DNA of 58,182 nucleotides, counting the filler, from Dimargaris cristalligena (Eukaryota), in assembly GCA_003614675.1 (NCBI GenBank). It is 4 parts of 4 records of this genome, joined end to end, with 100 filler letters (N's around TTAATTAATTAA, not from the genome) between each part and the next. Parts side by side here need not be neighbours in the genome. Positions count along the whole stretch, not along the records: positions 29,183 to 43,638 come from ML002950.1; 3 more parts are not named here. The stretch is one strand, 5' to 3'. Positions 1-58,182 of this stretch are shown one piece after another. Position 1 is the stretch's first letter. Each line of letters opens with the position of its first letter. Under the pieces are notes generated by a model. The model had not been told where the DNA came from. It did not search any database and worked only from the letters and a program-made list of their open reading frames with translations. Made by a program: the position numbers and the translations under genes.

Positions 1-678
1 TACCAATTCAACGGGTTCAACTTGGCGTTGTTCAATCTACGCAGTCGGGGCCTGAATAACGCTTTTTATCGGGTGGCGGGCCTGGCGGCCGCAATCGGCG
101 TGGGCCGGTTGATGGACTCGTCCCGCTGGAGTAAATTACGGCGAGTGCAGGGAGTGGCGCTGGCCTTATTGGTCGTTACGGGCCTGACGTTCGGTGGGGC
201 CTGGGCGGTCATGCGTAGTCATCATCCCCCTTCAGCTTTGGCCCAGGGCAATTTGCGCTCATCATCGTCGTTGTCGTCGGAGTTCGAACCCATTGACGTT
301 TATTCCGCCGCCTATTGGATCGCCTGGCCCATCTTCCTCGGCTGGGGTGCCCTCGACATGTCCATGAATGTCTTGGCCTATTGGGTTGTGGCCAATATCA
401 GCCGGGACGCCAACGAATCGTCCAACTATTCGGGCTATTTGGCCTCCATGCAGTACATCAGCTCAGCCATTTATTGGCAGTTTGACGCCCAACATATTCC
501 CCAAATTGTGTTTTGGCTACTGACGTTCATGATCGTGGCGGTGGGGTTGGTGGCCGCTTTTGCGACGGGCTTCGTGATTGACCGGTTGGATAAGGAATCC
601 CAAGTGTTCGCGGCGGAGGTCAACGATAAGCAGTCGATGTCTAGTGCTACCGATAGCTTTGATTTTCCGACCGCCTAA
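1..678 (+). CDS. UNC93-like (DUF895-type) MFS membrane protein, C-terminal half; 5'-truncated at the window edge
   Basis: Frame 1 is open from base 1 (YQFNGFNLALFNLRSRGLNNAFY...), resembling the YQFNxxNxxxFxxRTRALN segment of fungal UNC93-like MFS proteins. About 5-6 hydrophobic helices follow; stop TAA at 676-678. Confidence 0.75.
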   Translation, partial: YQFNGFNLALFNLRSRGLNNAFYRVAGLAAAIGVGRLMDSSRWSKLRRVQGVALALLVVTGLTFGGAWAVMRSHHPPSALAQGNLRSSSSLSSEFEPIDVYSAAYWIAWPIFLGWGALDMSMNVLAYWVVANISRDANESSNYSGYLASMQYISSAIYWQFDAQHIPQIVFWLLTFMIVAVGLVAAFATGFVIDRLDKESQVFAAEVNDKQSMSSATDSFDFPTA

Positions 679-2432
679 AAGAGCTGGGGCACGGTTGATT
701 GTAGGAGGTCATATTACTATATTTGATATTTAGTTTGATTATATGGGGGATGCTGGAGGTCAGATTGGCGGGTAGAGAGTATCATTGCCACGTCATATTG
801 CCAACCCCCTACTGCGACTCGAGGTGTCATCTTCCTTCGGCTTCTCTGGCGTATTTTTAGGTTATCATTCAGGATTAGGCATTGCTTCCCAAAGCACGTC
901 ACGCGCACTCTCTGCTGGTTAGTTATGTAACCGGATTGCCAAGACTCAGTTAATAATCGCCCTATACATATATGTACGTATATATTAATAAATAGTAAAC
1001 TTAGCCATGCCGATCGAGGTATTATTTTCTATTCTAAGTTCAATGCGTGCATTCAACAGTTCCTGAAGCGGGAGTGACGCTTTTCGGGCAAGTGGCAGTA
1101 CCACGGGAGCTGCAGAAGATCAGAGCCGCGTATAGTATTGCTAGTCTGGTTCTATTGTATTTTTGTGCTGTTCTGGTTGCTTAATTGATACTACGTCGTC
1201 TTGGGGGAAGGGTGGTGTAACCCAAGTGACTCGTAGACTATCGTTTGACCAGGTCACGTTTACGCCTGCCTCTATGTACATGTTATATATATTAGGGAGG
1301 TATGATTGAATTACGTGCCTACTTGGGAATACGACATTAGTATAATTATAGGGATGGTGGGTTTATTTGGAATCGAAGCCGAGAGTGGCTGCGGCTCCTT
1401 GATACAAGCATGCATCAGTATATTTCGGCATATTTGACAACATTGAGATGCCTGGGTTAGGTAGCTCGGGATGAATTGGACAACAAAGCAAAAGACACAC
1501 GGTCAATGAATCAAAACCAAAACCATACATTGCCCGCAGCACCTGGCGAACAATGGAGTTAGTGCGCCCTCTAGTCAAGTGAGAAGGGGTTGGTATAGGC
1601 CAAGGCAAAATTATGGACTGGTTGCGACCTGACATTAATGTGACGGGGGCTGTAAAGTGCTTGTGACGAACCGGTGGCGGGATGACTTATGGTGCCCTGG
1701 TATACAAGAAACCAGAGCCAAGGACGCAACCCACTGTCCAGCTGCCATTGTGAGAAATAAGTTTATAATTACGGGACATCCTATGGTCGTGCCCTGACAA
1801 CTAGGGGCTGGTCAGCCACATTCCAATTTAGAAGGTGATATTAGGCGGATGGGGCCAGGCGGGGTCGATGATGATCCGCGCGACCTGGTTCATATCAGGG
1901 CTTCTAATAACTGCATTTTCTTCGAGACCTCGTTACCTGGGTAGATAACGGGGTTCAGCGCGAGCCGCAGCACCAGCTTAGGCAGCCCCATGTGGTTCAT
2001 AGAGTACCATGGTGGAGCCAAGCGGCTATTTCCGGTTAAGCGAAGTGACTATTATAATGTGGGTCAATTCCAGTAACCGAAGTAAGGAAACGAAGCGACG
2101 AAGCAGAGCGTCTTGCAGTAGGAGGCCGCTTGATAGTGGTGGTGGTGACCTAGCCTATTCAACGGACAAGTCCGAGTAATAAAAAACCCGAGGCAATTTT
2201 AGCCTAATTCGTACCGCATTGAAGCGTACGTTGGATAGGCCGCGGCCCGGAAATAGGCGAGACCAGCATAACAGCTGGCGGGTCAGCCGGCGCATGTATT
2301 GGTTCAGTTTCCCCACCGAAGAATGTGCGCCTCCCCCTATTTTCATCCCCAACGCATAGACCCTAACAGCATTATAGTCGCTGGTCCTTTCTCTCACTTG
2401 GGGTCTGGTTCTGATGATCGCCGTTCCCCCTG

Positions 2433-2440
2433 TATAAATA
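2433..2440 (+). promoter_or_regulatory. TATA box, candidate distal promoter of the GSK3 transcript
   Basis: TATAAATA followed by a pyrimidine-rich, ATG-free stretch ending in a GTAAGT donor at 2595. Confidence 0.45.
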
Positions 2441-3720
2441 CCCGTCCTCGCCCCCTTACCGTCGGCTTATACCTTTTCCGCTGTTTGCCTTGCCCTGTAC
2501 ACTACTTATCGCTGTTATTTTACCCCGCTGAACCTTCGCGCATATCCTCTACTACTCCTACACAATATCCCCACCCCCGCTGCCTAGCTATACGGTAAGT
2601 CAGTGCCCGTTCCGTTGGGCCTGAGAGACTGCAGCATCCCTGCGGCTATCTGGCTGCCATATATATGCATGGTGCTGCAGATCCTTCTAGTCCCTGTTTC
2701 GATCCTACATTCTCCACCTCAACAGTGCTAGGGTTTCGGGCTGAAGGGAGGAGGGGTTCGCCACCCCCTTACCACTGAACCGTTCTTGTACATCCCGCCC
2801 AAACGACTAGGTTACTATCCACTCCAGTCGGGGATTAACCTTGGCCTAGCTCTCCAAATTGTACTACTTTACTAACTCTCGAATGGTATGGTGGATTCCC
2901 TTAACCTCTGCCTAATCCTTCCTATACCTGTGGGTTCGATGATTGTAGCTTACGTGCATCCGAACTCCCCGTCACACGCGCTCGACCCTATTTCCCACTT
3001 TCCCGTTACTTGACTAGGTAAGTCCCCACAGTCTACTTCCATCTAATCACCTATTTTTAAACGAGTGCTGCGCATTAGCATCGTGATTTCGAAGGGAGAG
3101 GGGGGTGATGTGTCTTCTATACTACTGCTTTTGGCTAGGCAGCTGGTTCTGGGAGTGGTACAGGGGGGTGTTACCACGGGGCTGCTTTCGACCTTCTATT
3201 ATTTTATATTTTTGTACGTCGGCTGTTTTTCGATTTTTCTGAGAAGCCACTCGACTGTATGCTTCCGATTCTTCCAACGAAGGTGAGGGGGGAGGGAAAG
3301 TGAGAAAAATGACCTTCATCGCCTTGCACCCAAGGTTATATGGGGTCGGGGGCACTACCGCCGAGCTGTACCCTTCGCCGATTGGTTGTTGCCAAGTCCA
3401 TCCTATTATCGCTTGGTGCCAGTAATAGGTCGAGCGGGGGAATACCAATGCTCCCTTATTCGCTAATGGCGGCGGGCCTCACACTCAATCATAGGACGGG
3501 TTTAAGGGGAGGACGAGTGAGAGTGGGTGGCAATGGTGGTGAGGGAGGGGGGGTCTCGGGAGATTCGTGACTGATCTGGTGACGGGGGGTTCGGTCTCCG
3601 CCACAGTTTCCAATTGGTCCGATATACTACGGCCAACCCTGGAAATCTTGCCCCAACTCAGTGCTTTGGGGGTGAGAAGCTGTTGCTGGATGACAGAGGG
3701 TGGATGGTGGTAATAATGCC

Positions 3721-3767
3721 TAGTATTAGTATTAGTATTAGTATTAGTATTAGTATTATTATTATTA
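3721..3767. repeat. (TAGTAT)6 followed by (TAT)n microsatellite
   Basis: Read directly: tagtattagtattagtattagtattagtattagtattattattatta. Confidence 0.9.
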
Positions 3768-6037
3768 CCATTCACTTTTTCCACTCTCCTATACTTCCCT
3801 CCCACCCCACGAAACCTTCCTCATCATTTTTTTTAGATGACCCTTGGTTATTGTTCTCCCCTGTACATGTTCAACCAAGGGATGCTGGGCTGTGAAGAGT
3901 AGACGTGTGTGGCTAAGCCCTTCTTATTTGCTCTGACCTCATTATTGACCAGCAACCCCGACTGCTCGCTCTTGTGCGGCGGGAAAGGCGATGGGTTGGT
4001 TGGGCCCGCCTGACCCTGTATTATAACCCTGACCGGTTGATTACCATATATCGGTCACTGCCACACCCAGTCGTTGGTTTTTCCCGGGCCTTCTCCCTCC
4101 TGGCCTTTTTTTATTGTCGGTCGCTTGCCTCCTATTCTGTGGAGTAGCCCACTCCTCTGCATGGCAGTTAGCTGGTCCGTTCTCTCTCCCACCCCCTTCT
4201 TCCGCCCATTTCTATGACAATTTGGTCGATTATTTGTCGACTTGACGGAGAGAGAGACTGTGCAATAAAAAGAAGAGAGAGAGAGAGAGCGAGAGAGGCA
4301 GCACACATGGATGGCTGGGAATGGGATCCATGAACAGAGTCCTTCCTTTTTCACCCAGCCACCTTTTTACCCCAACGCACGCATCACACTCCAAGAGCAG
4401 CGGCTAGATCGTTGGGTTCGCTCACTACCATCTCTATTGTGTGTCTCCTATGGCTGTACATGAATGATTTTTTGGATAGTCAAGCACCAACCATCTTATG
4501 ATTTCTAGACGCTAACCCCAAACTCCGATAATTCCACCGGTCCTCCTTTCTCGATTTTTCCAATGACATGTTGGTCCTAATTCCTGGTCTCTGCCCCTGG
4601 TTGTTTTTTTTTGGTATATACCCCCAAAAATTCCAACCCCCCCTCTCTCTTTCCCCTCCACTCGGTACATGCTACTGCTGTATTTACCTCACTGGGACGC
4701 ACACCATCTAACCAACTTGTGGTTACCACGTTGGGTTATGCCCTCCTCCATTGCCATCGATTGCTACTTTTATCTTCCCCACCCTCCCTCCCTCGTCACT
4801 GCGGGTTTCTACATACCATTACCGCTCTGTACATTGCCTGGTTTATTACTGTTGATTAACCGCTTCCCCAACCCTATTACGTCGTTGACCCCTTTCTCAC
4901 GTAGTTCAATAAGCGAGGACTCGTGGATTTCTTCGCTCGATTCCTTTCTTGCCGTTCATAACCACCACTTGGCTTCAATCTCTTTCGGCCTAGACTTCCC
5001 CATTCAGCCGACTGGTAAGTGCTCTCCCGTTTCATAGAGGGGAATGGCCTGCCTGCCCACTCACACTGCTTGCCCACATTCCTTGGTCGTAGTTGACCAG
5101 GCGGAGTAGAGTCGACTATCTGAGAGAGAAAGATAGAGAGAGGCTTTGGCTCCACTTGAGATCTCGTTGCTGTTACCCCCAAAAGTCACGCGACACCCTA
5201 TCGCCTCTACACACCTATCCACCTTCCTATCTACCTTACCTGCCTCTTCTCTTTTCCCCCACTGGCCTTGCGCTTTTCCCTCCCTTCCCCCCCCTTCCTA
5301 TCCCTTTAGCCACTCCAGCTGTGGTCTATAGAACTCCTTGGCTTTGTTCATCCCTAGTGTCCCTTTTTCTCTTTCCTTTTCCTTTTTAACTATCGTAAAC
5401 GATAACCGCCTTTTCCTTCCCCCCTTAAGACTCGTCGCTCCTCTATTTAGCAAACTCACCACTGGGCCTCCTTGTTTTGTAGCGAGTTTTCTTAACCCTT
5501 ATTATTTACCAAACCAAACCAAACCAAACCCAGCCCGCTCTCATATATATATATATATCTTTCCTCCCCCTTTACTGTCTTTCCATTTGCCACTATTGCC
5601 GTGTTGTGTTACCAGCTGATTCGCTCGCATAAGACTGGTCTACTTTTGGTTACTTGATCCCTTCACCTGCCCCAACACGTCCGTTCGCGTGATTCGGGGT
5701 TTGCTGCAATCGACTCATAGTGCACTCCGTGTTTTATTCTTTTTGGACCACCCGCCAGTGTTCTATCAGGTAATTGGCTTTCTATGGCATCTCCTCTCTC
5801 ATATATTCGGTAAATCCTATATTGTTCAGTGATCTCTTTTCTCCCCCAATAGCCGTAGCCCTGCGGGATTATTAGCAATCCGCTTAATCACCTGTCCAAT
5901 CGCGCTCTTAACTAATCCTTAGCGCTTTTTTTAAACTCTCATCTATTCCGACGGAGCGCGCGACCTTCTGCAAAGCTGCTCCTACCCATCTATCCTCTCT
6001 CCACCCTTATCCCCCACCCGATTTTGCCTCCTCAACC

Positions 6038-7491
6038 ATGAACGGCCTCCGCAGCTTAGGTAAGTCCGCATGCATCCTCTCTTGGCCGCGTTTCTAGATC
6101 TCTTTTGGGCCAGGTCGCTTATTCCAGCCATCTCCGGGCTTGGATTGGGCCCTCGCCTTATTCCCCCCTCCTGGGGTTTCCCCGTACCTATCCCGTTTCG
6201 TCCACCAGGCCTATTTATTCGACACACGCTCCGACTCCGACGCCCAATGGGTAGCCTGGGTTCCCTGTAACCATTGTGCCCCTAATCCTTCTAGTACTAA
6301 TGCCTCCGTATGCCTTCCCTTATCTCCCCCCTTTCTATACCCTCTTACCCAGGCGATTTAGATTCCAGTCGGGTGCTAAAGGTAACCGCCTGCGATGCCA
6401 AAACCGGCCAGAACTTCGAGCTTTCCTACACCAACTGCAAGAATGTGGGCAACGGTTCCTTCGGTGTCGTCTATCAGGCCCAGCTCGTGCCTAGCGGCGA
6501 GATGGTAGCCATCAAGAAGGTCTTGCAGGACAAGCGATTCAAGAACCGTGAATTGGCCGTAATGAAGGAGGTGCGTCACTTTAACATCGTGGAGCTCAAG
6601 GCCTACTTCTACGCCCAGGGAGAGAATAAGGACGACGTCTACCTTAATCTGGTTCTAGAGTACGTTCCGGAAACTGTATACCGGGTGACCCGCCAGTACT
6701 CCCGTCTAAAGCAGTCCGTGCCCATCTTCCACGTCAAGTTGTACATGTACCAACTTTTCCGCTCGCTGGCCTATATCCATTCGATTGGTGTCTGCCACCG
6801 TGATATCAAGCCCCAGAATCTGCTGTTGAACCCCGCCTCCGGTATCCTCAAACTCTGCGATTTCGGTAGTGCCAAAGTTCTGGTAGCGGGTGAGCCCAAC
6901 GTCTCCTACATTTGCTCCCGCTACTACCGGGCCCCTGAGTTAATATTTGGTGCGACCAACTACACCACCAGCATCGATATTTGGTCGTCTGGTTGTGTCA
7001 TGGCCGAGTTGATTCTGGGCCAGCCCCTATTTCCCGGCGAGAGCGGCATCGACCAGCTGGTCGAGATTATTAAGGTGCTGGGCACCCCCACCCGGGAACA
7101 GATTCGGAGTATGAATCCCAACTACCAAGACCACCGATTCCCTCATATCCGCCCCCACCCCTTCTCGCGCGTCTTCCGCAACCGGGCCCCGGCTGATGCT
7201 CTCGACTTATTGACTAAGTTACTGGACTACACGCCAACCTCCCGTTTGACGGCCGTGGAGGCTATGGTACACCCCTTCTTCGATGAATTGCGCCAGCCGG
7301 GCCTAGCGATGCCCAGTGGGGCCTCCGTACCTAAGCTGTTCGATTTCTCCGTTTCTGAGCTCTCTGTGCGACCCGATCTCAAACACCAGCTGGTGCCCCA
7401 GCACGCTGAGGCTGACTTGGCCGCCCGTGGAATTCACCTCAACTCCTTTGTTCCTCAGCCGCCTAGTCAAAGCCGACCGGCCCTCGACTAA
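6038..7491 (+). CDS. GSK3: Glycogen synthase kinase-3 (CMGC Ser/Thr kinase), 386 aa; exons 6038-6059 and 6353-7491
   Basis: GNGSFGVV glycine loop, [28 protein letters not shown] and the diagnostic [13 protein letters not shown] phase-1 intron at 6060-6352 (GTAAGT...TACTAAT...CAG) joins MNGLRSL to [11 protein letters not shown]; the ORF-track start at 6310 lies inside this intron. Confidence 0.96.
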
Positions 7492-8583
7492 ACCCCCTCC
7501 TTCCAACCCCGCTTTCATTTAATTTCTGACTAGTGCACTTCTACCCCACCATTTCCCCAATAATATTGATCAGGGTCGGCTTGATAACCCTTTAACTTCC
7601 CGCTCCTTTCTATATATTTCCTTTTTTTTTCTTTCCCCACCCCAAGTTCCCACGTTCATTACTCAATCCCGGTAGTATGTTCTACTGTGACCTTTATTTG
7701 ACTGGGAATTACTGTTCTATCACTGGATTATTATATTAATTAGTCATTGTGCTGTTTCTTTACTTATTTACTTTACTTGTTGGTGCGTTTTGTCCACCGT
7801 CTGTTCATTGCCGACTTTCCGTCCGACCCGGGTGTACTCCTTTCCCCCTTCCGTGTCAACGGTTCAGCCTTGCTCTCCACCGATATAACTCCTCAATTTC
7901 ATTCGTTATGGATATTGTGTGTTTTTGAATCTAATGGTCCGAAAGTCATGTATATTCCCGCTGAAGTTTTTCCGCCTTTCTCCTTTTTTTCCACCTACCT
8001 GTTGTCACTCCTCTCTCTCTCTCTCTCTCTGTGTGTGTTGTTTAGTCTATTTATATCTGGATCGACTGGACATCCCTATTTTATACACCACTAATACCTA
8101 CTCTTACAATGATAATCGCCAATTGGTCTGTTCTCAGTATTGGAGGAGCAATTCAAGTCGATGGGATTGAATTTTATGTGAAGGGTTGGCTGATTTGATA
8201 CTAGAGGGGGCAATGTTTAAGCCTAGGCATTATGTTCAAGCGGTATTGGTGGCACTAGGAAACGGGGTAATTTAATCAATAGGATAGCATGATGCTGCAT
8301 CAGACCCATGTGTGTGGGCCAAGAGTCCGTGCCAACTGCGATGATAATATGGTAATCCCCTTCTTTTTTTAAAATAATAATAATAATAATTATTATAATC
8401 ATCAGCTGTAATAGACAAGCCCCTTTATATCACTGCATCTGTCGCGACATTGGGTTGGGCCTACGGTGCCACCTTGGAAACTCAGGTCTTCGTTCTCTCA
8501 TAATGAATTCCCTTGGAACATGATACTATAGACCTAACTGGGATTCCCCATTACATTGGTAGCAGATAGAGCAACAGTCTCAA

Positions 8584-8726
8584 TTTGAGAGATATTCAAC
8601 TAGGCTGTATAACGAATAATCCATTGGATGGAGCAGGTATTACTGATTGGAAATGGGTTTCTCGCCTATGTTCCCCTACACATACCATTAAAAACCTTAC
8701 AAAACTATACTGAACTTCACCCATAT
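8584..8726. mobile_element. Short dispersed MITE-like repeat, degenerate copy; homologous to 44136-44361
   Basis: Shares taggctgtataacgaa-aatccattggatg...tattactg and ttcccc-tacacata...ctgaactt-acccatat with the contig-4 copy; imperfect terminal inverted repeats. Confidence 0.55.
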
Positions 8727-9036
8727 CTCAGCCACCGCCAGCACATCATGCAATTTTCGAAACCAATACACTTGAAGAAAATAGGATAGGGGATGGGTCA
8801 ATTTATTTACCAAAATGACGGGTAGGATTTAAATACCCTAGGGTATTGCCGCGGCAAAATAGAATGGATGTTTAGATCTAGGTGTAGTAAGATATGCAAG
8901 GAATGCCATGCCATCAGCCACGAGTAAATACATGGTGAAGGATGCCAATGGAGTAGGTCCCAAAAGTTGAAATGTGGTTGTTGGGGAGGGGGCACCCCCC
9001 TGTTCAATGTAGAAGGATCATCGGCCCTGTGAATAT

Positions 9037-9636
9037 TTAGGCGGCCTTGGGCTGAGGAGCCGCGGGCTTAGCGGAGACCGGAGCTGGGGTACTGGGAGTC
9101 ACAGTAGCAGAGGGAGAACCAGTGCTAGTCGAAGTGACCGTGGTAGCGGATACTGAAGCGGTCGTAGCCGCTGGCTTCTTAGGAGGCTCGTTGGCCGGTT
9201 TGGGCTGGGGCTGGGCCGACCGGGTACCGGTCGCTTGCTTGGACTGATCAACCCCAGTCTTCTTAGTGACCGCCCGTGTCTTTTGGTGCTTCTTGCTCTT
9301 GTTCTTATTCCTATTTTTGCTCTTACTCTTGGCCTTAGTATCAGTCTTCTTAGTGACATCGGGTGGCCGCCCGGACCGCGGGCTTCACAGTGGATTTCAA
9401 GTTGGGAAGGGCTGCATTAGCGTTAGCTTTGGCCTTGGCCACCGGATTGGCTAGCTGGATCTTGTTGGCGGTGGCGGCACCGTGGGGGACGGCGTCACAG
9501 CCTACGTTGTGCTCATGGCAGAGGTAGCGGAACTGGTCGGCGAGGTGCTGGGGGTAGGCAACTTAGCGTGGGCAGTCGAGGCCAGGGCGATGATGGCTCC
9601 CAGAATGAACAGCTTCTTGGTTGGGGTGAAAGACAT
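9037..9636 (-). pseudogene. Interrupted (or intron-containing) gene for a secreted Ser/Thr/Lys/Pro-rich low-complexity protein
   Basis: Signal peptide MSFTPTKKLFILGAIIALASTAHA, then TAG after codon 44. The same frame resumes as DVTKKTDTKAKSKSKNRNKNKSKK...TSTSTGSPSATVTPSTPAPVSAKPAAPQPKAA* ending at 9037. The segment between has four in-frame stops. Confidence 0.5.
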
Positions 9637-10984
9637 GGTGATAGATGGGTTGGAAAATGGAAGGGGTGGGGGATGAGATATAAGGGCAAACAAGGTGGAT
9701 TGCGGTGCAAATGTGCGGCAAAGGGAAAAATAGATGAATGGATGTTGGGATGATACTATATTTTAGGTGGGCGGGCTAGGCAAATTTCATATGCCAATGG
9801 ATCGGGCTGAGCGGCCGGACTTCTTCCTATCCCCTCTCCGCTTTCCAGCCATTTGTTTGCCCTCCCTAGGGCTGCTCCTCGCAGTAACAGTCAGTATTCT
9901 CTTAGTATTTATAGCGAGTGACGTAATTATACAGGGATAAACGATTTTGGAATTTTATGGTAACGCGACTATAGAACCCCGGGGGCCCACCCCTTCGATT
10001 GTACCTGATATTATGTGGGCCAATTTTCACCGACACATACGGTTGAAATTTACAACAGTTTTATCGGATTAGTAATGAAATACAAAGCGAATATAAAGTT
10101 CAAAATACCCTTTAGCCAGCCCCGTTTATTTTATTGGCCCAAATTGCCATTTACCGATTAATTAGCGAAAGGCCCCATGTCCTTAAAATATGGAAAACGC
10201 ATTCTATTTTTATTTGTATTTTTCGAAATCGACTTACCATTTTTAGTGTTCGGAAAGCCAAGACGAGGCATTGGCTATTCCCAATCGGCCCCCGTTATTA
10301 TGCTGGGTCCTTGCAAACCAATGTCTCCCGTACGAAGCCACGTCCTTTTTTTAATTTAACCGATGGAGGAAACACAAGATCCACAGTATATAGTTACGCC
10401 TCTGCACTCTCGTAGGAGTTGGCTCCTCTTGTGCATACCCGATATTTGCAGAAGAAGTACAAACCAATCGGCAACTCGCGCTATGGCCCAAAACAAACTG
10501 AGCCACGGGGCCGTCCCGCTTAGCGAGAAAATCCGATGAAGCGCAAACAAAAAGCAACGCATCCCAATCTATTGGCTGTACAGTTACGTGGTGCAGATAT
10601 CCCCCCCCCCCTTTACATCAATTTCGCCAAGGCAGCCCTGCTTTATGGACACACTATAACATATAAAGAGCACTAATATATCCCTTCATTTAGTTGGAAA
10701 TGTTTTTTTGATACATCCCGCTCCCTCCCCACCCCGGCCCAGACCCCGAGTGGCCTATGGAGTGTACTTGCATAAATAGTTTCGGTGCCGCCAAGCAAAG
10801 TTGCCCTAAATACCTCGCTACCCAGCTCCCCTTCCTCTCACTATTGAATCCCCTTATTATTGGTCAGAGCTTTCCTCATCGTCCTTTATTATTCCTTCCC
10901 TCCTCCCCCCCTACGGTTATTCCACCAACTCGAAGGGTGCAAAATCACCCCCACCACCTCGTCCTAACTCGCCATTCGCCTACC

Positions 10985-12677
10985 ATGCGCGTCTTGGTCC
11001 ATGTCTATGCACTCATCGCCGGTCTTGGGCTTGCCTGGCCCACCCAGGCGGCTTTACTCGAGGGAACCCATGTCGCTCCTGAGTCGACAAGCCCTGTTGG
11101 AGATTGGACTGGCTATCCAACCCCTCCACCTGGATTAGCCGAGGTGGTATCCCATCCGGTGGGTTTGCCTACTTTAAGAAAACGTAGTCTCGGCGCATTC
11201 AGGGACGGCGAATTGTCCCAACAATCTCTGTCCGATAACGTAAGTCGATTGTATTTATCGCGACGGAATATACCTACCTAGAGATCCATTGCCCATTTGA
11301 AATTTAATACTACATGGTTTATCTCCCCGAAGCAATATCTTTGGGTAGTACCAGGTAGTTTTTATCGAATACATGTGATACTTTTATACTCATCGTTCGG
11401 GTCATATTTACCTAATTAAATCCTATTCTCGTGTGTACTAATCCTAATTATCACCATTCACTTTGTCTTTAATGCCGGTTATCATAACCAGATTTATCGA
11501 GTCTGGGAAACATCTATTAAAAATGGACCAAGCATCTATACGAACCAGGCAGCCTGGGATGGTTTAGCCTGGGCCTGGAATATATCGGCACGTTTAGAAA
11601 CCCAGGATGAATATCTACTGGCACTTCAGGAACAAATGTATGGGCGTTACGAGAGCACGATTTATGGTTACCAGGGAAAGGCCTACTATGCACCCGAAGT
11701 GGACATCCGGGTGGCCCAAGTGTACGATGAATTTTTGGCGGAGAATCACCAAAAACTTATTGATAACGACCGGGCGGAGATTAACTTGGACCAAATTTCC
11801 GAAGCGGAACCTCAGACCCATTTTCCATTACTGACCGGCATCACCAGCCACCAGCTTTTCACCCTATGGGAACCTATTATGCATGAAGGGTTGGTGGCCG
11901 ATGACTCTGGTTCCCGCATGTCCGTTGTATGTGACCCGAAAATTTCCTAATCCATGTCCGACATTATACCCCTTGCCCGAGTGTTACCGAGGGTGGCTAA
12001 TCGGATTATCCAACTAGGGACTATGGAAGCTTTACCAACAGCCCAAACGCCGTGGAGTGATTCGTCAGTATTTTACACAGGCAGTTGACCTTATTAACAA
12101 ATCGGCGAACGATGGGCAGTGGAAGATCCGGCGTAGAGCTCAATATATTCGTGATCAGGTCTATATCGCTGCCGTTTATAGTAAGACAGGTCGCCTAAAT
12201 TATCCTGATATTAGTGACACTATAACCTCCGAATCCTTACACTCTGACCTTCGCTCGGCGTTGACTCTTAACTTGAGAATGATATATGCAGTTGGTGGGC
12301 TGGGAATTCAACCTGCCGTGCCCTCACAATATCCTTATACGGAGGGGAACTCGATTCCCAAAAAGGACAGGCCATTCATTAATGAATACCGCCATTTAAT
12401 GACCTTTCGATTTGCTAAGGGAAGGAGCCCAACTCAATTTGTTCCCCTTACCTGGATCACAGATGCAGGCTTAGGCCACGCCATGGTGGACATTGCTCGT
12501 AGTCCTAGTGGAATCTCTGATTACACTAACTATCATTTTTCCAATCTACTCTATGCCCGGAAAAAACGTATCCAAGAGTATACCCCAGCAATGCCCGTCG
12601 GGTTCAAGTCATGGCTTCCGAGCATCAAGAAGCCCATACAAATCCCAGTTGGCACGGATCTGTCCTGGCCCTCCTGA
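10985..12677 (+). CDS. Secreted hypothetical protein, 449 aa; exons 10985-11239, 11492-11926, 12018-12677
   Basis: Signal peptide MRVLVHVYALIAGLGLAWPTQA and a Pro-rich pro-region ending in LRKR (Kex2-type). Two phase-0 introns (GTAAGT..TACTAAT..CAG; GTATGT..GCTAAT..TAG) join three ORF-track fragments into one uninterrupted frame. Confidence 0.8.
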
Positions 12678-14339
12678 AACCGAAAAGAACCGTTAAGCGG
12701 ATCGTCAAAAAATTCGTTCGCACAAACACTTGATATTGCTTTCTCCAAAAATGACGGTATCCTTAAATATACCTACCGTGTGTTTACCATGAAATAGTTT
12801 AGTAGAGTATCTCTTGCGAGTATCCCGATTAATAATCATACACATATGGGCGAACTTCAATGCACCAGTATAAGGGGAGGGGGCGAGGGTAATGATTGAA
12901 AAGTAATTGGTGAAAATGAGAAGAGGCTGTTGTTTTTCACTATTGAAATGATGCATCAAACGGACCTTTCGTTATTCAACTGGACTGAGCTTCTTCCATG
13001 CATACTACTTTACGGTACAGCCGATGGGTTCGCGTATGAATGATCTAACTGACCAATCCACGGCCACACTAATCCTACGGCTGTGGTTGGATCCTTGTAC
13101 ACTTCGCCAATCGAAGGTTCCTTCGTATTACATCTGTACTTCTTTCGCTCAGCGGCAATTAATCTGGCCTTGTCGTCCCCGTTTCTAGTATGACTAGAAT
13201 ACGCCCAGACTAGTCTATAGCTCAGCTATACGAAACTTTAGGAAAAACGAGGCAGATTGGGGGTATTTTACAAAGTGGGGTTTGGTTGACTAGTGGCAAT
13301 TGTCCAGGGTTTTTACCAATGGCTTGGGGGGTTACACAATCCTCCCTCGCCCTCCCCCTTGAAAGTTATTGCCTGCTGCCTTTACCCTGTTCCATCAATT
13401 TTTCCTTTGATATATCGTACAACAAAGGCATCTCGCGCTTAAGCGTCCAACCGATTTGATTGTCATTGGCCTTATTGGCATTGTTAGTAGTCCCGGGGCG
13501 TCACTACATTAGAGAACAGTGGGGTGGGAGGAGGGGAACATCGGTACCCCGCTTGGTCGACTTCCAGCATTATTCCTTTGCGCAATTCTATAGATTAGGA
13601 TTTAAAACTGTATTTAATTGCTTAGTATGCCACCCCATATTCTCCTTGTTTTGACTATAGTTCCCCTCCATTTATTTCCTTCATATCGTTCCGATCCCTT
13701 GGATATTTGCATTTTCTGCCAACTTCAATGGTTTTTCTTCTACTACTGGATTAACGTGTATTTTGCCATACCTGGCCATTTATTGAACCCCCATTTAACC
13801 TCCCAGACAATTTTTCCGAGACTCCTCTTCCCGCCATTTCTAGCCAAATTTCGAAATAGGAATTCTTTCTAACCCGATACAACTCACAGAAATAGAACCA
13901 TTTGAGCTCCTCATAAAACCTTAGTTACCATCCAACCAACATGTGGCCCTCACCAGCTGGACTGACTGTGCTCCAAGGCCTAGGCAATATCGTAGCCTCG
14001 GGCCCGGGACGCCCTTCCCTATCAACCGCGGCCCTTCCTGACAAGAACCCGTATAGCACTGCACCTTTCCGGGCCGGCAAAACGCCCCCTGTGCCGGCGG
14101 TACTACAAAAGAGTGTACCCGTGAATTGGGACGGTATCAAGCCTAGTCGGACGCCCAAGGAATCGAAACGAAACACCCGCTCCTAGGCTTCGAATTCCCA
14201 AGTAGTCCAGCGAGAAGTGTCCAGCAGCAAGTCGCATTGGCAACCGGACCTAGGCTAATAGAATGGAAGGAGCTGGCGACCAAGTCCGGTTGGCTCCTAT
14301 TCGCACATAACTAATGGGCTAAAGGGTCAAGTGTACGAG

Positions 14340-14366
<27 letters not shown>
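14340..14366. repeat. (TA)13 microsatellite flanking the LTR
   Basis: Read directly; abuts the TG start of the LTR. Confidence 0.9.
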
Positions 14367-14370
<4 letters not shown>

Positions 14371-14499
14371 AGAGGACTAACCAATAGTAAACCCGATATG
14401 GGACATATATAGTGAATCAATAGTCAATCAATAAACGTTGGTCTTTTTCTTTCCTTACACTTGTTTTAATGCTAACATCTGGTGGAGGACCAGGGTATC
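14367..14499 (+). mobile_element. 5' LTR (14367-14477, 111 bp) and primer-binding site (14480-14499) of an LTR retrotransposon, truncated by the contig end
   Basis: Perfect 6-bp terminal inverted repeat TGTTAG...CTAACA, internal TATATA and AATAAA (14430-14435), a 2-nt spacer, then TGGTGGAGGACCAGGGTATC. The latter is complementary to a tRNA 3' end ...GATACCCTGGTCCTCCACCA (tRNA-Ala-like). Confidence 0.8.
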
Positions 14500-14599
14500 N
14501 NNNNNNNNNNNNNNNNNNNNNNNNNNNNNNNNNNNNNNNNNNNTTAATTAATTAANNNNNNNNNNNNNNNNNNNNNNNNNNNNNNNNNNNNNNNNNNNN
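14500..14599. other. Artificial contig spacer (N44-TTAATTAATTAA-N44)
   Basis: Palindromic all-frame stop linker between N runs; identical at three positions. Confidence 0.98.
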
Positions 14600-17500
14600 T
14601 TTCGTTGGTAATCAGAATGCCGTCCGCAGATAACTCTGTAGGTAGAGTAATACCTGATGTGGGCAGTTCAATGCTACTTGGATCAGTGGACTGGGCTAGA
14701 GACCAGAGGTGGTTAGCCCACGCTATGTACGAGTGGGTTTTCGGGTCAAGAGGCTGCCCAGTTAAGAAGGCCGAAAGGTCTTCCCGAACAATTTGGACGG
14801 ACAAATAGTCAAAGACCAGGTGGTGCACGGCAATGTAGACGTATTGAACGCCATTTATATCAAAGACCCGAACCTGGGAGATCGGGCCGGTCTCAAAGTT
14901 AATTTGGCGATTAACGCTGCTGAGTTGGGCTAGAGCATCATGGATATCAGTCATTTGGTGGTATCCGAAACCAGTCGACGAAGGGTCATCCAAGTCGGTG
15001 AACTTGATAGCTGTTTCTCCGTCGATAGACAGGAAGCGGGCGCGGAGCATGTCATGACGCTCAACCACCTTGGTCCAGGCGGCCTGCCACTGTTGAGCAG
15101 TAAATCGAGTGCTGGATTCAAACATAGTGGGTAGGGGGTAGTAATGGGGGTCCGCCAATTGTAGGGCAAACAGTTCCAACTGGGGCGGGGTAAGTCGTGC
15201 GGTCCCTGGCTTCGAATCAGTCGCGCCATGGTTATCATCAGAAATCACTTCGATGGAGCCGGAAGAGGCTGGAATCAGTTCGGCGAGGTAAGCAATCGTG
15301 TTGGATCGGTTGATATCAATCAGGTTCAAACGGAGGTTCTGGCGGCGACAGCGGGATACCAACTGAATGGCTGAGAGGGAATTACCACCAACTTGGAAAA
15401 AAGTAGCCGCTGGTGAGATACCACTCGGATCAATTCGGAGGGTTTCAGCAATTAAACCAATGAGCCGGGCTTCGGCTGGACTGGTCTGGATTACCTCATA
15501 GCTGTTATCATTGGCGGTAAAATCGTGTCTGGGCAGGGCCTTGCGATCCACTTTACCCACCCGAGTCAATGGCAATTCGGATAGTTCCACCAGGACGGAC
15601 GGTACCATGTAGTAAGGAAGAAGGGATCGCAAAGAATCCAAGATAGCGGTCACTTGACCATAAGGGGGAACAATGTAGCCGACCAAGTGGCTTTCGTCCT
15701 GGACCACAACACACGCCTGATTCACGACGGAGTGACGTTCTAAGGCACTCTCCACTTCCCCTAGTTCAATCCGGAACCCTCGCAACTTTACCTGGTTATC
15801 GATCCGGCCGAGGCATTCAACTTGACCATTGGGTAGCCAGCGGGCCAGGTCTCCCGACTGGTAGATGCGCTCACCGGTGAATGGACTCAAAATAAACTTC
15901 TCCTCCGTTAGTTCAGGGTGATTGAGATAGCCACGGGCCACACCACGACCGCCTAAGTATAACTGACCTATGGTACCGACCGGGACCGGGCGCATGAAGG
16001 CGTCGAGGATGATACCGGTAGCGTTGGGCAACAGGGTACCGATGGGGATTATGGCCGTGTTGGCCTGGAGTCGAGCCCAGTGGGATCCGATCGCTACTTC
16101 AGTAGGGCCATACCAGTTGATGAGCTCAACCGAGTCGGCCCATTTATTGACAATGCCTTGGCTGGCCGGCTCGCCGGCGACAATAACTTGGTGCAGGTTA
16201 GGGAAATGGGCCGGATCGAAGCTGGAAAGCAGAGAAGGGGTGCAGCAAGCTCGAGTGGCCTGGGCAAGGGCGCCTTCATATTCCCCTTGGGCTACCAGCA
16301 GGGTACCACCGAAGGACAGTGTGGTCCATATCTCGGACAGGGACACATCGAAGGTGGGGGTAACAAGGGTAGGGGTAATGACCCCGGGGGCCATATTCGT
16401 AACACCACTCATGCCCTGCCAGTGGTTGGCTAGAGCGTGATGTTCATGCATGACGCCCTTGGGAATACCGGTCGAACCCGAGGTGTAGATGATTGCGGCC
16501 AAATGCGAGGGATTGATGGTTGGCGATGGATATTCACTAATCGGGCCATCGACAAGTAGCGCGGCAATGCTAATCGGTAGCTTGGTAATATTCAATTCGA
16601 GGCTGGTTAAATTGGAGAGACAGGAAGGTTTGCCTATAATGGCGATCGCTTGTGTGTCTTTCAAAATTAACTGGTGTCGCTCAAGGGGGTAGTCGGGGGC
16701 CAATACCACAAACGCACAGCCGGTCTTCCAAATGGCCAGTTGGCCTATAATAAGTTCCGGGCAGTTGCCAGCGATTAAGGCTACTATCTGGTCGAATTCA
16801 CAGGTTGTTTGTTGGGCTAGTGAGTGGGCTAGTCGATTGGCGGCCATGTCCAATTGGGCGTAGGTGTATTGTTGACCATTATGAGTAAGGGCTGTGAGGC
16901 GAGGGGCACGCTCACATTGTAGTTTGAATAAGTCATGGGCCAGGGCTCGGGGGGTATCGTGTGTATTGGTGGCCCAACTTCCAAGTACTTGTTCGCGTTC
17001 GGGTGAAGTGAGAATCGGGATATCTGTAAGGGAGCTGCTGGAATCCACCGAAAGCAACACCGACAAGGCGGTCATATAATGATCGACAAATAGATTAGCG
17101 AACTCTGGGCTGAAATCGAGTGAACGGTAGGCTACTTGCAATTGCAACAAATCTCCTTGGGTATGCGCAATAACCGCGAGTGGGAAATCCGTGGGATCCC
17201 AGTGGTTATCAAGTTTCATTTGAAATGTACAGTTCGGGTTGTCAGGAGCTTCGGGGTAATTCTCCAGTACCAAAAGGGTGTTAAATAATGGGCGTTCATG
17301 ACTGATACCACTCCAGCGATGGATATCCGTAAGTCGACAGTGTTCAAAGCCATAGGCCTGAGTACTAGTCGCGTGCACGGCCTGCAGGATATCCTGGACT
17401 GATTGACCTTGACCAAGTGCAACCCGACAAGGAATAGTATTGATGCATGCCCCGATGATGCTCTCAACACCCGGCAGGGGAACATTCCGACCCGAGACGA

Positions 17501-20500
17501 CCACACCGAAAATAGGGTCAATGGATCCTGTATGGTGGTGAAGTACCACCGCCATCGTTACTCGTAACAGGGTCGAGAGAGTGACGCCGTGGTTACTAAT
17601 CAGGTCGCTGATCTGTTCCTGAATCTGCGCCGATCGTTTGACTGTCCCATAAAACGCGGCGTCGTTAGGCTGTAAATTTGGGATTAAAGGGCAATGGTGC
17701 GCTTGGACTAATAAGCTGGGTTCGTCAGCCCCAGAGAATTGATGGGCCCAAAAAATTTCCGCATCCCGACTACCGTGTTCCATGATGTGGTCAACGAAGT
17801 CGCGGTATTGCACCGTTCGGGGTAGGGGGTCCTCTGAATAGTTACACTGTACGCTATGGAGTAGCAGCCCGATGGACCAACCGTCTAGTAGAGCGTGATG
17901 GGCAGAGATTAGGAATTTATACATGTTTGGGGCCATCCGGAAAAGTCCAAACCGGATCCAGGGCCGGTCCAATTCGAATCCGGCCGTTCGTTCTTGCAGG
18001 AGGAACTGGTCGCTTAAATCGTCTATTTGGCCCCCTTCCCAGCTTCGAATAAGCCAATGGACATTAAAAGTATCGGCCACGACCTGCAAGTTCTTGTCGC
18101 CATGACATCCACTGGCAGTCAGGAAGCGAGTGCGCAAGATGGAGTGGTCACGGGCCGTTTCTTCCCAGGCCCGGTGGAAGCGGCCGACATTGACTTGACC
18201 TTTGATGGTAAATCCCAATTGGACCATGTAGGCGGCGGGGTCCTGGAGGGTGGCAAATAGTAGGCCTTCCTGAACCGGAAGACAGGGGTAGATATCCTCG
18301 ATATCGGCTAACGCTAAGTCTAATGAGGGCAGGTCATCTTGGACCATCTTGTTAAAATCGGATTCGGTAAGTAGGGCCGAGGAAAAGTCGCTGGCTGTTA
18401 TAATGGATGGTGTGGGAACGGTCTTGCATTCGAGGATGAGCTCCTCAAGAGAGGTACGCCACTGATCAGCCACTTTCTGGATGGTACTCGAGTGGTGTAG
18501 TTCGTTGGAGTACATCACGCTAAGCACTAGTCCATCGTCGGCAGTATAGTCGCAGGCCACACTGAGTGCCCGACCGAAACGTTCATCCTTGTTCCAATCG
18601 TCAGTCCAACCCATTTCTATATGTCGAGGACGCCAAAACGCGTCCTGGGCCTCAAGCTGTTCGAACCTGCCCGAGTAATTGAACGGAATGCGGTGCCATT
18701 CAGCGGAAGGTGTCCCCGAAGTTTCCGAGACATTTCCATCGATGGCATGCGCTGATAGAGGCGAGGAGTTCTTGAGATAGCGCTGAAGACCGTAGGGAAA
18801 GCCGTAGTTGGGAATGGAGCGCATGCGCTGTTTGGCTAATGCCAAGGTGCACAAGTTATGCCCATTGGCCGGGTAGGTCTGTGCCTGGTTCAGGTCAAAC
18901 ACTGCCGGGTAGATGGAGGTAAACCAGCCTACCGTACGACTGATGTCCATAGCCGAGTCCCAGGTCCGGCGGCCATGGCCCTCTAGTTCTAACTCAATTA
19001 CCGAAATTCCTAAAGTCGCTTGTAGAGAGAGAAGGAGAGAGGCTATCAGAAACTCTTGGGGGGAGACTCCTACGGCAGGGGCAACTTCGGTAAATAGGGC
19101 GTCAGACAGAGTGAGGCCAGCTGCTGCCCGCTGGACTTTAAAAGTATGGTAAGTCACTGTGGGGGGAACAGACAGGTCATTCGCAGATGATAGTGGATAG
19201 TCTAGGGGAATCAGATCGGCTGGAGTAGGCGACACTGGCCAGGTGAAGTCGGACAAAGTCTGTGCATAGGCGTGGACTTGAGTAGCCCACTCCCGGAATG
19301 GCATCGTCTTGGCGGGCAGATTTTGGTTTGTGAGCAGGGCTTCCAGGTCTTCGAGAATAATCCGCCAAGAGACAAAATCTACGGCGAAGTGGTGAATAGT
19401 CAGGTAAATATGCTGCTCGCCGTCCAGGGTCAACAAACCACAAACCACTGCAGGGCCCTGTTCAATTGATATCGTGCGCTGTATCTGACTAACCCAAGCG
19501 GGGTATTCGTTGAGGGTAAGTGTGGCTTCTTTGATGGACAAGAACTGGCTTTCCCAGGAGGCCGCGTCAGTGGGTACAGGCAACACCCGTTGATGCCATT
19601 GACCATTGAAACGTTCGAGTCGGATTCGAAGGATATCGTGATGGGCCATTAAGGTGGTGAGAGCCTGCGTAAAAGTGGTACGAGTCAAAGTTCGGCGACA
19701 CTTGAGGAGCATAGACTGGTTGAATTGATTAATGAAGTGGTATTCCTTCAAGGCTAAGCGCTGTACAGCGGTCCATGGGATTGCACCAATTGGGTCCAGA
19801 TAGCGAATAGACGCCAGGTCTTCGGAAACTGTCAAATGAGTATATTGTTCCATGGCTGACAGTCTGGTATGTTTGAGAATATCGGCCACCGAAAGCTGAA
19901 GACCCAGTCGTTTGCAACGGTTGGAAAACTGAATCGCCGAGATCGAGTCACCACCAAGTTGGAGAAATGAGGCATATGGTGTGATCTTCTGAGGATCAAC
20001 CTTGAGGGTATCAGTTAAGGCCTCTCGCATGAGCAAGAATATTGGCGATAAGGATTCGACGTCAATGGCTTCGTCTGTGGTGTCTATTGGTAGCGGCCGA
20101 CCCTGAAGTGCCTTGCGATCGGCCTTGCCCATAGCGGTCGTTGGAATACAGTCCATTGCAACGATAAAATTGGGCACCATATACAGCGGGAGTTTGTTAG
20201 CGAGTTGGGTTTTGAGGGCCACTGGATCAACCGAATTGGGGGTTATATAGAGAACCAGCTGTTGCTTGGTGACACAGGCCACCGCATAGGATACGCCCTC
20301 GACTGAAGAGGCGGTGTTTTCGATTTCACCCAGTTCGATACGATAGCCGCGCAGTTTGACCTGGAAGTCTTTTCGCGAAATGAACTGGATCTTGCCACTG
20401 GAAAGCCAGCAAACTAGGTCACCAGTTCGATACAAGGTACCGGAACCGAGCGGATTCGGAATGAACGATTTAGCAGTGAGCTCCGGCTGTTTCCAGTAAC

Positions 20501-23500
20501 CAGTGCTAACCCCAATACCGCCGATACAGAGTTCTCCAGGGACACCGACGGGAACTGGTTGGAGATGGTCATCGAGCACGTAGCCCTGGGTATTAGATAG
20601 AGGGCGGCCGATAGAAATGGGCTCATCCTCTTTAATTTGATCAGCGTGGGACGCAATGGTTATTTCAACAGGCCCATAAAAGTTGAATAGGCGGACATAT
20701 TTACACCACTGGTGAGCCACATTACCTGAAACGGCCTCTCCTCCTACGAGAACAGTTTTCAAGTTGGGGTAGTCCCCTGGGTCAATGTTCGCCAGCATGG
20801 AAGAAACAAATGTGCAAGTATTAACGCGGACCAACGTATCGGTAATATTACCATCCTGGAGGACCAGGGTGCCACCTGAGTGGAAGGCACCGAATATTCC
20901 GATTAGGCACCCATCAAAGGAAATATTCACGGTCTGTAATATGCGGCTATCCGAATCGAATTTACCTGCTTCGCAGCTACTTATAATGAAGTTAACTAAT
21001 GACTTATGTTGTACGGGCACCCCCTTCGGTCGACCAGTGGTACCCGAGGTGAATACGATGTAGACCAAGTCCGAAGGTATGCGTGTGGTGTCGGGATGAA
21101 ATGTATCAGTGGCAATTATATGGTGATTAATCGTATCGACAAGGCAGCACCGACTTTCTGGATCGTTTATACGTTCCTTAAATAGTTCAAAATACTCAGT
21201 AGTAGTTAGCAACCACGGTTCGTCTAACACACCAAAAGTGTATAGGAGGCGGTCAATAGCGTTGGACACGTCCATTGGAATGCATACACCACCAGCCAAT
21301 AAAGTGGCCAAATAACTGAAAATAAACTCGGCCGAAGTGGAGAAGAGTAGAGCGACATGGGAACCAGGTTTGAATCCGCGTTGCTGAAGGGTCAGGGCGA
21401 TACAGCATGCTCGATGGTACACCTCGGCATAGGTGAATTGTTGATTCGAGGTCTCAAGGGCAATGGCCTCAGGCCTGGAGGGAACGTGCTGGCTGAACAG
21501 CTGATAAGCCAGCCAATGCTGCTGAGGAGACTTGCGGATGGGCCCCTGTGTCCAGTCGTGTATGAGCCGGGCCTCGTCGGTGGGCAAAACCATAAGCTCA
21601 CGTAGGACAGACGTCGGGCGAGTGACCATCCTTGACAGGCAGTGGTCCATGAATTGAACCAAGTAGTGGGCATACGTAGCGTCACAATGGGCTGTTTTAA
21701 AGAGGAGACTACAATCCAGTGCTCCTCCATTATCAGTACAACTAACAGTGTAGGCATACTCGGTAAAATTCTGGCTATGGTGAAGCTTGAGGGCAATTTC
21801 TGGGTTAGTAGTGTTAATCATGGATGGTGGGATGTTGTCGTATACAATAAGGGAATCAAAGAGCTTGTCGTCTGGGTTAACTCGGCCCCATTTGCAGATA
21901 TCTAGGAGGTTGCATTGTTCAACCCCCGTTAGATCCCCGGACTGACGATGCAGATGTTGGACGAAATCCGCGACTGACGTATCAAACTCAAGAGACGCCC
22001 GGAACGGCAAGGTATTGATGCACATTCCTACCATACCATCAATACCAGCCACGGGGACATTGCGACCGGAAGTCAAGACCCCGAAAGTAACTTCGTCGGC
22101 CTCGTTGAGGTATCGCGCTAGGGTGAGGGCCCAGACACCACGCAGCAGGGAATTGAGAGTAATCTGCTGTTCTCGACAAAACGTGCTTAGGGTCGGGAGG
22201 GAAGTTGAAAAGGTGAATTCATGCGTATCATATTCGCATAAAGAATTCCCTTTTTTATGTGTGGCGAACTGGACAACGGGAGTAGGTTTGACCCCATCGA
22301 GATTACACTCCCAGAACTTCTGCAACTGAGGCTGACCAAGCGACTTCAGATGTTGTATGTACCCTGTAAATTGTGTTGCCAGAACGGGGAGAGCATCGTG
22401 ATACAAATCAACCAATTCGGTCAGGATGATATTCTGAGACCAAGCATCAAGTAAGGCGTGGTGAAAGGTAAGGAACCCCAGTGTTTGTTTAGAATCGGAG
22501 GCTGACGAGGTATAGAGGCTGATCCGCAATAGTGGTCCATTAAAGGCAAATCCGCGCTGGCGATCCGCAGAAAAATATTCCTTCTCGATTTGTGGCCAAT
22601 TATTGTGAGATGTCTCTGTATGGACCGACCATTCGATATCACAGCTATCAGTAACAACCTGAAGGAAGGTATGCTCGGGTATAGTGCGAGGTTGGATAAA
22701 TTTGGTTCGCAGAATGTCGTGCTGTTGGGCCATCTGATACCACGCCCGCTGGAGACGGTTAACGTCGAGTGGTCCCGAGATAACGAATGATTCCTGAACC
22801 ATGTACGCACTCGGATCCTTAATAGTACTGACCAGGAATCCTTGCTGTAAGCTGGAAACAGGCAGGATGTCGGTGATGTTTGTAGGGCCAATACTCAGCT
22901 GCGAGACGGCTTCTTGAAGCAATGTTTCCACAATCGTGGACGCTAAGTCACCATCGCCCACGAGAGAGAAGGGTTGGTAGCCAAGGAGTGAATAGGAGTC
23001 CTGTGACTGATTAACCGAACCTTGCTCGGCAACACAGTTAGCCAACTCGGCGAGATTAGAACACTTGAATATTTGGGTGATGGACACACGGACGCCGTAA
23101 TCTCGACATAGTGAAGAAAAGCGAATAGCTGAAATGGAGTCACCGCCCAATTGAAAAAACGAGTCGTACATATCAATGTCCTTAGTAGGAATTTCAAGGG
23201 TTTGGCTTAGGGCCTCCACAATGCGGGCTTCAGTCGTATTGCGGGGACTAGTGATCGAGCGGTCACTGGATATAGCGGTTTTTTGGGTAAGAAGGCTAAT
23301 CAAGGCACGCTTATCGGTCTTGCCGTTGGTGGTGGTGGGTAAATTTTTGAGGGCAAAAAGGGCATGGGGTATCATGTATGGAGGCAGATGGCTAGTCGAG
23401 TGGGACTTGAGGGGACCAACTGGTACTGATTCTGGACTAACGAAGCCGTAGAGTTTACCAGAATCAATGACTACCGCAGCGTTCTGGACTTCGGGGAAGC

Positions 23501-26500
23501 CAAGTAGTACTGTCTCAATTTCCTGGGGCTCAACCCGATGACCACGGATTTTGACCTGGTCGTCCCGACGGGCAAAGTATTCAACGGTACCATTAGGGAG
23601 CCAGCGCCCAGTGTCACCCGTGCGGTAAAGATAACCTTGGCCAGTAAAAGAATTGGGCAACAGACGCTCACGGGTAAGTTCGGGTAGATCGACATAGCCT
23701 CGGGTAACACAGATGCCACCCACATAAATTTCGCCGGGGACCCCAAGGGGCACAGGCCGCAAGTGGCGATCCAGAATGTAGCACTCGGTGTTTGGAACGG
23801 GGTGGCCGATTGTAACAGGTTCACCTGGCCGAATTTCTACAGCGTGGCAAACAAAACACTCCGTGGGGCCATACATATTAAACACGCGGCAGTAATAGGC
23901 CCAGCGTTCAGCCACTTGGCGGGGCAAGGCCTCTCCCGCGGCAATAATCATCTTAAGGCCAGGGTACTTGCTAGGATCCAAGGAAGCCAGTACAGTCGGA
24001 GTAGCCACCAAGGCATCCACCCGGGGCAGGGTATCTAGGATGTCGGTACGCAGGACAAGCGTAGCCCCTTTGCACAAACTAGTGAAGATCTCCAAAAAAG
24101 CGCAATCAAATGTCAGAGCCATATTTTGCATCAGGCGCAATCCAGCAGTAATACCAATGGTTGATTCATCTTGCTGGACAAAGTTGGCCATGACCCGGTG
24201 CTCCAACTGAACACCCTTGGGCTGACCCGTAGTCCCTGACGTATACAGGATGTGGGACAGGTCGGTGGGGCGAACATTGGGAAGAGTGGGCAATTCGGCA
24301 CAGGGAATGTTGGAGGGTAAGAGCCATGGGTCAATGGTCCGGAATTCCACATGAGGGAGGGCCTGCCGAATATCATCAAGTCGGACCTGGTCAGCCGTAT
24401 TAGTTAAAATTAACCGAATACCACAGTCATCCACCATATAACGTATACGGTCGCTGGGGAAAGCGGGGTCAATCGGTACAATAGAAGCGCCGGCCAAACC
24501 GACGCCCATGTAGGCTGCGATAGTGCTGGGAACCCGGTCGATAATGAGGCCAATGGGGGTTTCCCGTTTAATCCCTTGTAGCAGTAAGCGGTGGGCCAGG
24601 TTCGCAGACCGGGTATGTAGGTTTTCATAGGTCCATAGCAAGTCGCCAAACTCAACCGCGGTGGTATCTGGAACCGCCTGGGCCGTCCGAGTGAATAGTT
24701 CAGGTACACAGACCTCAAAACCAATGGCTAGGTGGGGGCTGGTAAACTGCTTGGTAACTAGAGCAGTTTCACTCGTGGAGAGCATTATAAGGTCTTCGGT
24801 GAATACATGCCCATCTGGATTAGTCAAGGCGGAGACCAGGCCAGAAAAGAGTGTGGTGAGGTGGCGCGACAAGGCCTCCATAGAGCACCGATCAAACACA
24901 GACGCACTCCAGTTCAAATTCGCCGTGAGTTGCCCGCCTTCCACTTGGACAATGACGGCCAGGGGGTAGTCAGTTGATTCCAAAAAGTTCGTGTCCGTAA
25001 ATGTAACTGAGTGTACCAGACTATCCAAGCCAGTGTCGGGGTAGTTTTCGTACACTAGCAATGTGTTGAACATATCACTTGGGCGAACCTCGGCATTAAC
25101 CCATTCATTGATCTTGGATAAATGCAAGTGCTCAAAGGGTACCATTTTATGGGAGCTTTGGTGTATCATCGTGACAAGTTCGATGACTGACATTTCTGGT
25201 TTTAACGGGACTCGGAAAGGCACAGTGTTGATGAAGCAGCCCAGATGAGACTCGATATCAGGAAGGGGTAGGGCACGCCCGGAAACGGTGTTACCAAATA
25301 CTACTTCGGTATGGTCAGTGTATCGACTTAGTAGGAGGGACCAGGCAGCCTTGATGAGAGTGTACGGCGTAATTCCTGTTTGGCGAGCCACTTTACTTAT
25401 GTGCCCGGCATCGGGGAACAACGTAAACAGAAAATCGGCTTTGCGAGAGTCAGGAGTGCTAGGTGGCTTTGGTAAGTACAACTCAGTGGGGTGTTCTACA
25501 CCTCGCAGATACTCTTGCCAGAACGACTCGGCCCCTGTGTTGTCTGAATTATGAATAAAGGACACGTAGTCATGGAACGAAGTGGTCGGGCTGGTTATTT
25601 GTTCAGGATTCCTTTGGAGATGGGCGCGAAGCTGGTCTAATAGAATTCCGAAGGACCAGCCATCAACGAGCGTATGATGGATGGTTAAGAGGTAGCGGAA
25701 CGAGTTGGGGGCCAGTTGCTTAACGTATATCCGCAGGAGCGGCTCATTCGGTTTGAACCCCTGGGCCAGGTTTACCTGTAGGAAGTCATTTTCACAAACA
25801 GCACCTAGATCCACCCACTCGTTAATCGAATGCCAACCTAACCGCGGCTCTCGGGAAACTACCTGAACACCCTGGCAGTGGGGATTACTCCAAGACGTTA
25901 AAAACACAGTACGCAGAATGGCATGTCGGCTGATTACGGCCCGAGTGGCCGTCTCAAGCTGGTCGACGGTTGATACTCCGGTAACGGTAAAAGCCAGCTG
26001 AACCAGGTATTCGGAGGGATCCTTGGCCGTGGCCGTCCACATGCCCTGTTGCATGGGCAACATGGGGTAGAGGTCTTCAACGTCGTATGGAGTAAGGCCA
26101 ATGGTGCCGAGCTCAGATTCAAGTTTGGCTAGATCCGGTAGAGTGGCCTGTAGGTCAGGGAAATCCGACGGGGTCCATAATGAGATTCTAGAGGACTGCT
26201 TGGTATCCTGCACCATACCGATAAGGGAGTCACGGAAGAAACCCAAGAGTGATTCAACTATGCCTGTTGCTATGACCTGGGGACAAAAGTGGACCATGAA
26301 CCTTATACCCTCGGGAGTTGGATAACCAATGATTTCCACTAATTGTGTACGGAGCTCGTCAGCATCACAAACCACCACATCAGAAGTTAGTTCAGGACGA
26401 GGGGACCATGGGGCACGGCCATGTTGGGTCAGTGTACTGTGGTCCACTGTGTGCCCTAGATAATTGAATACGACCTCCATCGGCAAGTAGGGCCGGTTTT

Positions 26501-29082
26501 TGGAGGCTACGGCCTCAGAGTGGTTTACTATTCTCTGGAGACCATACTGCAGCCCATTGGTGCCATTCGACGAACGGAGGGCCTGTTTGGCCAGTTTAAG
26601 GAAATCCGTGCTCGATGTGCTAGCGTCAGCCTGAACCTGGCAGGGTACTAGAGCGGTAAACCAGCCCACGGTTTGGCTGGGGTCAAGGCTGGTGTCCCAC
26701 GAATGACGACCATGGGATTCATTGAAAATCGTGATAGTTGACGCTTGGGTCAGAGAGTACAGGGCCCGGAATAGACCAGCAAACATCAGTTCGAGAGGCT
26801 GGATAAGTCGAGCATCAACCCCCAGAATGATATCTGAGTGGATTTTATCCAAGGTGATCGACAAACTCTCCGAATTACCTTGGGTATTATATGCCCAGGT
26901 ATCGGAACCAGTGAGGAGTAAAAACGATGGTATAGGAGCCGATGATTGTTTAGCCACAGTTGAGGATTCTTTAGCCCAATCAACCAATTCGGTCGCCCAA
27001 GTTGCAAAAGAGGTATGCTGTTCTATTGGCTGCTGGCCGTCTATAATACGGGCCAAGTCTTCCAATAAAATTGACCAGGACACTAGATCCACTGCTAGGT
27101 GATGGATTGTCAAGAATAGCAGCTGCCGGGGGGATGACTGGGATGGAACCATGGGGTAAGAGCCTGAATCATTTGGGATGTTGGCATTGCAATCTATGAC
27201 GGTAACGAGACCCGCAGCCAAGTGGTGGCCCTGGGAGATATCCATCGAAGACTGGATCGATATGAACTGACTGGGGCAGTCAGACAGAGGGACGATTGCT
27301 TCTACCAGGGGAATGGGTAGACTGGTAAATGGAGGTAGTATAGATTGGGTCCACTGGCTGGGGGAATTAGACTCGTTCTTGGTGAACTGACAGCGCAATA
27401 TGTCGTGGTGGTTGACTAAACGAAGAAGAGCGCTTTCAATCTGAAGAGCAGATAATGGTCGGGTCAATTCAAGGGCAAACGACTGGTTGAAGTGATTGGG
27501 GTTGCGCCAGGGATGGTCAAAGAACCATAGCTGAACTGGGGTGAGCGGGAAGGGGGTCTGGTATTGAATCGGCTGATGTAAACTATTATGACCTATGGTA
27601 GGGCTGATGGCTTTCATATTGCCAACCACATCGTACAATGTTTTTGACCCCAGTATCTTGGAGGTAGGTAGAGTAAACCCAAGTTGGCGACACTTCGACG
27701 AAACTTGAATAGCCAATATTGAGTCACCACCGAGTTTAACGAACGACAACTGCAAATTTATCTGATCGAGGGCTAGGCCAAGTACGCCAGTCAGTGCTTG
27801 GGTTAGGACTTCCGCTGCCTGGCTTGACGAGACTGGCGCCGAGTCGGATAATGGTACCTGCCTCCGCTGGGTAGCTAAATACTGGGTGAAATGTCCTAAA
27901 ATAAATTTGGAATCACACTTCCCGTTGGCGGTGAGGGGCACTGTGGGTAGACCCACAAAATAACTGGGTACCATATATGATGGCAAACTATCGGCTACGG
28001 CAATATGCAGTGCATCATAATTGGCGGCGGATTCAGGAAATACATAGCCGACCAAGAACTGGTCATGGATAAAGACGACGCAGTTCTGGACTCCGGGTTG
28101 ACGTATCAAGACGCTACGGATCTCATCTAATTCTATACGGAAGCCCCGGAGTTTAATCTGACTATCCATGCGCCCCAGGCATTCAACTTGACCGTTGATT
28201 AACCAGCGACCCAAATCACCGGTGCGGTAGAGTTTACCCCGGCCAGTGAAGGGGTTGTCAATAAACGTGGTGAGATTTAGATCGGGCCGGTTAATGTACC
28301 CGCAGCTGACCCCGACACCACCAATAAAGATTTCGCCAATGGCCCCGGTGGGTACCAGCTGCAGCTGATTATCCAGAATATAGCACTCGTAATTGGGAAT
28401 CGGAGGGCCAATGGGGATTGTACCAGTGGGTGGGACGCGGGTAAAATGGCTGATAATAGTAGTCTCGGTTGGCCCATAGCCATTGTAGATATCAGGAATG
28501 ATCGACCATTTGTCAACCAACTCGCGGCTGAGTGGCTCGCCCGCTAGGCATAGTTTTTTGAGATTGGGGTAGTCAGAGGGGTTCAGCCGGTTGATGACCG
28601 ACGGTACTAACCAGGTTTGATCTACGTGACGCAGAGTTTCAGGTAGGTTGTCCCCGTAGAACACCAGCGTCGACCCATTGCACAAAGGAAGGAGGGAGTT
28701 AAGGATAAACACGTCGAACCCTGGTGCAGTTCCCGCCATGACACGCTGACCGGATACTTGGAGGTCTTGGAAGACAGGATTGCCAACCTGGTGATCGAGG
28801 TTATTATGGGTGACCATCACCCCCTTGGGCAAACCGGTTGAGCCTGAAGTGAAAATAATGTAAGCCAGGTCGCCAGGGCGACTATTGTAAATGTCGGACC
28901 TGTTGCCAAAATCGCCATTACCCTCTAGAAAGTCAGACAGGACTAGGGTATTAGGCAACTGACTAGGCGAGCCAGTGGCGTTCAGTACAATCGTGCAACT
29001 AGCTGCCTCGATAATATACTTCTGGCGCTTCACCGGTAGCTTATAGTCTACGGGCACGTATACGGCCCCCACAACCCAAGCC
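14600..29082 (-). CDS. Multimodular nonribosomal peptide synthetase fragment, A1-T1-E1-C-A2-T2-C-A3-T3-E3-C-A4-T4-E4(partial), about 4,830 aa, no start or stop in the contig
   Basis: Four A domains ((Y/F)TSG(S/T)TGxPKG near 28850, 24240, 21045, 16480; YGP(T/V)E; YRTGD/YQSGD; G(F/H/Y)R(I/V)E). Four carrier motifs (GGDSI near 27725, 23140, 19950; GGNSL near 15385). Three C domains (HHxLxD(G/A)WS near 25670, 22450, 17890). E domains with HHLAVDLVSW/ESHGR/VGWFT (27100), HHFAVDFVSW/EGHGR/RTVGWFT (19385) and HHLVFDYLS (14815). The ORF-track stop at 14544 is the linker. Confidence 0.97.
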
Positions 29083-29182
29083 NNNNNNNNNNNNNNNNNN
29101 NNNNNNNNNNNNNNNNNNNNNNNNNNTTAATTAATTAANNNNNNNNNNNNNNNNNNNNNNNNNNNNNNNNNNNNNNNNNNNN
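29083..29182. other. Artificial contig spacer
   Basis: N run - TTAATTAATTAA - N run. Confidence 0.98.
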
Positions 29183-29546
29183 GCGAAGGGAAAGGACAAG
29201 CAGGCAGGCAAGCAAGCGAGTAAGTGAAGGTGCAAGTGAGAGTGAGAACGTCGGTTGTATGCACGATTAGTGTGTGTGTGTGCGCCATAGATCACCCACA
29301 CAAACAAGCACCACATCATCCTCATCCTCATCATCCTCATCCTCATGAACAAGCACAGATTATTAGCTAAGAATGCATCCAAACATACACTGCAAACACA
29401 TAGAACATCCCGCCTGCACTCGATCATATCCAAGTGTTTATTAGCAATGCAAGCATAGAATAGCAATCTAAATGGAACAGCAGCCGCCGTCGGATGCACA
29501 CACACACACACATACATGCACGATGTGGTGGTGATGGCGGTGGTGA

Positions 29547-30008
29547 TTAGCGCGCCCGGCAGAGCAGCTCGCCGCCCACATGACGTCGTACGGCCTCGTT
29601 GATCTCGAGCACGCCGTAGCAGGTGGCCACCATGACAATCTCGCCGGGCAGCACGGGCTTCACGAGGCCCTGTCGCTTGCCGGCAATCAGGTTCTTGAGC
29701 ACGCTAAGCGTGCCGGTGATGCGACGCGACGGCTTGCTGATCACCTGCATCGACGTGAGCACCGGCTCGTTCTGGCGATACTTGAGCTCGAGCCAGTAGC
29801 GCCGCGACGCGATATTGAGGTTCGTCGTGGGCACGTACGCCTCGTCGGGTCCCTTGCGGTTACCGCGCGCCACCGACGCTATGAAGCCCTGCTCGTAGAG
29901 GACGCGCGCGAGGGCGAGGTTCATACGCGTGGCCGGCACCGAGATCCGCGGCAAACGCGACCTGAAGCTATTCTGGATATGCGAGCAGATATTGTGAATT
30001 TGCGGCAT
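29547..30008 (-). CDS. MRPS8: Nuclear-encoded mitochondrial ribosomal protein uS8m, 153 aa
   Basis: MPQIHNICSHIQN start, LYEQGFI, LELKY, ISKPSRR and GGELLCR are uS8 family motifs, with the fungal mitochondrial insertion (GPD...PTTNLNIASRR). The true start is probably the ATG at 30008. Confidence 0.92.
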   Translation of the reverse strand: MPQIHNICSHIQNSFRSRLPRISVPATRMNLALARVLYEQGFIASVARGNRKGPDEAYVPTTNLNIASRRYWLELKYRQNEPVLTSMQVISKPSRRITGTLSVLKNLIAGKRQGLVKPVLPGEIVMVATCYGVLEINEAVRRHVGGELLCRAR

Positions 30009-30276
30009 GTTGAGATTCCTCGCGTGCAATCACGACGCGCAACCCTTCTCTTGACCAACGCGGTGCTATATGCAGAGATAGATCGTGGCGGCGTATGTGC
30101 GTGAACGGGCGGGAGAGAAAAGACGACGCGGGAAGTAGAAAAGAAGAGAAACGATCGCGGGGTGGCGCGAACCAGCCAACTGATAACCAACCAGCCAAGC
30201 GTGTTCCTTCATCGCAACTGTTGCTGCGCTTGCTGCTGCTGTTGCTGCTGTTGCTCCCTTCTACTATTGCCACACG

Positions 30277-33092
<2,816 letters not shown>

Positions 33093-34541
33093 CGGGCCGC
33101 TACTGCTGCGCACAACTGCTACTAGAATCGATTAAAGCATTAATAACACATAGCTTTATTGTCAAATAATGTACATTGTCATCAAGCAGAGATGTCACCA
33201 TTGTCAATGCCGATAGAAGAGAACAAACAGACCGCCCGCCCTTGGAGCGATGCGCCAGTCCAGTGGCACGAGCGATCCCGTCTCCAAGCGCATGTGGCAG
33301 ATGAGGCGGAGCAATGCCGCGTGGCCATGCGCACAGTGAGGCATCCTCCTCGCGACGACGACACTGGCATGGCCATGATGCGCGGAGAACGGGCTCCTAA
33401 TACCTGCTAGTAAGTGCAGATATTCATCATGGCCACTGGTCGCGTCTCTGCAGACATGGCCAGCACGAGCAGAGCACCTGCTAAGCCCATTCTCGCCACT
33501 CATAGCCGCCACCCGATGCGCCCATCATCGGCGAGAATCGCCACACGGCCACCAGACGAGCAACATCCCATTTGCGTTGCCTTCCCCCCTCACACACAAC
33601 AGCATGCCCCCCACGCAGCACATCCGCCCATGTAGGGCGACGCGCACACCAAGCAGTCCTGCACAGCGCCCATGTCGTCGAGGTGTCTTTGAGTGTGGTA
33701 TGCAGTTTAGCGACCGGTCAAAGACTCTGCACGCTATTACAGAGCCTAATACCGCTGGCGGGCCACACACTCATCGGTATGCGGCGCCACCATCGGCCAG
33801 CTATAGGCACCGTAGAAACACCGGTCATGCCATGCACCGCACGACGGGCACGACGAAATAGCCGCGCAAGCATCGCAGTGGACAGGCCGCCAGCATGTCG
33901 CCAGTCCATCGGCACCATCTGCCACCACGGATGTTGGCACGCCATGCCACTTGAACGCCTGCCACGCAGACAGCCATCCCAAAGCACGCAATTTCCCCTA
34001 TGCGGCCGGTAGACAGCTGCCGCCAACAGCCGTCCAAGGGGGGCAGTAGCGCACCAGCATCCATGGACGCGACCGGCACGACAGCAGCAGCGCTATCCAC
34101 GCTTTGTTTGCGCGGTTGGATTAGGGTTAAGTTGAAGACGTGCGTCTTCAAAGACAGACATGGACTAGCGTGCAGGACGCTCAAGGTCAACAGGAGCGGA
34201 CGCACCGCGCAGGAAGCCGCAAATGCCAAAGACGAGCGGGTTTGCTTCTAAGAGCACACGCGTGCCATACAATACGCAGATGGTATGGCACCGACCGTAA
34301 TGGTGGTTGATTTACCCAGCCAGCGCTGGCGAACGCGTCATTCGACAAACACGCACGCACATACACGAGTAACTGGGAGAGAAGAGGCATAGAGAGCAGA
34401 TGTGCGCGAACGCGCCAGGAAGAAAGCTCTATACGAATAGGGCGGAGGCAGTTTTTGTTTGCAAGTTTTGCGGCGAATAAACACATCGACAGGCAATGCA
34501 GCAGGTAGAGTATGGTCAACATCATCACACATGCATGCGTG

Positions 34542-34547
34542 TTTATT
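34542..34547 (-). terminator. AATAAA polyadenylation signal of the micro-exon gene
   Basis: Plus-strand TTTATT about 235 nt downstream of the TAA at 34781. Confidence 0.5.
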
Positions 34548-34609
34548 CATATGGTGTATATGGTCAAAGATGGACGGGGCACCACATACAGCATTGCATT
34601 CATGTAATG

Positions 34610-34633
34610 GATGATGATGATGATGATGATGAT
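34610..34633. repeat. (GAT)8 microsatellite
   Basis: Read directly. Confidence 0.85.
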
Positions 34634-34780
34634 GGAGAAGTAGATGGTAGACTTGCACCGAGTGATGATGGTGGTGGCAGCTTGAATGGCATGGACAGCA
34701 ACGAAGGGACTTGCTTGCTCCAATGGACCACGATATCATTGTCGTCTCGGATGTCTATCCTGTCTACTTGATGCCTTGGT

Positions 34781-36322
34781 TTAATCGAAAACTAATTGCA
34801 CATGGTTAGACTTGCTTACATCATCATTCTATGGTTACTTACGGCCTATCATTGCATCATCGACCGATAAATGGGTAGGTGATTGCATTGTTAGCTTGTT
34901 GGATAATCTGCGCATATTAGCAGGCTTACATTCTATCCACAGCATTATCATATAATGAGCAATATAGAATGGAATGGTATATGCTGGCTTACTGGCTATT
35001 CATACAATACGGCCACATATTGGCGAATGTCCCATCACGGTCAGTGCATCAAGTGGCACATGGCCAGCATAATGACTTACTGACTATTCACGGCAATGGC
35101 CGCATACAGATCGAATATTGCACTCCAGTCAGCATATCGGACAAGGCGCCCCATGTAGTAACTTACGGCCTGCTCGCATGATAATCGCGCATACAGCAGA
35201 TGGTCAGTCAGCTGCATTATTGCACTGAGCCATACTGCTAGTGCATCTGCTTACATTCTTTCCACGGCAATCAATGGTTACATAGTTCATCTCGATTAGT
35301 GCATCGCATGGAATGGTATGTGCCATTGCTTACGAGCTATTCGCAAAGCAATCGAATATAAAATGAGCATTACATGGCTATCAGCACGATGAACGAAATG
35401 GCGTGTGCAGCAACTTACAGTCTATTCGCATAGTAGTCATGCGTGGATTGGGCATCGTGCGCCAGTCAGTTCATGCATCGGATGCAATGATCTATTGTTG
35501 GCTTACCATTTTCTCCTACATCATCATATGCATGGCATCGCAGTCAGTACGCTGCACACGGCAATGTGTACATCGACTTACCGCCTATTTGCAATGTGGA
35601 TGCATGAAATGATATTCCAGCATGATTAGCACGCATCAAATGGGACTACTGAACGCTTGCTTACAGTCTATTACCACGTGTTCCCCTACAGTTAGTGTGC
35701 TGCACAGAGTAAACAAACGAAGTCTTACCATCTATTGCCAGGGATTGAGGATGGTCAGTACAATGAATAGAATGCTACATGGATAGTTACTTACTCACTG
35801 CATCCATAGGATAATCACACAGGATCAGTGGACTGTATGGAGTGATCTATGTGGCCACTTACTGCCTGCTCGTCAAGCACAATGTGATCAGTAGATTGAG
35901 TGGTATGGCATGTACAGCTACTTACAAACTGTTCATATAGAGTAGCCACACATGGAGTAATCGACTGTTATTGATGCATCCATTGTGCTTGCATGTGCAA
36001 TGGTTTACCATCTATTCACATGGATTGATTAGTATTGCATCATATAAACTTTATGCAGCTAGCCTACCAACTATTCGCAAACGATTACGTATGTATTGAA
36101 TATTCCATCATAGTCAGCACGCTGGTCAGCACGATGTTGTTGCGGGCTTACGATCTAGCACAATAAAAAAGCATATAATGATCAGGCATTCCATCATCGC
36201 TGCTCCTATTATGTTGACATACCAACACGGCGGACCAAGGCAGGCTTCGCTTCGACGGTGGCCAGGCTAGCAACGGCGACAACGACGACGGCGACAATGG
36301 CAATGGCAGTGGAGACCTTCAT
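34781..36322 (-). CDS. Micro-exon gene for a 56-aa secreted Cys-hairpin prepropeptide; 20 exons in transcript order: 36322-36223, 36154-36152, 36070-36068, 36011-36009, 35928-35926, 35865-35863, 35797-35795, 35731-35729, 35667-35665, 35584-35582, 35515-35507, 35421-35419, 35336-35334, 35257-35255, 35169-35167, 35083-35081, 34995-34993, 34932-34930, 34845-34843, 34791-34781
   Basis: Nineteen consecutive 51-85 nt GT-AG introns (16 with GTAAG donors, most with a CTRAY branch site). Joining the exons gives a stop-free frame: MKVSTAIAIVAVVVVAVASLATVEAKPALVRRVDLDVCMNDCGENDSQCLTKCLFD*. Confidence 0.92.
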
Positions 36323-36489
36323 GGTGACAGTAGGATGGCAGACTAGTGGACTGGACAAGCAGGCAGGATATAGAGTATCAACAATAGTGGTACTAGCAGT
36401 AGACAGCAGACAGTAGACAGTAGACAGTAGTGAGCAGAGAGGGCGAGTGAGTATGAGGATGGCTGGTTGCCGTGACAAATGGTGGTTTA

Positions 36490-36495
36490 TTTATA
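36490..36495 (-). promoter_or_regulatory. TATA box of the micro-exon gene
   Basis: Minus-strand GATATAAATAAA about 170 nt upstream of the ATG at 36322. Confidence 0.55.
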
Positions 36496-38350
36496 TCTGG
36501 AAGCGAGACAGTAGAATAATTTGCGCAACATGTCTGAGGAGGAGAGGACATGGATGACGAATGCGAGTCAGACAGGTGTTCGGCATGAATGAAGTGGGCG
36601 GACTGGTCTTGCATGAAGAAGCAAGTCCCATCTGCTTGCGGGCAAGACATCCATCATGCAGCGATGGACCAGTCAGCATACTTGCACATGGCAGTATCGT
36701 CCATTGTACGCGTCAGCATCATTCTGGTGAGTGGGCACCAATCAGGCTGCATCTATTACCCAATGTGTCTGCTGTGTCGCCCATATGACCTAACACCATG
36801 CCAACTGCTGTGCGAGCGCAGTCTAGCTTGCCTCCGACTGAATACTTGCTGGCGAGCACAGCAATGGGCATGAAGCTGGCGGATCAGTCAAGCTGCCCTT
36901 GTATGGCATTGCCGCATAGGAACACATCATCATCACCATCATGCTGCCCAGCATCCATTCGACTGCACGTATACGCACATTCCATGATGATGATGATCCA
37001 GCACATTCTGGCTGACTGGTGCATGCATAGAGCATTGTCCAGCAATGGATGGTGACAAGCACAGGCAAGAAGCAGAAGCAGAAGCAGCGGCCAATGGAAT
37101 ACTAATCCATGCCTGTGTATGTGCATTCAAGCTGAGGCAGCGTCGGCACGAATGGCCATAGAAGAAAGAGACAGCAAGCGTGGAGCGAGAGTATGGAAAA
37201 CAAGGTCACCGCGGCAGCTGACGAGGAAGGATGCCGATGGCGGACGACGTTTGCACCAATGGCGCGCCGTGACCGTTAGAGTGCCCGAGTAGCAATGACG
37301 ACATGTACCAATCATTGCATAGCCGCCAACTAGCTTGTCCCACCGCCATTTGAGATGCATGACAGGCCAAGCCCGTTCGGCATTCGATGGTAGGCAATCC
37401 GATGTAAAAGGGGAAGAGGAAAGGAGGCATTGCCACAGCAGACGGCCTTCCTGCGGCCTTCCGGCAACGACAACAACAGCGAGCATGCATTGCACTGTAA
37501 TCCACCATCGATGGTAGCACTAGTGGCAGCAGTAGCTCCGCCATTGAAAACCTGTTCGAACGGCGTGCCATGTCGTCCATGACATACGTCGCTGGCTGCC
37601 ATGACGCCACCATGCCATAGAGCCGGCCGTCAATCCGTGTTCGTCGCCGAGAAGGCCGCTCGCCCGTCTGCACTGCTGCCAATCACCCATGCCATGCCAT
37701 GCCATGCAGCGACCGTCATCGACGAGGCGTTGGCTGCATCAGGCAGTGCCAAACAGATGTTGGTGCATCCGCTGCTGTCCTCGCTCTCTGCGTGGCATAT
37801 GACCACCCTCCATCGAGCATCATGTAAGCGTGATTCGTCAAACTTGAAACGCGTCTTCCGCACACCCGCACATCCACATCCACATCCACACACACACGCC
37901 CTTCGCGGAGGGAGGCTGCATCTCCGTTGCTTGGGCGCCCGAATTCACATGGACACGACGGCCTTATGGCCGGTTCCGCCCAAGCTTCCAGGAGAAGCGC
38001 CTGTTCTGTTCGCCTAATTTGGAACCATTTGAAGAATGGTGCTGCTGCTGCTGCTGCTGCCGTTGCTGCTCTGGCATGACTTGTGACCGCTTTTAACGCC
38101 ACGCACCGCTCGTCGTTATTTAACGGCCACCACACGCACGCTATCCGTTTCCGTAGCATTGCCATCGCGTTTCGTATCACATTTGCCGCTGCTGTTGCCG
38201 TTTTGTTTTATTGTTATTGTTATCCTCCTTCTTGCTAGCCGTGCCATTGACGACAACAACAGTCTTGTTCCATAGTTTTGTCTGGTCCCGACATTCATCG
38301 CGCCTACATCCTAGCTGGCACATTTGCAGCATTAGTCATTGCCTACTAGC

Positions 38351-39417
38351 ATGAATTATTTTCTTCAGGACGTTGCCCAGCTGGTGGCGCCTTCAGCGGG
38401 CGCCTATGCTCTTCTGCACGTCTTCGCCAAGGCCTGCCTCATACCACTGCTGGGGAAGCAGCGCCGCATCAAGCAGCTCTCTCTTTCGGATCGTATTAAT
38501 CTCGATGGATTGTAAGTACATACATGCAAGTATACTGGCGTAGACATGTCTAGCCATTCTTCCTCCCTGCCATGGCTGCTAACACGCGTGTCTGTCTATT
38601 TTCCCTTCTTCCCTGCAGGACATCGTCAACGGTGCACGCCATACGCACCGGCATCGGCGCTATCCGCCTCATCATGGTGTTGCAAGCATGGTCGCATGAC
38701 ACCCTCCATCCTTATCCCGACGAGGCACGCAATCTGCTCGCCGAGCATGCTGGCTACACACTCTACGACCTGGCGGCCATGAGCATGCAGTCGTACCAGC
38801 AGAACGCCATGTGGACACACCACGGCCTGGGCATCGCGGGATCGCTCGCGATGCTTTATTTCCGACGCGCCTCCTTCTACCCCATCGCCTTCCTTGCCAC
38901 CGAGATGACCGTGCCCATCGTCAACGGCCTCTGGCTGCTCGACAACGTGCTCGTCGGCAAGAAGGCCCGCTACCAGGGCCGCGCCGGCCAGATCCGCATG
39001 GTGCTGCTTTGGCTGCGCGCCATCGCCTTCGTCGTGTTCCGCCTGGCGATCGGCCCGCTCGCGCTATGGTACGGCATGACCCGGTCGAGCGTGGCGCACA
39101 CATCGACGCCCGCCGATATCGCCGGCGCCCTCGAGGCCAGTTCGTCGATGCTTGCCTCGGGATCGGTCGGTTCGCTCGGCGCGCCTTCCCTCGGCAAGGG
39201 CCACGCGCTCGAGCTTGTCGGCCTGCCGGTGTCGGCATCGCCGTCGTGGAAGACGTTCTGGCAGCGGATGTTCCAGCTTCCCGTGCCCGTCTGGTCCGGC
39301 ACCATGGTCAATCTGCTTGTGTTCTCGGTGCTGAACGTCCTCTGGACCCGTGGCGCTGTCCGGGCGCTGCAGCGTGAATGGCTCCGCTACCGGATGGCGT
39401 CGTCGATGTCTTGCTAG
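38351..39417 (+). CDS. TLC (TRAM/LAG1/CLN8)-domain membrane protein, TMEM56/TLCD-like, 319 aa; exons 38351-38511 and 38619-39417
   Basis: SSTVHA, GYTLYDL, THHGLG, TEMTVPIVN, FVVFRL and LNVLW match the TLC pattern. A phase-2 intron at 38512-38618 (GTAAGT..GCTAAC..CAG) supplies an N-terminal TM exon. Confidence 0.85.
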
Positions 39418-42400
39418 CTCGCGCGGCGGAATGGACGGGCACATTGCCCACATCCGCGCGCATCGTATCAGCTGCTCGTGATCTTTGCACACGACATCCA
39501 CTGCTGCTCCTTTCCTTCCTTTCCTTTTGCCCTGTTCATAATAATAGTGTGCTTATTCGGCCTACTGACACGGATATGGCTAGTACCATGCGCACACACT
39601 TTCACAAAGGCCGTCCACACTAGCCCTCTAAGCCTGTCTCTGCCGCGCACACATCTGCTTCTATGTGGAAGCTGCGCTCTCTCTCTCTCTTTCTCCATCT
39701 CCCATCTCCCATTTCCCGCTTTGCACATTCAATAGCACCAATGCTTCTTTTTATTTTCCTTGTTTCTCCTTTCTTGGCAGCGCTCACTCCTCACAAGGTA
39801 TGCCCGCACACACGCCACAGCCATGGATCCCATTGACCGTGTATGAATCCGTTTATTGTGCCAACCAGCAGACCATTAAAATAGCTCGCTTGCCACCATG
39901 TCTTCGGAGTTGTTGCCATTACTGCCAGTGCCAGTTCGGGCAATGATCGCGCTTCAAACATATTGTCGGACATTGCAGCGGTGCTTGTCCCGCCGCCATG
40001 AAGTATACGGCTGCCCGTGACATTGTGTCTTCACGGCGAGCAGCTATAATTAACCCGCTCGCTTACCATTTCCAGCCATGTCGCATTGTCTCCACTCGTC
40101 GCCGCCCGACGAGTGTGTGTGTGGCTGTGTCTGCGCATGCCGTGCTATTTGTAACATGTGCCTTCCATGCCCACCTTCTCCGTATTCGCCTCCTCCTCCT
40201 CCTCCTCCTCACACATCGCCCTCTCCTTCCCCCTTCCATCTACCTCATTCGATGCACAGGTGGCACCGCTCCTTCTTCTTTCGTTTTCCTCGCTTTGGCT
40301 GTTCGTCCTCGCCCTCGCCCTCGCCCTCGTTCTATTCGGTTGGACCTGTCATTTGCGTTACCATACACACACACACACGCACCTCCTCCTCCTCGCATCA
40401 CATCGCAGTGGCTGTCATTGATATTATCATTGCCCAAGCATTCCACGCATTCATTCTCTCTTCTTCTCTTCATCACCATCCGTCTACTAGAATCCATTCT
40501 GGTAAGTGTTGCGCCTTGTCCATCCTCAGGAAGAATCCGCCGCCACACCCACATCCACACATACACATGCCCAGCGCGAGCATCATCGACAAGCGAGTGG
40601 GGAGAGCGTGGCTTGTCTGTCCGCCCCTTCTTGCTCGCCCGCTCGCCCATCCTCCTGCTTATTGTTCTCCTCGTTTCATGGCACGCGCGCACATCTGTAC
40701 TATGGGTGATGCTGATGCGCCCGTACAGCGTCTTTGTTGGCGGTCGCACCCTGCGTACTTTTCGCCTCGCATATGCTGGCGATAAGCAGTGGCGTGCTTT
40801 TGGCTTTCGTACTGCTGCTGCTGCCCATCGGTGGCGGAGCTGTTTATGCGCATGCGCCAATAAGCTCTGTTGCTGCTCGATTCTTGGTCGATGCGGACGA
40901 GGATGGCCGGCTACGGCTTTTGAGGATGCTGTTGTTCTATACGCATACAGGTATTATATGTCATAGGTGATACTGCTGGTGGCACAGCAGCGCCATCGAC
41001 ATTGTCCTCTCTCTCTTTCTCTCTCTTTCTCTCTTCTTGTCTGGACATGCTTTAAACAATTCTATTAGGCTTTTTCGTCTTCTTCGCCTCCCCTTTTTCT
41101 TTCCACTGCCTTGCTTGCTGGCTTGCTTGCCCTCGGTCGTTCCTTCTATCGCTCACTCGCTCGCTCGTCGTCTCCCTAATAGCACCTTCTTTCCTCCTCC
41201 TCCTCCTCCTCTTCCTCCTCCTCCTTGTTGTTGTCGTCGTTAGTCTCCCTTTATCCTCTATGCTTCGTCGTCCGCTACACACACTCGCACTACGATAGCA
41301 CTCATCCGCTGATTCACCTACACTCCATAGTGCCCGTGATTCAGTCGTTCCGTGCTAGTCTTTTATTACTACTATTATTACATTCACGCAGTGCCCTCTC
41401 TCTCTCTCCCTCTCCCTCTCCCTCTAAGCGAGTGGGCCGTCGCTCCGTGGTGGTCGTGCATCCAGCTATACTCGTTCCATGTAAGCCACAGGGAGGAATC
41501 CCACAACAGCGACCGCTGCTGTCGTGTCGCGAATGGATGCGGATGTGGATTCAATCCTTGTTTGCTCGGGGTGCACGCGTACATGGGCTGGCCATGGCTG
41601 TCTAGCGCGACAATCATCGCCATGGTCAACAATAGAAATGGCGCGGGCCAAGGAGCGCGATGTACACATGTGTATGTGTGCACGTGTGCATAGGAGGAAG
41701 GGGAACAAGCACGTCGCGCCATCTCCTCTCTCCAATCTCGTGGTCCCTTGATGATGATGATGATGATGATATCGGTTTCCTTGTGGTTGTCACACCGTGG
41801 CGGGCCTATTCTTTCCTTTCAGCGAATGGGCGGCAGTCTGCTGTCCTACATGCGCATGCCTCCGCCTCTTTCTAATGGCCATTCGTGCTGCGCCCTCGTC
41901 CGTCTGTATTGAATCGCCGGATGGCTGAGCATGCTCACTCCATGGTCGGACTTGCCCTTCCTGGACGATGTTTACCTTTCTTTGCTCCTTTTGTGCGCAT
42001 TGCGAATAGCCTGCTCGTATGACACAGCGATGTGGAATGATCATGGTGCATGTGCATATGATGTTCATTAACGCAGCAATCCTTCCTGTCTGTTTCTAGC
42101 AGCTTGACGATTACGGCCTTCCCATCCACCAACTAGCGTGGCAATACAAACAAACAGCAAGCTGCTTTGTGTAGGACGTTCTCGCTACCTACAGGCGTCC
42201 CTACTACAATATCGCTACCGCTGCTGCTGCTGCTGCTCCCTTATTCACTCCCGCCTATTTCCCATTGGTATCATTATCCTCGCTATATCCTTCTTAGTTA
42301 GCGAGCAGCACTACTCGACCATTGCTGCTTGCCTTAGTAGCTCGAATTAGACGTAGTAATCCAGTATGTATGTACACGCGCGCATCCATCGCCCCTACCA

Positions 42401-42614
42401 CTCCCTCTCTGTAGTAGTGGCAATCACTCGGTCGCCAGCATGCGAGAAGGAGGACAATACTAACCGATATGACCACTTGCATTTGTTGTGCACACTCTAG
42501 TCTAAACCATCCGTTGGCATAGCATTTGCTACTACTCCCACCACTGCAACTATTGCTGCTGCTGCTGCTGCTACGCTTTAATTCAGTAAAATTGAGTTGT
42601 CGTCCAGCCGTGGC

Positions 42615-43638
42615 ATGGCGTTGGAGTGCCGGCAGCCTGCCTCGAGGCGGGCAACCGGCCGTGCTAGACCACTGTTCATCCGGCGACATACGGGCATCCC
42701 CCTTCTCCTTCTCCTCCTTGCGTGCCTATGGACCATGGCCGCCGCCCTCTCGCCAGCGGTTTCGGCCAGCACACTAAGCCTGCAGTATGGTCTCCTACAG
42801 CGCCGGCAAAGCTGCCCGGCCGGACAGACCTTTTGCGGCAAGTTTGGCTGCATCGCCGGAATCCAATGCCCACATGGTAAGCCCGCGCCAGATGCGGCCA
42901 TGCACACGCCATCCACTACTAACCTATGACGATATGCGTGTGCGTGCGTATGGGGAACACGTCCACAGCGTGCGCATACAACGATGACATGCAGGCATGT
43001 GATCGTGTCAACGTCAATGGCCGACCATGTGTCTGGTGGGGCAGTCAATGCATCATCAGTAAGTGTGCGCGCGATTCACAACTCCATGTCGACTCATCAC
43101 AACCATGCTCGCTCCAGGCGCGCAATGCACAATGAAGGAGGGCAAATGCCAGGGTGACTGCATGTCGTGCGGCGCCTATGGCTGTGTACCGCGAGGCCGC
43201 CAATGTCCAACAGGTACGTGCGCGCATGTGCACACACACACACATGTCATCGGCGAGCCCTTCCTCCACTAACGCGCATCATCATTGCCATGACATAGGA
43301 TGCGAGCAGTTCAACGAGAAAGGCCGCTGCAATCAGTATATGGCCAGCAACGGCATCAATTGCCACTGGGACACGGGCCGAGGCATATGCACTTATGGTA
43401 GGTGCTCTCCCGACCACAGCGGGATATCCATGTGCGAACGCGCATCGCTAACCCACGCATGTTGCTGTGCAGCCGTGGGCGAGACGCCTCTCGGCCAGCT
43501 GCGCACTGAGCCAAGCGCCATTGGCGGATCCGCGTCACCAGCACCAAGCCCGCTCGATCTGCTGACGATGATGCGTAAGAACATCCTCGCCAACAGGCCC
43601 AGCCGACTGCCCGACGGCACGTCCATCTCGAGCGAGAA
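42615..43638 (+). CDS. Cys-rich secreted or cell-surface protein, 3'-truncated; exons 42615-42876, 42969-43058, 43118-43213, 43299-43397, 43473->43638
   Basis: Hydrophobic signal (IPLLLLLLACLWTMAAA), an RR site, then Cys modules joined by four phase-1 GT-AG introns with TACTAAC/ACTCAT/ACTAAC/GCTAAC branch sites. A Pro/Ser-rich stalk follows. Confidence 0.8.
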
Positions 43639-43738
43639 NNNNNNNNNNNNNNNNNNNNNNNNNNNNNNNNNNNNNNNNNNNNTTAATTAATTAANNNNNN
43701 NNNNNNNNNNNNNNNNNNNNNNNNNNNNNNNNNNNNNN
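43639..43738. other. Artificial contig spacer
   Basis: N run - TTAATTAATTAA - N run. Confidence 0.98.
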
Positions 43739-44135
43739 CAGTTGATAGATATAGATCAGCCACTATCCCCCGCAGTCCTAAATATGGATATTACTTCCTC
43801 CCACTAAGAGACACCATCCCATAAGCGACTTTAGTTGTATAGCTGGTTGTTGGCTGTCTAACTCAGACCTATAAATTGAGGGCGGTAGGGTGCATAGGTT
43901 GAAACTCTAACAATTTTATAAAATGGCAACATTTAAAACTCGTAGCTGAATCTTACACCGTATTCTTCTTCGCGTTCCCGTTGTCGACATCAATGCCACG
44001 GGGTTACATGACCTCTCCAAACCTGTCTCTAATGTACGATTACCTAACTCAAGTGGTGGCCGTCCGGCTGGTTTGGCACATCTTTCTACCTTTACCAACC
44101 ACCACTAAACACAAAACAACTGAAAACACTGATAA

Positions 44136-44361
44136 ATATATAAGAAGTTCATTTAGGCTGTATAACGAAAAATCCATTGGATGAGGCTAATATTACTGGT
44201 TAAAAGATATTCTCACATGTATTCGCCCACACACGTATTATGTATAACGAAAAATCCATTTGATGAGGCAAGTACTACTGGTTGAAAATAAACATCCCAC
44301 CAATTTCCCCATACACATATCGGTTAAACCCTTATACAACCAAGCTGAACTTTACCCATAT
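44136..44361. mobile_element. MITE-like element with about 30-bp imperfect TIRs and an internal duplication of about 80 bp
   Basis: Left end atatataagaagttcatttaggctgtataa versus reverse complement of the right end atatgggtaaagttcagcttggttgtataa (21/30 by eye). tgtataacgaaaaatccatt-gatgaggc occurs at about 44159 and 44241. A homologous copy lies at 8584-8726. Confidence 0.55.
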
Positions 44362-45013
44362 GTATCTAGACCAGGAGGAGTTCAGTAATACTTCGCCTAT
44401 GGAGACATGAGTTGACTACTATGGCACTGTCCTGCATTGCTCTCATTCTAATTGTCATAATTCACGACAGTAATTGCGACTAGTGGTTGCAATTTGATTG
44501 CTCTCTTCGCGCCTGGCTACTAGATCGCTTCCTATACTCTGGCTTAGAGCACAAGACTACATAAGCTAGGCGTCCGAGTTTCAAGTGTATATCTACTTCA
44601 AGCCCGTCAATACAAAACGACTTGCAATCTCTAATAACTTGGGTTTTATAAAGGTGAAATATACTAAAGGTTCGTGTACCCCATCTAAAGATGTGGTGTA
44701 ATTATCGTTATGATGCTAGTTATCGAAGCAACAGCACCTCTCCACCTTAGTTTTTTGGATACGGGTTATACGCATCATACAGCCAACCTTCCGACAGCTC
44801 TTTAGTGTTCTCCCCCCAGTGGCACTTTCATAGATTCTATTGGAATCTTCCACATTGCCTGCGAATCCAAGTGACCAAGGATAGCTAAAATTAACCAAAA
44901 GTGGTATTGTGTCAGGCTCATCGAATAGCAGCGCATTTGTTCTTCTATTTCACCATCTTGGTAGTTTTATTCTTCCACCCACCTCCCCCATTCATTCGTT
45001 TATTATTACCGCC

Positions 45014-46531
45014 ATGGCCCAATTAGTCCGGTTTGACCCCAACCACGATGACCTCATCGCCGACATGGAATTCGACATTTACGGCAACCGGCTGTGTACC
45101 GTCAGCTCCGATCACACCATCAAGGTCTGGCAGCGCTGTACAGGGGCCAATACCAGCGGTCAATGGCAGCTCATGTCGAGTTGGAAAGGTCACGACAGTT
45201 CCCTCACCAAAGTCAGCTGGGCCCATCCGGAGTTTGGCAATCTGATTGCCACCGGGTCGTTTGACCGAACCGTAAGGATCTGGCAACAGCGCCGTCAGGA
45301 GGCGGCTTATCATGGCACGGGGGTCGGAACATCCGGCACAGCAGCAGCGGCCCCCGCAGCTGCCGCTCCCTCCCATATTTCGGCCGCGGCCGGTGGGGCG
45401 GACACGAACCCTGCTGCCCTTCGCTTTGGCGCGGACACCCCTGCCGGCCGGTCGGGCCTGCAGTCCAATTCCTTGTTGGAGGCGGCGGCCATGGTCGGCG
45501 GGATGGTATCGGACGCCAGTGTGAATGCCTGGCACATGATTACGGCCAAGAAGGATGCCCAGGGTATGATCGTGGACCTGGCTTTTGCGCCCCACTTTAT
45601 GGGACTGCAACTCGCCGCCGCTTCCTCCGACGGTGTGGTGCGTATTTACGAAACCGGATCCCCCGTGAAATTCGATACGTGGTCGCTCCTAAGCGAGATC
45701 GACGTCAACGGCTCACCCATTCTGGCCCCGTATCTGGAAGAACGGCTCCACCCCCATACTGCCGCGGGCAACGATGATCCCACCCCAGGCGGGGGCCTCG
45801 GCTCGGACCACGGGGGACCTTCCCACCCGCCCTCTCACGTTGCCGCGGGAAGTGGCAACGTCCCCCTGACCGCCGAACAAAACCTCCTCGCCCAGTCCAA
45901 CGCCTTCCAGGAAGTGGGCAACAATCTGTGCATCTCGTGGTGCCCCACCCGCTTCCTCACCAACACCATGGCCGTCGGCTGCGGGCGCGAAAAGGACGCG
46001 AAGATTTACCGTTTCGCCGGGGGCCGCTGGGTCGTTTACGAAGTTTTGGAAGGACACACCGATATTGTCCACAGCATCAGCTGGGCCCCGCAGGTGGGTC
46101 GGTCCTACCACCTCGTGGCTACCGCCTGTCGCGATACCTACGTTCGTATTTACCGCGTCGATCCCTCCTACAGCTCCGATATCGTCTCTGGGGACTCCAA
46201 CGACCTGGTTGAAGAGTACGAAGCCGCCGCTCCGGGCCTGCAATTAAACGCGACCCTGGTAGCTTCCTTCAACGACCATGGCGCCGAAGTCTGGTCCGTC
46301 TCGTGGAATGTGACGGGTACTATCTTGTCGTCCTCCGGTGATGACGGCAAAGTCCGTCTCTGGAAAGGTATGTAGCACATTTCTATGTATAATTAATAGA
46401 GTTTTGTAGATCTAGATTATTTTCTCTCCGCTTGTTATATATATATATATATATATATAGATATACTAATGCTTGTCTAAGACGATGCTACGGAGGAGTG
46501 GGGAAGACCAGTATTCGACCATCCGAACTAG
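45014..46531 (+). CDS. SEH1: WD40 nucleoporin / SEACAT-GATOR2 subunit Seh1, about 467 aa; exons 45014-46367 and 46482-46531
   Basis: HDDLIADMEFDIYGNRLCTVSSD, VSWAHPEFG, FAPHFMGLQLA, WAPQVGRSYHLVATAC and WNVTGTILSSSGDDGKVRLWK are Seh1 signatures. Terminal phase-1 intron GTATGT..TACTAAT..AAG. Confidence 0.93.
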
Positions 46532-47267
46532 CCACTAATTACCTACATTCGATCTTTTAAATATACCATCGTTTCCAACGTCCTATCTTCAGCTACTTCT
46601 ACCGGGGAATGGCGGGAAATCGAAACCATCTCGACGGAACAGGATACCGATTAAATCCGTTATGGTGCTTTTTTTTTCGACTGGACCCACTTTCCTCCAT
46701 CAGGTCCCGGAACATACCTCTACCAGACCCCAACTCTTTCTCTCCCTCCCTCCTTATTTGTATATTTACAATGGTTTTACTATTTCTCCCTCGTTAGTGG
46801 TGTTCTATCTATGATGACGTATCTCAAGGACGCATGAACCCCTCTCAGTCACAGTGTACTCATCTAGTATTTAAATCGATCTAAATGCCGCTTCAGTGGG
46901 GCACGCTTTGCCATCTCATACAACCATCTCACCACCATTGGCCAGTATGGTAATAAAACCCAGCATCTTTAAAACGTATGTATCTGTATGCATAGGTCAT
47001 TCAGAGGTACATAGTGTATCTCCTTGGTAAAAGAAACAATCTAATCGTGCTTTTATTTTGGTATTACTCACCCATATTTGTAAAAGAGCTCAGTGGCAGA
47101 TAGTAGTTAGTTTGAGAGAGATATTCTATTAATAAAGTTGATTGTAAATGTGGGAAACTGGACTGATAAAAGTGGCAGGTTTAAATCGGAGATTGTACAA
47201 TATTACACACACCCACAAAGAGTGAAACCATTCTTGCTCGGTATATCAGTAGATTCTCCCATATAAC

Positions 47268-50200
47268 TCAGTCATCATTTTTCCTCTGGGTCAATTCTCG
47301 TACGGCCTCCTCTAATTTCCGGTACAGCCAACGGCGACTCGACGCTTCGGGAATTGGGATAAACGGCCCCGGCTCATTACCACGCAAGGTCAGCGAAATG
47401 CCCGTGGCTTCGAGATTAATACTCTGTAAAGCGGACAGGGAAATCACCCACTCCACACTTAAACTGCGGCTCTTGATGAGCATGAGTTTAGAGTAGGTGA
47501 CCAAAGCTACCATTTCGGATCCCCGGAGTTCCAAATGGGCCAGGTACGTCTCGTAGAAGTAGTCGCCGTTATCGATTTGCTTGAGCCAGAATTGGCCGAG
47601 GGCGTCGCGTTGGTTGTACGGGTGGAGGATGCCATCGCGGGCTACGAACCGGGGGAGGCGGACGCGGTCCAAATCGACGGCATTGAATACTGTCGTGGTA
47701 TTCTTGATGCCTTCCGTAACGTGACTGGCCAGGTCAAACACCCCCACCATGGGTTTGGTGACCACTCCCACCAAACCCTTACCCACGCCCTTGAAGAAGC
47801 CGCCCAAGCCTTCCTTTTCGGCGCCTTGGATGGGCTGCATAACGACACCCGTGATGCCGCTGGCTACACTCGATGCAAAGGACGTGGCCCCCTGACTGAC
47901 CCCGTAGAGGGCGTGTCGGGGTCGGTTCCGGGTCCGTGAGATACGTCGCCGGTCTTGGTAACTCTTGTCCAAAGTCGCAACGGACAGTCCCTTACTCACG
48001 CTCTCCGCAAATTTGGAGAAGCTGTCCGAAAAGCCGTACACGGTCTTACTAAACAGTGAGTACGTACCACGGGCCAGACCGATACCGAAATCCTGCGGCC
48101 GGTCACTCATGACGAAGCCGTGGTAAGGTTCGTAGAAGAAATCAGCCACACCGGAACTGATGTTGTTGAAGAGACCGACGGGGTTACCAATCACGTCCGC
48201 CGAACCCAGTACCTTATGGATTTGGTAGAGGGCCTCCTGGCCGTAGTGCTTGGTAAACCGGTCCAATAAAATCGTCATACTGGCGCGCACGTTTTCAATG
48301 ACCAGGGCATTCAGTTTCACGGGGGCGTCGTTCACGTTACCAATAGCCATGGTAATTGCATTACCAATGACCATCAACGGGTTCTGCGAGTTGGTGGGGT
48401 CCATTTCCTGGTTGATCCGTTGGGTTCGCACAAACGACAGGTTGAATTTGAGGGGCTGAATATGCAATACTTCGAAGTACAATTGCATTTCATCCTGCGG
48501 GACCGGTGGTTCGGGCAGTCGGTGGACCGTTTCACAGTAGAGTCGGTCCTCCTCGGTTTTCAGCTGTTCGTCACTCTTTTCCGCGCCGAATTTAGCAAAC
48601 TCGAGGAGGGCGAACAGGAAGTCTTCGTCCATTTCGAGTGACATTTCCTGTAGCAGAATGGAAAAGTACCGGATATAGTTCACACCGTACGACTCATCCT
48701 TGGCCCGCACCAGGGCGACGTGTAAAGTTGGCCGAATTTCCGTGTCCTGGCCCGTCTTGGGGATAATGGTGGGGTAGAGCAAAATCTCATTAAGCCCGCC
48801 GTAGAGTTGGTTATCGATTTGGACCCACTCGATCATCCAGTTAAGCGACTGGTTACAGGTGGAGTCGGTATATTTGAATTCAATCCCCCGGAACGTAGTG
48901 TACATGAGCTCCTGCAGTTTGGCGTTGATGAGGGAGAGGCCAATTCCCTCCAGCCGCAGCCGGAAAGTCATGGTCGTGACATTGCTCACGTCTACGATTT
49001 CGAAGGCCTCCCGCAACGTGTCCTTTCGTTGCAATTTGGGTTTGAAAATACTCTTGTTCTGGTTGTACGAGGTCAGACGCAGGACCTGGGTGGCGTGGTC
49101 GGCGATGACGTCCACGGACATGGTGTTGGGGTAGGCGGCCGAAGAGGCAAACTTAAAGGGAATTAGGGTACCAATCTGCTGGATATCCACGTGTCGCTCG
49201 TGACCCTTGACGTTCAAGACCAGTTGCTTATCTCGCATACTGGGGTAATCCCAGGAATACGACATGGTTTTACCAGCCGGCAGGCGGTACTTCTTAACCA
49301 AGGTACCTGAAAGATCTGCGCCGGCACCGGCGGCCTCCCGGAGACTGGGGTCGTACTGGTACAGCGTCACATCCACCCCCGAGGCATTCTCGATACGGTA
49401 GGGCCACTCCCCCTCGACTTGGGAGAAGAGGATGAAGATACAGGCGCCCTCCAGCACGACATCCACCCGCACCAGAATCCGTTCCAGGCGGGTGGTGTTT
49501 AGCTTCACGAACAATTTGCCCACCTCGTCAATGAGGAACGGGGCCGACCAGTAGTTATTGAGGCCAGGGAAATTGATGGTGAGTTGCTTCTCCCGGATCT
49601 GATGGATGAAATGCAGGGGGGCCCGCTGGCCAGCGGCCAGGCGGGTACTGCGGGGAGTGCCCACTTCCCGGAAGTTGAGGTCCTGCTTGAGGTTGTTTTT
49701 CAGCAAGTACCGTGGGGTGAATGAAACCACCTTGGTACGACTGAACTTACCCGGACCCGGTTCAACGCTAATACCGACGTGAATCGTACTGGCGGTGGTG
49801 CTGCCGAGGGAGGGGATCACCACTTCGGTTAGACTACCCACGGCATCGAAACTCAGGGGTTTACTCCAGTCTCCTCCGGAGAATTTGATGAGACAGCGGT
49901 TACGGGGTTCGTAGGAATCGTAGGAGAACATAAAGGGTTTGGGGTTGTCGCCCCCTGGGATACCCTCCCCGCTCTGGCCGGCTACTACCGACGCGCTTTT
50001 AATCAATGACTTAGATTTAAGCAGCATCGCCAACCCGGTCTGGTTAATCATCACGTAGGGGGCGTAGATGGATACAATATGAGCACCACCCGTGTCGGGG
50101 ATCGGTCGTCGGTCCAGCCGTAGGGGCAATTCGCGCCGTTGGTTGTCAATGAGAGAGATTTGGTCATCCACGTCCATGTCCTGGTCCGAACTAGCGTCGA

Positions 50201-53200
50201 TCACCGCGAAGCGACTGCGTTTATACGGGGTGCCGGGAACTTCCAGGGCCATGAGTAGTAGGTGTCCGGGGCGGACGACGTGGACTGGGGCAATGGCCCC
50301 CCGGCTTAATTTACTCTTCCATTCGCGGTTAATGACCTTATCTACTACGGTATATATAATATCGTACGGGAGCAGATTCTCGATTTCAATGGGGGCACTC
50401 AGTCGGACATTCATGAAGGGGTACTGGTACGACGACACGTCTTTGCGTTTGTAGCGGCCGTGGACCTGGAGGACAAAGTCAGGGGTCTGGCGCTGCTCGG
50501 CCGGGCAAATCACGTTCGTAGGCGGGGTCTTGGTCAAAAAGTCCACCCAGTAAATGTGGGTACTACTCCAACTGTAGTGGAACTGGTCAACGGGCCGTAC
50601 TTTAACCGCGTAAATATGGCACTGCAGGACGGGGACGGGGAAGTCCTCACCGGGGGGTACCACTTGCGGGGTACTCATAAACTGGCCCCGATGATCGACC
50701 ATGACCATCTCCAGCGGCAGCAGGGTGCGGTTCTCGAACACCAATGACGATCGCAATACCACCTGCTTGACGTTATTCAGAAGCCGCACATCCACGGCTA
50801 GACGGTGCGATATGTCGTCGAGCTTGGGCCGCAGGCGGTAGAGTTTGCTACTCTCCCGATCCACCGGGATGTCCTTGAGGCTCTCCAGCTGTACCTGGGT
50901 GAATTGCAGCCCGATTTTGTTGCGTGCGGCCACTACCACGTCCCGGGACCGGTGCCAGTTGCCGAACCGCCACGGTAGTGTTTCCTGGTTCTTGATGAGC
51001 CGCACCGACGTTTGGTTTTTGTGGGAGTTGGGGAGTTCGTTCCACACGTAGAGGTCAGTACCTGTTTGGTTTTTAATCTGGTAGGGTACGTGTTCCACGC
51101 GTGTACGGTACAGGTAGTTGTCCTTGTCGCGGGTCAGCTCAGACACCGAGTTGAGCATGGTCTCAATGAAGGCGTGCGAGATATTGATATCCAGCTTATG
51201 CTTGGCCTGAATATCGATCCGGGTGGTGTTATGCGGATCAGACACGGTTTGCAAATGGACCCCGAACTGCCAGGGCTCCACCAGAGGTTCCCAATGGGAA
51301 CTTTGCAGGTTATAGTAATTGGCGTGCATACGTAGGTTGACGTCGATCTTGATCTGAGTTGACCAGTCGGTAAGGTTCACCGAAAAGGCGTCAAAGGTAA
51401 CGTCGACCACCGGAATATCAATCTTATTACCAATGAGGACGACCTGGGCCCCTTGGAAGGCCAGTTTCATAATCTCGCGGGATACGGTCACCTTTTTGAC
51501 CGCGGCGGGTAGGCGGGTGGGGGTTGATTTGACCGGTAAGGGATCGGCGAGCGCACCGGTGTCAACCACGGGGCGACCCAGATTGGTGGATGAAGAGGAT
51601 GATGACGCAGCGTGACTGTCGGATTGGGACTGGGACTGGGTCCGCGACAAGGGACCAGCATCGCCAATTTCGTACGCGGCGTGGGCCGAGGTTGGGGAAA
51701 GCATACCGGGGCTAGTGGCCTGGAAGCTTTCATTAACCCCCTCCGACGGGCTACTACGTGTACCGCCGGCGGTTGCGGTAGGCGCCGCCGCACTTCCCTC
51801 GGACAATTGGGTGGCCGTGTTGGCGATTTCGAGTAGGAGGGAAATGTCCTCGTAGGATACCCGAAGGACCAGAGGTTTAATATCCACGATAATATTGGTA
51901 AGCATGTGGTCGGCCCGGGTCGACCCGTTGTGCATACTCAGCACCACGTCGAAGGGGTCAATAAAGCTGACGCTGGTATCGGCGCGCCGATCCATGCGAC
52001 ACAGCGACATTTCGATTTTTTCCATAGTTAAGGCAAAGATACCCTGTTGCGCCACAACTACCTGTTCCATCGACAGGACCACCGCCTCTGACCCAGGGTT
52101 TGTGGCATCGGCCAGTAGGAGAACCTCGGGCTGGACAATATTGATTCGGAAGGCAAACTGCGTGGCGGGGGTGTTTTCGGCCGGGGGGTCCGAAGCTGAT
52201 CCTCCGCGCCCTGCCGCAGGACGTCGGGCTCCCGCCGGTTTAGGCCGCGGGGACGCGGCCTGGCCGTGGGCCGAGTAGTTATGCTGCACTGCGCTGGATT
52301 GGATCGCGAGACCCACGTTGGCCGGGGCCTTGTAGGGGATCTGGGCAGGGTCAGATCCACTCACCCCGGTTCCGGCCGAGGACTGGTCCGATTGGGAGTC
52401 CGAGCCGGAACCGGACGGGGGTTGGTTGAATGCGCTCAAAAAGTAGTCCTTCATGGCAAACATATGATTGAGGTCTAAAATCACCCGGGGATGGTCGACG
52501 GTGGCCATGAGAATGGTATCCTCACCCGGCCGAGAGTCAACCCGGGCCAGAAGTTGGGGACCGGAGTGGTCCGCCACGGGTAAAATATCCCGGAATTTGC
52601 TTCGGCTATTTGGGCGAGTGTCCTGGATGGCGAACGAAAACACTTGGACTTCCGACTCGGACACCTGGTTACTCTTGATCATGTGCTTCAGGACCAGATT
52701 CTCGCTACAGAACCGCGAGAAGGACGCCTCCGACAGACCCCGACGGCACTGTGTACCATCACCGTGAAAGATTTCCAGATCAATGGTCTCCAGATTAAAT
52801 ACCAAGTCCAAGGTGGTATAGGTGGGTCCCTCCTGAATGGTACCGGCGGTAGAGTTGGCGGGGGGTGGCCCACTAGCAGTTGTAGTAGGATGACTGGGAG
52901 CCTCTGACGTAAACGCATGGTGGTCAGGAAAGGCGAAGGAGTCTACCGAGTGGCGGCTTTCATTGTCCGATTCCTCACCTGGGCGACGGCGGCGACCCAC
53001 TACGCTACCCACACTATCCAAATCCGAAGTACTCAGTTGGGAGAGGGAATGGGACAGGGCATCCGTGGTAGCCGCTGCGTCCGAGCTTGCCGTAAAGGTA
53101 CGCGATAAAATGTTGCCCAGATTCAGCAGGGACTGGTACTGCCGTTCGGTGAGTTTCATGTGGACATCGGACAATTTGGCGGTGATTTCAACCTCAGGCC

Positions 53201-56200
53201 GGACGGAGCCCACGGTATGGTCCACGATATTGATGGCCACACCCAGGTTGAGATCGGCGATAAGAGGTAGTTCCTGTACCCGGGACTGGGCCCCCAGATG
53301 CAGGGCCGAGGCCAGGCGAATCGAGCTGATTTGAAGGAACATTTTGTTCATCATCGGAGCAGCAATCGCTTCCGCGGTGAGCAAAGTGCCCACAAAGTCC
53401 GGGTTAAGGTTATAGCCTTCCGGACTCATGGCCCCACTGGCTAGAGGGGGTAGGTAATGCGGACCCACGGTGGCCAACCGGCGCTGGACACTGGAGGTAA
53501 CGGCCACCCGAGGGGGAGCGGGACGTCCACCAGTCGAGGGAGCGGCCTTGCCTCCAGGTGAAAGTAGGGGCTTTTTACTGGGTTTTTCGTGAGTCCCCAG
53601 TTTATCCTTGGTCTTCTTGGTGTCCATATCACCGGCTTCGCTGTCATCAGTCTCGCGGGAGCGGGCATCGTCATCATCAGCTTCGTCCATATCCACAAAC
53701 CGGTTTTCGAAATTAATTTCACCCAAATTGGCTACGATCGTATCCGGCCGCTGCGTCGACTCGGGGAACACGAGCACGGGGGTTTTGATATTAATATTGA
53801 AATGGAAGCGGTTGGCCCGTTCCTGGAGTTGGGCCGCCTGCTCCGAAGCGGCCTGGCGGGCGGCATCGAAAAGGACGTGCATCTGGGCGAACTTACTGCC
53901 GAACTCCATCAGGGCCCGGACGGGTTCCTCCGCCACGACCAGACGGGCCGAACCCACGCGGAGGAACAGGGCGGCATCGAAGCCCGGGTATTTGGCGGGG
54001 GTGGTGGCGTCAAACGTCTCGTAGGAGAAATTGGCCAAATCGCCGCCTTCCATGGATAACAGGTGGCGGAATTCGGGCCGGGTGAGGGGATTGGACGGCG
54101 CGCAGTCATCCGTCAGGGTTAGGTTACCCAGCTTGGCTCCCACTCGCATAGTCCGATCACGCACCAGAACGGCAATATCGGCATGGGATAGGGACAGGGT
54201 AGCGAGCTGTACCTCGTCGTTATTGAGCATCAGGTTAATGCTGTTAAGGTTAACTCGCACCCGGACGGTAGCGGGATCGGGAATAGGTTCCGCGGGAGGG
54301 TTTTGAGAGTCCGGAAAGCCGGCGCCTATAGCCTGTGGGGATGTATTGGCGGAAACGTCATTGGCCGAGGACAGGGGAGGATTGGCCGGTGACTGATTGT
54401 CGTTAGGCACAAAGGTCTTTAAAATAAAGTCATGCAGGGTCAAAATACTGCCCCGGATGACGTTCACATTGACACTCGACAAACGTACGTCCACGGACTG
54501 GCGCATGCCTTCGTACTTGCTGGCAAATTCGGGGGAAAGGGGGTCAACCCGCTGGTACTCTACGCGCATTAATGGCGGTCGCTCGGCGGGACTGGTGGAA
54601 CCTCCAGAATCGGAATCTTCTTCCAGATGGGCCCGGGGAGTACTGGGATGAATCGCGGAGGTCAAAAGGTAGGATCCGTAGTGCATCCGGTCTTCCACCT
54701 CCAGATCACCCAGGTGGACGAGTGCCGTCATATTGTAGGGCTGCTTAACAAAGTTTAGGGAGAAGTCGCTGATTTTAAGCTCGGCCAGGTAGGTTTCGGG
54801 AACCTCGATATCCCGGTCGGAGCGACGGAGAGATGCGGACATTTCGCCAATGGTAAAATTGAGGACAATCTGTTTACTATGGACCCGCTCCGCTTCCCCG
54901 TCGTCGGCCGGTTCATAAGTTTCGGCGTCGTAGAATTTGTCACCGTCATTATTCTCGCTACCGGCGTCGGAGCTGGATAAATGATCGTCCACCGCAGCCA
55001 GAAGATCATCCCCAGTATCCGACTCGCTGTCCGCCATTTGGAAATCATGTAGATTATAGCCCTGGGAAGTCAGGGAGGCGGTGCCGTGAATACCTAAGGC
55101 TTGGCCGGCTCGGATCCGATCGGCCAAGATGCGGGGGGTTAGTAAATTGGAAGCCCCGCCGGGAACAAAGCCCTGGCCGCCCCCAATCCGTTCCCCGTCA
55201 CCTGGGGTCGCGTAAGTTCCCGTCGTCTCCGAAGTTTCTGCGTTTTCACCGTCACTTAAAGACGGATCTCCATCCAGTCGGTCGAGGAAATCCAACATGT
55301 CGACGAACTTCATGATAGCGCGGTACTTGCGGTCGGAGAAGTTCAGTTTCACCAGGGGCAAATGGCCCTCGACCACCATTTTAGGTAGTGACATGTACTG
55401 CGGAATGATGGAGATGCCCACCTCGAACTGCAAGTTAATCCGGTTCAAGACATGCAAGTCCCCGTCGGTTACCGCGGCACTGTCCTGAATGGCTTCTAAG
55501 CAGCTGTGCACCGACTTCCCCACCACCAACTGTAGTGAGGTAAGGTCGATGGCGAAACGATCGTACATGAGACTTTTAAGTTCGTCAAGTTCGCTGTCGG
55601 TGAGTTCCTTCCCTTCTTTGGCCCGCCATTCATTTAGACGATCGTGGCCCACGAGGTTACTACGCACTTTGAGCCGACCCGAGTCCAGTACGGTCACCAG
55701 AGCCCGGGGATCGGTGAAGCTGGTTGGGATGATAATGACGGGGGCGTCCAAATCGATTTGAATATCAATGGTGGTATGCTCTTCTAGGGCGAATTGCAGC
55801 CCCGCTCGGGTCTGCTGCTTAAACCCTTCGACACTGCGGCCCGCCGCCGCGATAATGTTATGCATGGAATCCAGGGCGGGAATAGGTGGTCGGAAGAATT
55901 TAACCATGGTTTCGATGGCATTGGGATTGAAGAAGAAGTGGAGTCGGCGGGACTGTAGAGTGAGGGCCGAGTCGGCGCGGTGGTCCAGGGGGTTGTTTTC
56001 GAACGTTAGTTGAAAGAAAGGCTCAGCCGGAGGGTCCCCCTCTTGGGTATCATTCGCCTCGCCATTACCGAGGGTGGCTGTGTCTCGGGTGCCATCTGGG
56101 TTAGTGGGCCCGCCATCGAGGGAGGCCGGCACGGTCAGAGTAGACAGGCGGCTGCTAGACGCATTGTGTAGCGACATGGGATCGGTTATTAATGATGTCG

Positions 56201-58182
56201 CATCGGCTTGATCCAGCGCAGGTCGGCCGGGTAAATCGGCCGTGGAGGCGGGGTTGGACCCTACCAAGCGTCGGGGCATATCCCCCTGTACGCTAATAAT
56301 GTAGGGGTAGAGCGAATGTTCGGTCGTTCCGTCCAGAATATTAAAGCTGTGCAGGGATAGATTGGCCGTGAATGATCGCAGTCGTTTGATGAACCCGAAT
56401 CGGAAGGTATCGAAATTGATTGACAGAAGAGAGCGCGGGGACACTCCATGCTGGCGCTGGTACTTGGAATGGTTGCGGGTACTACGAGGCGGGTCATTAT
56501 CAGAGTCCCGGGTTCGACTACTCCGCGGCAGTGAAGAGCGGGACTGTTTTACCGTAAATGACCCCTTATTGAGCTGCATATTGACCTGGAGTAGCATACA
56601 TTCATCGGGGAGATCGTAGTCGGGGACGGCCTGGTTTTCGTCAAAGTCGATGGTGTGATAGAGTTCCTGGAGCTGTTCTTCCGAAAGAGTAGGTTGACTG
56701 GCGTTATTCTGGCCACCGGACCAAGATCCGAACCAGGATCCCACCCAACTTTTGGCCTCCCCTTCGGCAGGGGCACCGGCTGGCTGCTGTTGGACCTGGA
56801 TGGCTTTCTCCTTGCGCAACTTGGCCTCTACCAAGGATCGGTAAAACCGAATGTCCTGGAAACTCAGCTTCCGTTCCAGGGCATCGAGCTCCTTCTTCTC
56901 CGCGAGCTTGCTGGTATCCAGCTTGACCGCCCGGTAGAGGTCGAGATAGCGGAGTCGGTCGTCACGGCGCTCTTCGAAGTAGGCCCAGGTCCATTTGCGA
57001 CGGCGTTCCTGTACTTCGGAAAGGACACACTGTAGGGCAAACTGGAGCCATATCTTCGGGTTCTTTTTGACGGTAATGCCATTGGGCGGCCGGAATTTGC
57101 GGTAGCGGTGCTGCCGGATGAAGTAGTCGAACGATGACACAAGCAGCAGCAAATCCTTATACTGGCGGTCGTTTAGTATAAAGGCCAATTGGTCGAACAG
57201 CAACATGGCGGTGTTCTTGGCCGTACTGGGCGTGAATTTCTTTTTGAGAATGAGGCGACCGGTTCCCGAGACGGGCTTGAGGATATAAGAGTGGCCGGGG
57301 GGCTTCACTCCCTCGCCGGAAATCATATCAGTGAAGCTTTGTAGGAAGTTCTGCAGAGTCTGGCCGGATAGTGACTCGGTATCGGAGTTAAAATAGACCG
57401 CCAAGTGGCCCATTTTCAAGAGCTGGGAGGTTGGAGATAAGCATGGGGAGGAGGTTAAGAATACATGGATCAGGGGTTAGATAATACTGAAGTTAGGCTT
57501 GGCGGGGGGACAATAAAAAAATGCGGGTAGAGTGGGGGGCCAAACTAGACCGCGGTGATTGCCTTACCTTGTGCACATTTTCAAAGGCCTGGTCAAGGAA
57601 CTTGACGTTCCAGTTCTCATCTGTGGATACGGCCGAAAGCTCGGATAGGGTGATCCCCGCGGCAAACATATGATCAGGATTACTGATGTTATCCTCATAG
57701 CGGACATGGATATTGTGAATGGACACCTGCAAGTTATCAACGATCTTTGTAATCAGCTGCATGGTAAATGAAGTTTGCTTGGCGTCATCTTCGTCGGGGG
57801 CTTTGGGTTTAGTGGAGAGCATCTCAAGGGTCTCTAGTTTATCTTGTTTACGCTTCTGCCGCCGCCGGTCGTCCTCTTCGGGATCGTACTAAGGAGATGA
57901 ATGGGCAGATCAAGGAAAGCGTATGGTTGGTAAGCGGAGACGGAGAATGCCCAATGCTTAGAAGTTCATTGGGGTTAATGGCCTACATCCATTATAGAGA
58001 CTTAGTCGATCCACGTGTAAGTGTGAACCATTAGGGTGATAAAATGGAACCGCGCAGCAACTTACCTCGGACATTTTCTTGGGGCCGGCGAGAACGAAAA
58101 TATTCTTGATGAGAACTCGGACGGGTTCTCCTTTGAGATTACTCCATGGGATTTTAAGAACTAGTTCACCGATGTAACCTGG
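47268..58182 (-). CDS. VPS13: Vacuolar protein sorting 13 bridge-like lipid transfer protein, 5'-truncated; exons about 58178-58066, 57888-57568, 57422-47268
   Basis: Chorein-N motifs (LKIPWSNLK; KIVDNLQVSIHNIHVRYED), SHWEPLVEPW, VAB repeats, QIDNQL, ATG2_C-like GFFKGVGKGLVG and a C-terminal PH-like end. Two phase-0 GT-AG introns. Confidence 0.97.

Follow-up and report, generated by a model that had tools for sequence, protein, structure and literature searches.

How does a gene come to carry nearly every codon on an exon of its own, and can the steps by which such an array lengthened still be read from its introns? The question is raised by a predicted gene on the minus strand of Dimargaris cristalligena, a mycoparasitic fungus, at positions 34781-36322 of the window, by which we mean the whole stretch of DNA of 58,182 nucleotides (58 kb) that was analysed. 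The original prediction held that the array of micro-exons had grown by tandem duplication of a four-exon block, which would directly have created the C-x3-C spacing of the encoded cysteines, and not by the insertion of introns into an existing coding sequence. In the present study, the anatomy of the gene, the similarity among its introns and the relatives of its first exon were analysed. The reading that we favour, with roughly even confidence, is that of a real, mis-annotated gene for a small secreted peptide with four cysteines, in which the array would be a coding "minisatellite" grown by the copying of units.

The gene model read from the sequence comprises the following features.

Exon 1: 36223..36322, minus strand, with the ATG at 36322-36320 and ending in phase 1 at a GTATGT donor.
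Micro-exon array: 34843..36154, minus strand, 17 exons of 3 nt and one of 9 nt.
3-nt exons, upstream of the 9-nt exon (high coordinates): 36154, 36070, 36011, 35928, 35865, 35797, 35731, 35667 and 35584, minus strand.
9-nt exon: 35507-35515, minus strand.
3-nt exons, remainder (high coordinates): 35421, 35336, 35257, 35169, 35083, 34995, 34932 and 34845, minus strand.
Introns 2-18: between the array exons, minus strand, 56-85 nt each.
Intron 19 in the favoured model: 34792..34842, minus strand, 51 nt, with CTAAC at position 34 and the acceptor AG at 34793-34792.
Last exon in the favoured model: 34781..34791, minus strand, its start followed by three further codons and the stop TAA at 34783-34781.

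All 19 introns are in phase 1 in this model. GTAAG donors are present in 16 of the 19 introns and AG acceptors in all 19, and in 16 of the 19 introns a CTRAY branch-point motif is found 34-38 nt from the donor, with a bimodal distance from branch point to acceptor (13-27 or 37-44 nt). The window contains the pattern AG-NNN-GTAAG 18 times, compared with 4.93 times expected, a count reached in 0 of 100 shuffles, and 15 of the 18 occurrences are inside the array on a single strand. Information content is high solely at the first 6 and the last ~8 intron positions, and the interiors of the introns are near random. Such conservation, confined to the signals, matches what purifying selection on splicing would leave. 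At the 3' end of the gene, the intron 19 model of 51 nt is favoured because CTAAC lies 34 nt from the donor, as in the other introns; the last exon is nevertheless uncertain, its start at 34791 being the favoured placement, and a different acceptor may be used. A Cys/His-rich frame of 138 codons (34341-34754, minus strand) was considered as the last exon and set aside, as it needs an intron of 125 nt and an unremarkable acceptor; a protein word-index search restricted to 75-242 residues gave no relatives of this frame.

The favoured model predicts a product of 56 residues with four cysteines in the arrangement C-x3-C-x6-C-x3-C. Exon 1 encodes a hydrophobic N-terminus resembling a signal peptide, an assignment made by eye from that hydrophobicity, followed by a short pro-region that ends in two arginines. 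The array is open in one phase alone, that set by the exon-1 donor, and the other two phases meet a TGA within 6 codons; no frame longer than 96 codons spans the array on either strand. When the predicted product was compared with the window by tblastn, exon 1 alone matched, and no intronless paralogue was found there.

The surroundings of the gene were also surveyed, and two long frames on the minus strand stand out.

NRPS frame: 14544-29126, minus strand, 4860 codons.
VPS13 frame: 47268-57476, minus strand, 3402 codons.

The window is intron-poor overall. It also carries a WD40 gene, a TLC-domain gene and a frame of 396 codons (6301-7491) that is 100% identical to the glycogen synthase kinase 3 of D. 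cristalligena and 91% identical to that of Dispira simplex. No second micro-exon array was found in the 58 kb window, a search of the entire window against Rfam gave 0 matches, and the 16 frames flanking the array gave nothing above the Pfam cut-off.

Whether the 3-nt exons are used as modelled can be weighed against the public annotation and the relatives of exon 1. The public model of the locus, RKP35139.1 (198 residues), differs from the micro-exon model: it retains the whole of intron 18 and portions of introns 5 and 6 as coding sequence, and its last exon is a different one, at 34763-34603. The word "transcriptome" has 0 occurrences in the main text of the genome paper (PMC6784888), so the public model is probably ab initio. 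In principle, the true product could resemble this 198-residue model, or the locus could be non-coding, its splice-like motifs belonging to a decayed repeat; a further point for such a reading is that searches with exon 1 and with the 138-codon frame downstream gave no protein of comparable length. However, RKP35139.1 places its signal-peptide-like stretch at residues 45-77, matches no Pfam family (best E 0.076, below the cut-off) and itself requires micro-exons, since the GT-AG chain that reproduces it exactly needs six exons of 3 nt. Moreover, conservation in the array falls exactly on donor, branch point and acceptor instead of on the whole unit, the sole open phase is the one that the exon-1 donor sets, and the members of the family described below are conserved just to the end of exon 1. 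Taken with the points in its favour, this evidence leaves a reading without the modelled exons very unlikely.

Searched against 1.84 billion representatives, the translation of exon 1 matched five proteins, all with fungal labels, at E<=0.001 and with 84-100% identity over exon 1, and the sharing of this exon defines a gene family. One of the five is RKP35139.1; the other four (RKP23980.1, RKP22321.1, RKP22639.1 and RKP23822.1) are labelled Syncephalis pseudoplumigaleata and come from contigs of 2.1-3.7 kb, and over exon 1 their identity is 84-94%. All 26 invariant columns of the alignment (26/26) lie inside exon 1, and identity collapses directly past the two arginines, at the modelled end of this exon. 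In one relative, residues 47-67 are 76% identical to an in-frame reading of intron 5 and the Cys exon that follows it; this paralogue therefore keeps the unit, which is older than the split of the copies. Nothing above the Pfam cut-off was found in the five relatives, and a protein word-index search with exon 1, which covered proteins of 22-72 residues, gave no matches, the relatives (108-198 residues) being outside that range. A more far-reaching proposal, that a family of genes in a mycoparasitic fungus encodes secreted Cys peptides on arrays of single-codon exons, lengthened codon by codon through unit duplication and varied by exon skipping, is put forward tentatively and with less than even confidence; variants by skipping would be possible because every exon is symmetric.

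With regard to the origin of the array, duplication is the likely mode, judging from its sequence. The claim that the array grew by duplication of units of one intron and a 3-nt exon fits the uniform exons, the single phase and the similarity of introns in register, and it can be retained without the four-unit step with which it was coupled. Unit duplication yields exons of a uniform 3 nt and one shared intron phase as a matter of course, while by simple arithmetic independent insertions would place 19 introns in one phase with a probability of ~(1/3)^18. A profile of the introns run across the 58 kb window gave 17 matches at E<=0.012, all within the array, and no copy outside it (best outside E 0.42); within the window there is thus no sign of a dispersed introner.

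Similarity among the introns was measured beyond the splice signals. With donor, branch point and acceptor masked, the mean z was 1.23 between donor and branch point and 1.16 between branch point and acceptor, compared with 0.03 and -0.23 for reversed partners and 0.70 for non-corresponding, out-of-register segments, the controls being segments of the array introns themselves. In-register similarity exceeded the controls with Mann-Whitney P values of 2e-4 to 2e-26, computed on pairs that are not independent. Average similarity shows no clear fall over distance across the whole array, and Tandem Repeats Finder, applied to 34500-36400, reported no array repeat, only a (GAT)8 run and a 9-nt repeat in exon 1. 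The array introns also show a bias in words (ATGC, 29 against 5.2 expected; GATGCA, 7 against 0.42), so that the positive mean z could in part be a shared word bias, and the fixed spacing of donor and branch point could reflect splicing constraint instead of common descent.

These observations bear on the possibility that no duplication history is recoverable, that the likeness of the introns stems from the demands of splicing 3-nt exons, and that the most similar pair, introns 13 and 17, is the chance maximum of 171 pairs. The enriched words and the out-of-register z of 0.70 are what a shared vocabulary would produce, junction matches occur at many lags (2, 3, 4, 7, 9, 10 and 13) with no single period, and about one pair with the local score of 13/17 is expected by chance among 153: in dinucleotide shuffles, 0.94 pairs are expected at a local score of at least 15, where 3 were seen. 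On the other hand, 10 pairs reach a local score of at least 14 where the shuffles give 1.9, in-register similarity is higher than out-of-register similarity (1.24 vs 0.70), the similar introns are contiguous, and introns 13 and 17 match in two separate in-register stretches, near the donor and before the acceptor, at their 5' and 3' ends. Constraint by itself, moreover, cannot account for 17 exons of exactly 3 nt. We assign little probability to an array whose resemblances hold no history.

The proposed four-unit step concerns the 3' half of the array, where the following features are compared.

Proposed block copy 1: 35084..35421, minus strand, exons 12-15 with introns 12-15.
Proposed block copy 2: 34792..35083, minus strand, exons 16-19 with introns 16-19.
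Intron 13: 35258..35333, minus strand, 76 nt, followed by an AAT exon; the partner of intron 17.
Intron 17: 34933..34992, minus strand, 60 nt, like intron 13 with internal deletions, and followed by an AAT exon.
Introns 10-17: 34933..35581, minus strand, a contiguous, mutually similar run, mostly of the 76-85 nt class.

Introns were compared after masking 6 nt at the 5' end and 5 nt at the 3' end, by local score, global identity, z against shuffles and windows anchored at the 5' or 3' end; 18 introns (153 pairs) entered the earlier comparisons and 19 introns (171 pairs) the later ones. The strings on which the original prediction relied are all present on the plus strand, at 34924 and 35249, at 34969 and 35308, at 34837 and 35161, and, for the ctgctcg flank of two Cys exons, at 35863 and 35167. 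However, splice signal and exon make up much of each quoted match, and the match at 34837/35161 (acttacggcct) consists of an acceptor AG, the exon GCC and the donor GTAAGT, and nothing else. The ctgctcg flank, though present, is a relation at lag 9 and not at lag 4. The recurring exons are likewise confirmed: AAT is found at 35255-35257 and 34930-34932 and GCC at 35167-35169 and 34843-34845, at offsets of 325 and 324, the offsets from block copy 1 to copy 2 being 338, 341, 325 and 324 for the four exons. Two of the four block pairs (AAT and GCC) thus have identical exons, and Cys codons force part of that identity.

The statement that introns four positions apart resemble each other holds for introns 13 and 17 and for none of the other predicted pairs, 11/15, 12/16, 14/18 and 15/19, which are at background. 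Introns 13 and 17 share a global identity of 0.80 of the shorter intron (rank 1 of 153; mean 0.624, sd 0.063), and their z of 5.6 is the top of 171 pairs, the next being 4.9, 4.6, 4.4 and 4.4. Positions 35323-35308 and 34984-34969 match at 15 of 16 positions, and the two introns form a repeat family (D2) with 86% identity over 21 nt at a spacing of 339. By contrast, the pairs 11/15, 12/16 and 14/18 rank 94, 134 and 136 of 153 by global identity, and their z values (2.8, 1.0 and 0.7, with 1.1 for 15/19) compare with an all-pair mean of 1.86. The local match of introns 14 and 18 (score 14) pairs the 3' end of the former with the 5' end of the latter at an offset of 273, out of register, and this match lies behind the earlier impression of similarity between them.

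A single tandem duplication of exons 12-15 into exons 16-19, making the second C-x3-C in an array that grew in four-unit steps, thus has one of its five predicted intron pairs (13/17) above background. Several further observations agree with it. First, introns 13 and 17, the top pair of the array, each precede an identical AAT exon, with a GCC exon one unit further on. Second, 3-nt exons are identical in four pairs, three of which are at lag 4. Third, the exon sequence has an autocorrelation of 20/48 at 12 nt (permutation P 0.01). Fourth, a junction family (D4), formed by the end of intron 3 with ATG and the end of intron 7 with ATG, shows 88% identity over 24 nt at lag 4. Fifth, in a block test, introns 11-14 against introns 15-18 tied for rank 1 of 105 blocks, with P 0.017 when the position is fixed beforehand.

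Other observations speak against it. Introns derived from one copying event should show equal divergence, and four of the five predicted pairs are at background, with the 14/18 match out of register. In the block test, P rises to 0.75 once neither position nor lag is fixed. Six of the matches in the autocorrelation are Cys codons, and without the Cys-Cys positions it falls to 14/42. The two GCC (Cys) exons differ in their flanks, which rank 96 of 153 junction pairs. At lag 4, the local score averages 9.67, compared with 9.27 overall (permutation P 0.25), with lag 2 above lag 4 (P 0.037, uncorrected); the mean global z is 1.56 vs 1.86 overall; and with the branch point also masked the means are 0.90 and 0.86 vs 1.23 and 1.16. 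Around the first C-x3-C, the corresponding pairs 4/8, 5/9 and 6/10 have z values of -0.4, 1.0 and 1.6. In other words, once splice signals are masked, introns four apart are no more alike than other pairs, save 13/17; as lag 4 is not enriched and the other predicted pairs are at background, the result largely contradicts the four-exon step of the original prediction. The four-exon block is not demonstrated, and we consider it an unlikely account. That a four-codon duplication would yield C-x3-C spacing is arithmetically true, but the array does not show that it did so.

A duplication of the first C-x3-C arm to give the second, pairing introns k and k+9, was considered as well. The z values of these pairs (2.7, 2.4, 2.1, 2.6, 0.9, 2.9, 0.6, 0.7 and -0.3) were not above the mean. 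Of the six Cys pairs, the closest is that of the first Cys exons of the two motifs (rank 19 of 153), whose flanks form a repeat family (D3) matching at 83% of 24 nt; likeness between the arms is limited to these flanks, and a half-duplication is unsupported.

The likeness of introns 13 and 17 could also be a later patch, left by gene conversion or by unequal exchange of about one unit in an array that was already old. This would suit a similar tract that covers one intron, its AAT exon and the donor that follows, and no more, with upstream neighbouring exons that differ and introns 12/16 and 14/18 that are unlike, and it would suit the uneven similarity among pairs supposedly of the same age (z 5.6 vs 0.7-2.8). 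Yet an exchange of ~80 nt between repeats that match poorly presupposes some homology to begin with, and 13/17 tops a continuum and is not an outlier from it (next z 4.9, 4.6 and 4.4). We hold a patch of this kind to be improbable as the explanation of the pair. A smaller copy or a conversion patch could equally have left the trace at 13/17 that a four-unit step would leave.

A broader signal is found in the neighbouring introns. The mean pairwise z is 2.96 for introns 10-17 (permutation P 0.0002; overall mean 1.86) and 3.09 for introns 11-17 (permutation P 0.0014), and within the run 11-17 it is equal at lags 1 to 6 (2.99-3.37). A single four-unit copy predicts similarity at lag 4 alone, and the observed pattern fits several small steps or exchange between neighbours.

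Herein, we propose a unit-copying origin for the array, as outlined at the outset. An exon encoding a signal peptide would come first, followed by nearly every codon on its own 3-nt exon. The unit, one short intron with 3 nt of exon, would have been copied again and again, one or a few units at a time, each copy adding one codon in frame, and later exchange between units may have occurred. Selection would then preserve only the donor, the acceptor and a branch point set at a constant distance from the donor, while the interiors of the introns decayed. The 3' half of the array (introns 10/11-17) would be its youngest or most homogenised part. A four-unit step may have been one of these events, its trace being limited to introns 13 and 17 and the AAT exon after each.

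How far this architecture departs from known systems can be judged by four comparisons. First, duplication of an exon-intron unit with a symmetric exon lengthens a protein in frame and gives uniform intron phase. Internal tandem duplication in the Dimargaris gene would likewise lengthen the product in frame and explain the uniform phase; in contrast to the usual exon duplication, the unit holds one codon of exon, and decay hides the size of the steps and leaves Tandem Repeats Finder blind to them. Second, the introners of Micromonas and Dothideomycetes are near-identical introns that multiply within a genome and are dispersed in many genes at unrelated sites and phases. The array resembles them in having many introns of one family and similar length in one genome, but in the 58 kb window its copies are found in a single gene alone, spaced by 3 nt and sharing one phase. 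If splicing is confirmed, the gene would be a test bed for intron multiplication by tandem copying of units, not insertion, with one residue per step, and for the handling of long runs of 3-nt exons by the spliceosome. Third, alpha-hairpinin-like peptides carry twin C-x3-C motifs around a short loop in a helix-loop-helix fold. The predicted Dimargaris peptide shares the twin motifs, with a loop of just 6 residues, a likeness drawn by Cys pattern alone.

Fourth, and closest in architecture, are the micro-exon genes (MEGs) of schistosomes, which according to passages of PMC4350168 encode a signal peptide and tiny symmetrical exons, with products secreted by the parasite, and which are said there to "appear to be restricted to platyhelminths". 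Exon duplication is described for one MEG family in the same source (PMC4350168), exon sizes of 3-81 bp are given in a passage of PMC10526429, and isolated 3-nt exons are documented in human genes in passages of PMC12207440 and PMC8632122. Full-text literature searches found no report of runs of 3-nt exons, and literature searches found no description of the present gene. Automated annotation misses or garbles such genes, and because the public model mixes 3-nt exons with read-through introns, the secreted-peptide repertoires of early-diverging fungi may be under-counted. Should the exon-array family prove true, micro-exon genes would have their first example outside flatworms, and exon fragmentation its most extreme case described to date. 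Like MEGs, the Dimargaris gene has a putative signal peptide on a longer first exon and the bulk of its coding sequence on tiny symmetrical exons, so that skipping any one of them keeps the frame. Unlike MEGs, in which exons are mostly larger and introns reach 5 kb, nearly all of its exons are 3 nt and its introns 51-85 nt, and the host is a fungus, the two systems being compared by their architecture.

Two further likenesses were observed within the micro-exon array, in which each unit comprises one intron and a 3-nt exon. First, the 3' end of intron 14 (35176-35199) and the 5' end of intron 18 (34902-34925) are alike, with a local score of 14 at an offset of 273, and this match is out of register with the units. 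Second, the last four bases of the 9-nt exon (35507-35515) are the same as those found where exon 7 joins exon 8 (35795-35797 and 35729-35731), and the 3-nt exon following it (35419-35421) is identical to exon 9 (35665-35667). The 9-nt exon would fit a duplicated segment that had lost two introns; introns 8 and 11, which are counterparts under this reading, are dissimilar.

Regularities in signal spacing and word content were also observed in the 19 introns (34792-36222). The distance from the donor to the branch-point motif is 34-38 nt in 16 of the 19, independent of intron length, and that from the branch point to the acceptor is bimodal (13-27 or 37-44 nt). In the intron interiors, the word ATGC is strongly enriched (29 occurrences vs 5.2 expected, present in 14 of the 19 introns), as is GATGCA (7 vs 0.42 expected), which often lies immediately upstream of the branch point. 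GATGCA may act in splicing, or it may be left over from a shared ancestor.

The following features cover or adjoin the locus.

Public model and downstream frame of the micro-exon locus
34603-36871, minus strand: public protein model RKP35139.1, 198 residues
34341-34754, minus strand: open frame of 138 codons, Cys/His-rich, directly downstream of the array

The public model was reproducible only by using six 3-nt exons and reading through the whole of intron 18 and portions of introns 5 and 6, and its signal-peptide-like stretch is located at residues 45-77; RKP35139.1 has the appearance of a garbled ab initio prediction. The downstream frame contains a (GAT)8 microsatellite (34610-34634), read as a His run, and no relatives were found among proteins of 75-242 residues. 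This frame is probably 3' UTR.

Elsewhere in the window, the region at 30000-34000 is GC-rich (0.59) and carries numerous overlapping open frames on both strands, for which no Pfam matches were obtained. A large frame was also present, approximately 5.7 kb from the micro-exon gene as measured along the joined window.

Non-ribosomal peptide synthetase (NRPS) frame
14544-29126, minus strand: intronless NRPS frame of 4860 codons

Its domain matches comprise seven Condensation stretches, four AMP-binding and four PP-binding; PMC7466969 reports 21 NRPS genes for D. cristalligena.

Exon 1 (36224-36322) shows 84-94% identity to four hypothetical proteins (P0122-P0125) labelled Syncephalis pseudoplumigaleata, a species from a subphylum other than that of D. 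cristalligena, and the contigs bearing them are 2.1-3.7 kb long. The conserved kinase of the window is approximately 70% identical to a protein of Syncephalis (S. plumigaleata). For P0122-P0125, sample carry-over within the same project or horizontal transfer seems likelier than vertical descent.

Follow-up and report, generated by a model that had tools for sequence, protein, structure and literature searches.

A predicted small gene of an early-diverging fungus that appears to encode a secreted four-cysteine peptide through 3-nt exons

Features of the locus

The window, that is the whole stretch of 58,182 bases that was analysed, carries on its minus strand, from 36322 to 34781, what appears from the sequence to be a small fungal gene encoding a secreted four-Cys peptide by way of 3-nt exons. 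The earlier note had described a train of plus-strand motifs at this point and had read each as a 3-nt exon of the other strand, placed between an acceptor and the next donor. Both position and reading hold; 14 of the 16 matches to CTTAC-NNN-CTR in the window fall within 34838-36157. Dinucleotide shuffling of the window (n=100) gave a mean of 2.17 matches and a maximum of 6, against the 16 seen. The stricter pattern GTAAG-gap-ATAG-NNN-GTAAG-gap-ATAG-NNN-GTAAG has 6 matches, every one of them inside the locus, and none in 100 shuffles. A looser whole-intron expression (donor, CTRAY, YAG) matches 27 times in the window on both strands together, with 15 of these matches lying within the 1.4 kb of the train.

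Joining the exons by their coordinates reproduced the exon count that had been claimed, with a 100-nt exon 1, 17 micro-exons of 3 nt, one of 9 nt and an 11-nt end. The 19 introns, the 171 coding nt, the phase 1 end of exon 1 and the translation were likewise identical to the earlier claim, and the TATA box and AATAAA are both present on the minus strand. The features of the predicted gene, in order of transcription, are as follows.

36488..36495, minus: TATA box, 173 nt upstream of the ATG
36223..36322, minus: predicted exon 1, coding part of 100 nt, with ATG, signal peptide and a short pro-region with dibasic end; ends in phase 1, donor GTATGT next
34792..36222, minus: span of the 19 predicted introns (51-85 nt, mean 72) and 18 micro-exons, read from splice-signal counts and AG-free zones
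36152..36154, minus: predicted micro-exon 2, 3 nt
36068..36070, minus: predicted micro-exon 3, 3 nt, donor GTAGG
36009..36011, minus: predicted micro-exon 4, 3 nt, donor GTAAA; next intron without a CTRAY match
35926..35928, minus: predicted micro-exon 5, 3 nt
35863..35865, minus: predicted micro-exon 6, 3 nt, with a tandem AG-N-AG acceptor that makes a 6-nt form possible
35795..35797, minus: predicted micro-exon 7, 3 nt; the triplet is a stop when taken in phase 0 but none in phase 1
35729..35731, minus: predicted micro-exon 8, 3 nt
35665..35667, minus: predicted micro-exon 9, 3 nt
35582..35584, minus: predicted micro-exon 10, 3 nt
35507..35515, minus: predicted micro-exon 11, 9 nt; use of a further AG located 3 nt inside would leave 6 nt and keep the frame
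35419..35421, minus: predicted micro-exon 12, 3 nt
35334..35336, minus: predicted micro-exon 13, 3 nt
35255..35257, minus: predicted micro-exon 14, 3 nt, acceptor AAG
35167..35169, minus: predicted micro-exon 15, 3 nt, tandem AG-N-AG acceptor
35081..35083, minus: predicted micro-exon 16, 3 nt
34993..34995, minus: predicted micro-exon 17, 3 nt
34930..34932, minus: predicted micro-exon 18, 3 nt
34843..34845, minus: predicted micro-exon 19, 3 nt
34781..34791, minus: predicted last exon, coding start of 11 nt with the stop codon at its end; continues as 3' UTR
34542..34547, minus: AATAAA, 234 nt past the stop codon

The locus stands isolated between unrelated genes, in the interval from the DEAD-box helicase gene to the TLC gene. 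Pfam matches in the window are limited to NRPS, VPS13, kinase, TLC, WD40 and DEAD-box, a scan in which the short ORFs of 33100-38500 were not taken individually. The neighbouring genes match Syncephalis and Dimargaris, both early-diverging fungi, most closely. On the opposite strand the locus is crossed by no ORF longer than 96 aa, and 33100-38500 holds none of more than 168 aa. A search of both strands of 34300-36800 against Rfam (E up to 1) gave no matches. Tandem Repeats Finder (minimum score 30) reported only simple repeats, all of them short and located in the UTRs or exon 1, and no period of 50-90 nt.

Splice signals and the predicted peptide

The 19 candidate introns carry strong and uniform signals. 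All 19 donors have GT and an A at position 3, and 17 read GTAAG; all 19 acceptors have AG, with a pyrimidine at -3 in 18. A CTRAY motif is present in 17 of the 19, and in 16 it starts 34-38 nt from the donor; intron 4 is the one without a match and intron 17 has a near match only. The segment between the branch A and the acceptor is strongly depleted of AG, with 6 in 548 nt over the 18 introns with a branch motif as against 29.0 +/- 4.1 in shuffles; a count of 6 or fewer was reached in none of 5000 shuffles. Four of these six exceptional AGs follow the branch A at a distance of no more than 5 nt and the other two are tandem acceptors. Upstream of the branch the count is 27 AG in 527 nt, where 30.1 are expected.

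The intron bodies, in contrast to these signals, are close to random with respect to one another (identity 0.545, against 0.489 when shuffled). This near-shuffled identity, together with the missing tandem period, means that the splice signals have been retained while the rest has drifted. An AG-poor stretch from branch to acceptor within near-random intron bodies indicates long selection for splicing at the 19 introns.

Of the three ways to read the 171 nt, only the phase that exon 1 dictates gives an open frame; the other two contain stops. A stop-free frame alone occurs in 0.32-0.42 of shuffles and is weak evidence; a stop-free frame with at least four Cys occurs in 0.0004-0.0016 of them, and 20,000 shuffles never gave the twin C-x3-C pattern, which bears out the earlier statement that frame and four-Cys motif are unlikely to arise by chance. 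As had also been noted, all four Cys codons are split by an intron into one base and two. The use of a weak alternative donor 4 nt upstream, which would place the train in phase 0, was considered and rejected; it meets the stop at micro-exon 7 and gives no sensible product.

The predicted precursor of 56 residues consists of a signal peptide, a short pro-piece with a dibasic end and a 24-residue acidic peptide with the spacing C-x3-C-x6-C-x3-C. In exon 1 a start codon can be read, followed by a hydrophobic core and by small residues that form a cleavage motif. The signal peptide and the pro-region with dibasic end, both read as motifs in the translation, may be like those of Kex2-processed secreted fungal peptides. 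The arrangement C-x3-C, loop, C-x3-C may be that of the twin C-x3-C helical-hairpin peptides, in which two disulfides join the arms across the hairpin; judged from its spacing, the mature peptide is probably a secreted two-disulfide helical hairpin. When the 44-aa in-frame stretch around exon 1 was searched against a collection of 5.8 billion protein clusters, two word-sharing candidates were returned and none aligned at E up to 10.

Trains of 3-nt exons in other genomes

The earlier note knew of no fungal gene made almost wholly of consecutive 3-nt exons. Its gene model, in which micro-exons read in phase 1 specify a four-Cys peptide for secretion, is supported by the AG-free zone, the strong donors, the fixed branch position and the Cys pattern; the supposed want of a fungal precedent did not survive. 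According to papers that cite Iotti et al. (2012, Fungal Biol 116:261), dozens of 3-bp mini-exons occur in the Tuber melanosporum ‘nank’ superfamily (NACHT-ANK NLR), and trains of the same kind were found here in metagenome contigs. As those papers describe it, the likeness is a long run of consecutive 3-bp exons between short canonical introns, and an architecture of this type had thus already been published for truffle NACHT-ANK immune-receptor genes, in the literature found for these alone. The window gene has the same two properties, since its 17 exons of 3 nt and one of 9 nt form a single run and its introns are short (51-85 nt) and canonical (GT/AG in 19 of 19, CTRAY in 17 of 19). Three points set it apart from the truffle case: its source is an early-diverging fungus and not a Pezizomycete, it would encode a secreted precursor of 56 residues with no NACHT or ankyrin part in the gene model, and its codons are split across exons in phase 1.

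A scan of metagenome contigs gave 118 loci, among them 47 variable trains with 690 triplets. These triplets, read as whole codons in phase 0, include 8 stops where 36-38 are expected, a count of 8 or fewer being reached in none of 2000 shuffles. The trains make up 20 sequence families on 38 contigs, and the variable ones sit in genes of the NACHT-ANK and HET kinds and in a single signal-peptide gene. An instance of the Tuber nank type (L069) has ORFs with PNP_UDP, NACHT, winged-helix and ankyrin matches, followed by a 29-unit train and then an ankyrin exon. Young arrays are recognisable among the loci by introns that are 78-99% identical, whereas the introns of the window gene are old and mutually unlike. 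Neither blastn with the locus (E up to 1e-3) nor megablast with the whole window gave a match to the 118 loci, a NACHT-ANK array among them.

Only one of the 118 loci, L106, has a signal-peptide exon before its train, among trains of at least 4 units of which many are cut by contig ends. L106 has a TATA-like box and an exon with signal peptide and a pro-piece with dibasic end, then, directly, at least 11 exons of 3 nt, and so matches the window gene in its plan. It differs in being in phase 0, in its young introns (~86% identical) and in residues that are Pro/Gly-rich, not Cys-rich; its contig ends inside the array and its sequence is not similar to that of the window.

Two other systems can be compared. 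According to the available parts of PMC10526429 and 10.1101/2023.06.21.545858, micro-exon genes (MEGs) have a longer signal-peptide first exon followed by symmetric exons of 3-81 bp, in multiples of three, and introns of up to 5 kb. As described there, the MEGs of schistosomes and tapeworms resemble the window gene in encoding a secreted protein with a signal-peptide exon and symmetric micro-exons for most of the mature part, but their introns are long as against 51-85 nt in the window. MEG exons are mostly longer than 3 nt. The lineages, platyhelminth and fungus, are unrelated and homology is not expected. In Coprinopsis cinerea, long-read cDNA confirms 27 exons of 3 nt in 26 genes (PMC12230235, as far as its text was available), and a fungal spliceosome can therefore handle such exons; in the same portion of that report they number at most two per gene, lie in ordinary genes and form no peptide-encoding train. 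The literature on trains of 3-nt exons that was found comprises the truffle case, the flatworm MEGs and isolated micro-exons; among the papers listed there was no secreted fungal peptide gene built in this way, which cannot show absence.

Alternative explanations and a possible mechanism

Taking these observations together, we consider it likely that the locus is a real, spliced and protein-coding gene of an early-diverging fungus that specifies the secreted 56-residue precursor, with splicing read from the DNA. Points against this are the want of a match for its N-terminus among the protein clusters, the weakness of a stop-free frame as evidence, the phase 1 of the window train where the metagenome trains are read in phase 0, the missing CTRAY of intron 4 with the near match of intron 17, and branch-to-acceptor distances of up to 45 nt. 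One alternative is that the motif train is a matter of chance, or what is left of a minisatellite, and that nothing is spliced here. It is extremely unlikely, given the clustering of 14 of the 16 window matches in 1.4 kb where 2.17 are expected window-wide, and the 6 triple-pattern matches where shuffles have none; a satellite would moreover leave unexplained an AG depletion that is directional and confined to the segment from branch to acceptor, and no tandem repeat is detectable. It could also be argued that the transcript is spliced but non-coding, or serves as an intron host for small RNAs, with triplets that have no coding meaning, since the strongest statistics concern splicing and not coding and the open frame alone is common in shuffles. 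This too is very improbable, because the signal peptide of exon 1 is of textbook form and is in frame with a peptide whose twin C-x3-C pattern was never met in 20,000 shuffles, and stop avoidance is clear in the triplets of related trains elsewhere. The empty Rfam search on both strands, the want of conservation of intron bodies between units and the intron length of 51-85 nt, short for snoRNA hosts, also speak against it, and the idea of a snoRNA host is not supported.

That the gene is dead or dying, a once-functional micro-exon array which has lost its expression, would agree with the failure to match any protein record and with its position alone between unrelated genes. Decay would strike the signals as well as the intron bodies, and only a very recent death is therefore compatible with near-random bodies among which GT/AG is intact in 19 of 19, GTAAG in 17 of 19, and the AG-free zone and open frame are kept; we regard this as quite unlikely. 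Alternatively, the transcript may be spliced without the full 19-intron product being the main one, through skipping of blocks of exons (in the extreme from exon 1 to the last exon) or use of tandem acceptors, to yield a mixture of peptides or a signal-peptide stub. As the lengths of all micro-exons are divisible by three, any skip stays in frame, including that from exon 1 to the last exon; there are three tandem AG-N-AG acceptors (micro-exons 6, 11 and 15), and the truffle mini-exons are described as alternatively spliced in papers citing Iotti et al. (2012). Against this, each Cys codon takes one base from the end of an exon and two from the start of the exon after it, so that skipping ruins the Cys pattern, and full signals with AG-free zones in 19 introns would be needless if the exons were usually skipped. 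Skipping as the main outcome is thus unlikely, if less so than the loss of the gene.

If the gene is expressed in full, as we prefer to read it, transcription from the TATA promoter would give a pre-mRNA of ~1.9 kb from which the 19 short introns would be taken out by intron definition. Exons of 3 nt are useless for splice-site recognition and every intron must therefore carry all the signals itself: here a GTAAG(Y) donor with hardly a deviation, a branch site of the form CTRAY ~35 nt from that donor, and an AG-free run that makes the next AG encountered the acceptor. As that acceptor lies only 3 nt from the next donor, adjacent introns are probably not bound simultaneously and would be removed successively, one by one and most simply in the order of transcription. 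The precursor could then be cut at its dibasic site by a Kex2-type protease, and the product may serve a mycoparasite as a signal, as an antimicrobial or as a peptide directed at its host. The array may have originated by tandem duplication of a unit of an intron plus three bases, of the kind seen in young arrays elsewhere; here it would be old, with its intron bodies randomised and its splice signals and frame kept.

If spliced as read, this is the most extreme compact case of one codon per exon that was found, with 19 introns for 171 coding bases and all Cys codons split by introns. An intron-definition spliceosome would have to cope with splice sites 3 nt apart, many times in succession, which would make the gene a natural substrate for studies of splicing order, and the mini-exon phenomenon of truffle NLRs would extend to an early-diverging lineage and to a peptide that is secreted. 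The window gene and the metagenome trains between them suggest a whole class of genes that is invisible to gene predictors and read aligners. We would put at slightly below an even chance the broader proposal that one-codon exon trains are no peculiarity of truffles but an old means, spread across the fungi, of making and diversifying short stretches of protein, from zygomycete-grade fungi to Dikarya, in secreted peptides as well as the non-self-recognition proteins of NACHT-ANK and HET genes, and systematically absent from annotations. On that proposal a short intron plus three bases duplicates in tandem and each time adds a codon, the homologous introns allow in-frame unequal exchange and exon skipping, and some trains, that of the window among them, become frozen by selection into secreted peptide genes. 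Young arrays may likewise offer a possible route for the codon-by-codon growth of coding sequence.

The flanking DEAD-box helicase gene has six candidate introns of 47-83 nt, picked by eye, whose branch and acceptor motifs are as at the locus. GTAAG is used in 17 of the 19 introns of the locus as against 1 of these 6 (one-sided hypergeometric ~0.002), a comparison that is indicative only, since the helicase introns were chosen by eye. The distance from branch to acceptor in the locus is up to 45 nt, which is long for short fungal introns.

Anatomy and setting of the proposed micro-exon gene

The minus strand of 34500-36700 was read for a gene model, and joining the pieces by their coordinates directly established the anatomy; the exons, introns, coding length and translation proposed in the earlier note for a candidate secreted four-cysteine peptide gene (36322-34781) were all regained, as were its TATA box and AATAAA. 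The features, in transcript order, are:

173 nt upstream of the ATG, minus: TATA box, read in the sequence
36322-36223, minus: exon 1, 100 nt, ending in phase 1 (codons split across micro-exons)
after exon 1, minus: 17 micro-exons of 3 nt and one of 9 nt
34791-34781, minus: last coding piece
234 nt downstream of the stop, minus: AATAAA, read in the sequence

This gives 19 introns for 171 coding nt, and all four cysteine codons are divided by an intron, with one base on one side and two on the other. The locus is crossed by no plus-strand ORF above 96 aa and has no Rfam match at E up to 1. The presumed UTRs hold short simple repeats: about five copies of a 7-nt unit on the 5' side (36397-36438) and eight copies of a trinucleotide on the 3' side (34610-34634).

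Neighbouring genes in the window encode an NRPS, a DEAD-box helicase, a TLC-domain protein, a WD40 protein, a kinase and VPS13. For the TLC protein, identity is 66-72% with Syncephalis proteins and 89%, across 59% of its length, with a partial protein of Dimargaris cristalligena; these matches place the window in an early-diverging, zygomycete-grade fungus. The intron-free NRPS ORF (14544-29126, minus; 4860 aa) is separated by 5.6 kb from the micro-exon gene, shows no evident link with it, and by Pfam carries seven condensation, four adenylation and four carrier stretches. The helicase gene (30187-33092, plus), which encodes a C-terminal zinc knuckle, is split by very short introns, whose donors vary, into some twelve or more short exons; by contrast, the adjoining NRPS and VPS13 ORFs are giants that run uninterrupted for thousands of codons.

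Splice signals and the case against chance

The motif train is confirmed as the earlier note described it. The window contains 16 plus-strand copies of CTTAC-NNN-CTR, 14 of them within 34838-36157; comparable trains in shuffled sequence, which that note would have counted against the gene, did not appear, 100 dinucleotide-preserving shuffles giving a mean of 2.17 matches and a maximum of 6. A three-unit pattern (GTAAG, gap, ATAG-NNN-GTAAG, gap, ATAG-NNN-GTAAG) matched six times, always at this locus, and never in 100 shuffles. A pattern for a whole short intron (donor, CTRAY, YAG), applied to both strands, gave 27 matches in the window, of which the locus holds 15. Tandem Repeats Finder reported no 50-90-nt period in the locus.

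Splice signals in the introns of the micro-exon gene (minus strand; 51-85 nt, mean 72)
GTA start: 19/19
GTAAG start: 17/19
AG end: 19/19
Pyrimidine at -3: 18/19
CTRAY match: 17/19 (intron 17 has a near match, intron 4 none)
CTRAY beginning 34-38 nt from the donor: 16/19

The strongest evidence for splicing selection on the introns is an AG exclusion zone which, like the signal statistics, was directly established. Across the 18 introns that have a branch motif, AG is found 6 times in the 548 nt from branch A to acceptor, against 29.0 +/- 4.1 in shuffled sequence (six or fewer in 0/5000 shuffles), whereas the 527 nt from donor to branch hold 27 against 30.1 expected. Of the six exceptions, four are no more than 5 nt from the branch A and two are tandem acceptors. 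Identity between intron bodies is scarcely above random (0.545, against 0.489 shuffled). Intact signals in an otherwise randomised remainder fit long purifying selection on splicing and are not what chance or a satellite would give; either origin is therefore very improbable.

The distance from donor to branch is nearly fixed across 34792-36222 (minus), at 34-38 nt, and that from branch to acceptor ranges from 14 to 45 nt; usual fungal introns show the reverse pattern. The near-constancy could be a trace of an ancestral repeat unit or a need of splicing around 3-nt exons. In the helicase gene, six candidate introns chosen by eye measure 47-83 nt; they carry CTRAY and YAG, but their donors vary, GTAAG beginning one of the six against 17/19 in the micro-exon gene (one-sided p ~0.002, calculated by hand). 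This contrast agrees with the idea that 3-nt exons cannot aid U1 pairing and that the donor bases within the intron must therefore be optimal.

Intron definition would govern splicing of the pre-mRNA, with each 3-nt exon made unambiguous by strong donors inside the introns and by scanning tracts free of AG. Since an acceptor and the next donor are 3 nt apart, adjacent introns would probably leave in turn rather than simultaneously.

Coding evidence and predicted product

The frame entered from exon 1, also directly established, is the only open one, the other two containing stops. An open frame by itself is weak coding evidence, as it arises in 0.32-0.42 of shuffles; the earlier note's stop-free frame with four cysteines is nonetheless unlikely by chance, since 0.0004-0.0016 of shuffles combine an open frame with four or more cysteines, and 0/20,000 show the twin C-x3-C spacing. 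Exon 1 opens with a start codon and goes on to a hydrophobic core, a cleavage motif of small residues and a short pro-piece whose last two residues are arginines; from these motifs a putative signal peptide and Kex2-type processing to a 24-residue acidic peptide are predicted. Translation of the mRNA would yield a precursor of 56 residues, and its cleavage would release a secreted peptide containing two disulfides.

On these sequence statistics the gene model is well supported and probably correct. The splicing might be less complete than modelled, with blocks of micro-exons skipped or a mixture of isoforms produced, which we regard as unlikely; a recently dead gene is somewhat less likely again, and a spliced non-coding host RNA, to be set against the cysteine statistics, is less likely than either. 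The array may have arisen by tandem duplication of a unit of intron plus three bases, as in young arrays, and would here be old.

Arrays in metagenome contigs and in print

Of the side results, the breadth of such arrays in a metagenome sample is the most interesting. Contigs scanned with the three-unit pattern gave at least 118 stretches; the pattern demands ATAG acceptors and GTAAG donors, so these are a sample and not a census. None has sequence similarity to the window. Defining a train as at least six AG-NNN-GTRNG units spaced 40-115 nt apart, there are at least 64, of which at least 47 are variable (at least four different triplets; at least 38 loci) and at least 17 have near-constant triplets. 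Read as whole codons, the 690 triplets of 47 variable trains contain 8 stops, 5 of them in a single locus, against 36.5 expected from position-specific composition and 38.5 from within-train column shuffles (8 or fewer in 0/2000); moving the frame by one or two bases gives 25 and 71. This stop avoidance means that the triplets are read as codons, and for that the intervening units must be spliced out. The variable trains form at least 20 sequence families, in most of which adjacent intron units are 78-99% identical and the triplets differ.

L036: at least 78 units, then a short terminal exon with a stop
L069:2415-8092(+): NLR-type gene; PNP_UDP, NACHT, winged-helix and ankyrin ORFs, a 29-unit train of 3-nt exons, then an ankyrin exon
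L048:1438-3561(+), L076:426-1750(+), L031:4113-5283(+): train immediately before a HET-domain exon
L106: signal-peptide exon with a dibasic end, leading directly into at least 11 micro-exons, the same plan as the micro-exon gene

The L048 exon is 78% identical to Sordariales HET proteins; ahead of the conserved part, the annotated N-termini of these proteins are variable and short. A second NACHT-ankyrin ORF lies in L069 at 10726-13119.

The earlier note knew of no fungal gene made almost wholly of consecutive 3-nt exons, but there is a precedent in print: papers citing Iotti et al. 2012 describe, for the NACHT-ANK superfamily of Tuber melanosporum, dozens of codon-sized, alternatively spliced 3-bp mini-exons, a description with which L069 agrees. 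In Coprinopsis, long-read cDNA verified 3-nt exons, 27 of them spread over 26 genes (PMC12230235), and flatworm MEGs are described as encoding secreted proteins by symmetric 3-81-bp exons with long introns (PMC10526429, 10.1101/2023.06.21.545858). Among the literature matches listed, neither a secreted fungal peptide gene of 3-nt exons nor a 3-nt-exon array outside Tuber was found. The array architecture is therefore already known; the micro-exon gene differs from the published case in product, lineage, codon phase and array age.

Long trains, with near-identical 60-75-nt introns and varying triplets, include L036:14-5709(+), L118 (minus strand) 1319-6304, L068 (minus strand) 4-2069 and L006:1000-2826(+). 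The largest family has a 66-nt intron and recurs in at least nine contigs, which suggests that an intron unit spreads from gene to gene or that a gene family is expanding. Trains of 14-45 units with a period of ~72 nt and a constant triplet (L005:15-3180(+), L079:6881-9209(+), L023:2017-3838(+), L049 and L021) are either plain satellites with chance splice-like motifs or one-codon exons for a homopolymer. The locus with five stop triplets in phase 0 (each triplet a whole codon), L107 (minus strand) 1403-2067, has nine units and is free of stops in both remaining phases. It may be a further split-codon array resembling the micro-exon gene, or AT-rich DNA may have produced the train by chance. 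Finally, L018:12-657 carries the same train and triplets on both strands at nearly equal coordinates, which points to an inverted duplication or a fold-back assembly artefact.
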